Origin: a virus | Lineage: Duplodnaviria; Heunggongvirae; Uroviricota; Caudoviricetes | Virus record (IMG/VR): IMGVR_UViG_2721755663_000004 | DNA length: 32,882 nt | Strand: one strand, 5' to 3' | Shown here: one piece after another, positions 1 to 32,882 of the stretch | Numbering within the stretch: position 1 is the stretch's first letter | How the letters are laid out: each line of letters begins with the position of its first letter | The notes under the pieces: model-generated | Seen by the model: the letters and a program-made list of their open reading frames with translations, nothing else | What the model was told of the DNA's origin: nothing | The model's database searches: none | Program-made: the position numbers and the translations under genes

Positions 1-585
1 CTATTCGATAATGGGTACTGTTGGCCATTCAATATCCGGTGCAGTTGTTGTATTAACACGGTTCAGCAACACCCGATACTTTTTCCAGGCTTCCAGCAAC
101 AAGGTTTCTTCCTCCGTTGCGATTTCCAGATCTACAGCATCCTGAAGTGGCGCAATATGCTCACTGGCTACCTGCATCAGGCTGTTTTTTGTTTCTTCTG
201 CCTCCCGGATCCGGAACAGTTTTTCTGCTTCCGTATCCTTCACCCAGGCTGTGCCGTTCCACTTCTGATATTCCCCTCCCGGCGGCAACCAGGTAACATT
301 TTCCGGTAACGGACCGAGTTCAGAAATAAATAACGCGTCGCCGGAAGCCACGTCATAAACCGTTTTACCCCGATGGTCTTCAACGAGATGCCACGATGCC
401 TCATCACTGTTGAAAACAGCCACGAAGCCTGCCGGAATATCTGGTGGTGCAATATCGGTACTGTTTGCTGGCAGACCTGTATGAGGCGGAATATATGCGT
501 CACCTTCACCAATAAATTCATTAGTTCCGGCCAGCAGATTATAAATTTTTATGGTCCGTGCTTGTTCACTCATTCTGAATGCCAT
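1..585 (-). CDS. tfa: Tail fiber assembly protein (lambda Tfa-like), 194 aa
   Basis: ORF translation [44 protein letters not shown]... is near-identical to my recollection of lambda Tfa (194 aa); stop TAG at 1-3; start overlaps the stf stop. Confidence 0.9.
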
Positions 586-3548
586 TATGCAAGCCTCACA
601 ATATAGTTAAATGCGATGTTTTTGACGGTGTTTTCCGCGTTACCCGCAGCGTTAACGGTGATGGTGTGTCCATGTGAACCAATCGCAACGGAGTGCGTAT
701 GAGCACCAATACCGACAGTATGTGCATGTGCGCCTGCGCTTGCAGCAGTGCCGGACAGCGAGTGGGTATGAGCACCATCTGATGATGTCTTCCCTGCATT
801 ACGAGTCTGGCCACTACCGCTTGTTGTGCTCATAATCCCCGCGCTTGGATTTGAAATCGCGGTATAACCATTAGGGAAAATGCTCGTGTTCGTGCCACCA
901 AATGCACCGGAACTCTTGTGTTGGTGCGCGCCGGCACTATTTGCGGTCCCGCTAATACTATGGGTATGCGCCCCGGTGTTATTCGTGGATTTAGTGCCGT
1001 AATCAAACGACGATGTGGTTTTCGTCCCCAAATCAGTACTGGATGCGCTGGCGCTGTGGGTATGCGATTTTATGCCGTCCTGTTCCTGAGACAATACGGC
1101 ACGACCACTGGCGGGTTTGCCCTTAATCGTCCAGCCACGCATATCAGGGATCACGCCTGACGGATAAGCGGCTGCAAGTTTCGGGTATGCAGATTTGTCA
1201 AAAGTCTGCCCCTGCATCAGGGCATAGCCAGACGGAACGGTATCTGATGGCCACGGGATTGGTGCGCCAGGCGGATAAAACTGCTCTGATGGCGTATAGA
1301 GTGAATAAACTGTACCGTCCGTTAACCCTTCCGGCTTATTAGCAGAATATGCTGGTGACGTATGAATCGTCACGCTGGCATTACTGGTATAATCCCATTG
1401 AATATTTACACCAGTCGCATAATTTCCGATTGCAACGTAAATATCGTAAGTATCACCAGATGTATTGACCCAGGCAAAATTTGTAAACCCTGTCGATGTG
1501 CGCTGCCATAAAGCACCAGTAATCCCCTTCGGATTACCATTACCTGCACGCAAAACAAGTTCAGATATACCTGCCTGTTGAGGTGACCCCACGTTAAATC
1601 CCGCGCCACCAATCAACGTAATTGAAACAACAGAACTCGCCTGTGGCATGGTTACCGTTGCTAATTTGAACCAACCAGCACCACCGCTGAATGACATTGT
1701 TGTTGAGTTAAGCGTACCAATATCTTTCGGCGTCAGTGTTATATCCGCTGAAAGCGCCTTACCATTCACCTTACGGGCAGAAGGTACCCGACCATTCGCA
1801 TTATCATTAGCTGCTTTCACTGCTTTCGGTGTCGCGGCAAGCGTTTCAGATGCGCTGTTGGTTGCACTACTGAGCTGGACAATTCCTTTTTGTGCTGTCG
1901 TAGCGTCCTGAGCGGTATATTTCCCGTTAGCAAGGTCATAGGCTGCCTTTACCGACTTTGGCGTTGCCGCCAGCATTTCAGATGTGCTGTTGGTCGCGCT
2001 GCTGAGCTGAACTATCCCTTTCTGTGCTGTCGTTGCATCCTGTGCGGTGTATTTCCCGTTAGCCAGGTCATACGCGGCCTTAACTGCTTTTGGCGTTGCC
2101 GCCAGTGACTCGGAAGTGCTGTTAGTCGCACTGCTGAGCTGTACTATCCCCTTTTTCGTCGTGCTCGCATCCTCAAGCGCCACGGCGGATGCAATATCCT
2201 CTGCCCGTTTAGCTGCTGTCTCGGCGCGCGTTGCCGCGGATTCCGCCGTACTTTTGCTCTGAGCTGCCGCCGTCGCACTGCCAGCTGCCTCTGTCGCCTT
2301 CGTGGATGCCGTCGTGGCGCTGCTCTTCGCTGCTGACGCCTGTCTGGTCGCCTCATCTTTTGAAGCAGACGCCGATGATGCCGATGACGCCGCCGAACTG
2401 GCTGACGATGCGGCAGCCGTTTTTGAGGATTCTGCGCTGGTTTCCGACGCTTTCGCGTTCGTTTCGGATGTCTTCGCTGCGGAAGCAGAACTCGCTGCTG
2501 CGCTGGCCTGTTCAGTGGCTTCGCCAGCCTTCGTTGTGGCTGTTGAAGCGGATGATGCGGCGCTTTCTGCCGATTTTCCGGCGGCGGTGGCACTGGCTGA
2601 GGCCTGCCCGGCACTTGTTGACGCGGCGCTGGCAGATGATGCAGCCGCTGTTTTTGAGCCTGCCGCAGCTGAGGCGCTCTGTCCCGCTGCCGTCTCAGAA
2701 GACCTGGCGTTCGTCTCGGACGTTTTTGCCGCCTTCGCGGAATTTCCTGCCGCCGTTGCCGAGGAAGCTGCGCTACTGGCGCTCGAGGATGCGTTCGTTT
2801 CTGATGATTTCGCTGCCTCTTTTGAGGCCGCCGCATCCCGGGCTGAGGTGGCAGCTTCTGACGCTTTCGTAGTCGCGGTGGATGCAGAAGTGGCTGCTGA
2901 TTGTTGTGACGCTGCCGCATTCGTTTCTGACGTTTTCGCCGCACCGGCACTGGTGGCCGCCGCGCTTTTTGAGGACTCTGCAGCGGCAGCACTTTTTTCC
3001 GCTTCAGTGGCCTTTGTTGATGCCGTTCCTGCGCTGGAAGACGCTGACTGAGCCGACGAAGCGGCCTGTCCGGCTGACGTGCTGGCTGCGCGTGCTGAGC
3101 CTGCAGCATCAGTCGAATGGGTTGCCGCCTCACGGGCTGATGTGCCGGCATCGCCGGCTGACTTCTTCGCGGCTGCCGTGTTCTGTGCCACCGCGGACGC
3201 GTTACGCGCCACCTCTTCCACCATCAGTTCAAAACGGCGCAGTGCCTCAGGACGGGCATCATCCTCCGTCATGGCACCGAGAAAATCATTCAGCGTACCG
3301 GGTCGGGAATCTTCATACACGGTGATGGTCCCGGCATGTGACGGCGGGAAGCCTTCCACCAACAGAATAACGCTGTACTGACCGTACTCAACGTCCATGC
3401 TGTAACGCCCGGCTTCATCCGGATTTTCTGAGGCCAGCGTGTTCACCACCACCGTGGTACTGTTACGTTTTGCTTTCAGCTGGATTGTGCAGTTCTGTAC
3501 CGGTTTTCCTGTGCCGTCTTTCAGTACACCTGAAATCTTTACTGCCAT
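585..3548 (-). CDS. stf: Side tail fiber protein (lambda Stf-like, expanded to about 987 aa)
   Basis: N-terminus [30 protein letters not shown] and C-terminus ...[31 protein letters not shown] match lambda Stf; long Ala/Ser/Thr-rich central shaft. ATG at 3546-3548 preceded by GGGGTGA is the likely start; the ORF track begins at an upstream in-frame GTG (3554). Confidence 0.9.
1790..2185 (-). repeat. Three tandem ~132-bp (44-codon) direct repeats inside stf, encoding [44 protein letters not shown]
   Basis: DNA motif tatttcccgttagc recurs at about 1918 and 2050 (132-bp period); gagctgNactatccc recurs at about 1872, 2004 and 2136; protein shows two full and one partial repeat. Boundaries approximate. 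Confidence 0.8.
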
Positions 3549-3557
3549 ATTCACCCC

Positions 3558-3586
3558 ACAAAAAAGCCCGCCTGAACCGGCGGGCT
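3558..3586 (-). terminator. Rho-independent terminator downstream of lom (minus strand)
   Basis: 8-bp GC-rich stem AGCCCGCC / GGCGGGCT (3565-3572 / 3579-3586) with 6-nt loop; on the minus strand it is followed by a T-run (plus-strand A-run 3560-3564). Confidence 0.55.
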
Positions 3587-3612
3587 GTCATAACACTGTG
3601 TTACCTGGCTAA

Positions 3613-4212
3613 TCAGAATTTATAACCGACACCCACGATGAAACCGTCAGTGCGCCAGTCGCCACTGCCGGAGCCTTCATAAGCAATATCAATGGCCACG
3701 GATTCGGTCGGGTTAAACTGCACGCCAGCTCCCCACGCCAGAGACGTGTTGCTGTGGCGACCGTCATCACTTCCGGTCAGCACGTCGTGCGTTTTCCCCT
3801 TGTTGTCAGTTACGCGGAGATAATCCCCGGAGAAAGTCGACACACGGCTGTAAGACACACCCGCCATCGCATACGCGCTGAACCATTCATTCACGCGCAC
3901 AGACGGCCCCGCCATCACGCTGAACCAGCGGTTACGCACGGAATCTTCATGCCAGCGGATATCGCTGTAACGGGTCAGCTGGCGATTCTTGTCTCCTGCA
4001 TAGCTGAATGACGTCACCAGCCCCAGTGTGTCCGTAAACTCATAACGGTATTTCACGTTAATCCCGTTCAGATCATCGCTGCCGGGAACGTTCGTCGAGG
4101 CATGAAGATACCCCGCGCTCAGCGTGGACTGATGTTCAGATGCCCATGCAGACGCACCGGATACGGCCAGACAAATAGCTGCGGACAAAATGGCTGCATA
4201 AAGTTTACGCAT
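3613..4212 (-). CDS. lom: Outer membrane protein Lom (Ail/Lom/PagC family), 199 aa with signal peptide
   Basis: Translation MRKLYAAILSAAICLAVSGASAWASEHQSTLSAGYLHASTNVPGSDDLNGINVKYRYEF...GVGYKF matches lambda Lom; beta-barrel-like alternating pattern, C-terminal aromatic residue; GAGAGG RBS upstream. Confidence 0.9.
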   Translation of the reverse strand: MRKLYAAILSAAICLAVSGASAWASEHQSTLSAGYLHASTNVPGSDDLNGINVKYRYEFTDTLGLVTSFSYAGDKNRQLTRYSDIRWHEDSVRNRWFSVMAGPSVRVNEWFSAYAMAGVSYSRVSTFSGDYLRVTDNKGKTHDVLTGSDDGRHSNTSLAWGAGVQFNPTESVAIDIAYEGSGSGDWRTDGFIVGVGYKF

Positions 4213-4233
4213 AATTACCTCTCGCTTTTCTGC

Positions 4234-4260
4234 AATAAAAAAGGCGTCATTCCTGACGCC
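4234..4260 (-). terminator. Hairpin terminator between J and lom (possibly bidirectional)
   Basis: Stem GGCGTCA / TGACGCC (4243-4249 / 4254-4260), loop TTCC; minus strand has TTTTTTATT after the stem, plus strand CTTTATT. Confidence 0.45.
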
Positions 4261-4282
4261 CTTTATTGGGGTTATAAATATT

Positions 4283-7200
4283 TCAACGAATACTGATACC
4301 GGAAGCCGCTTTTTTGGTCACAATCACCGTACAGTCGGTGATATTCCCTGCCCCCTGATTGCCTTTCTGGAAAATCTTAAACTCCAGAGTGACGCTACCA
4401 CCACCACTAGGCATATCAATAACTGCACTGTAACTACCGGGAATGGCCCCTTTAGTTTCTCTGGATGCGATTAATACACCGTTTTTGCGAACTTCAAAAC
4501 CATAACCCGTGTATCTTGTACCTCCCGGGTTATTACCACTTCCCGGATCGCTATACGCTATTCCGTTAAAGATAATGGGCGGAATAATGATTTGACGGTC
4601 AAAGTTATGATCATCGCTGATGGTGACTGTAACCGTCCCGTTTGGTGTTTCCGTATTACCCCACGTACCAGCCTGTTTCGGGAATGATTTGGATACAGCT
4701 TTAACGAAGTCACCTCTGACCTGAGTCGCCTCCAGCATGCCCTTAATCGTACAGTTTTCATTTACCGTGACATTGTTGAGCGTCCCGGCGTTCGCATTCA
4801 CTCTGCCACTGATATCCGCATTTTTAGCGGTCAGCTTTCCGTCTGATGTCAGGGAAAATACCGGAGGACTGCCACCGCTGGTAATGGTGGGGGCTGTCAG
4901 GCGCTTCAGGAACACGTCGTTCATGAATATCTGGTTGCCCTGCGCCACAAACATCGGCGTTTCATTCCCGTTTGCCGGGTCAATAAACGCGATACGGTTA
5001 GCGGCAACCAGAAACTGGCTCAGCTTGCCTTCCTCCGTGTCCTCCATGCTGAGGCCAATACCCGCGACATAATGTTTGCCGTCTTTGGTCTGCTCAATTT
5101 TGACGCCCCACATGGCATTCCATTTATCGTTAGCGTCCTTCCACTCTTTCGAAAACTCATCCAGTCTGCTGGCGTTATCCTCCGTCAAATCAACTTTTTC
5201 CAGCAGCTCTTTACCGAGATGGGATTCGGTTATCTTGCCTTTGAAAAAATCCAGGTAACCTTCCGCATCATCGCTCGCCCGACCGACGCCCTCCACGAAT
5301 GCCGATTTGCCAACGGTGTTCACACTGCGGATATAAAAGTAATAATCATGGCCCGGTTTGATATTGATACTGGCGGCTATCCAGTACAGCGCCGTACCAA
5401 GATAGCGGGCTGTGGTTTCAACCTGCCTGATATCGGTAATCCGCTTTTCCGAGAACCAGAACTCAAACTGTACCGTCGGGTCATAAACGGCAAGATGCGG
5501 CGTGGCGGTTATCTGAAAATAGCCCGGCGTCAGCTCAATCCTCGACGGTGCTGCCGGTGCGGCAATCCGGAACGATACCGACGCCGGATCGCCCTGCTGC
5601 CCCCACGCATTTACCGCCCGGACTGTCAGCCTGTAGTTCCCCAGCGCCAGTTGCGTGAAGCGGTATGTGGTTTCCGTCGTCCGGGCCGTGCTGACCAGCC
5701 GCTCACTGCCGTCATCCGCTGTTACGGTCAGACGGAGCAGGAAGCTCACGCCCTTCACCACCTTCGGCGTGTCCCAGCGCGCCAGCACCTGATATTCCCC
5801 GCTGTCTGCGGTGACTTCGGCGGTCAGGTGCTGCACCGCTGGCGGCGTGACACCATTCACCGTGCCGCTCTGGTCGCCGTCAAAGTGCGCCCCGTTATCC
5901 ACGATGGCTTCTTTTTCCGGTACATGCTGCACGGCAGTGATGGCATACGTGCCGTCATCGTTATCACGGATACTCACACAGCGGAACAGGCGCTGACGCA
6001 ACGTCGGCAACTTCAGCCCCCACACACTGTATTCTGCAACGCCGTCAGGAACCCGGTTCACTTTCACCTTAAGTCCGTCGGTGACGGACTGAACCTCCAC
6101 GCTGACCGGATTACCACTTCCGTCAACCAGGCTTATCAGCGTGGTACCGGAGGATGGCAGCGTGATTTCACGGTCGAGCGTCAGCGTCCGGGTCTGGCTG
6201 TTCACCGCCAGCACGCGACCACCGGTGCTGATACCGGCATAGTCATCATCGCAGATTTCAATGACATCGCCCGGTACATGGCGAAGCCCTTCAGCACCCA
6301 CGCTGAAATCCACGGTCTGCGTCTCCAGCAGTTCCGTTTTAATCAGCCACAGCCCGGCGCGGTGTGCCTGCCCCCGGCTGGTACAGCCAAAGGCATCCAT
6401 CTTCGTGACATTACGACCGTAACGGGCAATGGCCTGCGTATCTTCAACAAGCTCTGTCGCCGTCTCCCAGCCGTTGTTCGGGTCAATCCAGTTCACCTCA
6501 ACGGCATTATGGCGGTCCTTCAGGGCGCTGAAGCTGTAGCGGAACGGCGCGCCATCATCCGGCATCACCACATTACTGCGGTTATAGGTCCACACCTTAT
6601 CTGATGGTCGGTCCTGCACGAACGTCAGCGTCTGCCCGTTCCATACCGGCATACAGCGCATCGCCGAGCAGAAATCACTGAGCACATCCCACGCCTTGCG
6701 CTGTGTGGTCAGGTATGCATTACAGGTGATGCGCGGCTCCGTGCCGCCAAAGCCGTCCGGTACTGACTGGTCGCAGTACTGGCCGATGACATACAGCGCC
6801 CATTTGTCCACATCCGCCGCACCAAGACGTTTCCCCATGCCGTAGCGTGGATGGGTCAGCATATCCCACAGACACCAGGCCATGTTGTTGCTGTATGCCG
6901 GTTTAAACGTTCCGTCCCAGATACCGCTGTATTGCCGCGTCTGCGGGTTATAATTCGACGGCACCTGCAGAATACGCCCGCGCAGATGATAATTACGGCT
7001 CACCTGCTGGCTGCCGAACTGCTCCGAGTCCACCTGCACGCCGACCAGTGCCGTGTTCGGGTAGCACTGTTTCACATCGATAATTTCGGTGTATGACGAC
7101 CAGAGCGTTTTGTTCTGCAGCTGGTCTGTGGTGCTGTCCGGCGTCATCCTGCGCATCCGTATATTGAACGGGCGCGGCGGCAGGTTACCCACCACCACCG

Positions 7201-7696
7201 AGGCCAGATACTGCGAGGTGGTTTTGCCCTTAATGGTGATGTCTTTTTCCGTCACCCAGCCACCATTACGCTGGATCTGAACCAGCAGGCGGACTTCCGA
7301 CGGATTCCGGTCCCCCTTTGAGGTGGTTTCCACCAGTGCCTGCACGCCGAAGGTAAAGCGCAGACGGTCGATGTTTGCAGACGTAATGGTGCGGGTGATC
7401 GGCGTGTCATATTTCACTTCCGTACCCAGCACCGTCTCGGAGCCGGAGGATTCAAACCCCTCCGGCGGTGTCTGCTCCTGCTCACCGGCACGGAACACCA
7501 CCGTGACACCGGAGATGTTGGTATTCCCCTCAGTGTCCAGCACCGGCGTACTGTTCAGCAGCACGCTTTTTAATCCATCCACCGGACCTTCAACCGGCCC
7601 TTCGCTGATGGCATCGATCACACTCAGCAGCTGCGTGGATTTCAGGTTATCCTTCGCTTCGCGCGGGGTATGCCCCTTACTGCTGCCTTTACCCAT
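4283..7696 (-). CDS. J: Tail tip / host specificity protein J (central tail fiber), 1137 aa
   Basis: N-terminus [34 protein letters not shown] and most of the length match lambda J; the C-terminal ~150-250 aa do not match the lambda J C-terminus as I recall it. Confidence 0.95.
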
Positions 7697-7756
7697 TCGT
7701 CATGCTCCATAAACGACAAAACCGCCCGGAGGCGGTTTCACATAAAACATTTTGCA

Positions 7757-8404
7757 TCAGCGACCAATCACCACAACCTGACCACCGTCCCCTTCGTCTG
7801 CCGTGCTGATCTCCTGAGAAACCACCCGCGACCCCACGCGCATTTCACCGTACAGAACGGGCAGAACATTGCCCTGGGCAACCATGTTATCCAGTGACGA
7901 GAAATACGTGTTCTGTTTGCCGTTATCTGTACTGGCTGCCGTGGGCGTCCTGGCTTTCGGTGCCAACATCTGCGCCACACCGCCCAGGATCATACTGGCC
8001 CCTGCCGCATACATGCCCGATACAGCCGTGGCCCCCAGCCAGCCCACAGGGTTCCACCATGCAACCGCAATCAGCGCCGCCCCCAGCACTGCCTGAAAAA
8101 TACCGCCACTTTTAGCACCCGCCGGACGCGGTACGATGTGGATCACGGCACCATTTTCCAGCGGCTCATTAAGACGGGCAGACAATTCAGTTTCACCTGC
8201 ATCACGCCCGGCAATGCGTACCTGGTACCAGCCGTCGCTCAGTTTCTGACGAAATGCCGGGATCTGCATGGCCAGCGCCCGGATAGCTTCAGCCCCCGTT
8301 TTCACACGAAGATCGATGCGGCGGCCAAATCGTTGCAAATCCCCGTAAAGGCAGATGCGTGCCATGCCCGATGACGCCAGAGGGAGTGTGTGCGTCGCTG
8401 CCAT
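7757..8404 (-). CDS. I: Tail assembly protein I, 215 aa
   Basis: MAATHTLPLASSGMARICLYGDLQRFGRRIDLRVKTGAEAIRALA... matches lambda gpI; overlaps the K 3' end by 103 bp as in lambda. Confidence 0.9.
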   Translation of the reverse strand: MAATHTLPLASSGMARICLYGDLQRFGRRIDLRVKTGAEAIRALAMQIPAFRQKLSDGWYQVRIAGRDAGETELSARLNEPLENGAVIHIVPRPAGAKSGGIFQAVLGAALIAVAWWNPVGWLGATAVSGMYAAGASMILGGVAQMLAPKARTPTAASTDNGKQNTYFSSLDNMVAQGNVLPVLYGEMRVGSRVVSQEISTADEGDGGQVVVIGR

Positions 8405-9045
8405 TTGTCGGTATACCTCTCTCGTTTGCTCAGTTGTTCAGGAATATGGTGCAGCAGCTCGCCATCACCACAGTAAATGGCGGCATGATTCGGCACCGAT
8501 GAACCAAAACAGCACAGCAGCACATCGCCCGGCTGCGCCGCTGACAACGGCACCTGATACAGCCCTGTGGCCTCCAGATTATCCAGATAGAGATTCTGAC
8601 CGTTACGCCACCAGTCATCCCCGCGATGAAAATCCGGCATCTCAATTCCCGCCAGATGGTAAGCGTCCCGGAACAGCGTGTAACAGTCCGTTACCCCGTG
8701 CTCAAAGCGCCGCCCGGTGAGATGCGGCACACAGCGGAATTTATGAATCGCCCCCCGGCAGATCAGCCACCACGGCAAATCACTCTGTACCTGCAGCCGC
8801 CGGTCGGCCTCACTCAGCCAGGGCAGACCACCGGGGTGGCTGTGGACCAGCGCCACAATCTCTCCCTGCATTTCTGCACTCAGCCAGTCCTCCGGCGACA
8901 TCCGGAAATACTCCTCCGGCTCACCGGAGATATTCACGCAGGGAAAATATCTTTCCTCCTCCGGCGTTCTCACCACGAAGCCGCACGACTCCGCTGGCGC
9001 ACATCGCCGGGCGTGCGCCAGAATCGCTGATTCTGTCTCTGTCAT
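8302..9045 (-). CDS. K: Tail assembly protein K (JAB/MPN metalloprotease-like plus NlpC/P60-like domains)
   Basis: MTETESAILAHARRCAPAESCGFVV... matches lambda gpK; HSHPGGLPWLSEAD is a JAMM-like motif. An alternative internal start (MSPEDWL, about 8901) would give the shorter 199-aa annotation. Confidence 0.85.
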   Translation of the reverse strand: MTETESAILAHARRCAPAESCGFVVRTPEEERYFPCVNISGEPEEYFRMSPEDWLSAEMQGEIVALVHSHPGGLPWLSEADRRLQVQSDLPWWLICRGAIHKFRCVPHLTGRRFEHGVTDCYTLFRDAYHLAGIEMPDFHRGDDWWRNGQNLYLDNLEATGLYQVPLSAAQPGDVLLCCFGSSVPNHAAIYCGDGELLHHIPEQLSKRERYTDKWQRRTHSLWRHRAWHASAFTGICNDLAAASIFV

Positions 9046-9050
9046 GGGAT

Positions 9051-9749
9051 TTACTGCGAAAGTTTGTTAATGGAAAGGAAGCTGCCAAAGTTGCCGACAT
9101 TATTGCGAAACTTACAGCCACTCAGGCATTTGCTGCATTTATCCTTCGTGATATCGGACGTCGGCTGGTCATATTCATCCGCGACCGCCGGACCGCTATA
9201 ACCGCACTCATCGCCGCGATAGGTCCAGGTGCAGGTGTTGGCCAGCATGATACGTCCCGGAAAAACAGCGCCATCCGTTTCAGTCGGCGTGGACAGTACA
9301 AAAGAGGCACTGACCGCGCTCAGTTCGCTGCACTGCTCGATGCGCCAGCGGCTGATCACCTCCTGCTCCGGATCGGCTTCGCTGTTTCCGTTGACGAAGT
9401 TCACCGCATCCAGAAAGCGGGCGTAAACCTTACGCCGGACCACCGTTCCGCCGACCAGACTCTGCATATCTTCCGCCATCCCGGTGACCATACCGTACAG
9501 GTTAGAAACCGTCAGCGTGGGGCGCGTACTGGTGCCTTTGCCATTCAGTTCAAAACCGCTCCCCTGAATGGGATACGGCTGATACTGTCGCCCCTGCCAG
9601 GTGACCGGCTCACCTTTTTCGTTCTGCTCATTACAGAAAAAATAACGTTCTCCACCGACCTCTGTCAGGTCGATTTCCCAGAGCACCACGCTGGCCGACT
9701 GCTCCGCACGGGTGCATTCATTCAGTGTTTCCTGCCGGATATCCTGCAT
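9051..9749 (-). CDS. L: Tail tip protein L, 232 aa
   Basis: MQDIRQETLNECTRAEQSASVVLWEIDLTEVGGERYFFCNEQNEKGE... matches lambda gpL; C-terminal Cys cluster CSKCLSGCKF. Confidence 0.9.
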   Translation of the reverse strand: MQDIRQETLNECTRAEQSASVVLWEIDLTEVGGERYFFCNEQNEKGEPVTWQGRQYQPYPIQGSGFELNGKGTSTRPTLTVSNLYGMVTGMAEDMQSLVGGTVVRRKVYARFLDAVNFVNGNSEADPEQEVISRWRIEQCSELSAVSASFVLSTPTETDGAVFPGRIMLANTCTWTYRGDECGYSGPAVADEYDQPTSDITKDKCSKCLSGCKFRNNVGNFGSFLSINKLSQ

Positions 9750-10078
9750 CAGTTCACCACCTGTTCAAACTCTGCGCTGAACTCAACACGCAACATACTG
9801 ACCCGCGACGACCATTTTGCGCAGGTCACCTTTATCTGCCGCCACTCATAAGGCGGCGTCCACAGAAAGGATTTCCAGCCCCCGTGCTCTTCCAGAAACG
9901 ACTCCAGTACCGTGGCCTCCTCACGGGGGACAGAAAGCGTCACGCTGTACGTTTTCAGGTTGGCATTCAGCCCGGCAGGCGCTCGCTGAGAATAGCCATC
10001 ACCAAAGCGCACCTTTCTTACAGAAGGGACCGAAGCCACATCCATACCGGGTTTCACTTTCCAGCGGAAGGTCTTCAT
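9749..10078 (-). CDS. M: Tail tip protein M, 109 aa
   Basis: MKTFRWKVKPGMDVASVPSVRKVRFGDGYSQRAPAGLNANLKTYSVTLSV... matches lambda gpM; start overlaps the H stop. Confidence 0.9.
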   Translation of the reverse strand: MKTFRWKVKPGMDVASVPSVRKVRFGDGYSQRAPAGLNANLKTYSVTLSVPREEATVLESFLEEHGGWKSFLWTPPYEWRQIKVTCAKWSSRVSMLRVEFSAEFEQVVN

Positions 10079-12636
10079 CGTCCACCTCCGGAGAACAGGC
10101 CACCATCACGCATCTGTGTCTGAATTTCATCACGGGCACCCTTGCGGGCCATGTCATACACCGCCTTCAGAGCAGCCGGACCTATCTGCCCGTTCGTGCC
10201 GTCGTTGTTAATCACCACATGGTTATTCTGCTCAAACGTCCCGGACGCCTGCGACCGGCTGTCTGCCATGCTGCCCGGTGTACCGACATAACCGCCGGTG
10301 GCATAGCCGCGCATCAGCCGGTAAAGATTCCCCACGCCAATCCGGCTGGTTGCCTCCTTCGTGAAGACAAACTCACCACGGTGAACAATCCCCGCTGGCT
10401 CATATTTGCCGCCGGTTCCCGTAAATCCTCCGGTTGCAAAATGGAATTTCACCGCAGCGGCCTGAATGGCTGTACCGCCTGACGCGGATGCGCCGCCACC
10501 AACAGCCCCGCCAATGGCGCTGCCGATACTCCCGACAATCCCCACCATTGCCTGCTTAAGCAGAATTTCTGTCATCATGGACAGCACGGAACGGGTGAAG
10601 CTGCGCCAGTTCTGCTCACTGCCGGTCAGCATCGCCGCCATATTCTGTGCAATACCATCAAAGGTCTGCGTGGCAGCACTTTTAACCTGCGACATACTGT
10701 CCGTGGCGCTCTCTTCCCACTCACTCCAGCCTGACCTGAGGCCTGCCATCCAGCTCCCGCGAAGCTGGTCTTCAGCTGCCCAGGTCTTTTTCTGCTCTGA
10801 CATGACGTTATTCAGCGCCAGAGGATTATCGCCATACTGTTCCTTCAGGCGCTGTTCCGTGGCTTCCCGCGCTGCCTGCCGGTCAGTCAGCCCCCGGTTT
10901 TTTGCATCAATGGCGGCCCGTTTTGCCCGTTGCTGCTGTGCGAATTTATCCGCCTGCTGTGCCAGCGCGTTCAGGCGCTCCTGATACGTGACCTTATCGC
11001 CAAGTACAGCCAGCTGGCGTTTGTACTCCAGCGTCTCATCTTTATGCGCCAGCAGGGATTTTTCCTGTGCGGACAGCTGGCGACGTTGTGCCGCCTCCTC
11101 CAGTACCGCGAACTGATTTTCCGCCTTCCACAAATCCCGGCGCTGCTGGCTGATTTTCTCATTCGCTCCGGCATGCTTCTCCAGCGTCCGGAGTTCTGCC
11201 TGAAGCGTCAGCAGGGCAGCATGAGCATTGTCTTCCTGACGATCGCCCGCAGACACCTTCACGCCGGACTGTTTCGGCTTTTTCAGCGTCGCTTCATAAT
11301 CCTTTTTCGCCGCCGCCATCAGCGTGTTGTAATCTGCCTGCAGGATTTTCCCGTCCTTCAGTGCCTTGTTCAGTTCTTCCTGACGGGCGGTATATTTCTC
11401 CAGCGGCGTCTGCAGCCGTTCGTAAGCCTTCTGCGCCTCTTCGGTATATTTCAGCCGTGACGCTTCGGTATCGCTCTGCTGCTGCGCATTTTTGTCCTGT
11501 TGAGTCTGCTGCTCAGCCTTCTTTCGGGCGGCTTCAAGCGCAAGACGGGCCTTTTCACGATCATCCCAGTAACGCGCCCGCGCTTCATCGTTAACAAAAT
11601 AATCATCCTTGCGCAGATTCCAGATGTCGTCTGCTTTCTTAAACGCAGCCTCTGCCTTAATCAGCATCTCCTGCGCGGTATCAGGACGACCAATATCCAG
11701 CACTGCATCCCACATGGATTTGAATGCCCGTGCAGTCCTGTCTGCCCAGGTCTCCAGCGTGCCCATGTTCTCTTTCAGGCGGCGGGTCTGGTCATCAAAC
11801 CCTTTCGTTGCGGCCTCGTTCGCTGCCTGCAATGCCCCGGCCTCATCGCCGGAACGCTGCAACTGAGCAACATACGCAATCTGCTCCGCCGTCACGTTAT
11901 GGAACTGGCGCGCCATCGCCGTCAGCCCCGACGTCGGGTCTGTGGTCAGCTTCCCGAAGGCTTCAGCGACCTTGTCCACCTCCACGCCGGATGCAGAGGA
12001 GAAACGCGCCACACTCTGGCTGATGGACGCAATCTGAGCCTCACCGCTTACCCCCGCCTTAACCAGTGCGCTGAGTGACTCGCTGGTCTGGTTAAACGTC
12101 AGCCCTGCCGCCTGCCCGGCTCTGGACAGGACCAGCATACGATCTGCCGTCAGTCCCGCCTGATTGCCGGAAAGGACCAGCGTTTTGTTGAAATCGGACA
12201 GGGTTGAGTTGCCCTGATACCAGGCATACGCCAGCGCTCCGGTCGCCACCGCCAGCGAGGTAGCCCCCACCATCGGCAGGGTGATCGCACCGGCAAGCCC
12301 CCGGAACATGGGGATCATCCCGCCGAAGGAGTCCTTCACCTGACCCCCCTGTTGCAGCAGGATCAGCCACGGACTTTGCCCGCCTGCAAGCTGCGTGGCC
12401 ACGTCAGTGAACTGCGCAGGCAGCATACGCATGGCGGCTTTATACTGCCCGACGGAAATTCCCGCTTTCTGTGCAGCCAGCGCCTGCCGGTTCATCGACT
12501 GTTCAACGACTGCCGCTGTTTTTTTCGCATCACTTTCCGTACCGGAAAAATGACGCCTGACTCTGGCCATCTGCTCGTCAAATCTGGCCGCATCCAGACT
12601 CAAATCAACGACCAGATCGCCTACCGGTTCAGCCAT
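10075..12636 (-). CDS. H: Tail tape measure protein H, 853 aa
   Basis: Same length as lambda gpH; MAEPVGDLVVDLSLDAARFDEQMARVRRHF...; long coiled-coil-like central part and Gly-rich C-terminus. Confidence 0.95.
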   Translation of the reverse strand: MAEPVGDLVVDLSLDAARFDEQMARVRRHFSGTESDAKKTAAVVEQSMNRQALAAQKAGISVGQYKAAMRMLPAQFTDVATQLAGGQSPWLILLQQGGQVKDSFGGMIPMFRGLAGAITLPMVGATSLAVATGALAYAWYQGNSTLSDFNKTLVLSGNQAGLTADRMLVLSRAGQAAGLTFNQTSESLSALVKAGVSGEAQIASISQSVARFSSASGVEVDKVAEAFGKLTTDPTSGLTAMARQFHNVTAEQIAYVAQLQRSGDEAGALQAANEAATKGFDDQTRRLKENMGTLETWADRTARAFKSMWDAVLDIGRPDTAQEMLIKAEAAFKKADDIWNLRKDDYFVNDEARARYWDDREKARLALEAARKKAEQQTQQDKNAQQQSDTEASRLKYTEEAQKAYERLQTPLEKYTARQEELNKALKDGKILQADYNTLMAAAKKDYEATLKKPKQSGVKVSAGDRQEDNAHAALLTLQAELRTLEKHAGANEKISQQRRDLWKAENQFAVLEEAAQRRQLSAQEKSLLAHKDETLEYKRQLAVLGDKVTYQERLNALAQQADKFAQQQRAKRAAIDAKNRGLTDRQAAREATEQRLKEQYGDNPLALNNVMSEQKKTWAAEDQLRGSWMAGLRSGWSEWEESATDSMSQVKSAATQTFDGIAQNMAAMLTGSEQNWRSFTRSVLSMMTEILLKQAMVGIVGSIGSAIGGAVGGGASASGGTAIQAAAVKFHFATGGFTGTGGKYEPAGIVHRGEFVFTKEATSRIGVGNLYRLMRGYATGGYVGTPGSMADSRSQASGTFEQNNHVVINNDGTNGQIGPAALKAVYDMARKGARDEIQTQMRDGGLFSGGGR

Positions 12637-13063
12637 ACCGGACTCCTCCTGCGATCCCTTCTGATACTGTCATCAGCATTACGTCATTCTCCGTCATGTC
12701 CGCCACATCCGGGGAAGCGGGGATAACTTCATTCCCGTCCGGACCAAAGCGGACGCCTCCGGCAAGCCCTGCCGCTTTCTGCATCAGCACATCATCTTCA
12801 GGCTCTTCGTCAGCCTCGCGCCGGTTCAGCAGACTGAAATCCAGCGGATGCATATCCGGATCGCTGAAAAACAGGCTGAGTACGGTGTACGTCAGCCCGG
12901 AAAAGTGCATATCCAGCAGAACATCATGAAAATAATGGGTACTGTAAAAGCGGTGCCAGTCGGCATACTCCGTGGATGACATCCCGGCAAGCATGGCGCG
13001 CCAGTCGGGTCGCCCCATCTCACGCGCCAGTTTCAGGGCAAAACTCAGCTCACCGTCGAACAC
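12629..13063 (-). CDS. T: T segment of tail assembly chaperone G-T (made only by -1 frameshift from G)
   Basis: -1 frame ORF continuing from the G slippery site to a stop at 12629; MFDGELSFALKLAREMGRPDWRAMLAGMSSTEYADWHRFYSTHYF... matches the T part of lambda gpGT. Confidence 0.8.
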   Translation of the reverse strand: MFDGELSFALKLAREMGRPDWRAMLAGMSSTEYADWHRFYSTHYFHDVLLDMHFSGLTYTVLSLFFSDPDMHPLDFSLLNRREADEEPEDDVLMQKAAGLAGGVRFGPDGNEVIPASPDVADMTENDVMLMTVSEGIAGGVRYG

Positions 13064-13467
13064 TTTCCCGCAGAAACAGGCTCTGCTGGCCCGGCGTCAT
13101 CTGCCTGTTCAGGTGCATCATTCACAACAAACTCAGACATACCGGACAGACGCATTACCATATTTTCAGCCTGAGCAATTGCCTCTGTGGGCCAGGTGGT
13201 AAGCACTTCCTGCTCAATTTGTTTAACGGCTTCATTCATGGACGGCATCTTTGTCTTCTGCGGATGGCTATGCCACAGAGACATCGCCACCAGAAAAGCA
13301 CCGGTTCTGACGAGATCTTCCACGCTCACCTGTCGATTGAGACTGGATCCCGCCTGTTCTGCCTGTCGTTTCAGCAGGGCGAGATGCTCAATTCGCTGCA
13401 GGGCTGACAGTTCAGAAAGCGTGACGCTCACACCGTTATATTCAAATGATTCGGTTTTCAGGAACAT
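13045..13467 (-). CDS. G: Tail assembly chaperone G, 140 aa
   Basis: MFLKTESFEYNGVSVTLSELSALQRIEHLALLKRQAEQAGSS... matches lambda gpG; ends ...SAGKCSTVS just after the slippery heptamer. Confidence 0.9.
   Translation of the reverse strand: MFLKTESFEYNGVSVTLSELSALQRIEHLALLKRQAEQAGSSLNRQVSVEDLVRTGAFLVAMSLWHSHPQKTKMPSMNEAVKQIEQEVLTTWPTEAIAQAENMVMRLSGMSEFVVNDAPEQADDAGPAEPVSAGKCSTVS
13063..13069 (-). other. Programmed -1 ribosomal frameshift site G GGA AAG (G to G-T)
   Basis: Plus-strand ctttccc at 13063-13069 is GGGAAAG on the minus strand, in G frame as G.GGA.AAG, 6 codons before the G stop; the -1 frame is open to 12629. Confidence 0.8.
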
Positions 13468-13482
13468 CGCTGACTCTCCGGA

Positions 13483-14223
13483 TTAACTGTCGGTGACGGT
13501 GATTTCTGCAACCACAGCAAGTTCACCATTACCGGATACAACCGGAATGTTGACCTTGCCTGCAGCAACACCTTTCACGGTGATGGTCATACCACTGACC
13601 GACACGGTGGCTTTTGTTTTATCCGCAGACACCGCACGGAAGCTCTTGTCGGTTGCGCCTTCCGGCTGGAATGCCACGGTCAGCGTGGTGCTCTGCCCTT
13701 TCACCACCGAAGTGCTGGCAGGCGTCACGGTCATGCCGGTTGCCGCTGTTACCGTGCTGCGATCTTCTGCCATCGACGGACGTCCCACGTTGGTGACTTT
13801 CACCGTGCGGGTGATCACTTCCTTCGCCGTCACCGCCTTACCGATACTGCTGACCCAGCCGCGGAACACATCGACCGTGCCGTTCGGGAAGCGGATTTTA
13901 TAGGCACGGGTATCCCCTTCATTAAACCACGCCAGCAGCGCCTGCTGCCCCTGCTCTCCGGGCATCCACGCCAGCGTGAAGCTGGTATCTCCGGCAGATT
14001 TCTGCCCCTGCCCGGTCGCAGTCCAGTCCGCATCTTCATCATCGAGATAGCTGTCGTCATAGGACTCAGCGGTCAGTTCGCCGGGCGTCAGGTCTTTAAC
14101 TTTAGCCAGACGCGACCAGTCAACGTCTGAAAGCGGGTTCGCATAAGGGTCACCGTTCCCCTTATAAACCCACAGTGTGGTCCCGGCCCCTTTCACCGGC
14201 ATTACTGGATTTGGTACAGGCAT
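13483..14223 (-). CDS. V: Major tail protein V, 246 aa from the MPVPNP start
   Basis: [49 protein letters not shown]... matches lambda gpV; C-terminal Ig-like domain. The track ORF extends 10 codons further upstream (14253). Confidence 0.9.
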
Positions 14224-14230
14224 ATCGTCC

Positions 14231-14626
14231 TCACATTTCATAGGTAATGACATAAGTCAGATCGGCTGAACTCCACAGGCCCGCATCATCGTCGCGCCGG
14301 TAGTCATAGCCGCTGGCCACCATACTGGTGATCAAATCTGACAGTGCCGGGATATCGCTCATCACCGGATAAATCCGGGACTCCATCCACGAATCCAGCT
14401 CTGAATCCGGCACCTGAGCAGGCAGGAAAACTTCAATATGCAGCTCCGCCTGCCAGGTATCGCTGTCCAGCTCTTCGCCCGTGTATTCAGCGCCGGTGAG
14501 ATAAACGGCAATTGCCGGAAAATCCGCCTCATCAAAAACAGCGGGGCGACCATCAAAAAGCGTCGCCCCGGTGTCATGCTTCTCCAGTGCATCCAGTACG
14601 GCTGCACGGAGTTCAGTATGTTTCAT
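14231..14626 (-). CDS. U: Tail terminator protein U, 131 aa
   Basis: [52 protein letters not shown]... matches lambda gpU. Confidence 0.9.
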
Positions 14627-15201
14627 CGCTTTATTACCATTCTCAGTTGATGCTGCAGCGCATAGCCCAGCTCTTTCGGAAGACGTTCACGCCGTATCCG
14701 TTCAATATTCTGTTTAAACGCCGTGGTAAGCGGCACCGCCATCGGGATTTTCACCACATCAATGGGGTAACGGTTTTTCCCGGCCACACGCTGCATGACA
14801 TGCCACCGGCCATTTTTCAGTTGCTGAATAAACGCGCCGGGAATACGACGGTTTCCCACCACAAGCACGCTGCCGCCACCTTTCAGGGATGAACGCTGCC
14901 CCTTTTTACGACGTCTGCGGCGGGAAAGGACAACCCGCGCGTTACCCAGCTTGATTACGGGCAAATCCCCCCGGTTAACCCTGATTCTGGCCTGCGGATT
15001 TTTGACCGTGGCCCTTTTCAGCCTGGCCCTTTCCTTTACCAGTTTCCGGCGTACCTTTGTCTCACGGGCAACCTGTGCCACCGACTGCGATATCGCGGAT
15101 GAAGCAACGCGGTTAATGGCCATTGCGGCGGCACCGGGCACCGCCGTTCTGCTGATACGGCTGAGGTTTTCAACGGCCTGCTCAAGACCTTTTATGGCCA
15201 T
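14623..15201 (-). CDS. Z: Tail completion protein Z, 192 aa
   Basis: MAIKGLEQAVENLSRISRTAVPGAAAMAINRVASSAISQS... matches lambda gpZ; start overlaps the U region by 4 nt. Confidence 0.9.
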   Translation of the reverse strand: MAIKGLEQAVENLSRISRTAVPGAAAMAINRVASSAISQSVAQVARETKVRRKLVKERARLKRATVKNPQARIRVNRGDLPVIKLGNARVVLSRRRRRKKGQRSSLKGGGSVLVVGNRRIPGAFIQQLKNGRWHVMQRVAGKNRYPIDVVKIPMAVPLTTAFKQNIERIRRERLPKELGYALQHQLRMVIKR

Positions 15202-15212
15202 ACATCCCCCTT

Positions 15213-15566
15213 TCAGCGGCGACGGTTAACGGCAGGCGGTACGCCCCGCCCAAGCCAGAGATGACAGCTTCCGCCATCATCCGGCGAAATCCGGTCTATC
15301 CAGAAGTTTTCCTCACCGATGGTCAGCGTGTCGCCGCGCCGCAGCTGCCGCACATCATCAGTCCGGACAAACAGGGACGGGCTGGAGCCTTCAACGCGCA
15401 CGCCCTGTCCGGCATAGCTGATATTTTCAGGGTCATCAAAAACACCACGTATCACAGCACCGGACTGCTCACCGGATGTCATGGTGGCTGACGTTCCCAT
15501 GTACCCGCGTATCGTTTCATCGGCGCAGGCAATGGCAGCATCGAACAGGTTATCGAAATCAGCCAC
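15213..15566 (-). CDS. FII: Head-tail connector protein FII, 117 aa
   Basis: MADFDNLFDAAIACADETIRGYMGTSATMTSGEQSGAVIRGVFDDPENISYAG... matches lambda gpFII. Confidence 0.9.
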   Translation of the reverse strand: MADFDNLFDAAIACADETIRGYMGTSATMTSGEQSGAVIRGVFDDPENISYAGQGVRVEGSSPSLFVRTDDVRQLRRGDTLTIGEENFWIDRISPDDGGSCHLWLGRGVPPAVNRRR

Positions 15567-15577
15567 AGCGTCTCCCG

Positions 15578-15973
15578 TTATTGCATTCTGGCCAGGCCGC
15601 GCTCTGTCATTTCAGCTGCCACACCGGCAGAGACACGGAACGCCGTTCCCGGCAGCACAAATGCCACAGCCTCATCCCGCGTGGCGTGAAGTGCATCAGT
15701 ATGCAGCGTCACCAGTGCCACAACCGTGACCAGATCAGCCGTATCAGTCACGGTATCCGGCTGCGCTGATACAACCTCATTTTCATGTCCGGTCAGCACA
15801 TTTTCCGGGCTGAGAGGGGTATCCTGACCGGCAGTGTCGCCCGTGTCATCAAGCTCTTCTTCCAGCTCTGCCACACGGAGCGCCAGTTCTTCTTTCGTCC
15901 CCGTCAGGCTGATATCACGGTTCAGTTGTTCACCCAGCGAGCGGAGACGGGCAATCAGTTCATCTTTCGTCAT
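15578..15973 (-). CDS. FI: DNA packaging protein FI, 131 aa
   Basis: MTKDELIARLRSLGEQLNRDISLTGTKEELALRVAELEEELDD... matches lambda gpFI; ATG at 15971-15973 preceded by GGAGGAG; the track ORF starts 13 codons upstream. Confidence 0.85.
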   Translation of the reverse strand: MTKDELIARLRSLGEQLNRDISLTGTKEELALRVAELEEELDDTGDTAGQDTPLSPENVLTGHENEVVSAQPDTVTDTADLVTVVALVTLHTDALHATRDEAVAFVLPGTAFRVSAGVAAEMTERGLARMQ

Positions 15974-16014
15974 GGACTCCTCCACAGAGAAACAATGGCC
16001 CCGAAGGGCCATGA

Positions 16015-17040
16015 TTACGCCAGTTGAACGGACACGAACTCATCAGGATCAGCCAGCAGCATCAGCGGTGCTGACTGAATCATGGTGAACTCTCGCGCCG
16101 GATCGCCGGATGTCTTCCAGTTTTTCGGATAACGGGGAGACGCATTAATACCCTCACTCAATGCATCCGCATCCTGAATACAGCCATAGGTGCGCAGACC
16201 GCGTGCATGAGTGTTACCCAGCACCATCGTGTTGTCCGGCAGGAAGTTCTTTTTGACGCCGTTTTCCACGTACTGTCCGGAATACACGACGATGGCCACA
16301 TCGCCATACATTCCCTTATAGGACACCGCTTTGCCCAGGTCTTTTACCGCTGTCTCCAGCTCGGAATGAGAGCCGCGACGGGTATCCAGCTTCTCCTTGA
16401 CGGCTTTGAAGGAACGGAACAGCGCCCAGCCTTTCGGATCAAACACGATGATATTCACCACGCCGCTGGCGTTCAGCGCGTAGGCTTCGATATCGTCGGT
16501 CGGGTCATACGTGGACTTGTCACGCTTGCTCCACTCCGTGCCGCCGGACTGCGTGATGTTGTTCGCCGCACTGCGGCCCATATCCACCTCAACCGGATCG
16601 AAGGCTTCACCGGTCATGGTGTATTTGCCCTTAAGCACAGCAGAAACTGCCTGCATCTCTTCGACCTGAGCAATGGCCAGCTCTTCGTCTCGCATGTTCT
16701 GCATGATGATGCGACGGCGGCGGTAAGCCGGGTCCGCCAGATTCTGCGGATCTTCATCCGGCAGGCGACGCAGGGTCATCTGCGGATTCACCTCATGCTT
16801 GGGTTTGACATATCCCGGCGTAAATTCAGAGGTGGAGCCGCCACGGGAACGGATAACCTCACCGGAAACAATCGGCGAAACGTACAGCGCCATGTTTACC
16901 AGTCCCGGAATTTGTGAGAGATAGACTTTCTCCGTGGTGAAGGAATAGCTCTCACGGAAAAAGAGACGCAGAAACAGCGGATCAAACTTAAATTTCTGCT
17001 CATTTGCCGCCAGCAGCTGGGCGGTTGTGTACATCGACAT
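16015..17040 (-). CDS. E: Major capsid protein E, 341 aa
   Basis: MSMYTTAQLLAANEQKFKFDPLFLRLFFRESY... through ...DPDEFVSVQLA matches lambda gpE almost exactly; start set at MSMYTT (17038-17040). Confidence 0.95.
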   Translation of the reverse strand: MSMYTTAQLLAANEQKFKFDPLFLRLFFRESYSFTTEKVYLSQIPGLVNMALYVSPIVSGEVIRSRGGSTSEFTPGYVKPKHEVNPQMTLRRLPDEDPQNLADPAYRRRRIIMQNMRDEELAIAQVEEMQAVSAVLKGKYTMTGEAFDPVEVDMGRSAANNITQSGGTEWSKRDKSTYDPTDDIEAYALNASGVVNIIVFDPKGWALFRSFKAVKEKLDTRRGSHSELETAVKDLGKAVSYKGMYGDVAIVVYSGQYVENGVKKNFLPDNTMVLGNTHARGLRTYGCIQDADALSEGINASPRYPKNWKTSGDPAREFTMIQSAPLMLLADPDEFVSVQLA

Positions 17041-17095
17041 AAAAAAATCCCGTAAAAAAAGCCGCACAGGCGGCCTTTAGTGATGAAGGGTAAGG

Positions 17096-17428
17096 TTAAA
17101 CGATGCTGATTGCCGTTCCGGCAAACGCGGTCCGTTTTTTCGTCTCGTCGCTGGCAGCCTCCGGCCAGAGCACATCCTCATAACGGAACGTGCCGGACTT
17201 GTAGAACGTCAGCGTGGTGCTGGTCTGGTCAGCATCAACCGCCAGAATGCCAACGGCAGTACCGTCGGTGGTGCCATCCCACGCAACCAGCTTACGGGTG
17301 GAGGTGTCCAGCATCAGCGGGGTCATTGCAGGCGCTTTCGCACTCAATCCGCCGGGCGCGGTTGCGGTATGAGCCGGGTCACTGTTGCCCAGCGGCTGGT
17401 AATGGGTAAAGGTTTCTTTGCTCGTCAT
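17096..17428 (-). CDS. D: Capsid decoration protein D, 110 aa
   Basis: [43 protein letters not shown]... matches lambda gpD; start at MTSKE (17426-17428). Confidence 0.9.
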
Positions 17429-17437
17429 AAACATCCC

Positions 17438-18043
17438 TTACACTGGTGTGTTCAGCAAATCGTTAACGGCATCAGATGCCGGGTTACCTGCAGCCAGTGG
17501 TGTCGGTGCCCCCTGCATCAGACGATCCAGCGCAGTGTCACTGCGCGCCTGTGCACTCTGTGGTGCAGCTGCCAGAATGCGGCGGGCCGTTTCCACGGTC
17601 ATACCGGGGGTTTCGGCCAGCACACGTGCCTGTTCTTCGCGTCCGTGAGCCTCCTCACAGTTGAGGATCCCCATAATGCGGCTGTTTTCTGCCGCAACCG
17701 CAGCGGTGATCTGCGCGTTCACGTCCGGCTGCGCCGCGCTGGCGTTTTCGCCCTCCGTCGCTTGCACCACGTCAGTAACGTCAGCCTGCGAAGCAGTGGC
17801 TGAAACAGTTGTTGATTGAGTCTCTTTGGTCATTCGCCCTCCTGAGAGACGGGATTTACGTGCATCCAGTGCATCACGCATAACGGTGATCGCATCGGTG
17901 CTGTTGACAAGTTCATCAGCCAGTCCGGCATCAATGGCCTCCTGACCGCTGTACACTGCAGCCTCGGTATCCAGCACAGCCTGCACGGACAGGCCGGTAT
18001 ATGCCGACACCTTCTGCGCAAACATCCGGCGGGTTGCATCCAT
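17438..18043 (-). CDS. Nu3: Scaffolding protein Nu3 (in-frame internal start within C), 201 aa
   Basis: In-frame ATG at 18041-18043 giving MDATRRMFAQKVSAYTGLSVQ..., the same nested arrangement and length as lambda Nu3. Confidence 0.6.
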   Translation of the reverse strand: MDATRRMFAQKVSAYTGLSVQAVLDTEAAVYSGQEAIDAGLADELVNSTDAITVMRDALDARKSRLSGGRMTKETQSTTVSATASQADVTDVVQATEGENASAAQPDVNAQITAAVAAENSRIMGILNCEEAHGREEQARVLAETPGMTVETARRILAAAPQSAQARSDTALDRLMQGAPTPLAAGNPASDAVNDLLNTPV

Positions 18044-18737
18044 CCGGGACTGCAGTGTCTCCCGGACATCACCCGGTAGATGGCTGTAGGGGTTGCCATC
18101 CACCTTATGGCTGCCGCTGTAAATCAGCGTGATTTCCACGCCCTGTTTCTCCAGCGCAGCGCCGTAATTACTGTGAGCCATCATGACGCCGATGGAGCCT
18201 GTCCGGGCGGTCTGCGTGACCAGACGCCGGGAGGCGGCGCTGGCAAGCAGCTGACCTGCACTGCAGTTCATGTCGTTGGCCAGCGCCCATACCGGCTTTA
18301 TGTCACGCACACGGGCGATGATGTCAGCACAGTCAAATGCTCCCGCCACCATCCCGCCCGGTGTGTCCATATCGAGCAGAATGCCGTCCACCATCGGATC
18401 GCTGGCAGCCTGTTGCAGACGAGCGATAATGCCGTTGTAACCGGTCATTCCCGAATACGGCTGCAGCGCCCGCGTCCGGCTGACCAGCGTACCGGACACC
18501 GGCAGCACGGCGATGCCGTTCATGACCTGATAACTGCGGGCCTGTCGTGGTCCGTCATCATCACCGGATAACGCCAGCGCCGCGGGTGCCTCTCCGGCAG
18601 TCAGGCTGTCGCCGGATACTGCATCCGTCAGGCGACTGATCCCAAGCTGGCCTGCAAGCGCACAAAAGAAAACCCGCGCATAGGCGGGTTCAAGCATCAG
18701 CGGCTCATTAAAAGCCATGCTGGCAATATGCGGGAGA

Positions 18738-18757
<20 letters not shown>
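17438..18757 (-). CDS. C: Capsid assembly protease C (S49/ClpP-like), about 439 aa, GTG start
   Basis: (V)TAELRNLPHIASMAFNEPLMLEPAYARVFFCALAGQLGIS... matches lambda gpC; GTG at 18755-18757 preceded by GAGGAGGAG; 20-bp overlap with the B 3' end as in lambda. Confidence 0.85.
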
Positions 18758-22438
<3,681 letters not shown>

Positions 22439-22464
<26 letters not shown>

Positions 22465-22984
22465 TCAGCAACCCCGGTATCAGTTCATCCAGCGCGGCTG
22501 CTTTGTTCATGGCTTTGATGATATCCCGTTTCAGGAAATCAACATGTCGGTTTTCCAGTTCCGGAAAACGCCGCTGCACCGACAGGGGGATCCCGTCGAG
22601 AATACTGGCAATTTCACCTGCGATCCGCGACAGCACGAAAGTACAGAATGCGGTTTCCACCACTTCAGCGGAGTCTCTGGCATTTTTCAGCTCCTGTGCG
22701 TCGGCCTGCGCACGCGTAAGTCGATGGCGTTCGTACTCAATAGTCCCTGGCTGGAGATCTGTCTCGCTGGCCTGCCGCAGTTCTTCAACTTCCCGGCGCA
22801 GCTTTTCGTTCTCAATTTCAGCATCCCTTTCGGCATACCATTTTATGACGGCGGCAGAATCATAAAGCACCTCATTACCCTTCCCACCACCCCGCAGAAC
22901 GGGCATTCCCTGCTCCTGCCAGTTCTGAATGGTACGGATACTCGCGCCGAAAATGTCAGCCAGCTGCTTTTTGTTGACTTCCAT
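22439..22984 (-). CDS. Nu1: Terminase small subunit Nu1, 181 aa
   Basis: MEVNKKQLADIFGASIRTIQNWQEQGMPVLRGGGKGNEVLYDSAAVIKWYAERDAEIENEKLRREVEEL... matches lambda Nu1 (winged-HTH N-terminus). Confidence 0.95.
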
Positions 22985-23200
22985 TGTTCATTCCACGGAC
23001 AAAAACAGAGAAAGGAAACGACAGAGGCCAAAAAGCCCGTTTTCAGCACCTGTCGTTTCCTTTCTTTTCAGGGGGTGTTTTAAATAAAAACATTAAGTTA
23101 CGACGAAGAAGAACGGAAACGCCTTAAACCGGGAAATTTTCATAAATAGCGAAAACCCGAGAGGTCGCCGCCCCGTAACCTGTCGGATCGCCGGAAAGGA
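22985..23200. other. cos packaging site (cosB, cosN, cosQ); cosN 12-nt cohesive-end sequence at 23162-23173
   Basis: Sequence upstream of the Nu1 start is the reverse complement of the lambda left end as I recall it; aggtcgccgccc at 23162-23173 is the reverse complement of GGGCGGCGACCT; lambda right-end-like sequence continues beyond. Confidence 0.8.
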
Positions 23201-23372
23201 CCCGCAAAATGATAATGATTATCATCTGCATGTCACAACGTGCATCTACGCCATCAAACCACGTCAAATAATCAATTATGACGCAGGTATCGTATTAATT
23301 GATCTGCATCAACTTAACGTAAAAACAACTTCAGACAATACAAATCAGCGACACTGAATACGGGGCAACCTC

Positions 23373-23606
23373 ATGTCAACGAAGAACAGAACCCGCAGAA
23401 CAACAACCCGCAACATCCGCTTTCCTAACCAAATGATTGAACAAATTAACATCGCTCTTGAGCAAAAAGGGTCCGGGAATTTCTCAGCCTGGGTCATTGA
23501 AGCCTGCCGCCGGAGACTGTGCTCAGAAAAAAGAGTTTCTCCTGAAGCAAACAAAGAAAAGAGTGACATTACTGAATTGCTCAGAAAACAGATCAGACCA
23601 GATTGA
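23373..23606 (+). CDS. ylcI: Small DUF3950-type protein (YlcI-like), 77 aa
   Basis: MSTKNRTRRTTTRNIRFPNQMIEQINIALEQKGSGNFSAWVIEACRRRL... matches my recollection of K-12 DLP12 YlcI and the ORF at the lambda right end; C-terminus differs. Confidence 0.6.
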   Translation: MSTKNRTRRTTTRNIRFPNQMIEQINIALEQKGSGNFSAWVIEACRRRLCSEKRVSPEANKEKSDITELLRKQIRPD

Positions 23607-23664
23607 AGCAATTTAGATAATCGTGCAGACTACGCCCCCCTCATATCACATGGAAGGTTTATCT

Positions 23665-24075
23665 ATGGATCAGGTAGTCATTTTTAAACAAATATTTGAT
23701 AAAGTTCGAAACGATTTAAACTATCAATGGTTTTATTCTGAGCTAAAACGTCACAATGTCTCACATTACATTTACTATTTAGCCACAGAGAATGTTCATA
23801 TTGTATTAAAAAATGATAATACAGTGTTATTAAAGGGCCTAAAAAACATTGTGTCTGTCAAATTTTCAAAGGATAGGCATCTTATAGAAACGACCTCTAA
23901 TAAGCTGAAATCCAGAGAGATCACATTTCAGGAATACAGAAGAAACCTTGCTAAAGCAGGAGTTTTTCGGTGGGTTACAAATATCCACGAACAAAAAAGA
24001 TATTACTATACCTTTGATAATTCATTACTCTTTACTGAAAACATACAGAGCACATCACAAATGTTTCCACACTAA
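23665..24075 (+). CDS. ybcV: DUF1398-family protein (YbcV-like), 136 aa
   Basis: [58 protein letters not shown]... resembles DLP12 YbcV; ATG at 23665; upstream in-frame ATGs at 23623 and 23650 are possible alternatives. Confidence 0.6.
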
Positions 24076-24377
24076 ACCATAACGTCCGGTTTCTTCTACC
24101 CCTGCACCGGACTGGCTGACATGAAGAGCAACCCCGCGTTCAGTTGACGCGTTAATAACCCGGTGTGCATCGTTTTTGATTATTCCCGCACACTCACGCA
24201 GAAGGAATTCCCCGTCGGGCTACGGTCATGGTTAATGCGGGAATACGGCGACGATACAGCGCATGATGTGTCAGGCTTGAATACCTTTATCCGTTAAAAG
24301 GGATATCAGTTAAGTTATCCCGTGCAGGGTATAAGCCATTATCAAGCCCCCCGTAGATAGGCTTTGTAATGACATCT

Positions 24378-24902
24378 TCAATTAATCAGCAGTTCAGGCT
24401 GTGTCACCTGCAAGATGTATTCATGCTCGACAGCCAGGACACGCTTCTCTTTCTTCCGTTCGTTCATTAACCGACTGCCGATCGTACCTTTCAGCTTTGA
24501 GCGTGTTTCTTTGATGGCGTAGCGGTGCTGCATTTCTTCGCCAATTGCCATGCGGCGGCTCAGTTGTTCTGCCATCCAGTTGAATGCTGCGATATAGCTC
24601 TCCTTGATTGCCGCAGCAGCTTTCCCGGTGAACCCCATCACAACCATGATCCAGCCATCTTTCGTCAGGCTGTACATCGGGCGAACCTTGCCCTGCTCAT
24701 CGATATAATCAGCCGACGCAAAATTGCGTTGGCTAAACTCACGCGAGCAATCAGCCTTAACCTGCTCGATTTTCCTGAGAACATCACCGTGTCGCTTGCC
24801 GAAGTACTTGGCAATTTTTCTGGATGTGGTAACGACCTCTCCGTTTTTGGCTTGCACCATTTCTCGGAAGTCGAAGGCTGGAATAACTGAATGATTATTC
24901 AT
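24378..24902 (-). CDS. rha: Rha-family phage regulatory protein, 174 aa
   Basis: MNNHSVIPAFDFREMVQAKNGEVVTTSRKIAKYFGKRHGDVLRKIEQ... carries the Rha N-terminal signature (GKRHxxVLR); ATG at 24900-24902. The 81 upstream codons of the track ORF look non-coding. Confidence 0.7.
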   Translation of the reverse strand: MNNHSVIPAFDFREMVQAKNGEVVTTSRKIAKYFGKRHGDVLRKIEQVKADCSREFSQRNFASADYIDEQGKVRPMYSLTKDGWIMVVMGFTGKAAAAIKESYIAAFNWMAEQLSRRMAIGEEMQHRYAIKETRSKLKGTIGSRLMNERKKEKRVLAVEHEYILQVTQPELLIN

Positions 24903-25044
24903 AGCGTCTTTACCTTTTAGAAAGTGAGCCTGTCTCACAGAAAAGCCGCCCGAGAGAGGTCGCCACCTATAACGGCATTTCTCAGGCTCGCTTACTGAAA
25001 GGCTCTCGTTAATATGCGCGTGAGATGCGCTGTGAAATTCAGAT

Positions 25045-25069
25045 ATAAAAAGCCCCGCGAATGCGAGGC
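25045..25069 (-). terminator. Candidate rho-independent terminator downstream of Rz/Rz1
   Basis: Minus-strand GCCTCGC-ATTC-GCGGGGC (one G-U pair) followed by TTTTTATAT; plus coordinates 25052-25069 with the A-run at 25045-25051. Confidence 0.4.
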
Positions 25070-25244
25070 TAAATCCTGGTATTTGTAATGAACTGGCTCT
25101 TATCTCAACGCAGCCCCTTACTGCGCGCCAGATGCTCAATATCAAGCATCAGCAATGAGATGTTTAATCTGGATTTACTCCAGAAGTGATCACCACCCTG
25201 TCTACAGAGCCAGATGTGAAGGATGATGAGTAAAATTATCGCTA

Positions 25245-25712
25245 TCATCGAAGGCATTGCGTCCTAATGTATTCCTGAAGCGTTCTCAGTGCTGTTTGGT
25301 CGCGGATAATTCCGTCCCGGATATCGAGAACGTTTCGTCCAGCAACTGGAGAGAGTTCGACGGTGGCATCATTGCCCATGCCGGAGGCGCTGGAGGTTTC
25401 GGCAGAGGATGGCACAGGGCATTTTCCTTTGACGAGCACCCTGCCACCATTATCAAGCTTCCGCAGAAGAGCATCATTTTCAGCTTTCGCATCAGCTAAC
25501 TCCTTCGTGTATTTTGCATCGAGCGCAGCAACATCACGCTGACGCATCTGCATGTCAGTAATTGCCGCGTTCGCCAGCTTCAGTTCTCTGACATTTTTGT
25601 CGCGCTGGGCTTTGTAGGTAATGGCGTTATCACGGTAATGATTAACAGCCCATGACAGGCAGACGATGATGCAGATAACCAGAGCGGAGATAATCGCGGT
25701 TACTCTGCTCAT
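25245..25712 (-). CDS. Rz: Spanin inner-membrane subunit Rz (i-spanin), 155 aa
   Basis: [79 protein letters not shown]... matches lambda Rz in the N-terminal two thirds; start overlaps the R stop (ATGA). Confidence 0.85.
25286..25492 (-). CDS. Rz1: Spanin outer-membrane lipoprotein Rz1 (o-spanin), embedded in the +1 frame of Rz, 68 aa
   Basis: [23 protein letters not shown]... with lipobox VAGC and proline-rich [11 protein letters not shown], entirely nested within Rz as in lambda Rz/Rz1. Confidence 0.7.
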
Positions 25713-26206
25713 TGTTTCCCCCACAAACAGACTTCACGCTCAATCTCACGGCGAGTCATCAGTCCTTTCCATTGATTACCGCCAGCGTATGTCCAGCGCC
25801 GTAGCTGATCACATGCGCCTTTGATATCACCGTGGTTTATTTTGCGAAGAAGCGTCGATGTTCTGAAATTGCCAGCACCCACGTTGTAGACGAACGAGTA
25901 AAGAGCGCCGCGCGTTGTTTCCGGTATATCAACTTTTATGTACGGGTTAATTTGTCTGGCGACCGTGGCAAGGTCTTTATTCAGGAGGGCTTTGCATTCT
26001 GCTTTGGTATACGTTTTACCGAGCATGATGTCTTTTCCTGTATGCCCGTGACATACAGTCCATACACCAACAATATCTTTGTATGGTATGTAGCTGACAC
26101 CTTCCAGACCATCGTTACCACTTGGGCCAGTGATTAACACTGATGCTATAGCAATTGCTCCGCCACCAATAGCAGCAGCAACGGCTTTTCGTAATGATGG
26201 AGGCAT
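25709..26206 (-). CDS. R: SAR endolysin (phage-21-type lysozyme R, T4-lysozyme fold), 165 aa
   Basis: Gly/Ala-rich N-terminal signal-anchor-release segment [20 protein letters not shown]; catalytic E-x8-D-x5-T pattern ([16 protein letters not shown]); matches the phage-21 / DLP12 RrrD-type endolysin. Confidence 0.9.
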
Positions 26207-26421
26207 TATTCACCTCTCGCAGCCTTGCGCTTATCTTCTTTAATCTTGAAATAAAGGTTTGTCAGGTACGTCAGCAGGCCAAATACCAGGCTACCCAGCA
26301 CTCCAATTGCCGCCCACTGTGAGGGCGTGACTTTATCTAGCAGCTGTAAAAACCAGTACCCGGCACTACCTGCTGAGGTGCCATAGGCGACACCCGTTGT
26401 TAACTTATCCATGGATTTCAT
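26206..26421 (-). CDS. S: Pinholin (phage-21 S-type holin), 71 aa, dual-start motif
   Basis: [71 protein letters not shown]; two TM segments, charged C-terminus, Met1/Met4 dual start; matches S21 / EssD. Confidence 0.9.
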
Positions 26422-26530
26422 AACCCCACCTCGCAGACAAAGCGGGTGTAAATTGAGGGAATACTACGAAACGTAACAGACTCGGAGTCAGTGAATAACT
26501 CAGGTATTGGGTTATCAGCTAATATCGAGA

Positions 26531-26566
26531 CTCAAAAAATGGAAAAACCCGCTCGACGGCGGGTTT
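26531..26566 (-). terminator. Strong rho-independent terminator on the late-gene strand, about 110 nt upstream of S (tR'-like)
   Basis: Minus-strand AAACCCGC-CGTCGA-GCGGGTTT followed by TTCCATTTTTT; 8-bp stem at plus 26545-26552 / 26559-26566. Confidence 0.55.
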
Positions 26567-26749
26567 AAGCTGTGTGACGAAGTAACCACTCTTAACAGCA
26601 TAACCAATTTTTTACGTACGTAAACCACTAAATGATATTTGCGAGAATGCTACCGAGTATTGAAAACACTACTACAAATACATAAGCAAATCTCAACAAA
26701 TAACCAACAAATAATTTCCAGTGTTATTTTTAGCCGGTTTAAATTGAAC

Positions 26750-26790
26750 CTTCAAATTATAGAGCACTTATAAATAACAGCCATTAATAT
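26750..26790 (-). promoter_or_regulatory. Candidate late promoter (pR'-like): perfect -10 TATAAT on the minus strand, weak -35
   Basis: Minus-strand TATAAT at plus 26756-26761, about 190-220 nt upstream of the tR'-like terminator (lambda pR'-tR' spacing is about 200 nt). No convincing -35. Confidence 0.25.
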
Positions 26791-26993
26791 AAATTGGCTA
26801 ATAGATTTATTTTTATTCAGCCAAGAGCCATGAATAGGATTCGATAGAAAAAAGTTCAGATAAAAATAGAGATCTACTTCACAAATCAAACGAGAAACCA
26901 AAACTTACATCTTGAAATAATCACATTGATTAGATGAATATTTATCGCGCAGTGACATCATTTTTTAATAATAGTTCAAAAAAAGGGCTCACG

Positions 26994-28091
26994 ATGAAAA
27001 AATTAACAGTGGCAATTTCTGCTGTAGCTGCATCAGTACTGATGGCGATGTCTGCTCAGGCAGCTGAAATTTATAATAAAGACAGTAACAAGCTGGATCT
27101 GTACGGGAAAGTTAATGCTAAGCACTACTTCTCCTCTAATGATGCAGATGATGGTGATACTACTTATGCCCGTCTTGGCTTCAAAGGTGAAACCCAAATC
27201 AACGATCAACTGACTGGTTTCGGTCAGTGGGAATATGAATTCAAAGGCAACCGCGCTGAATCTCAAGGTTCCTCCAAAGATAAAACCCGTCTTGCCTTCG
27301 CTGGCCTGAAATTCGGTGACTACGGCTCCATCGATTACGGCCGTAACTACGGTGTAGCATACGACATCGGTGCGTGGACTGACGTCCTGCCAGAATTCGG
27401 TGGTGACACTTGGACTCAAACCGACGTGTTCATGACTCAACGTGCAACTGGTGTTGCAACCTATCGTAACAACGACTTCTTTGGTCTGGTTGATGGTCTG
27501 AACTTTGCTGCTCAGTACCAAGGCAAAAACGATCGTAGCGATTTCGATAACTACACCGAAGGTAACGGTGATGGCTTCGGTTTCTCTGCTACCTATGAAT
27601 ACGAAGGATTCGGTATCGGTGCAACTTATGCGAAATCTGATCGTACCGACACTCAGGTTAATGCAGGGAAAGTTCTTCCTGAAGTATTTGCTTCCGGTAA
27701 AAATGCAGAAGTTTGGGCCGCAGGTCTGAAATATGACGCTAACAACATTTACCTGGCCACTACCTATTCTGAAACCCAGAATATGACTGTATTTGCTGAT
27801 CACTTCGTTGCTAATAAAGCTCAAAACTTCGAAGCTGTTGCACAATATCAGTTCGATTTCGGTCTGCGTCCGTCCGTTGCTTACCTGCAATCTAAAGGTA
27901 AGGATCTTGGAGTATGGGGCGATCAGGACTTAGTCAAATATGTTGATGTAGGTGCAACCTATTACTTCAACAAAAATATGTCTACTTTCGTTGATTACAA
28001 AATCAACCTGCTTGACAAAAATGACTTCACTAAAGCACTCGGTGTAAGCACTGATGACATCGTTGCTGTAGGTCTGGTTTACCAGTTCTAA
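26994..28091 (+). CDS. nmpC: OmpC/OmpF-family general porin (NmpC / phage PA-2 Lc-like), 365-aa precursor
   Basis: [23 protein letters not shown] signal peptide then [24 protein letters not shown]... ending ...VAVGLVYQF; AAAGGG RBS before ATG 26994; orientation opposite to the late genes. The track ORF has a 20-codon upstream extension. Confidence 0.9.
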
Positions 28092-28228
28092 TCTGATTAC
28101 GAAAAAGATATGTTGCGGGAGGCGTTGCCTCCCCAACATATAAGTGGCTCCCTCAAGCCACTTCCTTTAGGAGCACAACCTTGCTTCTAACTATATAAAC
28201 CTTCTGTTATATATTACCCTTTATTTTT

Positions 28229-28255
28229 GGGGGCGTCTCAACGCCCCATTTTTAA
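28229..28255 (+). terminator. Rho-independent terminator downstream of the porin gene
   Basis: GGGGCGT-CTCA-ACGCCCC (7-bp stem) followed by ATTTTTAATAATTTTT on the plus strand; two weaker hairpins precede it (28117-28133, 28142-28161). Confidence 0.5.
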
Positions 28256-28280
28256 TAATTTTTAGTAAACAATTGGCATA

Positions 28281-28664
28281 TTAATTAGAGTTATTAACAA
28301 CGATATCCATCTCTAACCGGATATCTAATGCCATTAACATCCCTTCAATTATACCCTCAGCCTTCTGTAACCTTTTCCCGATATAACCATCAGAGCAGCA
28401 ATGCTTACCTGCCAGTGACATGAATGTCATACCGACTACATAATAATCTACTAATAAATCATGCAAATCGCTGTTGTTCTTTTTCAGACGGGCCATGCAC
28501 CCGCAAATGATCATCGCGTCATCGTCACAACATTGTGGGCGAGATTTTACTTTTGAAGGAATTAATCCCTTAAAACCGGCGGCAATGGACGACCAGGTCA
28601 CATCTTCATGATTATTAGCCGCCCACGCTCCCCAACGCTCAAGAACCATCTGAATATCACGCAT
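28281..28664 (-). CDS. Q: Late-gene antiterminator Q (short 21/82/DLP12 QuuD-type), 127 aa
   Basis: [60 protein letters not shown]... with Cys cluster (zinc-finger-like); position upstream of the lysis cassette. Confidence 0.8.
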
Positions 28665-28749
28665 CAACTTACTCCACAAAACTCAGACCAGAACGCCAAT
28701 TACAAGCAAAAATCAACAAAACAGTATTAGTTGATTGTTATCTCTGACT

Positions 28750-28890
28750 TCATACTCCTGCTCCTGTCAGTGTTTTGGCGTAATTCTTCAGTATTCGGTA
28801 ATCGGTCAAAACAGAACCGGGGAAACGATATAAGCGCAGACGCCCCCAGCGGTGGCGAAGAAGTTCTGCCATATTAAACTCAAACATCAT
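28750..28890 (-). CDS. ylcG: Small protein YlcG-like, 46 aa
   Basis: Hand-translated [46 protein letters not shown]; ATG overlaps the rusA stop (ATGA); not in the ORF track (below its length cutoff). Confidence 0.55.
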
Positions 28891-29249
28891 TCATTCCCCA
28901 TTTCGGTGATGGTCAGTTCCAGCCTCCCACCTTTGGTAACAGGCATCTTCACAACGCGGTAATCAACGACCTGAGCATCATCCATCCAGAAACCTGCTTT
29001 AGTGAGTGCGTCAAAAGCGGCTTTTTGCAGATTATCCAGGTCACGGCGACGGCGATCCGGCATGTGGCACTCAATACGGATTTTCACTGGCATAGCCAGG
29101 CCGATATCCAGCATGGAGCCTTTGATGATTCGGGCGACGTTATCGCGGTATGCCTGCCCTTCTGCGCTGATGTGCGTGCGCCCTCGATTATGGCGGTAGT
29201 AGCGGTTATTGCTCGGCGGCCAGGGTAGTGTGATGTGGTAAGTATTCAC
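28887..29249 (-). CDS. rusA: Holliday junction resolvase RusA, 120 aa
   Basis: [120 protein letters not shown] matches E. coli RusA. Confidence 0.9.
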
Positions 29250-29536
29250 GCCTTAATTACCCCCTCTTTCAGCCAGATAACCTGCGTTCTCGCCATACCT
29301 TCCAGCGCGCATTCTTTTGCATATCCAGCGTCAACAAAATGCGTGCGGCGGTCGATTTCGTCGTGGCAGGCAGAACATGCAATGGTGGCAATCAGGTCTG
29401 GCGGTTTGGTACCGGTGCCACACAATCCAGCCAGCCGGATATGTGCCAGTACAGACGTTTCAGGGTTGCCATTACATATGCCAGGGATTCTTACCTGGCA
29501 TTCCCGACCACGCGCTGCTTTTCTCAAATCAGCCAT
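29246..29536 (-). CDS. ybcO: YbcO-like putative nuclease (DUF1364), 96 aa
   Basis: [64 protein letters not shown]... ; Cys-rich; ATG at 29534-29536. The track ORF extends 13 codons upstream. Confidence 0.75.
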
Positions 29537-29699
29537 GATTCCTCCTTGCTGCCAGTCGCAACCATTTTTTATCAACCAGGCTGGCGGTATACCCTAGCAG
29601 TGTTGGTATTTCGGATGGCTTCAGCTCAGGCTTACGCTTACGACGATTTGGTACTCTGTAGATGTGTCCGTTCATGACCCGAATAAGCGGTGTAGCCAT
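29529..29699 (-). CDS. ninE: NinE-like small protein, 56 aa
   Basis: Hand-translated [56 protein letters not shown]; resembles lambda/DLP12 NinE (RKRKP...WLR); start overlaps the ybcN stop (TAATG). Confidence 0.5.
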   Translation of the reverse strand: MATPLIRVMNGHIYRVPNRRKRKPELKPSEIPTLLGYTASLVDKKWLRLAARRNHG

Positions 29700-30154
29700 T
29701 ACGCCTCCTGCTTGTCGCGCAGCAGCTGGAACTCGCAGCTCTGCGGAATAGTCAGGTGGCAGCCAATATTCATCGCCCAGGCTTCAACCTTACACGGGAA
29801 GACATACATCTCTCCGGTATCAAGATCGGAGGTATGGCGTAACGACTGGATCGTAGTGATTTCGCCGGTTACGACATCAACCAGGTCCTTGGTTTCATAA
29901 CCGAGGTATGTGTGTTTGAGAGCATCTTTCACCCATGCTGCAGTAGCGAACGATTTCCCCCTGCTTATGAGGTATTCACTGATTTCGCTGTACCACATGT
30001 GGCTAAGTGCATTCTGGGAAAGACTGCGTCTCTCGCGCCACGGTTTAAGCACCATGCGAAAGCATTTGCCGTCCTCCAGATAAGGCTGGATCTGCTGACC
30101 GATAGCGGTGAAGTTACCACGATGCAATTTGATGCCATCTTGTAGGAGGTTCAC
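29699..30154 (-). CDS. ybcN: YbcN-like nin-region protein, 151 aa, GTG start
   Basis: (M)[57 protein letters not shown]... resembles DLP12 YbcN; GGAGGTGA RBS before GTG at 30152-30154. Confidence 0.75.
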
Positions 30155-30343
30155 GATTCACCTCCGCAGAGGTCAAACGCTGGATGCAAAAAATCGCAGG
30201 TGCATTTCTGCATCTGTGACAGCAAAAGAGAGTTTAGATTGTATGTGCGCATAAACGTCCCCGTTTAGCGCAGAAGTCACCGATGTTGTTCAGGCTCCGG
30301 TGACATTATTATTGCTGGTTGATTATGGAAAATCAAAGGTAGA

Positions 30344-30826
30344 TTAATTTAATAATCCTTGGAGAAATCTCACGCACCACCTCAATAGTTGCGCTTGCTC
30401 TTGAGAATCAACAAAAAGATAAGCTTCTTTATTTCCGTGGAAAAGGTTATTTCTTATCCTTATAACTATCTTTAATACTGTAGACATGGTGTTTAGATCT
30501 GTTGCTGCGTCATTTTGAAGTCCATTAACTATTCCCCGCCTATCTCTCTCTCGACCGACACAGAGGGCGTCAAGTCTTTCCTGCGCATCCCCGTTCAAAA
30601 TGTATCTCTGCTTAAAATCGTGAAAAAGTTCGTTGGGCACCTTTATCCCGGCGTCAAGTAACGTTCGCGCATAATTTAAACTGTCTTCCCCCTTAGCAAA
30701 GCCACCAAAAAAACTTTGCTCGACCCTAGGAAAAATCATGCAGAATTGAAGATAAACATCAATCAGTTCATCAGATGGAGGCTCCGATAAATTAAGTAAC
30801 CGCTGCAGTCCTTCTGCACTTATCAT
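30344..30826 (-). CDS. Hypothetical 160-aa protein with HEPN-like Rx4H(G) motif; candidate RNase/toxin-type cargo
   Basis: Intact [31 protein letters not shown]...[20 protein letters not shown]...; R-NNLF-H about 37 aa from the C-terminus resembles the HEPN/HepT RX4HXY motif; low-GC by eye; ATG overlaps the stop of the upstream small ORF (ATGA). Not a lambda or DLP12 backbone gene I recognise. Confidence 0.55.
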
Positions 30827-31071
30827 TTTTCACCTTCCTGCTTAAGATGTCGAGGAGTGGATGCCTTGGGCAGCGCGATGCTCTGCTCGCGGTAATGTCG
30901 TGGCCGCTCCAAAAAATAGTCCCGCAAATGCTCAGGCTGCTCACGCATCACCGCTTCGGCAATAACCGGTATATTAAGGCGCTCTTTGTAGGTAACTCAG
31001 GAGACAGCAAGGTCAACGTTAACCTTCTCGCGCTCTTCTTGTGTTTTAGCGGCAATATTCTGCTTCGACAT
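30823..31071 (-). pseudogene. 82-codon ORF interrupted by an in-frame TGA (30997-30999); either a nonsense-disrupted partner gene or a 41-aa protein starting at Met 30946-30948
   Basis: Same frame reads MSKQNIAAKTQEEREKVNVDLAVS[61 protein letters not shown], with its stop overlapping the start of the HEPN-like gene. Confidence 0.3.
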
Positions 31072-31082
31072 GGCGTTACGTT

Positions 31083-31404
31083 TTACTCCTTTTTGGGTGC
31101 ATACACGTTGTTTATCCGTTCAATATGAATAGTTACATCCGGGCTTTCTAAGAATAAGAAGTCAATCAAATGACCAATGAGAATGCAGGCATCATTAATA
31201 GAGGACCTTGTGACTTTAATCCCTCCATGACTGCCGTGATTCCCCAACCACTTTAACGCCATGAATGCATCTTTATTTGGTCCCAGTTTATCTGAATAAT
31301 ATGTGATTCTTTCATGCGTAGAAAGACGTATTATCTTGCCTTTAACTGTTTTCTCTCTTGGTACATCAAGACTATCAAGCATCATCTCCAGTATGGTTCT
31401 CATG

Positions 31405-31430
<26 letters not shown>
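31083..31430 (-). pseudogene. 5'-truncated gene fragment (115 codons); N-terminal 9 codons and GTG start supplied by the IS911 left end
   Basis: ORF ...HMRTILEMMLDSLDVPREKTVKGKIIRLSTHERITYYSDKLGPNKDAFMALKWLGNHGSHGGIKVTRSSINDACILIGHLIDFLFLES...; upstream reading frame runs into the IS terminal sequence TGAAGTGGTTTACTG beginning at about 31405; low-GC. Domain assignment (possibly DUF4145-like) is from memory and tentative. Confidence 0.45.

Positions 31431-32882
<1,452 letters not shown>

Follow-up and report, generated by a model that had tools for sequence, protein, structure and literature searches.

A phage 434-type receptor-binding domain in the J protein of a lambda-like prophage and its predicted specificity for OmpC

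We analyzed a stretch of 32,882 nt from a lambda-like E. coli prophage (IMG/VR record IMGVR_UViG_2721755663_000004; the whole stretch is referred to as the window) and observed that its gene J encodes a central tail fibre protein of the lambda family with the C-terminal domain of phage 434, which is part of a mosaic cassette of ~1 kb. This domain is likely to dock on OmpC and not on LamB. The J tail is already known as a classical variant that has been sequenced and is very common: the h434 host-range allele has been in use in lambda genetics for decades, the 434 genome was made public in 2022, and the PDB already contains related gpJ domains in complex with LamB and with OmpC. For annotation, the prophage can be described as a lambda-like phage with a predicted dependence on OmpC and not on LamB. 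The following parts of J are referred to throughout:

4283..7696, minus strand: gene J, tail-tip or central tail fibre protein, 1137 amino acids plus stop codon (list of open reading frames)
4781..7696, minus strand: J residues 1-972, lambda-like by identity to lambda, comprising hub, FNIII, alpha-helical shaft and central straight fibre
4286..4780, minus strand: J residues 973-1137, divergent C-terminal receptor-binding region, 434-type allele (alignment)
4289..4696, minus strand: J residues 1001-1136, Ig-like receptor-binding domain proper, PF12421 Ig_GpJ_C (Pfam)

J is a full-length tail-tip protein of the lambda family (TipJ or gpJ). The NCBIfam model NF049904 lambda_TipJ matched it with 2281.6 bits (cut-off 1950) and covered residues 1-1137, and the Pfam domains were found in canonical order from the N- to the C-terminus, namely FNIII-A_GpJ (PF24801), Phage-tail_3 (PF13550), Ig_J (PF24421), Ig_J_second (PF24489), Phage_Tail_Tip (PF09327) and Ig_GpJ_C (PF12421). 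The last of these, 'Tip attachment protein J, C-terminal receptor binding domain', was recovered with an E-value of 2.2e-25 and 89.7 bits at a cut-off of 26.2. In gene order J follows K and I and precedes lom, stf and tfa, collinear with lambda and 434.

Next, we aligned J with the reference proteins of lambda (NC_001416; NP_040600) and phage 434 (OL657226; UMO75286.1). Residues 1-972 are identical to lambda J at 949 of 972 positions (97.6%) and to 434 J at 960 of 972 (98.8%), which bears out the preliminary description of this DNA in its statement that most of J follows lambda J closely. From residue 973 to residue 1137 only 65 of 171 alignment columns (38%) are identical to lambda J, whereas 155 of 165 residues (94%) are identical to 434 J; the difference in lambda identity between the two parts of the protein is highly significant (Fisher test, P = 6e-80). 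At the DNA level, each block of 100 nt as far as J nt 2900 has 87-100% identity to lambda J; the value drops to 72% for nt 2901-3000 and is 42-51% beyond. BLASTN homology to lambda within J ends at window position 4727, and the break can be placed at about window positions 4730-4800. The peptide that had been quoted as the C-terminus is the actual end of the 1137-amino acid reading frame on the minus strand, and the span of 4283-4750 that had been given for the divergent region corresponds to the stop codon and residues 983-1137, starting near the break. It had also been stated that the last 150-250 residues are unlike the lambda C-terminus. The divergence is real, with 36-38% identity on alignment and four indels where a lambda-like C-terminus would show high identity, but its extent is smaller than the upper part of that range, as the divergent part comprises about 153-165 residues. 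The indels include an insertion of 6 residues at ~1046-1051 and a deletion of 6 residues near 1117. Lambda J has the same domain architecture and Ig-like fold of the receptor-binding domain as the window J.

In order to assign the divergent tail to an allele class we compared residues 985-1137 with characterized J proteins. Identity to 434 was 145 of 153 residues (95%), while it was 42-45% to the domain of A8 (PDB 9wca/9wcb; BLASTP, MAFFT), 42% to phage 21 and 36-38% to lambda (BLASTP, MAFFT), so that the window J is neither of the lambda type nor of the phage 21/A8 type. Over the full length, the 434 J protein has the same number of residues (1137) and 98% identity, with 22 amino acid differences of which 8 fall within residues 985-1137. 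A tblastn search with the last 165 amino acids of J against 50,697 phage records returned 74 records with at least 90% identity and 169 with less than 60%, and none between these values; matches to the J tail in a search of 5.8 billion proteins show the same identity gap, with no intermediates. Judged by these identities, the J receptor-binding alleles form discrete classes, and the window J falls into the 434-type class.

This class is widely spread. The phages 2B8, Evi, PhiR26_1 and PhiR29_1 have the last 618 nt of J at 100% identity; for many Stx1a- and Stx2c-converting phages the figure is 97.1%. The DNA of the whole gene is 99.4% identical to J of the phages 2B8 and PhiR26_1. Identical receptor-binding-domain DNA is thus present in plaque-forming phages, for one of which (PhiR26_1) K-12 MG1655 is recorded as the host. 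In a survey of 5426 complete E. coli genomes, DNA of the 434-type domain at an identity of at least 90% was found in 2114, while the lambda-type domain was found in 98, in all cases with at least 99% identity; the top-listed matches of the latter are laboratory strains (K-12, B and DE3). In natural E. coli the allele of the window J is therefore common and the lambda allele is rare, and the rarity of the textbook lambda allele (98 versus 2114 of 5426 genomes) bears on the choice of the J domain for engineered lambda particles.

The exchange with respect to lambda is not confined to J. Two further features are relevant here:

3740..4727, minus strand: mosaic cassette of ~1 kb, made up of the J receptor-binding domain, the stretch between the two genes and most of lom (BLASTN)
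3613..4212, minus strand: lom, outer-membrane protein of the Ail/PagC/OmpX family, 434-type (identity to 434 Lom)

When the window was compared with lambda by BLASTN, homology was absent between 3740 and 4727 except for a match of 59 nt at 4015-4073. The comparison with 434, on the other hand, gave a single alignment with 94.3% identity from 3127 to 9098, which covers K, I, J, lom and the N-terminus of stf, so that this part of the window is collinear with 434 and the 434-type lom is common to both. Taking the gap in lambda homology and the collinearity with 434 together, the mosaic unit is the cassette of ~1 kb composed of the J domain and lom. The Lom protein of the window is identical to 434 Lom at 193 of 199 residues (97%) and to lambda Lom at 92 of 207 (44%), and NCBIfam matches of the OmpX/Rck family were found for lom. 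On the basis of these comparisons, the J receptor-binding domain and lom appear to be exchanged together.

To evaluate the fold of the divergent region, the last 250 residues of J were used for a sequence search of the PDB, where they matched 9wca (A8 gpJ 713), 8xcj and 8iyk from end to end, with E-values of 1e-78 to 1e-88 for the gpJ chains. In addition, residues 960-1137 were modelled with AlphaFold2 from an alignment of 26 sequences. The model is all-beta with a mean pLDDT of 74.6 (means of 71-96 for the blocks of the domain), and a Foldseek search against the PDB placed four gpJ structures at the top with E-values of ~1e-14 and TM scores of 0.68-0.70: 9wcb ('Open state of A8 gpJ 713 central tail fiber with OmpC'), 8xck (lambda gpJ, closed state), 9wca (A8 gpJ, closed state) and 8xcj (the complex of lambda gpJ with LamB). 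The match after these had an E-value of 5e-4. The structural modelling proposed earlier as a check of the J tail thus gives a model that keeps the fold of the gpJ receptor-binding domain (TM ~0.7). An unrelated fold is ruled out by the Pfam, PDB sequence and Foldseek results, and we conclude from sequence and model that the J tail is a divergent member of the lambda receptor-binding-domain fold and not a different module. The best structural match is the gpJ chimera A8, in which a lambda J scaffold carries a domain that binds OmpC. As A8 and phage 21 belong to another allele class, the contact loops of A8 are not directly transferable to the window J.

What receptor would such a domain recognize? 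Lambda J binds LamB, while phage 434 uses OmpC, and lambda with the J region of 434 binds OmpC (PMC3509688; PMC11101478); for the use of OmpC by 434, Hantke 1978 is also named as a source (as cited in 10.1101/2022.09.30.509847). Natural gpJ C-termini grafted onto lambda gpJ are sufficient to retarget particles from LamB to OmpC (10.1101/2022.09.30.509847). Because the window J belongs to the 434 class and 434 uses OmpC, a different receptor is the best-supported reading, and the different receptor specificity suggested in the preliminary description is backed by homology, namely by the 95% identity to the allele of an OmpC user. We infer from this relationship that the window J has OmpC as its receptor. 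Full-text literature searches for receptor experiments on the window J allele or on the phages 2B8, Evi, PhiR26_1 and mEp460/mEp332 found none.

The divergence from lambda on its own is no proof of a receptor change, because the domain of phage 21 is only 48% identical to lambda and nevertheless uses LamB. The native receptor of phage 21 is LamB, and one mutation in J adds OmpC (PMC11336670). Since LamB is the native receptor of a domain that shares 82% identity with the OmpC-binding A8 and only 48% with lambda, allele class and receptor do not correspond one-to-one. By the same example one could argue that the J domain of the window still binds LamB despite its divergence and that the receptor is unchanged. 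We regard this as very improbable, as the closest characterized relative is the OmpC user 434, lambda switches to OmpC when it carries the 434 J region, and identity is low to both LamB binders (38% to lambda and 42% to phage 21). The location of the determinant within 434 was also considered with the sequenced hybrid lambda h434 imm21, which is 434-derived from J nt ~2133 onwards, including lom and stf genes of the 434 type. With a crossover at this position, classical genetics alone cannot assign the specificity for OmpC to the final 160 residues; the hybrid only narrows the determinant to the last third of J and the downstream genes, and it was not retained for mapping to the J domain.

OmpC specificity might also differ in detail between members of the 434 class. 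In residues 985-1137 the window J differs from 434 at positions 1004, 1008, 1009, 1019, 1049, 1108, 1110 and 1115. We surveyed the polymorphism of 48 distinct 434-type domain sequences and found that the recurrently polymorphic positions form four clusters (1004-1019, 1046-1058, 1097-1101 and 1107-1115). All eight differences between the window J and 434 lie in or adjoin recurrently polymorphic positions of the class; in the secondary structure of the model, residues 1004, 1019 and 1115 are inter-strand, and residues 1008, 1009, 1049, 1108 and 1110 are inside predicted strands, close to the strand ends. The four clusters may match four contact loops and tune the specificity for OmpC alleles. 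Through these substitutions the domain, though 434-like, might have a narrower or shifted specificity, accepting certain OmpC alleles only, or OmpF or another porin beside or instead of the OmpC of K-12. Such shifts have precedents: among engineered gpJ variants A8 accepts the OmpC of both K-12 and EDL933 and 1A2 only that of EDL933 (10.1101/2022.09.30.509847), and few mutations take phage 21 J from LamB via OmpC to OmpF (PMC11336670). Receptor choice in the gpJ fold is labile in this sense, and few substitutions can switch the porin. We consider a shifted specificity unlikely for the window J, however, given the 95% overall identity to 434 and the occurrence of the identical allele in PhiR26_1 with its recorded K-12 MG1655 host.

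Docking of the 434-type domain on OmpC can be pictured from what is known of lambda. There, four distal loops (L1-L4) of the trimeric gpJ domain enter the trimer of LamB and, after docking, the domain spreads at its base, with a twist in the central straight fibre and an opening of the tail tip (PMC11101478). By analogy, the trimeric J domain of the window would dock on the trimeric porin OmpC with its distal loops in the extracellular mouth of the porin, and OmpC binding would cause the base of the J domain to spread, the central straight fibre to twist and the tail tip to open. As J upstream of residue ~972 is lambda-like, the mechanism of triggering is presumably that of lambda, started here by OmpC docking. 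The central straight fibre has a further feature in common with lambda: residues 902-933 (window 4898-4993, minus strand) are the lambda sequence, F924 included. The peptide corresponding to these residues is the reported trigger of HepS, an abortive-infection nuclease encoded by a prophage (PMC13043305), and as it is the same as in lambda the phage is expected to trigger HepS defence.

Two other tail genes lie downstream of lom:

585..3554, minus strand: stf, side tail fibre, 989 amino acids, uninterrupted (list of open reading frames)
1..585, minus strand: tfa, tail-fibre assembly protein (identity to lambda Tfa)

The N-terminal part of Stf is 81% identical to lambda orf-401 and the C-terminal 230 amino acids are 69% identical to lambda orf-314; between them is a central region of ~370 residues with 36% Ala and 24% Ser. 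In this gene the window departs from phage 434, whose Stf has 437 amino acids compared with 989 and is unrelated beyond the N-terminus. For Tfa, identity to lambda Tfa (orf-194) amounts to 93.8% over 194 amino acids. Since the Stf of Ur-lambda binds OmpC, both fibres of the window phage may, by analogy, target OmpC. A gathering scan of the window with Rfam returned no IpeX-like RNA; the sole match was IS009 (RF02111) at 44-242 on the minus strand, within the tfa coding region, with 230 bits at a gathering score of 117.

At some distance from the tail genes the window encodes a porin:

26994-28091, plus strand: intact porin of the OmpC family, 365 amino acids (NCBIfam 'porin OmpC', 530 bits)

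The gene is located between a Q-like antiterminator (quuD) and the lysis genes, on the opposite strand. The protein is 98.9% identical to Lc of phage PA-2 and 100% identical over 347 amino acids to the IS5-disrupted NmpC of phage 434B, and this near-identity assigns the entire element to the 434/PA-2 group. PA-2 lysogens produce Lc and have less OmpC, which would fit a phage that enters through OmpC, and the porin of the window could likewise change the porin set of the lysogen and hence its sensitivity to OmpC-dependent phages. An exclusive association of the porin with the 434-type J was considered and rejected: the porin is also present in the phages PhiR29_2, 4A7 and 1W, which have other J alleles, so no exclusive linkage between porin and J can be claimed. 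A more far-reaching proposal, which we regard as rather doubtful, is that the eight substitutions tune the usable OmpC alleles or the usable porin, and that the J domain with lom, the lambda-like Stf tip with Tfa and the Lc/NmpC porin would form a coordinated package for OmpC entry, after which surface proteins of the lysogen would be replaced or altered.

Finally, we considered whether J might be a decaying remnant in a defective prophage that no longer serves as a receptor-binding protein. The far end of the prophage gives some reason for this idea, as a truncated integrase is found there beside an element of the IS3 family, together with a pseudogene for a theta subunit:

~30823-31071: DNA polymerase III theta-like pseudogene
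~31477-32464: transposase of the IS3-family element ISEc52, frameshifted
~32466-32882: tyrosine integrase, N-terminally truncated

J itself, by comparison, is an uninterrupted reading frame of 1137 amino acids with every Pfam domain intact, and its DNA is 99.4% identical to that of isolated phages, four of which have the same C-terminal 618 nt, so that decay of J is scarcely credible. Over the first 25,000 nt (window 1-25000), identity to phage PhiR26_1 is 97% over 93% of the length. The decayed end of the prophage extends from ~30823 to 32882 and is followed in E. coli D9 by ybhC, a gene of the host.

Follow-up and report, generated by a model that had tools for sequence, protein, structure and literature searches.

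A predicted pinholin and SAR-endolysin lysis cassette like those of phage 21 and DLP12 among the late genes of a defective lambda-like Escherichia coli prophage

How an element with the heads, tails and cos site of lambda would lyse its host with genes of the phage 21 type, and how such a combination arose, was the question raised by a stretch of 32,882 nucleotides recorded as a tailed phage (IMG/VR record IMGVR_UViG_2721755663_000004; the window hereafter, to which all coordinates refer). The original prediction had explained the combination by exchange of the lysis module. We aligned the modules to lambda, phage 21 and DLP12 and found that identity differed by module, with sharp steps at the module boundaries, in agreement with an exchange that joined lambda heads, tails and cos to S and R of the phage 21 family. 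We consider it highly probable that the cassette is the known pinholin/SAR-endolysin type of phage 21 and DLP12, a standard design for lysis of Gram-negative hosts, that it belongs to the late operon of a lambda-like but defective prophage, and that the mechanism and patchwork origin proposed below apply. The features are listed in Table 1.

Table 1. Features of the lysis cassette and of its surroundings, in window coordinates.
Feature	Position	Strand	Remarks
Lambda-type morphogenesis module, Nu1 to most of J	4727..23535	-	ORF lengths equal or close to those of lambda
cosN, 12-nt lambda cohesive end	23162..23173	-	Exact match to GGGCGGCGACCT; cosQ and cosB lambda-type
Rha-family regulator gene (rha)	24378..24902	-	PF09669, 4e-28; annotated in D9
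50-aa hydrophobic ORF (orf50)	25105..25257	-	Overlaps Rz stop; phrog_11822, 2e-37, no assigned function; hypothetical in D9 and PhiR70_1
Rz, predicted i-spanin	25245..25712	-	155 aa from ATG; ATGA overlaps R stop
Rz1, predicted o-spanin lipoprotein	25286..25492	-	68-aa precursor; fully nested, +1 frame of Rz
R, predicted SAR endolysin, GH24 (T4-lysozyme-like) muramidase	25709..26206	-	165 aa
S, predicted class II holin (pinholin)	26206..26421	-	71 aa; N-terminus MKSMDK
NmpC/OmpD-type porin moron	26994..28091	+	Intact; PF00267, 6e-157; antisense to late operon, between Q and S
QuuD-type late antiterminator Q	28281..28664	-	127 aa; PF06530, 1e-53; 98-100% nucleotide identity to DLP12 quuD
Truncated lambda integrase	32466..32882	+	C-terminal 138 codons only; 99.8% to lambda int; abuts IS3-family transposase remnant

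The structural proteins and cos had been described as close to lambda, and the alignments confirmed this. The morphogenesis module was 96.4% identical to lambda in nucleotide sequence over 18,851 aligned bases (18.8 kb), with 96-99% identity in the Nu1 region and an exact cosN. The cosQ-cosN-cosB region matched lambda at 260/277 positions, as against 185/283 for phage 21. The heads and cos of phage 21 were only 65-72% identical to those of the window, whereas its tails reached 94%.

S matched the Pfam family "Bacteriophage P21 holin S" (PF04971) with E=2e-35 and 121 bits, the cut-off being 26. Protein alignment showed identity at all 71 of 71 residues to EssD of DLP12 and at 61/71 (86%) to S of phage 21, with the dual-start motif M1-K2-S3-M4 matching phage 21 S exactly; the record of that phage (OL657228) annotates the two starts as S71/S68. 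With Met1 and Met4 both present, the expected 71-aa dual-start pinholin was recovered. Translation from Met1 would give the S71 antiholin, with its extra Lys, and translation from Met4 the S68 holin; a GAGGTGG Shine-Dalgarno sequence was found upstream. The first transmembrane domain (TMD1, about residues 9-28) consisted to 55% of Gly/Ala/Ser/Thr, and its mean hydropathy never exceeded 1.0, which makes it weakly hydrophobic and SAR-like. TMD2 (about residues 36-58) was strongly hydrophobic, contained the helix-packing motif G40xxxS44xxxG48 (GxxxSxxxG), and was followed by a charged C-terminal tail. The lysis cassette of phage 21 has the same families and architecture, and its S has the same MKSM dual start and G40/S44/G48, with nucleotide identity between the two genes at 76-80% in the 5' part. 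The pinholin/SAR-endolysin pathway, including its heptameric pinholes, is a studied system (PMC9636201), and S is predicted to form such small heptameric pinholes, which would depolarise the membrane without releasing a cytoplasmic endolysin.

R, the start of which shares 1 nt with the S stop, matched PF00959 (7e-45). The predicted SAR endolysin with an E-x8-D-x5-T motif was found as E35-x8-D44-x5-T50, a catalytic triad absent from lambda R, behind an N-terminal SAR domain (residues 8-26) made up to 63% of Gly/Ala/Ser/Thr. It was identical to RrrD of DLP12 at 162/165 residues (98%) and to R21 of phage 21 at 160/165 (97%); R21 shares residues 1-97 completely and has the SAR domain and the E35/D44/T50 triad in common with R. 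Solved structures exist for near-identical chains, namely 4ZPU (RrrD; match 4e-110) and 3HDE/3HDF (3HDE, a 165-residue lysozyme; match 3e-109). Because of the 97-98% identity to R21 and RrrD (PMC9636201), R would be expected to undergo Sec-dependent export, to be tethered to the membrane in an inactive state, and to be released on collapse of the proton motive force.

Neither S nor R resembled its lambda counterpart, as the claim that the lambda S105 holin and R transglycosylase had been replaced requires. Forced global alignments gave 22% identity to lambda S and 21% to lambda R, both of which are unrelated to the window proteins, and nucleotide comparison to lambda found no S or R homology anywhere in the window. 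The lambda genes stand at the same late-operon position and likewise serve to make holes and to degrade murein. Lambda S forms very large holes that release the cytoplasmic enzyme. Unlike lambda R, the R of the window would be exported beforehand, and depolarisation alone would be needed.

Rz and Rz1 were recognised by PF03245 (6e-31) and PF06085 (8e-19), respectively. Rz has an N-terminal transmembrane domain (about residues 4-24, hydropathy up to 3.07) followed by a periplasmic domain; Rz1 has the lipobox MVAG/C19 with Ser20 at +2 (no Asp) and a proline-rich PKPPAPPAW motif. Rz1 covers 0.47-0.91 of the length of Rz, a range typical of embedded spanins (PMC6139136). The periplasmic Cys98 and Cys153 of Rz and Cys27 of Rz1 are at positions equivalent to those of lambda, in which C99 and C152 of Rz and C29 of Rz1 serve homotypic intermolecular disulfides (PMC6139136). 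By position, the three residues are candidate disulfide cysteines.

The nested arrangement of Rz/Rz1 and the divergence of distal Rz from lambda were both as predicted, but the divergent part was not the C-terminal third: it comprised the C-terminal 47% (residues 83-155). Residues 1-82 were identical to lambda Rz at 81/82 positions, as against 25/74 aligned columns for residues 83-155 and 26/69 for Rz1. When compared with the Salmonella phages ST104 and SPN3UB, the same distal part was identical at 67-68/73 (about 92%) and Rz1 at 61-62/68. Judged by these alignments, Rz is chimeric, with codons 1-82 of the lambda type and codons 83-155, together with mature Rz1, of the ST104/SPN3UB type. The nucleotide junction falls after nt 245 of the gene, at about position 25468, at the end of a conserved block. 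ST104 and SPN3UB have Rz and Rz1 genes of the same lengths (468 and 207 nt) in the same embedded layout, but their N-terminal halves differ from that of the window Rz (69/82 and 47/82 identical), the ST104 holin gene encodes a protein of different sequence from S, and the virion module of ST104, a Lederbergvirus member, is P22-like. The C-terminal allele is shared by SE21 and further phages. Occurrence of the chimera in isolated phages, PhiR70_1, Kati and Ayreon among them, suggests that the lambda-type N-half is compatible with the ST104-type C-half and Rz1.

From identities of 86-100% to studied proteins, we propose the following course of lysis. Late transcription, antiterminated by Q, would pass the antisense porin gene into S-R-Rz/Rz1, and S would be made from both starts, as antiholin (S71) and as holin (S68). 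R, exported by Sec, would be kept inactive at the inner membrane by the SAR domain, which is weakly hydrophobic. Once lysis is triggered, TMD1 of S68 would exit the bilayer, TMD2 would build the pinholes, and the proton motive force would collapse. The freed R would refold in the periplasm to the active muramidase (E35/D44/T50) and degrade the murein. The Rz-Rz1 spanin complex, whose architecture and disulfides are known from studied spanins (PMC6139136), would then disrupt the outer membrane, probably via fusion with the inner membrane.

Between Q and the porin gene, a simple scan for promoter consensus sequences gave no convincing late promoter (4 hits, compared with 8.9 expected in shuffled sequence); the promoter is assumed to be present from the 98-100% identity to DLP12. 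Terminator-like hairpins were seen as candidates at 26566-26545 and 25070-25051. The porin gene was 99-100% identical to nmpC of DLP12, the K-12 copy of which is interrupted by IS5. In phage 21, S is preceded by two tRNA genes; a search for tRNA genes upstream of the window S found none, the place being taken by the porin gene. At the Rz end of the cassette, the stretch 24264-25467 had no match to lambda, phage 21 or DLP12 in nucleotide comparison. There, orf50 accompanies the ST104-type Rz C-part, Rz1 and rha, as it does in PhiR70_1, and rha occupies the site of bor in lambda, phage 21 and DLP12.

By nucleotide identity, the S-R segment is closest to DLP12, not to phage 21. DLP12 was 98.3% identical over 25468-28033, as against 92.1% overall for phage 21, and identity to DLP12 stayed at 96-100% over 25468-30337 and returned to that level over 22157-23535. 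Both elements have their genes in the order ybcN-ninE-ybcO-rusA-ylcG-quuD-porin (antisense)-S-R-Rz, the lysis module of DLP12 being quuD-nmpC-essD-rrrD-rzpD/rzoD, and nohD and the A fragment of DLP12 are 97.8% identical to Nu1/A of the window. DLP12 differs in its IS5-split porin gene and in the loss of almost all structural genes, which appear complete in the window (open ORFs of lambda-like lengths). Further, the Rz C-terminus and Rz1 are lambda-type in DLP12, with bor next to them, and ST104-type in the window, with orf50 and rha next to them. The Rz C-terminus and Rz1 of phage 21 differ from those of the window as well.

On these comparisons, the lysis cassette is made of three parts, its Rz C-part and Rz1 being from a third source of the ST104/SPN3UB type. 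In the patchwork that we propose, the segment from cos through J would be of the lambda type and the ybcN-Q-porin-S-R segment of the DLP12 type. The N-terminal half of Rz, common to lambda, phage 21 and DLP12, would link to a third piece consisting of the Rz C-half, Rz1, orf50 and rha, with the ST104/SPN3UB allele for Rz/Rz1. The pieces would have been joined by homologous crossovers in conserved blocks.

Modular exchange had been set against uniform identity to one reference phage, and here the outcome was divided. One phage, PhiR70_1 (PV340577), was 95-97% identical over 6702-30337, from the tail genes through the ybcN-Q region, and 99.5% identical over the cassette; relative to lambda and phage 21, the window is still mosaic. 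The match to PhiR70_1 places the element in a common and already sequenced lineage, and by these alignments it is mosaic with respect to lambda and phage 21 without being a new recombinant. PhiR70_1, whose relatives include Kati, Ayreon and vB_EcoS-569R4, likewise has the chimeric Rz, orf50, rha, cos and lambda-type heads and tails. Unlike the window, it represents a complete phage, in which an immunity and replication region is present; IS4 is inserted between E and FI, and identity falls to 72-87% in the middle of the porin gene.

The label "phage" itself did not stand. The window was 100% identical to the chromosome of E. coli D9 over the 28,583 bases compared (28.6 kb), where the prophage adjoins ybhC, and the D9 annotation describes int as "incomplete; missing N-terminus" and places a frameshifted, incomplete ISEc52-like transposase next to it. 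The stretch 30338-32464 had no match to any early gene of lambda, phage 21 or PhiR70_1. N, cI, cro, O and P are absent, and the gene content falls short of a complete, inducible lambdoid prophage; the reading frames of the structural genes, Nu1 to tfa, are open and of the same or nearly the same length as in lambda. With int truncated beside an IS3-family remnant and the early region missing, the element is, by gene content, a defective prophage and not a complete phage. Since the N-terminal part of int and the immunity and replication genes have been lost, a normal lytic cycle is probably impossible in this host, and the cassette may never be expressed within one.

This state of the element raises the alternative that S-R-Rz/Rz1 is a domesticated module, serving not phage release but the host, for instance in maintaining the cell wall or in controlling the output of outer membrane vesicles (OMVs), as has been reported for the lysis operon of DLP12. 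The deleted early region and truncated int would fit such a history, as would the identity of S (100%) and R (98%) to EssD and RrrD of DLP12. Deletion of the DLP12 lysis module alters OMV production, and expression of that module responds to stress (PMC7918800). Some match to the cassette stretch (24300-26700) was also found in 5201/5426 complete E. coli genomes. However, the open ORFs from Nu1 to tfa and the nucleotide identity of about 96% over Nu1-J point to recent inactivation and not to a long history of domestication, and the same cassette works in free phages, including PhiR70_1, Kati, Ayreon and 434B. We regard domestication as unlikely. It would be compatible with the molecular lysis mechanism proposed above.

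Far less probable is a recent and unique cross between a lambda-like phage and a resident DLP12-like prophage, with junctions new to this element. The long stretches of 96-100% identity to DLP12 would be expected from such a cross, and 434B (OL657227) shows that this kind of replacement occurs: this plaque-forming, lambda-like phage has exchanged about 5.5 kb, comprising Q, the late promoter and the lysis genes, for the syntenic segment of DLP12 (PMC9119081). It carries the DLP12-type Q-porin-pinholin-SAR endolysin segment, 96.2% identical to the window over S-R-Rz 5', but it arose by laboratory exchange on K-12, with the nmpC::IS5 allele, a lambda-type Rz C-terminus and Rz1, and bor. Phage 434 was considered as a natural precedent and rejected, since the matching record OL657227 is this laboratory derivative; 434B thus shows that the exchange is viable, not that it has a natural precedent. 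Against a recent cross, PhiR70_1 and 82 E. coli genomes share these junctions, which largely refutes it; moreover, the Rz C-part, orf50 and rha are absent from DLP12, and DLP12 itself has the lambda-type nohD and A fragment. With these remnants, DLP12 would seem to belong to the same lineage in a more decayed state, and not to be a donor. As the simplest account, DLP12 as module donor was rejected on the same grounds: its Nu1/A remnants are lambda-type, and the ST104-type Rz C-terminus, orf50 and rha are all missing from it.

That the mosaic is an artefact of assembly or a chimeric contig has a negligible chance, as D4, ECC-1470 and many other independent complete genomes from different hosts carry the cassette stretch with 100% identity, and the D9 chromosome is identical over 28.6 kb. 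No evidence in favour of an artefact was found.

Under the preferred reading, a known cassette in a defective lambda-like prophage, the combination is not new and was already known from many sequenced phages and genomes. At least 80% of 24300-26700 was present in 82/5426 complete E. coli genomes. At least nine phages (Kati, PhiR26_1, PhiR29_1, PhiR29_2, PhiR30_1, PhiR34_1, PhiR68_2, mEp332 and Turner) were among the best matches of the cassette and also among those of the lambda-type structural region. Judging from this overlap of best-match lists, which is not a systematic count, lambda-type virion genes of natural E. coli phages appear to be joined commonly to the DLP12-type pinholin/SAR-endolysin cassette and not to lambda S/R. 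The window is a textbook case of lambdoid modular mosaicism, all parts of which have close, studied relatives, and its import beyond correct annotation is small; the proper label of the element is a defective prophage, not a phage.

The least ordinary feature of the window is the chimeric spanin, in which the lambda-type part corresponds to the TMD and first helix. More speculatively, the conserved Rz block might be a recurrent crossover site at which the distal Rz helix and Rz1 are swapped as one co-adapted unit, and, as a separate matter, the intact cassette without early genes might represent an early stage of the domestication suggested for DLP12; we put the two forward together only tentatively, as a rather doubtful pair. 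If the co-adapted unit were real, natural alleles could be used to map which parts of Rz and Rz1 must match. Rz1 is unannotated in the RefSeq record of strain D9, and its annotation is due.

Comparison of the window by BLAST with lambda, phage 21, DLP12 (the cryptic prophage of E. coli K-12) and Escherichia phage PhiR70_1 (PV340577) divided it into modules. Lambda matched at 96.4% over 4727-23535, a stretch that starts some 360 bp to the left of cos and takes in Nu1 and the genes up to most of J, and at 98.8% over the first 245 nt of Rz (25468-25712), with no match to S or R. Phage 21 matched at 92.1% over S, R and the 5' part of Rz (falling to 76-80% within the 5' part of S) and at about 94% in the tail genes, but at only 65-72% in the head genes and cos region. 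The cosQ-cosN-cosB region was identical to that of lambda at 260/277 positions, against 185/283 for phage 21. The BLAST identities and the cos alignment therefore upheld the original prediction of lambda-type heads, tails and cos combined with a pinholin/SAR endolysin cassette of the phage 21 family. DLP12 matched at 98.3% over 25468-28033 and 96.3% over 28025-30337. Thus the label "phage-21-type" was right as to family, but DLP12, not phage 21, came closest to the lysis-regulatory segment.

The lysis cassette occupies 25245-26421 on the minus strand and consists of four genes, S, R, Rz and Rz1 (pinholin, SAR endolysin, i-spanin and o-spanin). The ATG of R overlaps the stop codon of S by one base, and the Rz start overlaps the R stop (ATGA); the mechanical ORF of Rz reaches further, to a GTG at 25724. 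All four products matched curated families far above threshold and fell into PHROGs lysis families (S, holin; R, endolysin; Rz and Rz1, both Rz-like spanin), therefore the predicted coordinates and gene descriptions were correct.

Features of the window discussed in the text
Feature	Position	Strand	Remarks
tfa	1-585	-	present
Lom	3613-4212	-	present
cosN	23162-23173		GGGCGGCGACCT, exact match
Rha-family regulator gene	24378-24902	-	
50-aa hydrophobic ORF	25105-25257	-	phrog_11822, no assigned function; overlaps Rz stop codon
Rz	25245-25712	-	155 aa counted from ATG; PF03245 Rz, 6e-31
Rz1	25286-25492	-	68 aa, +1 frame, wholly within Rz; PF06085 Rz1, 8e-19
R	25709-26206	-	165 aa; PF00959 phage lysozyme, 7e-45
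S	26206-26421	-	71 aa; PF04971 "Bacteriophage P21 holin S", 2e-35
NmpC/OmpD-type porin gene	26994-28091	+	intact; antisense between Q and S
Hypothetical ORF	30344-30826	-	160 aa
Theta-like pseudogene			between DUF4145 gene and 160-aa ORF
DUF4145 gene	31083-31430	-	after transposase remnant
IS3-family (ISEc52-like) transposase remnant	about 31441-32479	+	frameshifted, incomplete; abuts int remnant
lambda int remnant	32466-32882	+	last 138 codons (C-terminal) only, 99.8% identical

S begins with M1-K2-S3-M4, the dual-start motif of the phage 21 holin S21, and with its PF04971 match it fits the dual-start pinholin that had been predicted. A weakly hydrophobic segment (residues 9-28, 55% Gly/Ala/Ser/Thr) is followed by a strongly hydrophobic TMD (residues 36-58) with G40xxxS44xxxG48 and by a charged C-terminal tail. 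The protein was identical to its DLP12 counterpart EssD at 71/71 residues and to phage 21 S at 61/71; a forced alignment with lambda S gave 22%. R has a Gly/Ala-rich N-terminal SAR segment (residues 8-26) and carries E35, D44 and T50, in agreement with the proposed SAR endolysin with E-x8-D-x5-T. It shared 162 of 165 residues with RrrD of DLP12 and 160 with the phage 21 endolysin R21, and structures have been solved for near-identical chains (4ZPU, RrrD; 3HDE/3HDF). The motif was not found in lambda R, with which R aligned at 21%.

The N-terminus of Rz holds a TMD, and the periplasmic Cys98 and Cys153 are the counterparts of C99 and C152 in lambda Rz. Rz1 has the lipobox MVAG|C19 with Ser at +2, the proline-rich motif PPAPPAW, and Cys27 corresponding to C29 of lambda Rz1; it spans 0.47-0.91 of the Rz length, the range in which some 70% of embedded spanins are reported to lie (PMC6139136). 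The predicted divergence of the nested Rz/Rz1 from lambda was present, but it covered 47% of Rz and not one third: residues 1-82 were identical at 81/82, and residues 83-155 at 25/74. Rz1 was identical to lambda Rz1 at 26/69, retaining only the first eight residues, the lipobox and the PPxPPAW motif. Searching with the divergent 73 residues by tblastn gave 93-96% in the Salmonella phages ST104, SPN3UB, SE21 and others; in P22, HK022 and phi80 types the figure was about 40%. Compared directly with ST104 and SPN3UB, the C-terminal half of Rz matched at 67-68/73 and Rz1 at 61-62/68, whereas the N-terminal half differed (69/82 and 47/82, respectively). The first lambda mismatches lie directly after nt 245 of Rz, and homology to lambda, phage 21 and DLP12 alike ends at 25468. 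This junction coincides with the end of a 15-residue protein block conserved across all compared Rz alleles, the pattern that a homologous crossover within a conserved linker should leave. The one mildly interesting point is the spanin chimera: a crossover in the conserved block would move the distal Rz domain and the embedded Rz1 together. On sequence identity, we class the cassette as DLP12-type inside the phage 21 family; its Rz C-terminus and Rz1, of ST104 type, make it tripartite.

The ST104-type segment extends past Rz into the 50-aa ORF and the Rha-family gene, which stand in place of the lipoprotein gene bor of lambda, phage 21 and DLP12. Homology to lambda and DLP12 returns weakly (about 80%) at 24263 in a ybcV-like gene, and near-identity returns from 23535. 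In PhiR70_1, the 50-aa ORF accompanies the ST104-type Rz C-terminus and Rz1; a terminator-like hairpin follows this ORF at 25070-25051. In the place equivalent to that of the Rha-family gene, ST104 and SPN3UB carry a KilA-N gene.

Comparison with the E. coli strain D9 chromosome (NZ_CP010152.1) covered 28,583 bases and showed 100% identity to the window; in that chromosome the prophage adjoins ybhC. No homologues of xis, exo/bet/gam, N, cI/cro or O/P were found in the window, the whole early region from xis to P being missing; beyond the 160-aa ORF lies a DLP12-like block, ybcN-ninE-ybcO-rusA-ylcG-quuD. The late region is apparently intact, with structural ORFs from Nu1 to tfa open and of lengths equal or close to those of lambda. 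Given the truncated int, the missing early genes and the intact-looking late region, the predicted "mosaic phage" is indeed mosaic but is better read as a defective mosaic prophage, probably disabled recently through loss of the early region beside the IS remnant.

The combination of lambda-type virion genes with a 21/DLP12-family lysis cassette is already known. The cassette and its flanks were 99.5% identical in PhiR70_1, which matched 6702-30337, including the lysis genes, cos, heads and tails, at 95-97%. The best hits for the cassette and those for the lambda-type structural region shared nine phage records (Kati, PhiR26_1, PhiR29_1, PhiR29_2, PhiR30_1, PhiR34_1, PhiR68_2, mEp332 and Turner). 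At least 80% of 24300-26700 was present in 82 of 5426 complete E. coli genomes, many 100% identical, and 5201 had some match. The combination is no new recombinant but part of an existing lineage; the mosaic observation was confirmed, and its interpretation stands with these refinements. DLP12 also has lambda-type Nu1/A remnants: its ylcI-nohD-aaaD remnant, comprising nohD and the A fragment (16284-17662 of the DLP12 sequence), was 97.8% identical to cos-Nu1-A of the window (22157-23535). This identity implies that the DLP12 ancestor had lambda-type packaging genes and shared a lineage with the window prophage, of which DLP12 is best regarded as a representative in more advanced decay. In the laboratory derivative phage 434B (OL657227), a DLP12 segment has taken the place of some 5.5 kb with Q, the late promoter and the lysis genes (PMC9119081).

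Near-identity to studied proteins makes the following working scheme of lysis most likely. Antitermination by the QuuD-type Q would let late transcription cross the antisense porin gene and a hairpin at 26566-26545 into S. S71 and S68 would gather in the inner membrane, while R would be exported and held inactive through its SAR domain. Triggering of S68 would open small pinholes and collapse the proton motive force, R would be set free and refold into an active muramidase, and the Rz-Rz1 complex would then eliminate the outer-membrane barrier. The same pathway is described for phage 21 (PMC9636201; PMC6139136). Normal induction is unlikely in D9 because the early genes are missing; the cassette could either stay silent or show the kind of low-level expression that has been reported for DLP12 (PMC7918800).

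The porin was 99-100% identical to K-12 DLP12 nmpC, which is split by IS5 whereas the window copy is intact. PhiR70_1, otherwise near-identical, has a porin gene with only 72-87% identity to the middle part of this one (about 27400-28100), suggesting allelic exchange inside the gene. In the tail module, identity to each of lambda, phage 21 and PhiR70_1 fell to 79-80% in a K/I tail-tip patch (7883-8382, minus strand), against 94-100% in its surroundings. No lambda match was seen for the final ~150 codons of J (4283 to about 4727, minus strand), and the side tail fibre gene (585-3554, minus strand, 989 aa) had only patchy matches of 78-90%; these differences suggest a receptor specificity unlike that of lambda. 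In the RefSeq annotation of D9 (NZ_CP010152.1; 20989-21456 of the D9 segment analysed), Rz is named "lysis protein" and the embedded Rz1 o-spanin gene is absent.

Follow-up and report, generated by a model that had tools for sequence, protein, structure and literature searches.

The window, that is, the whole stretch of 32,882 nucleotides that was analysed, is a lambdoid prophage in which the late strand is the minus strand. The part considered here runs from rusA and the antiterminator gene Q, across a porin gene read in the opposite direction, to the lysis genes. Its features are listed below from upstream to downstream on the late strand, with the basis of each assignment in brackets where it is not discussed further on.

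29249-28887, minus strand: rusA
28281-28679, minus strand: Q antiterminator gene of the Q933W/DLP12 QuuD type (Pfam PF06530, E 1e-53)
28230-28255, plus strand: hairpin and T-run abutting the Q stop codon, probable terminator of the porin gene (terminator scan)
28101-28141, minus strand: hairpin and CUUUUUC just past Q, overlapping the porin 3' end (fold of -21.3 kcal/mol, z -5.1)
26994-28091, plus strand: porin gene of the NmpC/Lc family, a reversed cargo between Q and the late promoter (Pfam Porin_1, E 5e-157)
26945-26977, minus strand: upstream late-strand promoters in the divergent porin leader
26756-26761, minus strand: TATAAT in the AT-rich regulatory region of the porin, most likely a match by chance
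26611-26624, minus strand: TTTACGTACGTAAA, a perfect palindrome from -34 to -21 that overlaps the -35 hexamer and is unique in the window
26624-26619, minus strand: -35 hexamer TTTACG of the pR' homologue
26602-26597, minus strand: -10 hexamer TATGCT, 16 nt from TTTACG and aligned with TATCAT, the annotated pR' -10 of 933W
26574-26594, minus strand: conserved start-site and initial-transcribed block TAAGAGTGGTTACTTCGTCAC (-4 to +17), identical in the relatives found by BLAST
26590, minus strand: start site (+1), an A (homology with a dRNA-seq start of Stx phages and a Cappable-seq start of K-12)
26534-26566, minus strand: intrinsic terminator, stem at +25 to +46 and then a U-run (scan, fold, and homology to the first terminator after pR' in 933W and VT1-Sakai)
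26422-26533, minus strand: rest of the 5' leader as far as the holin, with a stem-loop that covers the dual-start region
26206-26421, minus strand: class II (S21-type) holin/antiholin, dual starts at 26421 and 26412, first late gene (PF04971, E 2e-35; phage 434 annotation)
25709-26206, minus strand: SAR endolysin, a lysozyme (PF00959; phage 434 annotation)
after the endolysin, minus strand: Rz/Rz1

The Q protein shares 79% identity with that of 933W and gives a distant match to the Q21 structures 6p18 and 6jnx (E 7e-8); the K-12 annotation places its start at the ATG equivalent to 28664. It is devoid of the C-terminal tail of about 18 residues which in 933W overlaps pR'. Faint similarity in a single alignment is all that hints at a leftover of the 3' end of Q upstream of 26625, and no such remnant is claimed. 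The minus-strand hairpin at 28101-28141 is a probable terminator that would act on non-antiterminated transcription leaving Q. The porin module is common to phages 434, PA-2 (as the lc gene) and DLP12, and its gene is intact in the window, in contrast to K-12 and phage 434B where it is broken by IS5. The spacer between porin and holin measures 572 nt and has a GC content of 34%, falling to 29% over 26600-26999, and the nmpC/essD spacer has been catalogued as an H-NS-bound 'promoter island'. The quuD-nmpC-essD region of DLP12 and its equivalents in 434 and PA-2 are essentially the same DNA as the window: there are four differing positions relative to DLP12 of E. coli K-12 across the aligned nmpC-essD spacer, and identity with phage 434 is 99.3% over 601 nt. 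Since the spacer differs at these four positions only, published K-12 data carry over almost directly to the window. The records of phage 434 and PA-2 and the K-12 RefSeq record carry no annotation of a late promoter or terminator at this place. When the window was scanned with Rfam, the sole match at the gathering threshold was IS009 at 44-242, which is not relevant here, and at E<=1 the sole match was a sub-threshold Trp_leader, driven by the terminator.

In all likelihood, the interval 26624-26534 on the minus strand is a pR'-type unit of late promoter, Q-loading region and early terminator that has been split from its Q by the 1.7-kb reversed porin cassette. A sensitive BLAST search with 26800-26422 as the query against phage genomes returned 356 records; most of the query is matched by only 36 of these, which are porin-carrying phages, and the rest match just 26625-26543. 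Homologues of this short segment are present in hundreds of Stx phage records. In 933W and VT1-Sakai the homologous DNA overlaps the end of Q and is annotated as 'pR' putative late promoter', 'qut' and the first rho-independent terminator, with 77-78% identity to the window over 83 nt. The promoter parts align as follows.

Window: -35 TTTACG, spacer TACGTAAAAAATTGGT, -10 TATGCT, then GT and TAAGAGTGGTTACTTCGTCAC, and further on the terminator
933W: -35 TTTACG, spacer ATCGTAAAAATCTGCA, -10 TATCAT, then GA and TAAGAGTGGTTACATTGCCAC, and further on the terminator

The likeness extends to the Stx phages 933W, H-19B, Sp5 and Sp15, in which pR' drives stx and the StxS precursor: this homologous DNA shares with the window an identical start-site block TAAGAGTGGTTAC, the -35 TTTACG, the 16-nt spacer, the position of the -10, the start base, a palindrome of the same type (TTTACG-AT-CGTAAA versus TTTACG-TA-CGTAAA) and a homologous first hairpin terminator. 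The differences lie in the surroundings. The Stx promoter overlaps the 3' end of Q, with the block beginning 20 nt past the Q match, whereas in the window it stands 1.7 kb away from Q. In Stx phages a second terminator, tR', follows at +258 and precedes tRNA and stx genes, whereas the window has the first terminator only, and no second one was found in it between the late promoter and the holin; the part of the Stx leader that contains the StxS sRNA is likewise without a counterpart. A second copy of the palindrome or of the conserved block was not found in the window, the DNA beside Q included. The element is of an already known kind: for 933W, pR' is annotated and its start has been mapped, and control of the DLP12 lysis operon by its Q-type antiterminator has been published. 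On the other hand, its two hexamers each agree with the consensus at 4/6 positions (8/12 in total), which counts against the assignment and is the reason why a consensus promoter scan omitted the site.

The position of the start is given by two published data sets. For Stx phages, dRNA-seq places the pR' start 258 nt ahead of the 3' end that Term-seq gives for tR' (Sy et al., PMC7547250). The coordinates of that paper differ from those of NC_002695.2, on which the start was placed by means of the length of 258 nt together with a constant shift of 142. In the sequences of Sakai and 933W it is the A of TAAG[A]G, 7 nt past TATCAT, and it aligns with A26590 of the window. The K-12 Cappable-seq table (Ettwiller 2016, PMC4782308) holds two plus-strand starts in this spacer, U00096.2 576081 and 576452, with relative read scores of 90 and 1.7, and no plus-strand start between them. 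The weaker one, U00096.2:576452, is NC_000913.3:577229 and falls on window position 26590, the same base as predicted by homology, under an offset of +777 from U00096.2 to NC_000913.3. This offset was set by consistency, as it makes all four local starts purines at the correct spacing from a -10, whereas offsets of 776 or 778 fail on this count. The SMRT-Cappable-seq supplements have no entry at this locus. Through the K-12 data, which are from near-identical DNA, and the Stx-phage data, which are from homologous DNA, the element qualifies as an active sigma70 promoter with a mapped start. Its K-12 Cappable-seq signal is nevertheless weak (1.7 versus 90 at 26961), which speaks against the proposed role and leaves the strength of the promoter open; silencing by H-NS or poor capture of an RNA of about 50 nt may be responsible.

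Downstream of the start, the terminator hairpin occupies 26566-26545 and reads AAACCCGC-CGTCGA-GCGGGTTT, with a 6-nt loop. Its folding energy is about -12 to -14 kcal/mol, and UUUUUCCAUUUUUU comes next and runs to 26534. The holin ATG at 26421 sits 113 nt past the U-run. As the start stands 24 nt ahead of the terminator stem, the terminated RNA would be about 50 nt long. The first hairpin of the Stx phages is leaky, because the mapped pR' RNA ends at +258, and by analogy the hairpin of the window may be a partial terminator.

The conservation of these parts was surveyed by a search of IMG/VR for the conserved block, combined with a genome search seeded with Q proteins that did not require the block. 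Together they yielded about 150 loci with 97 distinct promoter variants. In the IMG/VR set, the search pattern itself accounts for part of the block's invariance; in the Q-seeded set, TAAGAGTG is kept across genera and the bases after it vary. At about 110 loci a Q of the same family lies upstream on the same strand, at a distance of 20 to 2,900 nt, and such a same-strand Q is found at every locus with enough upstream DNA, with a single exception (L068). The -10 has the form TAnnnT at a fixed position in 90 of the 97 variants. A strict hairpin with a U-run ending between +45 and +70 is present in 75 of the 97, with many unrelated stem sequences, which points to selection on termination itself. 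The core of the palindrome, in turn, switches with the clade of Q without exception in 105 loci, whatever cargo lies between the two. The clade of the window, DLP12 and 434 has TTTACGTACGTAAA, that of 933W has TTTACGATCGTAAA, and other Q clades have GCGGTCCGC, GCGTACGC, TGTTATAACA, TGGAATTCCA or TTCGTTACGAA. Because its core tracks the Q clade, the palindrome appears to be the best candidate for the site that Q binds.

A sequence-only reading of this DNA had already proposed that a late leader is displaced from Q to the far side of the porin gene, and that a strong terminator near 26531-26566 belongs to it. Both proposals hold: a pR'-type unit does lie between porin and holin, and the hairpin and U-run at 26566-26534 are part of the block homologous to the 933W promoter and terminator. 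The promoter had been sought elsewhere, at a perfect TATAAT (26761-26756), from which a leader of about 200 nt would run to the 26566-26534 terminator in the manner of lambda pR'-tR' (6S RNA). This origin of late transcription is now very improbable. The hexamer exists on the correct strand, it is kept in DLP12, and the distances given were right, with 190 nt to the stem of a good terminator and 113 nt between the U-run and the ATG of the holin. However, a TATAAT is expected here by chance, as the reading had itself allowed, with at least one copy on the strand in 48% of shuffles of the 572-nt spacer (P ~0.48). It has no usable -35, the best at 17-nt spacing being ATGGCT, which matches at 3/6 positions and on account of which the consensus scan omitted the site; PA-2 reads TATGAT at the same position. 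Furthermore, the hexamer lies in the catalogued promoter island, within AT-rich porin-cassette DNA that is missing from relatives with other cargo, in which homology starts at about 26625. A start near 26750 would correspond to K-12 position ~576293, where Cappable-seq records none, the interval from 576081 to 576452 being empty; with no matching start in the published map, this promoter already fails. With the start at 26590 the RNA would be about 50 nt long, and the spacing of about 200 nt that resembled lambda 6S is a coincidence. Nor can a poor -35 be expected of a Q-dependent promoter, since the action of Q follows initiation and the pR' promoters that are known are constitutive (PMC7547250).

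The same Cappable-seq table bears on a promoter at the canonical pR' position, directly past Q. Here the late promoter would lie at 28280-28145 and its terminator would be the 28141-28101 hairpin, and Q-modified polymerase would cross the porin gene antisense and pass 26566-26534 on its way to the holin. The position and the strong late-strand hairpin and U-run, some 140-180 nt past the Q stop, would suit such an arrangement, which is nonetheless highly unlikely: K-12 has no plus-strand Cappable-seq start from 573406 (inside quuD) to 575093, the consensus scan found no promoter-like minus-strand site in 28280-28145, this interval holds no copy of the palindrome or of the conserved block, the DNA just past Q is confined to porin-carrying phages, and the Q-clade-specific element is located at 26624-26611. 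A somewhat less remote, though still unlikely, explanation starts from the promoters within the porin leader. These comprise a sigma70-type promoter, with a -10 of TATTAT at 26973-26968 and a strong start at 26961 (K-12 Cappable-seq 576081), and a sigmaE-like one, GAACTA-N16-TCACT, whose start would lie near 26945 as judged from the -121 to +650 amplicon and its primers (PMC7918800). If the lysis genes were driven mainly from 26977-26945, the 26566-26534 hairpin would be an attenuator and the pR' homologue a decayed relic. In the K-12 Cappable-seq data the start at 26961 exceeds that at 26590 about 50-fold, and RpoE control of the DLP12 lysis cassette has been published, as cited in PMC7918800, in which the reporter spans -121 to +650. 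Against this stand the match of promoter, block and terminator to those of phages that form plaques and share the module (434, PhiR and ev phages, at 96-99% identity), the purifying selection evident on the palindrome matched to Q as well as on the -10 and the terminator, and the analogy with lambda, 82 and 21, in which known Q loading needs initiation at the cognate promoter. The pR' route and the upstream-promoter route are mutually compatible, and the 26961 and sigmaE promoters probably explain how the DLP12 lysis genes are expressed independently of Q, with attenuation at the 26566-26534 hairpin.

With 26624-26534 taken as the pR'-type unit, the following course of events is proposed. Sigma70 RNA polymerase would start constitutively at A26590 from TTTACG-N16-TATGCT. 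When Q is absent, it would terminate at the hairpin and U-run (+25 to about +57) and release the short RNA, so that the holin, endolysin and spanin genes would stay off save for leak-through. Once produced from 28679-28281, Q would recognize DNA at the promoter, with the palindrome TTTACGTACGTAAA as the most likely site, and would load onto polymerase that has paused within the conserved initial transcribed block, rendering it resistant to terminators. The modified polymerase would then pass the hairpin into the lysis genes S-R-Rz. This course is the standard Q pathway, in which Q loading depends on initiation at the cognate promoter, as established for lambda, 82 and 21. The DLP12 lysis operon is described as being under its Q-type antiterminator (Rueggeberg 2013, as cited in PMC7918800), and for essD-rrrD-rzpD both Q-type and RpoE control have been reported. 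The homology, the place of the start, the conserved -10 and terminator and the linkage to Q are shown, and Q binding to the palindrome, pausing and Q-dependent read-through at this particular element are inferred. The block at 26574-26594 is presumed to combine a sigma-dependent pause site with a small 5' stem. AAGAGT (-3 to +3), in which the A and T that are key to a -10-like element are present, is a candidate pause element, but a clear -10-like pause element was not found at the late promoter, which counts against the proposed mechanism. The small RNA stem (+2 to +17) has 88% of its cells paired and one pair with a compensatory change; its covariation is weak, and it is not relied on.

The arrangement follows the same logic as lambda pR'-tR', where a constitutive promoter is combined with Q loading at a promoter-proximal pause and an intrinsic terminator ahead of the lysis genes, where the lysogen makes a short abortive RNA, and to which the present unit may be likened in function. 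Lambda differs, though, in having no sequence homology to it, a Q of another family, and a leader of 194 nt directly after Q, as compared with the displaced leader of about 50 nt in the window. Phage 21 (6P18, 6JNX) has several points in common with the window: its Q is distantly related (E 7e-8), the holin of the window is of the S21 type, and the Q site (a candidate site in the window) is upstream of the -10 in both. Q21, as the solved relative, reads two direct TGAGCA repeats at about -21 and -13, not a palindrome, which counts against the clade-specific palindrome at -34 to -21 as a Q site. TGAGCA does not occur in 26640-26590, and a Q site of the phage 21 type was accordingly not recognized there. 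If the palindromes are indeed Q sites, these proteins would read them in a dimeric mode unlike the direct-repeat mode of Q21.

The distance between Q and its promoter falls into discrete classes, one of 20-100 nt and many from 0.6 to 2.9 kb. The short class is the commonest one in the Q-seeded search of other genera (Xenorhabdus, Photorhabdus, Providencia, Trabulsiella, Pantoea), and presumably represents the ancestral spacing. Of 23 insertion classes, about 20 hold low-GC genes that lie on the opposite strand. Besides the porin, the cargo found in this position includes the Kiwa protein KwaB along with its membrane partner, an HNH-like PDC-M68A protein, a KAP NTPase (PDC-S20 in PADLOC) and numerous unknown sets of two genes. 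Such cargo may be inserted, in reverse orientation, with low GC content and flanked by terminators, between the Q stop codon and the promoter palindrome, and the junction of Q and pR' is suggested to be a general slot for cargo and defence genes. In the searchable literature no description of a cargo slot or defence hotspot between Q and pR' was found, which is not proof of novelty. The double proposal, that the gap between Q and pR' is a dedicated and recurrent insertion slot and that the clade-switching palindromes of 8-14 bp are Q-binding elements, is a tentative one, to which slightly less than an even chance is given.

For the 434/PA-2/DLP12 type of lysis module, the late promoter, its start and its early terminator have now been placed, which is useful for annotation, and a plausible but wrong promoter call has been corrected. 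The porin gene stands outside the late operon, in contrast to stx, which is downstream of the homologous promoter. As the porin lies upstream of pR' and is insulated by terminators, lytic induction would drive no antisense transcription through it. If the slot is real, cargo placed upstream of pR' would be expressed in the lysogen and would not be swept by late transcription, unlike stx. The rule that links palindrome to Q clade could, in addition, be used to predict Q specificity, as for example among the Q alleles of Stx phages that differ in toxin output.

The interval from the stop codon of the antiterminator gene Q to the palindrome of the late promoter (window 26625-28280) is a recurrent cargo slot. 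Across the window and its relative loci (numbered L003 to L196), no fewer than 20 different insertions, 0.6-2.5 kb long, lie between these two points, nearly all of them on the opposite strand and with a GC content of 31-42%. Besides the window, the slot loci are L006, L011, L017, L019, L027, L030, L031, L033, L043, L049, L051, L058, L062, L083, L097, L099, L102, L103, L108, L109, L118 and L119. The cargo includes the following.

Cargo found in the slot
Porin, in the window
Kiwa KwaB (PADLOC, E 2e-126)
KAP NTPase PDC-S20 (E 1e-177)
HNH-like PDC-M68A protein
Lipoprotein-like ORF
Several two-gene sets of unknown type, including a membrane protein

Near the C-terminus, every Q protein of the family carries an LEMD motif (window 28281-28305; aligned in L003, which is phage 933W, and in L006 and L008). 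Past this motif the sequences diverge entirely, in tails that range from 1 to 24 residues, which puts the left junction of the slot within the last few Q codons. On the Q side of the porin cassette there are three hairpins (window 28095-28262), including the two below.

Hairpins between Q and the porin gene
28230-28255, + strand: hairpin with a T-run, the probable porin terminator
28141-28101, - strand: hairpin with a U-run, -21.3 kcal/mol

The second of these would block transcription that enters from Q antisense into the porin gene without being antiterminated.

Several late-strand starts have been mapped by Cappable-seq in K-12, whose DLP12 prophage is nearly identical (U00096.2 coordinates). 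One falls inside quuD, the DLP12 Q gene, at 573406 (window ~28437, - strand), close to a promoter-like TTTGCA-16-TATTAT at 28467-28440. Two are antisense to the porin gene, at 575093 and 575453 (window ~27949 and ~27589); the former is 85 nt from the end of IS5 in K-12, and so may be absent from the IS-free copy in the window. Within the spacer, the late-strand start with the highest signal is 576081 (score 90). It corresponds to A26961 on the - strand (region 26905-26977), 7 nt past a TATTAT (26973-26968, - strand) and 33 nt from the start codon of the divergent porin gene. Its transcript would open with the AUG of a leaderless 18-codon ORF, and a sigmaE-like GAACTA-N16-TCACT, with +1 near 26945 (- strand), overlaps the same promoter.

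The late RNA itself begins with a small 5' stem, GUGG(U)...(G)UCAC, at +2 to +17 (window 26574-26589), which is kept in 88% of cells (19 distinct variants); one G-C pair is replaced by A-U in Xenorhabdus, Providencia and Izhakiella, a weak covariation. The homologous first hairpin of Stx-phage pR', with its U-run, at about +27 to +49 (862-884 in L003, 933W; 672-694 in L009, Sakai Sp5) looks like a good terminator, yet the 3' end published for pR' RNA in Stx phages is at +258 (PMC7547250). Either termination at this first hairpin is incomplete in vivo, or transcripts of about 50 nt were missed.

Further downstream, a stem-loop, CACCCGC...GCGAGGUGGGG (window 26400-26450, - strand), spans the holin/antiholin ribosome-binding region and the dual starts.

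Dual holin/antiholin starts
26421, - strand: ATG
26412, - strand: ATG

Such a structure over the dual-start region is a known feature of S21-type and lambda-type S genes. When the whole window was scanned against Rfam, no family but IS009 (RF02111) exceeded its own gathering score; the IS009 match is full-length (230 bits, window 44-242, - strand).

At the promoter end of the slot, a short palindrome overlaps the -35 element (window 26611-26624; corresponding position in L003-L196). It changes with the clade of Q, with no exceptions in 105 loci, regardless of the cargo lying between Q and the promoter. On these sequence comparisons, the palindrome is a candidate Q-binding element. Such a site would differ in type from that of Q21, the distantly related antiterminator of phage 21, which binds direct TGAGCA repeats.

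Follow-up and report, generated by a model that had tools for sequence, protein, structure and literature searches.

The tailed-phage DNA analyzed here (the window, 32,882 nucleotides) carries an intact nmpC coding sequence at positions 26994..28091 on the + strand, which runs from ATG to TAA and specifies a 365-amino acid general porin precursor. As the sequence-only reading had placed it, the gene is flanked by the Q antiterminator on one side and the lysis cassette on the other, and its strand is opposite to both. The 127-amino acid Q protein is of the QuuD type (28281..28664, - strand; PF06530), and the lysis cassette (25245..26421, - strand) consists of a P21-type holin (26206..26421), a lysozyme of the SAR-type endolysin class (25709..26206) and Rz (25245..25712), all encoded on the - strand.

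The part of the window that was tested, 22000-32882 (10.9 kb), is 100% identical to the chromosome of Escherichia coli strain D9. In place of an immunity and replication region the prophage has a truncated element of the IS3 family and a likewise truncated integrase; it is defective, a remnant and not an inducible lysogen. With that region lost from D9, where the attachment site is next to ybhC, the porin unit now acts as a resident chromosomal gene.

Identity and integrity of the porin gene

The reading frame at 26994..28091 contains no frameshift and no internal stop, either of which would have spoken against the complete OmpC-family porin proposed earlier from the sequence. The Pfam Porin_1 profile (PF00267) spans the whole protein, from profile position 1 to 337 of 337, with an E-value of 4.7e-157 and 523 bits (cutoff 23.7). 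The NCBIfam subfamily model "porin OmpC" is matched at 529.8 against a cutoff of 484, and the equivalog cutoffs for PhoE and OmpF are not reached. The PGAP call on the identical E. coli D9 chromosome has the same coordinates and describes a complete CDS, "porin", WP_000737280.1. The product shares with the general porins OmpC, OmpF, PhoE and OmpK36 its family, its length, its mature N-terminus, the PEFGG motif of constriction loop L3 (at residue 133) and a C-terminal aromatic residue; the C-terminus is YQF, and an aromatic last residue is the Bam recognition signal. NmpC is a paralogue of these proteins, 62.6% identical to K-12 OmpC and 57.7% identical to OmpF. Its best solved relatives are OmpC and OmpK36, aligned from the mature N-terminus, and homology to these structures over ~342 residues (E 1e-137) suggests a 16-stranded, trimeric, solute-conducting barrel.

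The signal peptide and ribosome-binding site described in the sequence-only reading are both borne out. Residues 1-23 (26994..27062, + strand, 23 codons) are basic and then hydrophobic and end in AQA, after which cleavage is placed. Residue 24, the start of AEIYNKD, aligns with residue 1 of the mature OmpC crystal chains, and a mature start of AEIYNKD or AEVYNKD is common to K-12 OmpF and OmpC. The ribosome-binding site AAGGG, read from the sequence at 26983..26987 (+ strand), lies 6 nt before the ATG, and the phage 434B record has a ribosome-binding site annotated at the equivalent spot. A 385-amino acid open reading frame beginning at an ATG at 26934 was considered as the gene and ruled out, since homology, annotation and the probable transcription start all point to 26994.

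The closest comparison is with nmpC of the DLP12 (qsr') prophage of E. coli K-12. If IS5B and its 4-bp duplication are removed from the K-12 gene, the two NmpC proteins are equal at 365 of 365 residues, and the coding sequences have four nucleotide differences, all of them synonymous. In both prophages the order is Q (quuD), a 189-nt spacer, nmpC, a 572-nt region and essD, and the entire Q-to-holin segment contains only 17 substitutions in ~2.46 kb. The K-12 gene differs in having IS5B inserted after codon 346 with duplication of CTAA, which makes it a pseudogene. CTAA is the IS5 target in nmpC (PMC11677980). The same site is occupied by IS5 in phage 434B, and comparison with K-12 identifies it as empty in the window (28030..28033, + strand). 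The earlier expectation of an intact counterpart to an IS5-disrupted K-12 gene holds. The surrounding prophage is unlike DLP12 in having lambda-type head and tail genes and in its location at the ybhC/att-lambda side, and a Rha gene stands where DLP12 has borD.

A Q-porin-holin order was found in 36 sequenced phage records, a record being counted if at least 80% of the segment was covered; 434B, mEp332 and DLP12 have this order. The porins of mEp332, Turner, PhiR70_1, ev243, ev099, ev207, ev017 and Perceval occupy the same slot in the same orientation, and the flanks of these lambdoid alleles are 95-100% identical. Together with the identity of the NmpC protein, the gene order in DLP12, 434B, mEp332 and over 30 further phages substantiates the match to the nmpC/Lc arrangement that had been suggested. 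Of the complete E. coli replicon records, 1,581 contain porin DNA at least 95% identical to that of the window. There are three allele classes, a 365-amino acid NmpC class (the window, mEp332 and Turner) and two 360-amino acid classes that are ~92% identical to it. Among the lambdoid phage porins the only change within precursor residues 1-148 is a single substitution in Turner, and the allele differences cluster at about residues 181-190, 219-232, 268-272 and 340-350. By the topology of OmpC and OmpF, these variable blocks would fall in external loops L4-L8. The phage porins are often annotated OmpD, OmpC or NmpC. More generally, automatic annotation calls the gene product "porin", "OmpC", "OmpD" or "hypothetical", and IpeX, the small RNA discussed below, is never annotated.

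Two other readings of the locus are already refuted. That the frame is a chance opening or a decayed pseudogene is the least credible explanation that we considered, with practically no probability left to it. All that speaks for it are the copies in K-12 and 434B, which IS5 has made pseudogenes, and it is contradicted by the full-length Porin_1 match, by identity with the reconstituted K-12 NmpC protein and by the complete PGAP coding sequence. Scarcely more credible, and dismissed by its context, is a core chromosomal gene of the ompC or ompD locus that has come by chance to lie beside prophage DNA. Although homologues are sometimes annotated "OmpC" or "OmpD", the gene lies within a contiguous lambda-like prophage, flanked by Q and the holin, it travels with plaque-forming phages, and its identity with K-12 OmpC is no more than 62.6%.

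Transcripts, terminators and the late promoter

The 199 nt upstream of nmpC (-199..-1; 26795..26993, + strand) correspond to the PnmpC promoter and regulatory region of K-12, to which they are identical at 199 of 199 positions, and have a G+C content of ~29%, against ~50% in the neighboring DNA. In K-12, deletion of -199..-1 abolishes promoter activity, 5' RACE has located a sigma-70 transcription start ("G") for nmpC, and PnmpC is activated by CRP and repressed by OmpR, IHF and MprA (PMC11677980). A consensus promoter scan upstream of nmpC found no strong promoter. Candidate elements in the window are a -35 TTGAAA at 26912-26917, a -10 GAATAT at 26936-26941 and a start at the G at 26947 or 26949. 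The small RNA RybB has also been reported to act on nmpC.

Downstream of the gene, the 3' untranslated region (28092..28258, + strand; 167 nt) is the equivalent of the small RNA IpeX, as judged by identity of the K-12 spacer, by length and by the literature. IpeX of DLP12 is a 167-nt small RNA made within the porin transcript; no simple complementarity is reported for it (PMC12197685), and it represses OmpC and OmpF after transcription (PMC12197685, PMC5069750). Published accounts, PMC5069750 among them, disagree on whether it depends on Hfq. In position and length the 3' untranslated region of the window agrees with the IpeX of DLP12 and PA-2 (167 nt, counted from the stop codon through the terminator); it is strongly structured, closes with an intrinsic terminator and is at most one base apart from K-12. 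The 189-nt spacer between Q and nmpC is identical to K-12 at 188 of 189 positions, and the fold of the 3' untranslated region has an energy of -62.4 kcal/mol (z = -8.9). The correspondence of 28092..28258 to IpeX was overlooked in the sequence-only reading. A search of the region at Rfam gathering thresholds gave no matches, and Rfam has no IpeX family; a search by E-value gave only chance-level matches, Trp_leader at 20.8 bits (cutoff 41) on the tR'-like hairpin and one snoRNA. The prophage small RNA svsR was considered as a relative of the porin locus and rejected, as it is located within cI of another prophage.

The intrinsic terminator of the nmpC/IpeX transcript lies at 28230..28253 (+ strand; GGGGCGT-CTCA-ACGCCCC followed by ATTTTT, -13.9 kcal/mol). 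A downstream terminator as previously described thus exists, only not directly after the stop codon but ~140 nt beyond it; the hairpin immediately 3' of the stop has no T-run on the + strand. On the strand of Q there is a strong intrinsic terminator at 28100..28141 (a 15-bp stem followed by CTTTTT, -21.3 kcal/mol), which probably ends the Q transcript. If so, the 3' ends of the Q and nmpC transcripts overlap in antisense by ~150 nt (~28100-28258).

Q of the window is 79% identical to Stx-phage Q, 88% identical to Q of phage 1H12 and a distant relative of the Q21 structures, and its homology with both the Stx-phage and the 1H12 protein breaks exactly at residue 120. Stx phages share both flanks but not the block between them (26626..28304), homology ending at 28305 and restarting at 26625. 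The block is made up of an alternative 7-codon Q tail, the 189-nt IpeX spacer, nmpC and the A+T-rich upstream region. Direct or inverted repeats that would be a sign of transposition were not found at its edges, and it looks like a recombinational mosaic segment. A search for tRNA genes after Q, such as Stx phages have, found none.

Immediately beyond the block is a probable PR' (essDp; 26590..26624, - strand), with a -35 TTTACG at 26624-26619, a -10 TATGCT at 26602-26597 and a start at ~26590. The sequence of the window from 26625 to 26543 is 77-78% identical to the PR' region of Stx phages. By dRNA-seq the Stx PR' start lies 258 nt ahead of tR', and an RNase E site, GU/AUU, falls at +173 (PMC7547250); both the distance to tR' and the RNase E site are reproduced in the Sakai Sp5 sequence. 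The -35 hexamer is the same as in Stx PR', and a 13-mer across the start, TAAGAGTGGTTAC, is shared without change by Stx phages, cdtI, K-12 and every porin phage checked. A tR'-like hairpin terminator (26535..26566, - strand; -12.0 kcal/mol) follows in the late leader, ~25-50 nt past the PR' start, and the holin ATG lies 120 nt beyond it. Its counterpart in Stx phages, by homology, is the first hairpin that follows PR', and it is kept in cdtI and in SfII/SfIV. The -10 hexamer, TATGCT here, is TATCAT in Stx phages, and the candidate fits the consensus less well than Stx PR' does. Phage 1H12, in spite of its closely related Q, lacks the 13-mer, which means that the type of Q is no strict predictor of the PR' promoter. 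The most likely location of the late promoter is the stretch that separates porin and holin, at ~26624..26590 (- strand). With the PR' homologue on the holin side of nmpC, the porin is convergent with Q and most likely upstream of the late promoter, and the previous description of the gene as antisense to late transcription is probably incorrect.

The location of PR' and the activity of nmpC both admit another reading. It is conceivable, if unlikely, that PR' directly follows Q within the 189-nt spacer, so that Q-modified RNA polymerase reads antisense through nmpC to the holin. PR' does directly follow Q in lambda and in Stx phages, the hairpin and T-run at 28141..28100 (- strand, -21.3 kcal/mol) could be tR', and a weak TTGAGA-N19-TAATAT is legible by eye. 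The spacer also has a 9-10-mer, ATATAACAG, in common with the Q-blc spacer of 1H12, which ends in a terminator nearly identical to Stx tR', and the alternative PR' motif is absent from 1H12. However, the only homologue of the mapped PR' in the window, with its hexamers, start and first hairpin, is at 26624..26540, beyond the porin; the spacer has no significant similarity to the Stx PR' region; a promoter scan of the spacer found none; and in published DLP12 reporters the promoter fragment is delimited from a start upstream of essD. Conservation in nine porin-bearing phages was also examined to place the promoters, and as both intergenic regions are 91-100% conserved it does not discriminate between the two sites. 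A promoter inside the spacer was accordingly set aside as the main reading, only 9-10-mers being shared in a motif comparison with the Stx PR' and the 1H12 spacer, and the homologue at 26624..26590 is preferred. Somewhat better placed, yet still the weaker account, is the proposal that nmpC is intact but silent and has no outer-membrane effect under ordinary conditions, held down by OmpR, IHF, MprA, small RNAs and a silencing of the H-NS kind that acts on the upstream region with its 29% G+C. The intact nmpC of E. coli B is said to have been called "quiescent" by Prilipov in 1998, several repressors and one small RNA are reported for PnmpC and nmpC, and the upstream region is A+T-rich. Against silence, an expression analysis of 20 clinical isolates yielded measurable ipeX RNA, and in K-12 growing on glycerol minimal medium the IS5 transposase is expressed mainly by transcription from PnmpC (PMC11677980). 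Furthermore, the frame is intact and near-invariant over hundreds of genomes while the surface-loop blocks diversify between alleles, a combination that speaks for selection acting on a surface protein that is expressed. With a reportedly quiescent gene in E. coli B and a defective host prophage here, an altered porin repertoire is plausible but conditional.

A probable self-contained porin moron and its possible consequences for the host

The feature is very probably an intact nmpC allele, a general-diffusion porin of the DLP12/PA-2 lambdoid type, together with the IpeX RNA derived from its 3' untranslated region, the two forming a self-contained moron. Given a probable sigma-70 promoter of its own, the regulated PnmpC, besides its ribosome-binding site, signal peptide and intrinsic terminator, the unit would be transcribed from the prophage even when the phage is not induced. 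Going by the porin family and the literature, the precursor would be exported by Sec and cleaved after Ala23, and the Bam complex would insert the protein as a 16-strand trimeric barrel that provides an extra non-specific channel. The co-transcribed IpeX would, on the same grounds, lower OmpC and OmpF synthesis post-transcriptionally. As IpeX would lower OmpC and OmpF while NmpC is being made, the major porins of the host would be swapped for a phage-borne one. Such a swap would change permeability and would remove or alter surface receptors for other phages and colicins.

The Lc porin ("protein 2") of phage PA-2, as reportedly described by Schnaitman in 1975, Blasband in 1986 and Castillo-Keller in 2006, is among the nearest known counterparts. 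It is said to be phage-borne, beside the late-gene region, to have an ipeX-identical 3' untranslated region and to be expressed in lysogens, with loss of OmpC. PA-2 is an inducible phage, whereas the prophage in the window is defective.

The nmpC block sits at a mosaic junction, codon 120 of Q, where it most likely parts Q from its target PR' just upstream of the holin; the porin runs convergently to Q and would fall outside the late operon. Other phages carry cargo just beyond Q, namely stx in Stx phages and the Blc lipocalin in 1H12 and IdasGreatGrand. In 1H12 and IdasGreatGrand, as in the window, Q homology breaks at codon 120 and the envelope-associated cargo is on the opposite strand. The stx genes are unlike the porin in being downstream of PR'-tR', in sense orientation and Q-dependent; the porin would have its own promoter and is probably upstream of PR'. 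We mention as a speculation, to which we give little credence, that the crossed terminators and the ~150-nt antisense overlap have a regulatory effect. Porin transcription, or its read-through into Q, might dampen Q in the manner of the lambda anti-Q RNA, and conversely transcription of the Q operon might destroy IpeX and nmpC mRNA. If true, the overlap of the Q and nmpC/IpeX transcripts would couple porin conversion to the lysis decision.

The observation is real but ordinary, an uninterrupted copy of a long-known prophage porin in its usual place. The nmpC/Lc porins have been known since the 1970s and 1980s and IpeX from 2006 on, and both sequenced E. coli and cultured lambdoid phages commonly carry an intact copy. 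That the porin cargo probably stands between Q and PR', at a mosaic junction (Q codon 120) which recurs in related phages with other envelope cargo, is a testable detail of lambdoid genome architecture. For the host, the intact allele means that the strain could potentially make a fourth general porin along with a small RNA that lowers OmpC and OmpF, which may be relevant to antibiotic permeability and to phage and colicin sensitivity.

The nmpC gene and its relatives

The porin gene nmpC (26994..28091, + strand) runs from ATG to TAA through 365 uninterrupted codons; the feature is real, and the sequence-only reading, which had reported an intact porin here, was right in its identification and its coordinates. 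The product matches the Pfam Porin_1 profile over its entire length (1-337/337, E 4.7e-157), scores above the cutoff of the NCBIfam 'porin OmpC' subfamily model (529.8 vs 484) and falls under the cutoffs of both the PhoE and OmpF equivalog models. Residues 1-23 form a typical signal peptide and the alignment to solved mature OmpC/OmpK36 chains begins at residue 24 (AEIYNKD), which bears out the description of a complete precursor. The protein also has a constriction-loop PEFGG motif and a C-terminal YQF. The gene's own ribosome-binding site, likewise predicted, is read as AAGGG 6 nt 5' of the ATG (+). Identity to the K-12 housekeeping porins is 62.6% for OmpC and 57.7% for OmpF; judged by sequence, the window porin is a paralogue of these proteins, not a copy of one.

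The IS5-disrupted nmpC pseudogene of DLP12, a cryptic prophage of E. coli K-12, was reconstituted by taking out IS5B and the 4-bp duplication, giving a 1,098-nt gene. Its product is identical to the window porin at 365/365 residues, the 4 nucleotide differences all being synonymous, and the IS5 target CTAA (28030-28033) is empty in the window. Over the whole Q-to-holin segment 17 substitutions separate the window from K-12; the 189-nt spacer between nmpC and the antiterminator gene Q is identical at 188/189 positions, and the 199 nt 5' of the nmpC ATG at 199/199. The same segment is found in phage 434B (99.3-99.4% identity; the record includes the DLP12 region with IS5 'after codon 346') and phage mEp332 (99.2%), and 36 phage records span at least 80% of it. 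The NmpC identity and this shared segment agree with the proposed match to the nmpC/Lc arrangement, Lc being the porin of phage PA-2. In complete E. coli genomes, 919 replicon records have a best match of at least 99% identity to the porin DNA, and 662 more have one of 95-99%.

Comparison of nine phage and prophage porin copies (loci including L009-L015) showed that the flanks and first half of the gene are conserved at 94-100% per 50-nt window, and blocks in the second half (27400-28060) drop to 66-87%. The protein alleles fall into three classes, one of 365 aa and two of 360 aa, mutually 92-100% identical. Their divergence is limited to short blocks, four or five in number, within the C-terminal 60% of the porin, and the DNA on either side keeps 95-100% identity; the differences are clustered near residues 181-190, 219-232, 268-272 and 340-350. 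By analogy with OmpC/OmpF topology, these blocks would lie in external loops. Such divergence resembles loop-specific diversification or cassette-like recombination, and the block pattern is that expected for an expressed surface protein pressed by phages, colicins or antibody.

A porin unit in a defective prophage

The window, which adjoins ybhC, represents a lambda-like prophage and includes genes for the terminase, portal, tape measure, J, Lom and side tail fibre. Positions 22000-32882 match the chromosome of E. coli D9, a strain isolated from a dog (NZ_CP010152.1), at 100% identity; PGAP labels the gene 'porin' there at exactly the same coordinates. In the D9 annotation the nin genes are followed by a DUF4145 gene, then by an ISEc52 (IS3-family) transposase pseudogene that is frameshifted and truncated (31477-32464, +) and a tyrosine integrase truncated at its N-terminus, with host ybhC next to it (32466-32882, +); both remnants (31477-32882) correspond to 12478-13883 of the D9 chromosome piece (L018). 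No repressor, N, O or P gene remains in the annotated D9 region. Since the early region is lost and the IS and integrase are truncated, the earlier term 'lysogen' was too strong: the prophage is defective and retains the porin unit as a gene of the chromosome, a situation much like that of DLP12.

Several other genes were observed in this prophage. A second cargo gene for the outer membrane, flanked by J and the side tail-fibre gene, is a full-length Ail/Lom beta-barrel gene (3613-4212, -). Another cargo-like island (23373-24075, +), on the opposite strand between the small terminase gene (nohD) and the lysis region, consists of a YlcI/YnfO family gene (23373-23606) and a DUF1398 (YbcV-like) gene (23665-24075). 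Just downstream of Rz lies a Rha-family regulator gene (24378-24902, -); DLP12, 434B and 1H12 have bor at this position on the opposite strand, whereas no bor gene is present in the window prophage. A full-length match to Rfam IS009 (RF02111; 44-242, -; 230.5 bits vs a gathering threshold of 117) lies within an ORF (1..585, -) beside the side tail-fibre gene. PGAP also annotates a HolE-like DNA polymerase III theta-subunit pseudogene with an internal stop (30823-31071, -), adjoined by a 160-aa ORF without Pfam match (30344-30826, -).

Promoter, IpeX and mode of action

The region 5' of nmpC is about 29% G+C. In K-12 the identical 199-210 bp is an active sigma-70 promoter, PnmpC, as established by deletion, terminator insertion and promoter replacement; its start, a 'G', was mapped by 5' RACE, CRP activates it, OmpR, IHF and MprA repress it, and sRNA control has also been reported (PMC11677980). 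A simple consensus promoter scan of the window gave no flag at this region; putative elements would be a -35 TTGAAA (26912-17), a -10 GAATAT (26936-41) and a start G at 26947/9. The title of a paper on E. coli B, as given in a citing paper, calls the intact nmpC 'quiescent'. Given this report and the several repressors of PnmpC, nmpC expression is likely to be conditional.

The downstream terminator of the sequence-only reading is present as a G+C-rich hairpin with T-run, found by terminator scan (28230-28253, +), and its placement is now refined to about 140 nt past the porin stop codon. From stop codon to terminator end extends a 167-nt 3'UTR (28092..28258, +) equivalent to IpeX, the nmpC-derived sRNA that lowers OmpC and OmpF (PMC12197685; PMC5069750; PMC3333887; PMC7177473). 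It folds at -62.4 kcal/mol (z = -8.9), far more strongly than shuffled controls. Rfam, searched for IpeX, has no family model for it, and the element was absent from the earlier description of the porin unit. The unit thus holds an intact precursor gene, a copy identical to an experimentally active promoter, a ribosome-binding site, a terminator and the IpeX sequence.

As expected from the porin family and published work, the NmpC precursor would be exported by Sec, cut after Ala23 and assembled by Bam into a trimeric 16-strand channel. IpeX, going by the literature, would be co-transcribed with nmpC and would lower OmpC and OmpF post-transcriptionally, and the outcome would be substitution of the phage-borne porin for the host porins. 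The PA-2 Lc porin is said to be made in lysogens with loss of OmpC, reportedly in work by Schnaitman (1975), Blasband (1986) and Castillo-Keller (2006).

The Q junction and the late promoter

Q (28281..28664; PF06530) and, by profile match or annotation, the P21-type holin (26206..26421), lysozyme (25709..26206) and Rz (25245..25712) are all on the - strand, so that the porin does lie between Q and the holin on the opposite strand. The Q and nmpC transcripts converge, and their terminators are crossed in the spacer: that of nmpC/IpeX (+) lies near the Q stop, and a strong hairpin (28141..28100, -; -21.3 kcal/mol), which we read as the end of the Q transcript, is 9-16 nt away from the nmpC stop. 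The two transcripts would consequently be complementary over about 150 nt (28100-28258); a coupling of Q expression to porin/IpeX through antisense RNA is a reading of low probability.

The porin had also been described as antisense to late transcription. Sy et al. mapped the start of the late promoter PR' of Stx phages by dRNA-seq to 258 nt upstream of the 3' end of the leader terminator tR'; RNase E cleaves at +173, within GU/AUU (PMC7547250). In the Stx phage Sakai Sp5, the start, taken as 258 nt before the tR' T-run ends, falls 22 nt past the Q stop codon and is preceded by TTTACG-N16-TATCAT, and GTATT at +172 reproduces the published cleavage site. This region is homologous to window 26624..26540 (-), with a candidate -35 TTTACG (26624-26619, -) identical to that of Stx phages and a candidate -10 TATGCT (26602-26597, -) where Stx has TATCAT. 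The 13-mer TAAGAGTGGTTAC across the start site is identical in Stx phages and window, and is present as a single copy on the late strand in 14/16 loci compared (Stx phages, cdtI, K-12 DLP12, 434B and every porin-bearing phage compared). A hairpin with T-run homologous to Stx follows (26566..26535, -; terminator scan), and some 170 nt separate the candidate start from the holin ATG beyond it. In a published DLP12 reporter, the promoter fragment was defined from a start upstream of essD, the DLP12 holin gene. PR' therefore probably sits between porin and holin, at 26624..26590 (-), which would place the porin between Q and PR' and not antisense inside the late transcript. Counting against this placement, the window -10 is further from consensus than the Stx -10, 1H12 does not have the 13-mer, and the very strong spacer terminator (28141..28100, -) might in principle itself be tR'.

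The PR'/hairpin element (26543-26625, -) is kept as an isolated island of 56-83 bp in otherwise unrelated contexts. Its cdtI copy (L005 3312-3367) precedes a string of orf55, DNA methyltransferase and holin, and the island is also found in Shigella phages SfII and SfIV.

The window Q protein is 79% identical to Stx-phage Q and 88% to phage 1H12 Q, and against both the similarity stops exactly at residue 120 (...RLEMD), the C-terminal tails being unrelated. DNA homology to Stx phages ends at 28305 and restarts beyond the porin (26625..26543, -), so that the block 26626-28304 stands in place of about 24 codons at the end of an Stx-type Q gene; a search for repeats flanking the block found none. 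Phages 1H12 and IdasGreatGrand have a Blc lipocalin gene at the same junction, directly after Q and on the opposite strand (L004 1802-2326; L006 1803-2327; L017 562-1086); in both phages Q is 88% identical to the window Q and loses homology at codon 120. With different cargo at the same joint, Q codon 120 seems to be a mosaic joint used repeatedly for envelope-related cargo. The terminator at the end of the Q-blc spacer in these phages almost equals the tR' of Stx phages, but the PR' 13-mer is missing both from 1H12 (Q-to-end region) and from the 5.4-kb IdasGreatGrand locus.

The finding is already known in all essentials, namely nmpC/Lc, IpeX and the Q-porin-lysis layout, and intact copies are common. 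What is added is only architectural: the probable position of the cargo between Q and PR', the apparently recurrent junction at Q codon 120, and the crossed 3' ends of Q and nmpC.

Follow-up and report, generated by a model that had tools for sequence, protein, structure and literature searches.

The stretch of DNA analysed here (the window; 32,882 nt, IMG/VR record IMGVR_UViG_2721755663_000004, Caudoviricetes) carries two overlapping frames on its minus strand (Table 1). By translation, the upstream frame has 82 codon positions and opens at the ATG 31071–31069. Its first 24 sense codons (MSKQNIAAKTQEEREKVNVDLAVS) are followed by a TGA at 30999–30997 (minus strand), which is the only interruption, and then by 57 further in-frame sense codons, all of them open, up to a terminal TGA at 30825–30823. 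This terminal stop overlaps the ATG (30826–30824) of a 160-aa ORF in the tetranucleotide ATGA. The ORF list also gives a distal ORF of 42 or 41 aa that starts within the frame at GTG41 or ATG42 (30951/30948). An initial annotation of the window had described an 82-codon frame with one TGA and a stop lying over the start of the 160-aa ORF, and its coordinates are correct. It had also taken the two parts for one gene cut by a single nonsense codon, which we can confirm: a profile of the DNA polymerase III theta subunit matches the N-terminal half at positions 1–24 (E 1.9e-9) and the distal half at positions 26–82 (E 9e-32), both in the same frame. A frame of this kind is far beyond chance.

Table 1. 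Features at the theta locus of the window and the evidence on which they are based
Feature	Position	Strand	Evidence
Pseudogene of a prophage DNA polymerase III theta / Hot homologue, 82 codon positions plus stop	30823..31071	-	Translation, Pfam, PDB, PHROG, PGAP
Premature TGA at codon 25, in place of the invariant Gly of the DLAASGVAYKER segment	30997..30999	-	Alignment to Hot, theta and homologues
24-aa N-terminal peptide plus stop, the only translatable product from the authentic start	30997..31071	-	ORF list, translation; theta profile positions 1–24 only
Distal 42-aa (GTG) / 41-aa (ATG 30948) ORF, C-terminal theta remnant, no independent gene	30823..30951	-	ORF list, theta profile 26–82, full-length conservation in homologous loci
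Shine-Dalgarno-like GGAAGGTG in the last theta codons, 4 nt before the ATG of the 160-aa ORF	30831..30838	-	Sequence reading; function as ribosome binding site inferred
160-aa all-alpha protein of unknown function with invariant R-x-R-N-N-L-F-H-G-x-K	30344..30826	-	phrog_27260, alignment, AF2 model
3' remnant of a DUF4145 (divergent HEPN) gene, 5' half removed by the IS junction	31083..31430	-	PGAP, comparison with IAI1
Truncated IS3-family (ISEc52-like) element	31441..32465	+	ORFs, PGAP

Next to the theta frame, PGAP annotates a 'DUF4145 domain-containing protein' of 106 aa (31083–31403). The full-length DUF4145 protein of E. coli IAI1 has 250 aa (Pfam DUF4145, E 7.9e-12), and the domain has been classed as a divergent HEPN (PMC3710099, PMC13017515). 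The IS element ('IS3-like element ISEc52 family transposase, frameshifted, incomplete' according to PGAP) connects this remnant with what is left of a lambda-type integrase, the C-terminal 138 codons (32466–32882; 'tyrosine-type recombinase/integrase, missing N-terminus'). In the intact prophage of IAI1, theta is preceded by bet, gam, the repressor region, O, P and the complete DUF4145 gene. As the gene upstream of theta differs in other genera, we regard the DUF4145 remnant as context outside the conserved pair. A scan of positions 30100–31600 for promoters and terminators gave counts no higher than those of shuffled sequences.

With Gly in place of the TGA, the repaired frame scores 101.2 bits against Pfam PF06440 (cut-off 34.6; profile positions 2–68 of 70) and matches P1 Hot (PDB 1se7; E 2e-31, residues 4–80, 77 aligned residues), E. 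coli theta (PDB 1du2; E 2.5e-18, 66 residues) and phrog_1105, 'DNA polymerase III theta subunit' (E 6e-32). Its closest relatives are prophage and phage copies, and with 95.4 bits it stays just below the cut-off of 97 of NCBIfam PRK10969, the model of the chromosomal HolE orthologue, so that it is a phage gene of the Hot type and not the chromosomal orthologue. The frame passes the PF06440 threshold but lacks the uninterrupted ORF of ~75–85 codons that encodes the whole three-helix protein; given the TGA at codon 25, it is a pseudogene of the theta/Hot family and not a functional member. PF06440 was in fact the only family found, as no antitoxin, MNT, DNA-binding or nucleotidyltransferase family of Pfam, NCBIfam or PADLOC matched the frame, and the suggestion that the partner of the 160-aa ORF might be an antitoxin was thus not borne out. 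A ribbon-helix-helix antitoxin, our first impression from the residues KVNVDL, was likewise dropped in view of the unambiguous theta/Hot match in Pfam and PDB. Theta is known to bind the proofreading subunit epsilon (DnaQ) at its N-terminal exonuclease domain and to stabilise it, and the same may hold for P1 Hot; a complex of Hot with the N-terminal domain of epsilon has been crystallized and its structure determined, and a holE deletion mutant is viable (PMC2528190). For prophage theta homologues other than P1 Hot we found nothing specific in the literature.

P1 Hot is the best relative of the window theta with a solved structure (PDB 1se7, 2ido; ~68% identity to the P1 hot gene by tblastn), belongs to the same length class (82–83 aa) and is likewise carried by a temperate enterobacterial phage. 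However, the window copy cannot make the protein owing to its TGA at codon 25, sits in a lambdoid prophage, within the nin region, rather than in a P1-type plasmid prophage, and is followed by the overlapping 160-aa gene, whereas the theta loci surveyed have many different downstream genes. E. coli HolE (PDB 1du2, 2ae9, 2axd) is a member of the same family, and DKVNVDLAAAGVAFKER as well as a 16-residue segment are conserved in the window theta, which differs from HolE in being of the phage Hot type and a pseudogene. The setting is shared by intact thetas from lambdoid phages and prophages (Escherichia phage HK639 gp60, Enterobacter phage CobraSix, Klebsiella phages and many enterobacterial prophages; 72–82% protein identity). 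They occupy the same slot between the replication genes and ninB/ybcN-ninE-rusA-Q, and they often overlap the next gene by 4 nt, as the window copy does. Unlike the window copy they are open (108 of the 116 thetas of a motif-anchored sample are uninterrupted), and the gene downstream of them is usually unrelated to the 160-aa protein. An intact theta of an E. coli prophage, for example, is followed by a 207-aa gene without significant similarity to it; this gene shows a sub-threshold DUF4145 match and an RNQYAH motif.

In the alignment of Hot and theta the TGA stands opposite the Gly of SGVAYKER, a position that is 100% conserved in 119 homologues. The codon is GGC in HK639 and in the theta remnant of the OkiPb01694-type allele, and GGA in the intact E. 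coli prophage relative, so that one G-to-T change accounts for the TGA. We surveyed the occurrence of the stop with an 81-nt query centred on the TGA, which finds a perfect match in 34 complete E. coli genomes and a match of 97.5% identity in 18 further ones. The TGA is retained in 52 of the 52 complete E. coli genomes with this allele (34 + 18), the second class being represented by one genome read directly, NC101, where the only difference from the query is GTT ACC to GTG GCC. It is also present in 10 metagenome contigs and in nine of the nine IMG/VR contigs that carry the window allele. The proposal of a consensus error, offered by the initial annotation as one way out, is refuted by this recurrence. 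On identical DNA, PGAP/RefSeq reports 'DNA polymerase III subunit theta, internal stop', and the theta locus is labelled a pseudogene in D9, IAI1 and NC101. The split frame is an ordinary prophage theta pseudogene that is already annotated in RefSeq.

Based on sequence comparison, we consider it very probable that the frame 31071–30823 represents a dead copy of a prophage-borne hot/theta gene, inactivated by one stop mutation. A G-to-T transversion (GGA to TGA) at the codon of the invariant Gly25 would end translation after 24 residues, too short for the theta fold, and a functional theta product is presumably absent. The mutation very probably arose once, before the IAI1-type and NC101-type alleles of the nin-region module split, and was then passed on to every E. 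coli copy. Theta is non-essential and E. coli has its own chromosomal holE, which lies outside the window; the loss was probably tolerated for these reasons. Uninterrupted theta genes are found in the orthologous cassettes of Klebsiella aerogenes, Salmonella and Enterobacter cloacae, and the ancestral state is a working theta gene. Decay has gone further in other alleles: the NC101-type theta carries an additional 1-bp deletion, and the OkiPb01694-type allele retains only a theta remnant with a stop and a 55-nt deletion. In both types of loci the last ~55 nt of the frame, including GGAAGGTG, are almost unchanged. The window theta departs from strongly conserved positions seven times, compared to a median of two in its homologues. 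Between the window and IAI1 alleles there are two nonsynonymous and no synonymous changes, and between IAI1 and NC101 three of each, which is too few to demonstrate neutral evolution; between genera theta has a dN/dS of ~0.1, in line with a working ancestral gene, with saturated synonymous sites. As a counterpoint, the stop has been kept in alleles ~2.5% apart and in very diverse strains, and in the IAI1-type and window alleles it is the sole lesion, which by sequence leaves some room for weak UGA readthrough into a full-length product. The split frame itself is of little consequence, being a routine pseudogene that the NCBI pipeline already labels.

The 160-aa protein downstream matches phrog_27260 (unknown function) and no model of Pfam, NCBIfam or PADLOC. 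We collected 174 representative relatives and aligned 92 members of the family, in which E36, R123, R125, N127, H130 and K133 are invariant; all six residues are present in the window protein, which bears on the suggestion of the initial annotation that the toxin may be inactive. Its AF2 model (pLDDT 93.6) has nine helices. Foldseek comparison of the model with PDB and BFVD gave nothing below E = 1, a profile search of the PDB sequences found nothing, and no homologues were found in the phages collection or among the GTDB species-representative genomes. The stretch R125-N-N-L-F-H130, invariant in the 92 members, fits the HEPN Rx4-6H signature of HEPN toxins and defence RNases (HEPN-MNT pairs; DUF4145 proteins, e.g. 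RAZR/PD-T7-4), the protein is all-alpha, and the window also contains the DUF4145 remnant. Two of the 92 relatives match HEPN_RiboL-PSP (E 1e-4), but the window protein itself, unlike these systems, has neither a HEPN profile match nor a PADLOC model, and in contrast to HEPN-MNT pairs its locus contains no MNT or other known antitoxin partner. Its assignment to HEPN is putative and based only on the invariant RNNLFH motif.

The theta frame had also been taken for the partner of the 160-aa ORF, and as a conserved upstream neighbour it does qualify: the ATGA overlap recurs with intact theta in prophages of Klebsiella aerogenes, Salmonella Braenderup and Enterobacter cloacae. One may then ask whether the two genes form a functional module, either toxin–antitoxin-like or directed at the replisome, in which theta restrains or guides the 160-aa protein. 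The TGA would in that case be tolerated or selected, with HolE substituting for theta, the module being silent or polarity lowering the expression of the downstream gene. A small upstream gene overlapping a larger downstream one does resemble the layout of type II toxin–antitoxin systems, and the adjacent, overlapping genes are co-conserved. All six of the context-checked clusters of close relatives (>=74% identity) lie directly after theta, as do distant members (24–33% identity) at the loci L076/L175, L130, L154, L161, L164, L179 and L180, and theta or a remnant of it directly precedes about 16 of 43 distant IMG/VR members. The RNNLFH motif would suit a toxin, and theta is often decayed beside the family (the E. 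coli TGA25, a stop at codon 63 in E. mori, in-frame stops at L169/L181 and several frameshifts), while it is mostly intact with other neighbours. On the other hand, theta has a defined and different role, the binding of epsilon (PMC2528190), and the family searches described above, PADLOC included, gave it no antitoxin relationship. The 160-aa family follows theta in only four of 120 motif-anchored theta loci, the slot is filled by no fewer than 20 unrelated gene families, in keeping with a cargo hotspot, and theta is absent beside P0129, P0130 and at least 23 IMG/VR relatives.

A toxin gene should not persist intact without an intact antitoxin gene, yet this is what the 160-aa gene does. Theta has decayed independently in several lineages, and at least 34 genomes combine a dead theta with a 160-aa gene that is open and has all invariant residues: the IAI1-type region is common to 34 complete genomes at >=99% identity, and the window, D9, IAI1, OkiPb01694-type loci and several IMG/VR contigs all combine an open 160-aa ORF with a dead theta. 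The gene does not depend on an intact theta, and a Shine-Dalgarno-like sequence for it lies in the part of theta's 3' end that has been kept. It is itself broken in many E. coli copies, independently several times (E93*, K45*, a frameshift and a truncation), and is therefore dispensable. Persistence beside a dead theta and repeated knock-out both fit poorly with an addictive toxin–antitoxin pair. A broken antitoxin next to a live toxin, the unexpected situation that the initial annotation had pointed out, is consequently not supported, and we consider it improbable that the two genes act together in the manner outlined above.

Theta is broken in three of the four motif-anchored loci with the 160-aa family next to it, compared to eight of 116 otherwise, and a sample that started from the family contained 10 broken and six intact thetas, but the loci are phylogenetically non-independent and the two samples were drawn differently, and we therefore rejected this excess as proof of a functional link. 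A broader proposal, that theta/Hot and the RNNLFH family constitute an undescribed two-gene module with theta as partner, regulator or trigger of a nuclease-like effector, is speculative and has in our view a small chance of being right. If true, the repeated inactivation of theta beside the family would reflect functional interplay and not plain drift. As a by-product of the analysis, phage theta/Hot genes are seen to precede a highly variable cargo slot that repeatedly holds the uncharacterised all-alpha RNNLFH family or DUF4145-like proteins. The recurrent pairing of theta with the RNNLFH family is modestly interesting, and it is cheaply testable for a role in defence, toxicity or replisome-related function.

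Readthrough of the stop, e.g. by near-cognate decoding with tRNA-Trp, would leave a down-tuned gene giving a little useful full-length theta. Among the stop codons of E. coli, UGA is generally considered the leakiest, and in the IAI1-type and window alleles the 57 codons behind this single lesion have stayed open. However, the replaced Gly is invariant, so that a bulky residue in its place would probably not be neutral, and a stimulatory structure after the stop is absent: a 76-nt segment that spans the UGA and ~66 nt of the following sequence folds with -13.3 kcal/mol, weaker than the mean of shuffled sequences (z +1.28). The frameshifted and deleted thetas of the sister alleles also indicate that nothing 3' of the stop is maintained. 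We regard a leaky theta gene as very unlikely.

Even less credit can be given to the idea that the functional unit is the distal ORF, with a leader of 24 codons before it, as had been suggested for the 41-aa version; the comparative data contradict it. The ORF does have a start codon at the distal position, and phrog_29833 (a 52-position profile of unknown function) matches residues 34–77 of the theta frame, which would be consistent with such theta fragments having been annotated as genes in some phages. But homologous loci, a comparison that the initial annotation had proposed, conserve the whole protein of 80–85 aa, and conservation is among the highest in the first 24 codons (KVNVDLAASG). 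Met42 lies inside a conserved 12-residue segment, and on reading the sequence we saw no Shine-Dalgarno-like motif before it. In addition, the distal ORF is lost by frameshift in NC101-type and by deletion in OkiPb01694-type loci, while the start region of the 160-aa gene is kept in both.

Finally, a sequencing or consensus error or a selenocysteine codon has practically no probability, as nothing more than the bare presence of an in-frame TGA speaks for either: the same TGA occurs in 52 independently sequenced complete genomes and in more than 20 other contigs, and selenocysteine or other recoding was rejected because no SECIS-like hairpin or other structure follows the TGA (the same z of +1.28), Rfam gave no match around it, and the homologues have Gly at codon 25, neither Cys nor Sec. 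With the dead theta copy as the preferred reading, one apparently intact allele needed attention, the 83-aa protein P0001 with 96% identity, which derives from short metagenome contigs. Both TGAs are present in its DNA but were read as Trp, and under table 11 it cannot be translated in this way; it is a gene-calling artefact, most likely due to the use of genetic code 4 by the gene caller. No truly intact protein with >82% identity was found among 5.8 billion clusters, and the sole 'intact' version in this collection is spurious, which calls for some caution with database entries of this kind.

The minus-strand 82-codon frame next to the 160-aa ORF reads exactly as placed in the initial annotation, with 24 sense codons before an internal TGA, 57 in-frame sense codons after it and a terminal stop that overlaps the ATG of the 160-aa ORF (30826-30824) as ATGA. 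For the identity searches we used the 82-aa product with the stop replaced by Gly. This repaired frame scored 101 bits against Pfam PF06440 (cut-off 34.6) and matched phrog_1105, "DNA polymerase III theta subunit", with an E-value of 6e-32; on sequence grounds, the repaired product thus belongs unambiguously to the DNA polymerase III theta family. Its best solved relative is phage P1 Hot (1se7; E 2e-31, residues 4-80), followed by E. coli theta (1du2; E 2.5e-18), and with 95.4 bits it stays just below the cut-off (97) of the chromosomal HolE subfamily in NCBIfam, which makes it a phage Hot-type copy. In the profile search the N-terminal half covers theta positions 1-24 and the distal half positions 26-82 in the same frame, so that we are dealing with a single gene split by one nonsense codon, as initially proposed, and not with ORFs aligned by chance. 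The suggested role as an antitoxin did not survive: the only match is the PF06440 theta family, with no antitoxin identification.

Features around the split theta frame
Feature	Position	Strand	Basis or remark
Theta frame	ATG 31071-31069, terminal TGA 30825-30823	minus	sequence reading
Internal TGA, codon 25 of theta frame	30999-30997	minus	sequence reading
Distal 42/41-aa ORF	starts GTG 30951 / ATG 30948	minus	ORF listing
160-aa ORF	30826-30344	minus	
DUF4145 gene, 3' remnant	31083-31430		upstream of theta frame
Truncated ISEc52-like IS3 element	31441-32465		joins 3' part of DUF4145 gene to integrase remnant
Lambda-type integrase, last 138 codons	remainder of 31441-32882, after IS3 element		

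The internal TGA aligns with the Gly of the DLAASGVAYKER segment, a residue invariant in 119 of the 119 closest homologues. An intact E. coli prophage relative has GGA at this codon, from which one G-to-T transversion is enough for TGA (HK639 and one other allele have GGC). Very probably, a prophage hot/theta gene became a pseudogene through a GGA-to-TGA nonsense mutation that is now fixed. Its loss is probably tolerated, since theta is non-essential and the host also encodes holE. A holE deletion mutant is viable (PMC2528190). Theta stabilises the epsilon proofreading subunit, P1 Hot may do the same, and a crystal structure of Hot with the epsilon N-terminal domain exists (PMC2528190).

A consensus error, also considered initially, is contradicted by recurrence of the same TGA. 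Among 5,426 complete E. coli genomes, 56 carry the module. With an 81-nt query that has the TGA at its centre, 52 genomes with the stop were found (34 at 100% identity, 18 at 97.5%); it also occurs in 10 metagenome contigs and in 9 of 9 IMG/VR contigs of this allele. From the 97.5% class only NC101 was read directly; it keeps the TGA and differs just after it (GTT ACC to GTG GCC). As all copies surveyed keep the stop, the nonsense mutation has reached fixation in this E. coli allele and is older than the split into two sub-alleles (IAI1-type and NC101-type), which differ by about 2.5%. Within a database of 5.8 billion clusters the only seemingly intact version of the allele is P0001 (83 aa, 96% identity). 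We rejected it, as it has Trp at both TGAs and its own DNA is untranslatable under table 11; most likely it is a gene-calling artefact of genetic code 4, which could mislead hunts for intact alleles. On the short metagenome contigs concerned (L006-L015) the contexts read ..AVSWVTY.. and ..GEKW, with the stops present in the DNA. The closest truly intact proteins are 80-82% identical.

Recoding of the TGA is unsupported: shuffled controls fold better than the RNA after it (z +1.28), an Rfam search at the site gave no match, and the homologues carry Gly here rather than Cys. Nor does the distal 41-aa ORF look like the functional unit, as had been suggested, for its Met42 lies within a conserved stretch of theta and no Shine-Dalgarno-like sequence was seen ahead of it. 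Decay goes on in sister alleles: the NC101-type theta carries an extra 1-bp deletion, and all that is left at the OkiPb01694-type locus is a recombinant remnant that has another stop and has lost 55 nt. Between the window and IAI1 alleles there are two nonsynonymous and no synonymous changes, and at seven strongly conserved positions the window allele has a deviating residue (homologue median two). Between genera dN/dS is about 0.1, so the ancestral theta gene was under purifying selection. E. coli D9, 100% identical across a 1,201-nt query around the locus, carries the PGAP label "DNA polymerase III subunit theta", pseudogene with an internal stop; the pseudogene is thus already annotated in RefSeq and there is nothing new in the split frame itself.

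The window is a lambdoid, DLP12-like prophage, with tail, head, terminase, lysis and porin genes, quuD and the nin-region genes rusA, ybcO, ninE and ybcN on its minus strand. The corresponding IAI1 prophage contains bet, gam, the repressor region, O, P and a full DUF4145 gene; by this comparison the window copy appears to lack the recombination, immunity and replication region. It is thus probably defective and no longer has the usual early rightward transcription reaching the nin region. The intact 250-aa DUF4145 protein encoded upstream of theta in IAI1 (L002 7256-8008), to which the window remnant corresponds, begins with a Cys-rich part (CPNC ... C..C..C) ahead of DUF4145, a layout resembling the reported zinc-ribbon plus DUF4145 arrangement of the defence RNase RAZR/PD-T7-4 (PMC13017515). 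It has K-W-L-G-N-H where R-x4-H might be expected, and no PADLOC match. In OkiPb01694 (L004 6147-8099) phosphoribosyltransferase-like and NADAR genes replace DUF4145 upstream of the theta remnant, and a SIR2 gene adjoins the repressor. The gene behind the 160-aa gene in both E. cloacae and E. mori encodes a NACHT protein of 633 aa. Defence-type cargo thus gathers in this neighbourhood.

The 160-aa protein has no match in Pfam, NCBIfam or PADLOC (whose models cover none of the three local proteins) and falls into phrog_27260, of unknown function. A profile search of 1.84 billion representatives gave 174 relatives, which with few exceptions stand alone as proteins of 155-180 aa; E36, R123, R125, N127, H130 and K133 are invariant in 92 aligned members. 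The AlphaFold model, a confident one (pLDDT 93.6), is all-alpha and the R-L-R-N-N-L-F-H-G-x-K motif fits the HEPN Rx4-6H signature; a HEPN_RiboL-PSP match occurs in only 2 of the 92 relatives (E 1e-4). "HEPN-like" is hence to be read as a motif-level hypothesis and not as demonstrated membership.

Close relatives form eight database clusters at ≥74% identity, and in all six whose genomic context was checked the gene lies directly behind a theta homologue, so the initially noted neighbourhood is conserved. In K. aerogenes, Salmonella Braenderup and E. cloacae no stop interrupts the theta frame and the ATGA overlap is the same, and the 74-aa theta of E. quasiroggenkampii ends 17 nt upstream of the 160-aa-type gene. 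The E. mori theta (L026 3756-4004) has an in-frame stop at codon 63, giving a 62-aa product, after which the frame is open to the ATGA overlap; this stop may trim only the C-terminal tail, so the copy might still function. Beside a dead theta, the 160-aa ORF is open with all family-invariant residues in the window, D9, IAI1 (whose region recurs at ≥99% identity in 34 complete genomes), OkiPb01694-type loci and several IMG/VR contigs. It has also been inactivated several times independently in E. coli copies: by E93* in NC101 (L003 8264-8746; by identity class, a sub-allele common to 18 complete genomes) and, in IMG/VR contigs L035, L036, L039 and L041, by K45* (two contigs), one frameshift and one truncation. 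An open ORF beside a dead theta that is itself repeatedly knocked out is not expected of an addictive toxin-antitoxin pair. The final ~55 nt of theta, with a GGAAGGTG motif 4 nt before the 160-aa ATG, are almost unchanged even where the rest is frameshifted or deleted, which suggests that the 160-aa gene has its own ribosome-binding site there.

The only element that deserves follow-up is the pairing of theta with relatives of the 160-aa protein (RNNLFH family), the rest being of low interest. We compared a theta-first and a family-first view, whose loci are not independent and were ascertained differently. Among the best 80 IMG/VR theta loci 76 thetas are intact, and the slot behind theta is filled by 20 or more unrelated gene families, frequently overlapping it by 4 nt. 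When 120 loci were sampled by motif anchoring, the RNNLFH family lay downstream in only four (three with the E. coli TGA allele, one intact), and 108 of the 116 thetas with other neighbours are intact. Starting from 43 distant relatives of the 160-aa protein in IMG/VR (24-42% identity), theta or its remnants lie immediately upstream in about 16; six are intact (L154, L161, L164, L175, L179, L180) and ten broken, e.g. by in-frame stops at codon 28 in L169 and at codon 11 in L181 (which is frameshifted as well), by a frameshift in L158 or by an internal deletion in L171. This association is too frequent to ignore. Still, a cargo hotspot beside a conserved gene would look similar, and we regard a true functional module as improbable.

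In other viral contigs, relatives of 24-33% identity lie directly after theta at L076/L175, L130, L154, L158, L161, L164, L168, L169, L171, L179-L181, L183 and L184. P0131 (32% identity) follows a 75-aa theta; P0129 and P0130 are not behind theta. Behind other intact prophage thetas, with the same 4-nt overlap, the next ORFs (L016 4246-4869; L051, L052, L061) encode 207/211-aa proteins with an RN(Q/K)YAH motif and a sub-threshold match (E 0.022) to DUF4145, a divergent HEPN RNase domain (PMC3710099; RAZR, PMC13017515). By these features the slot after theta is also taken by a second, putatively HEPN-like family.
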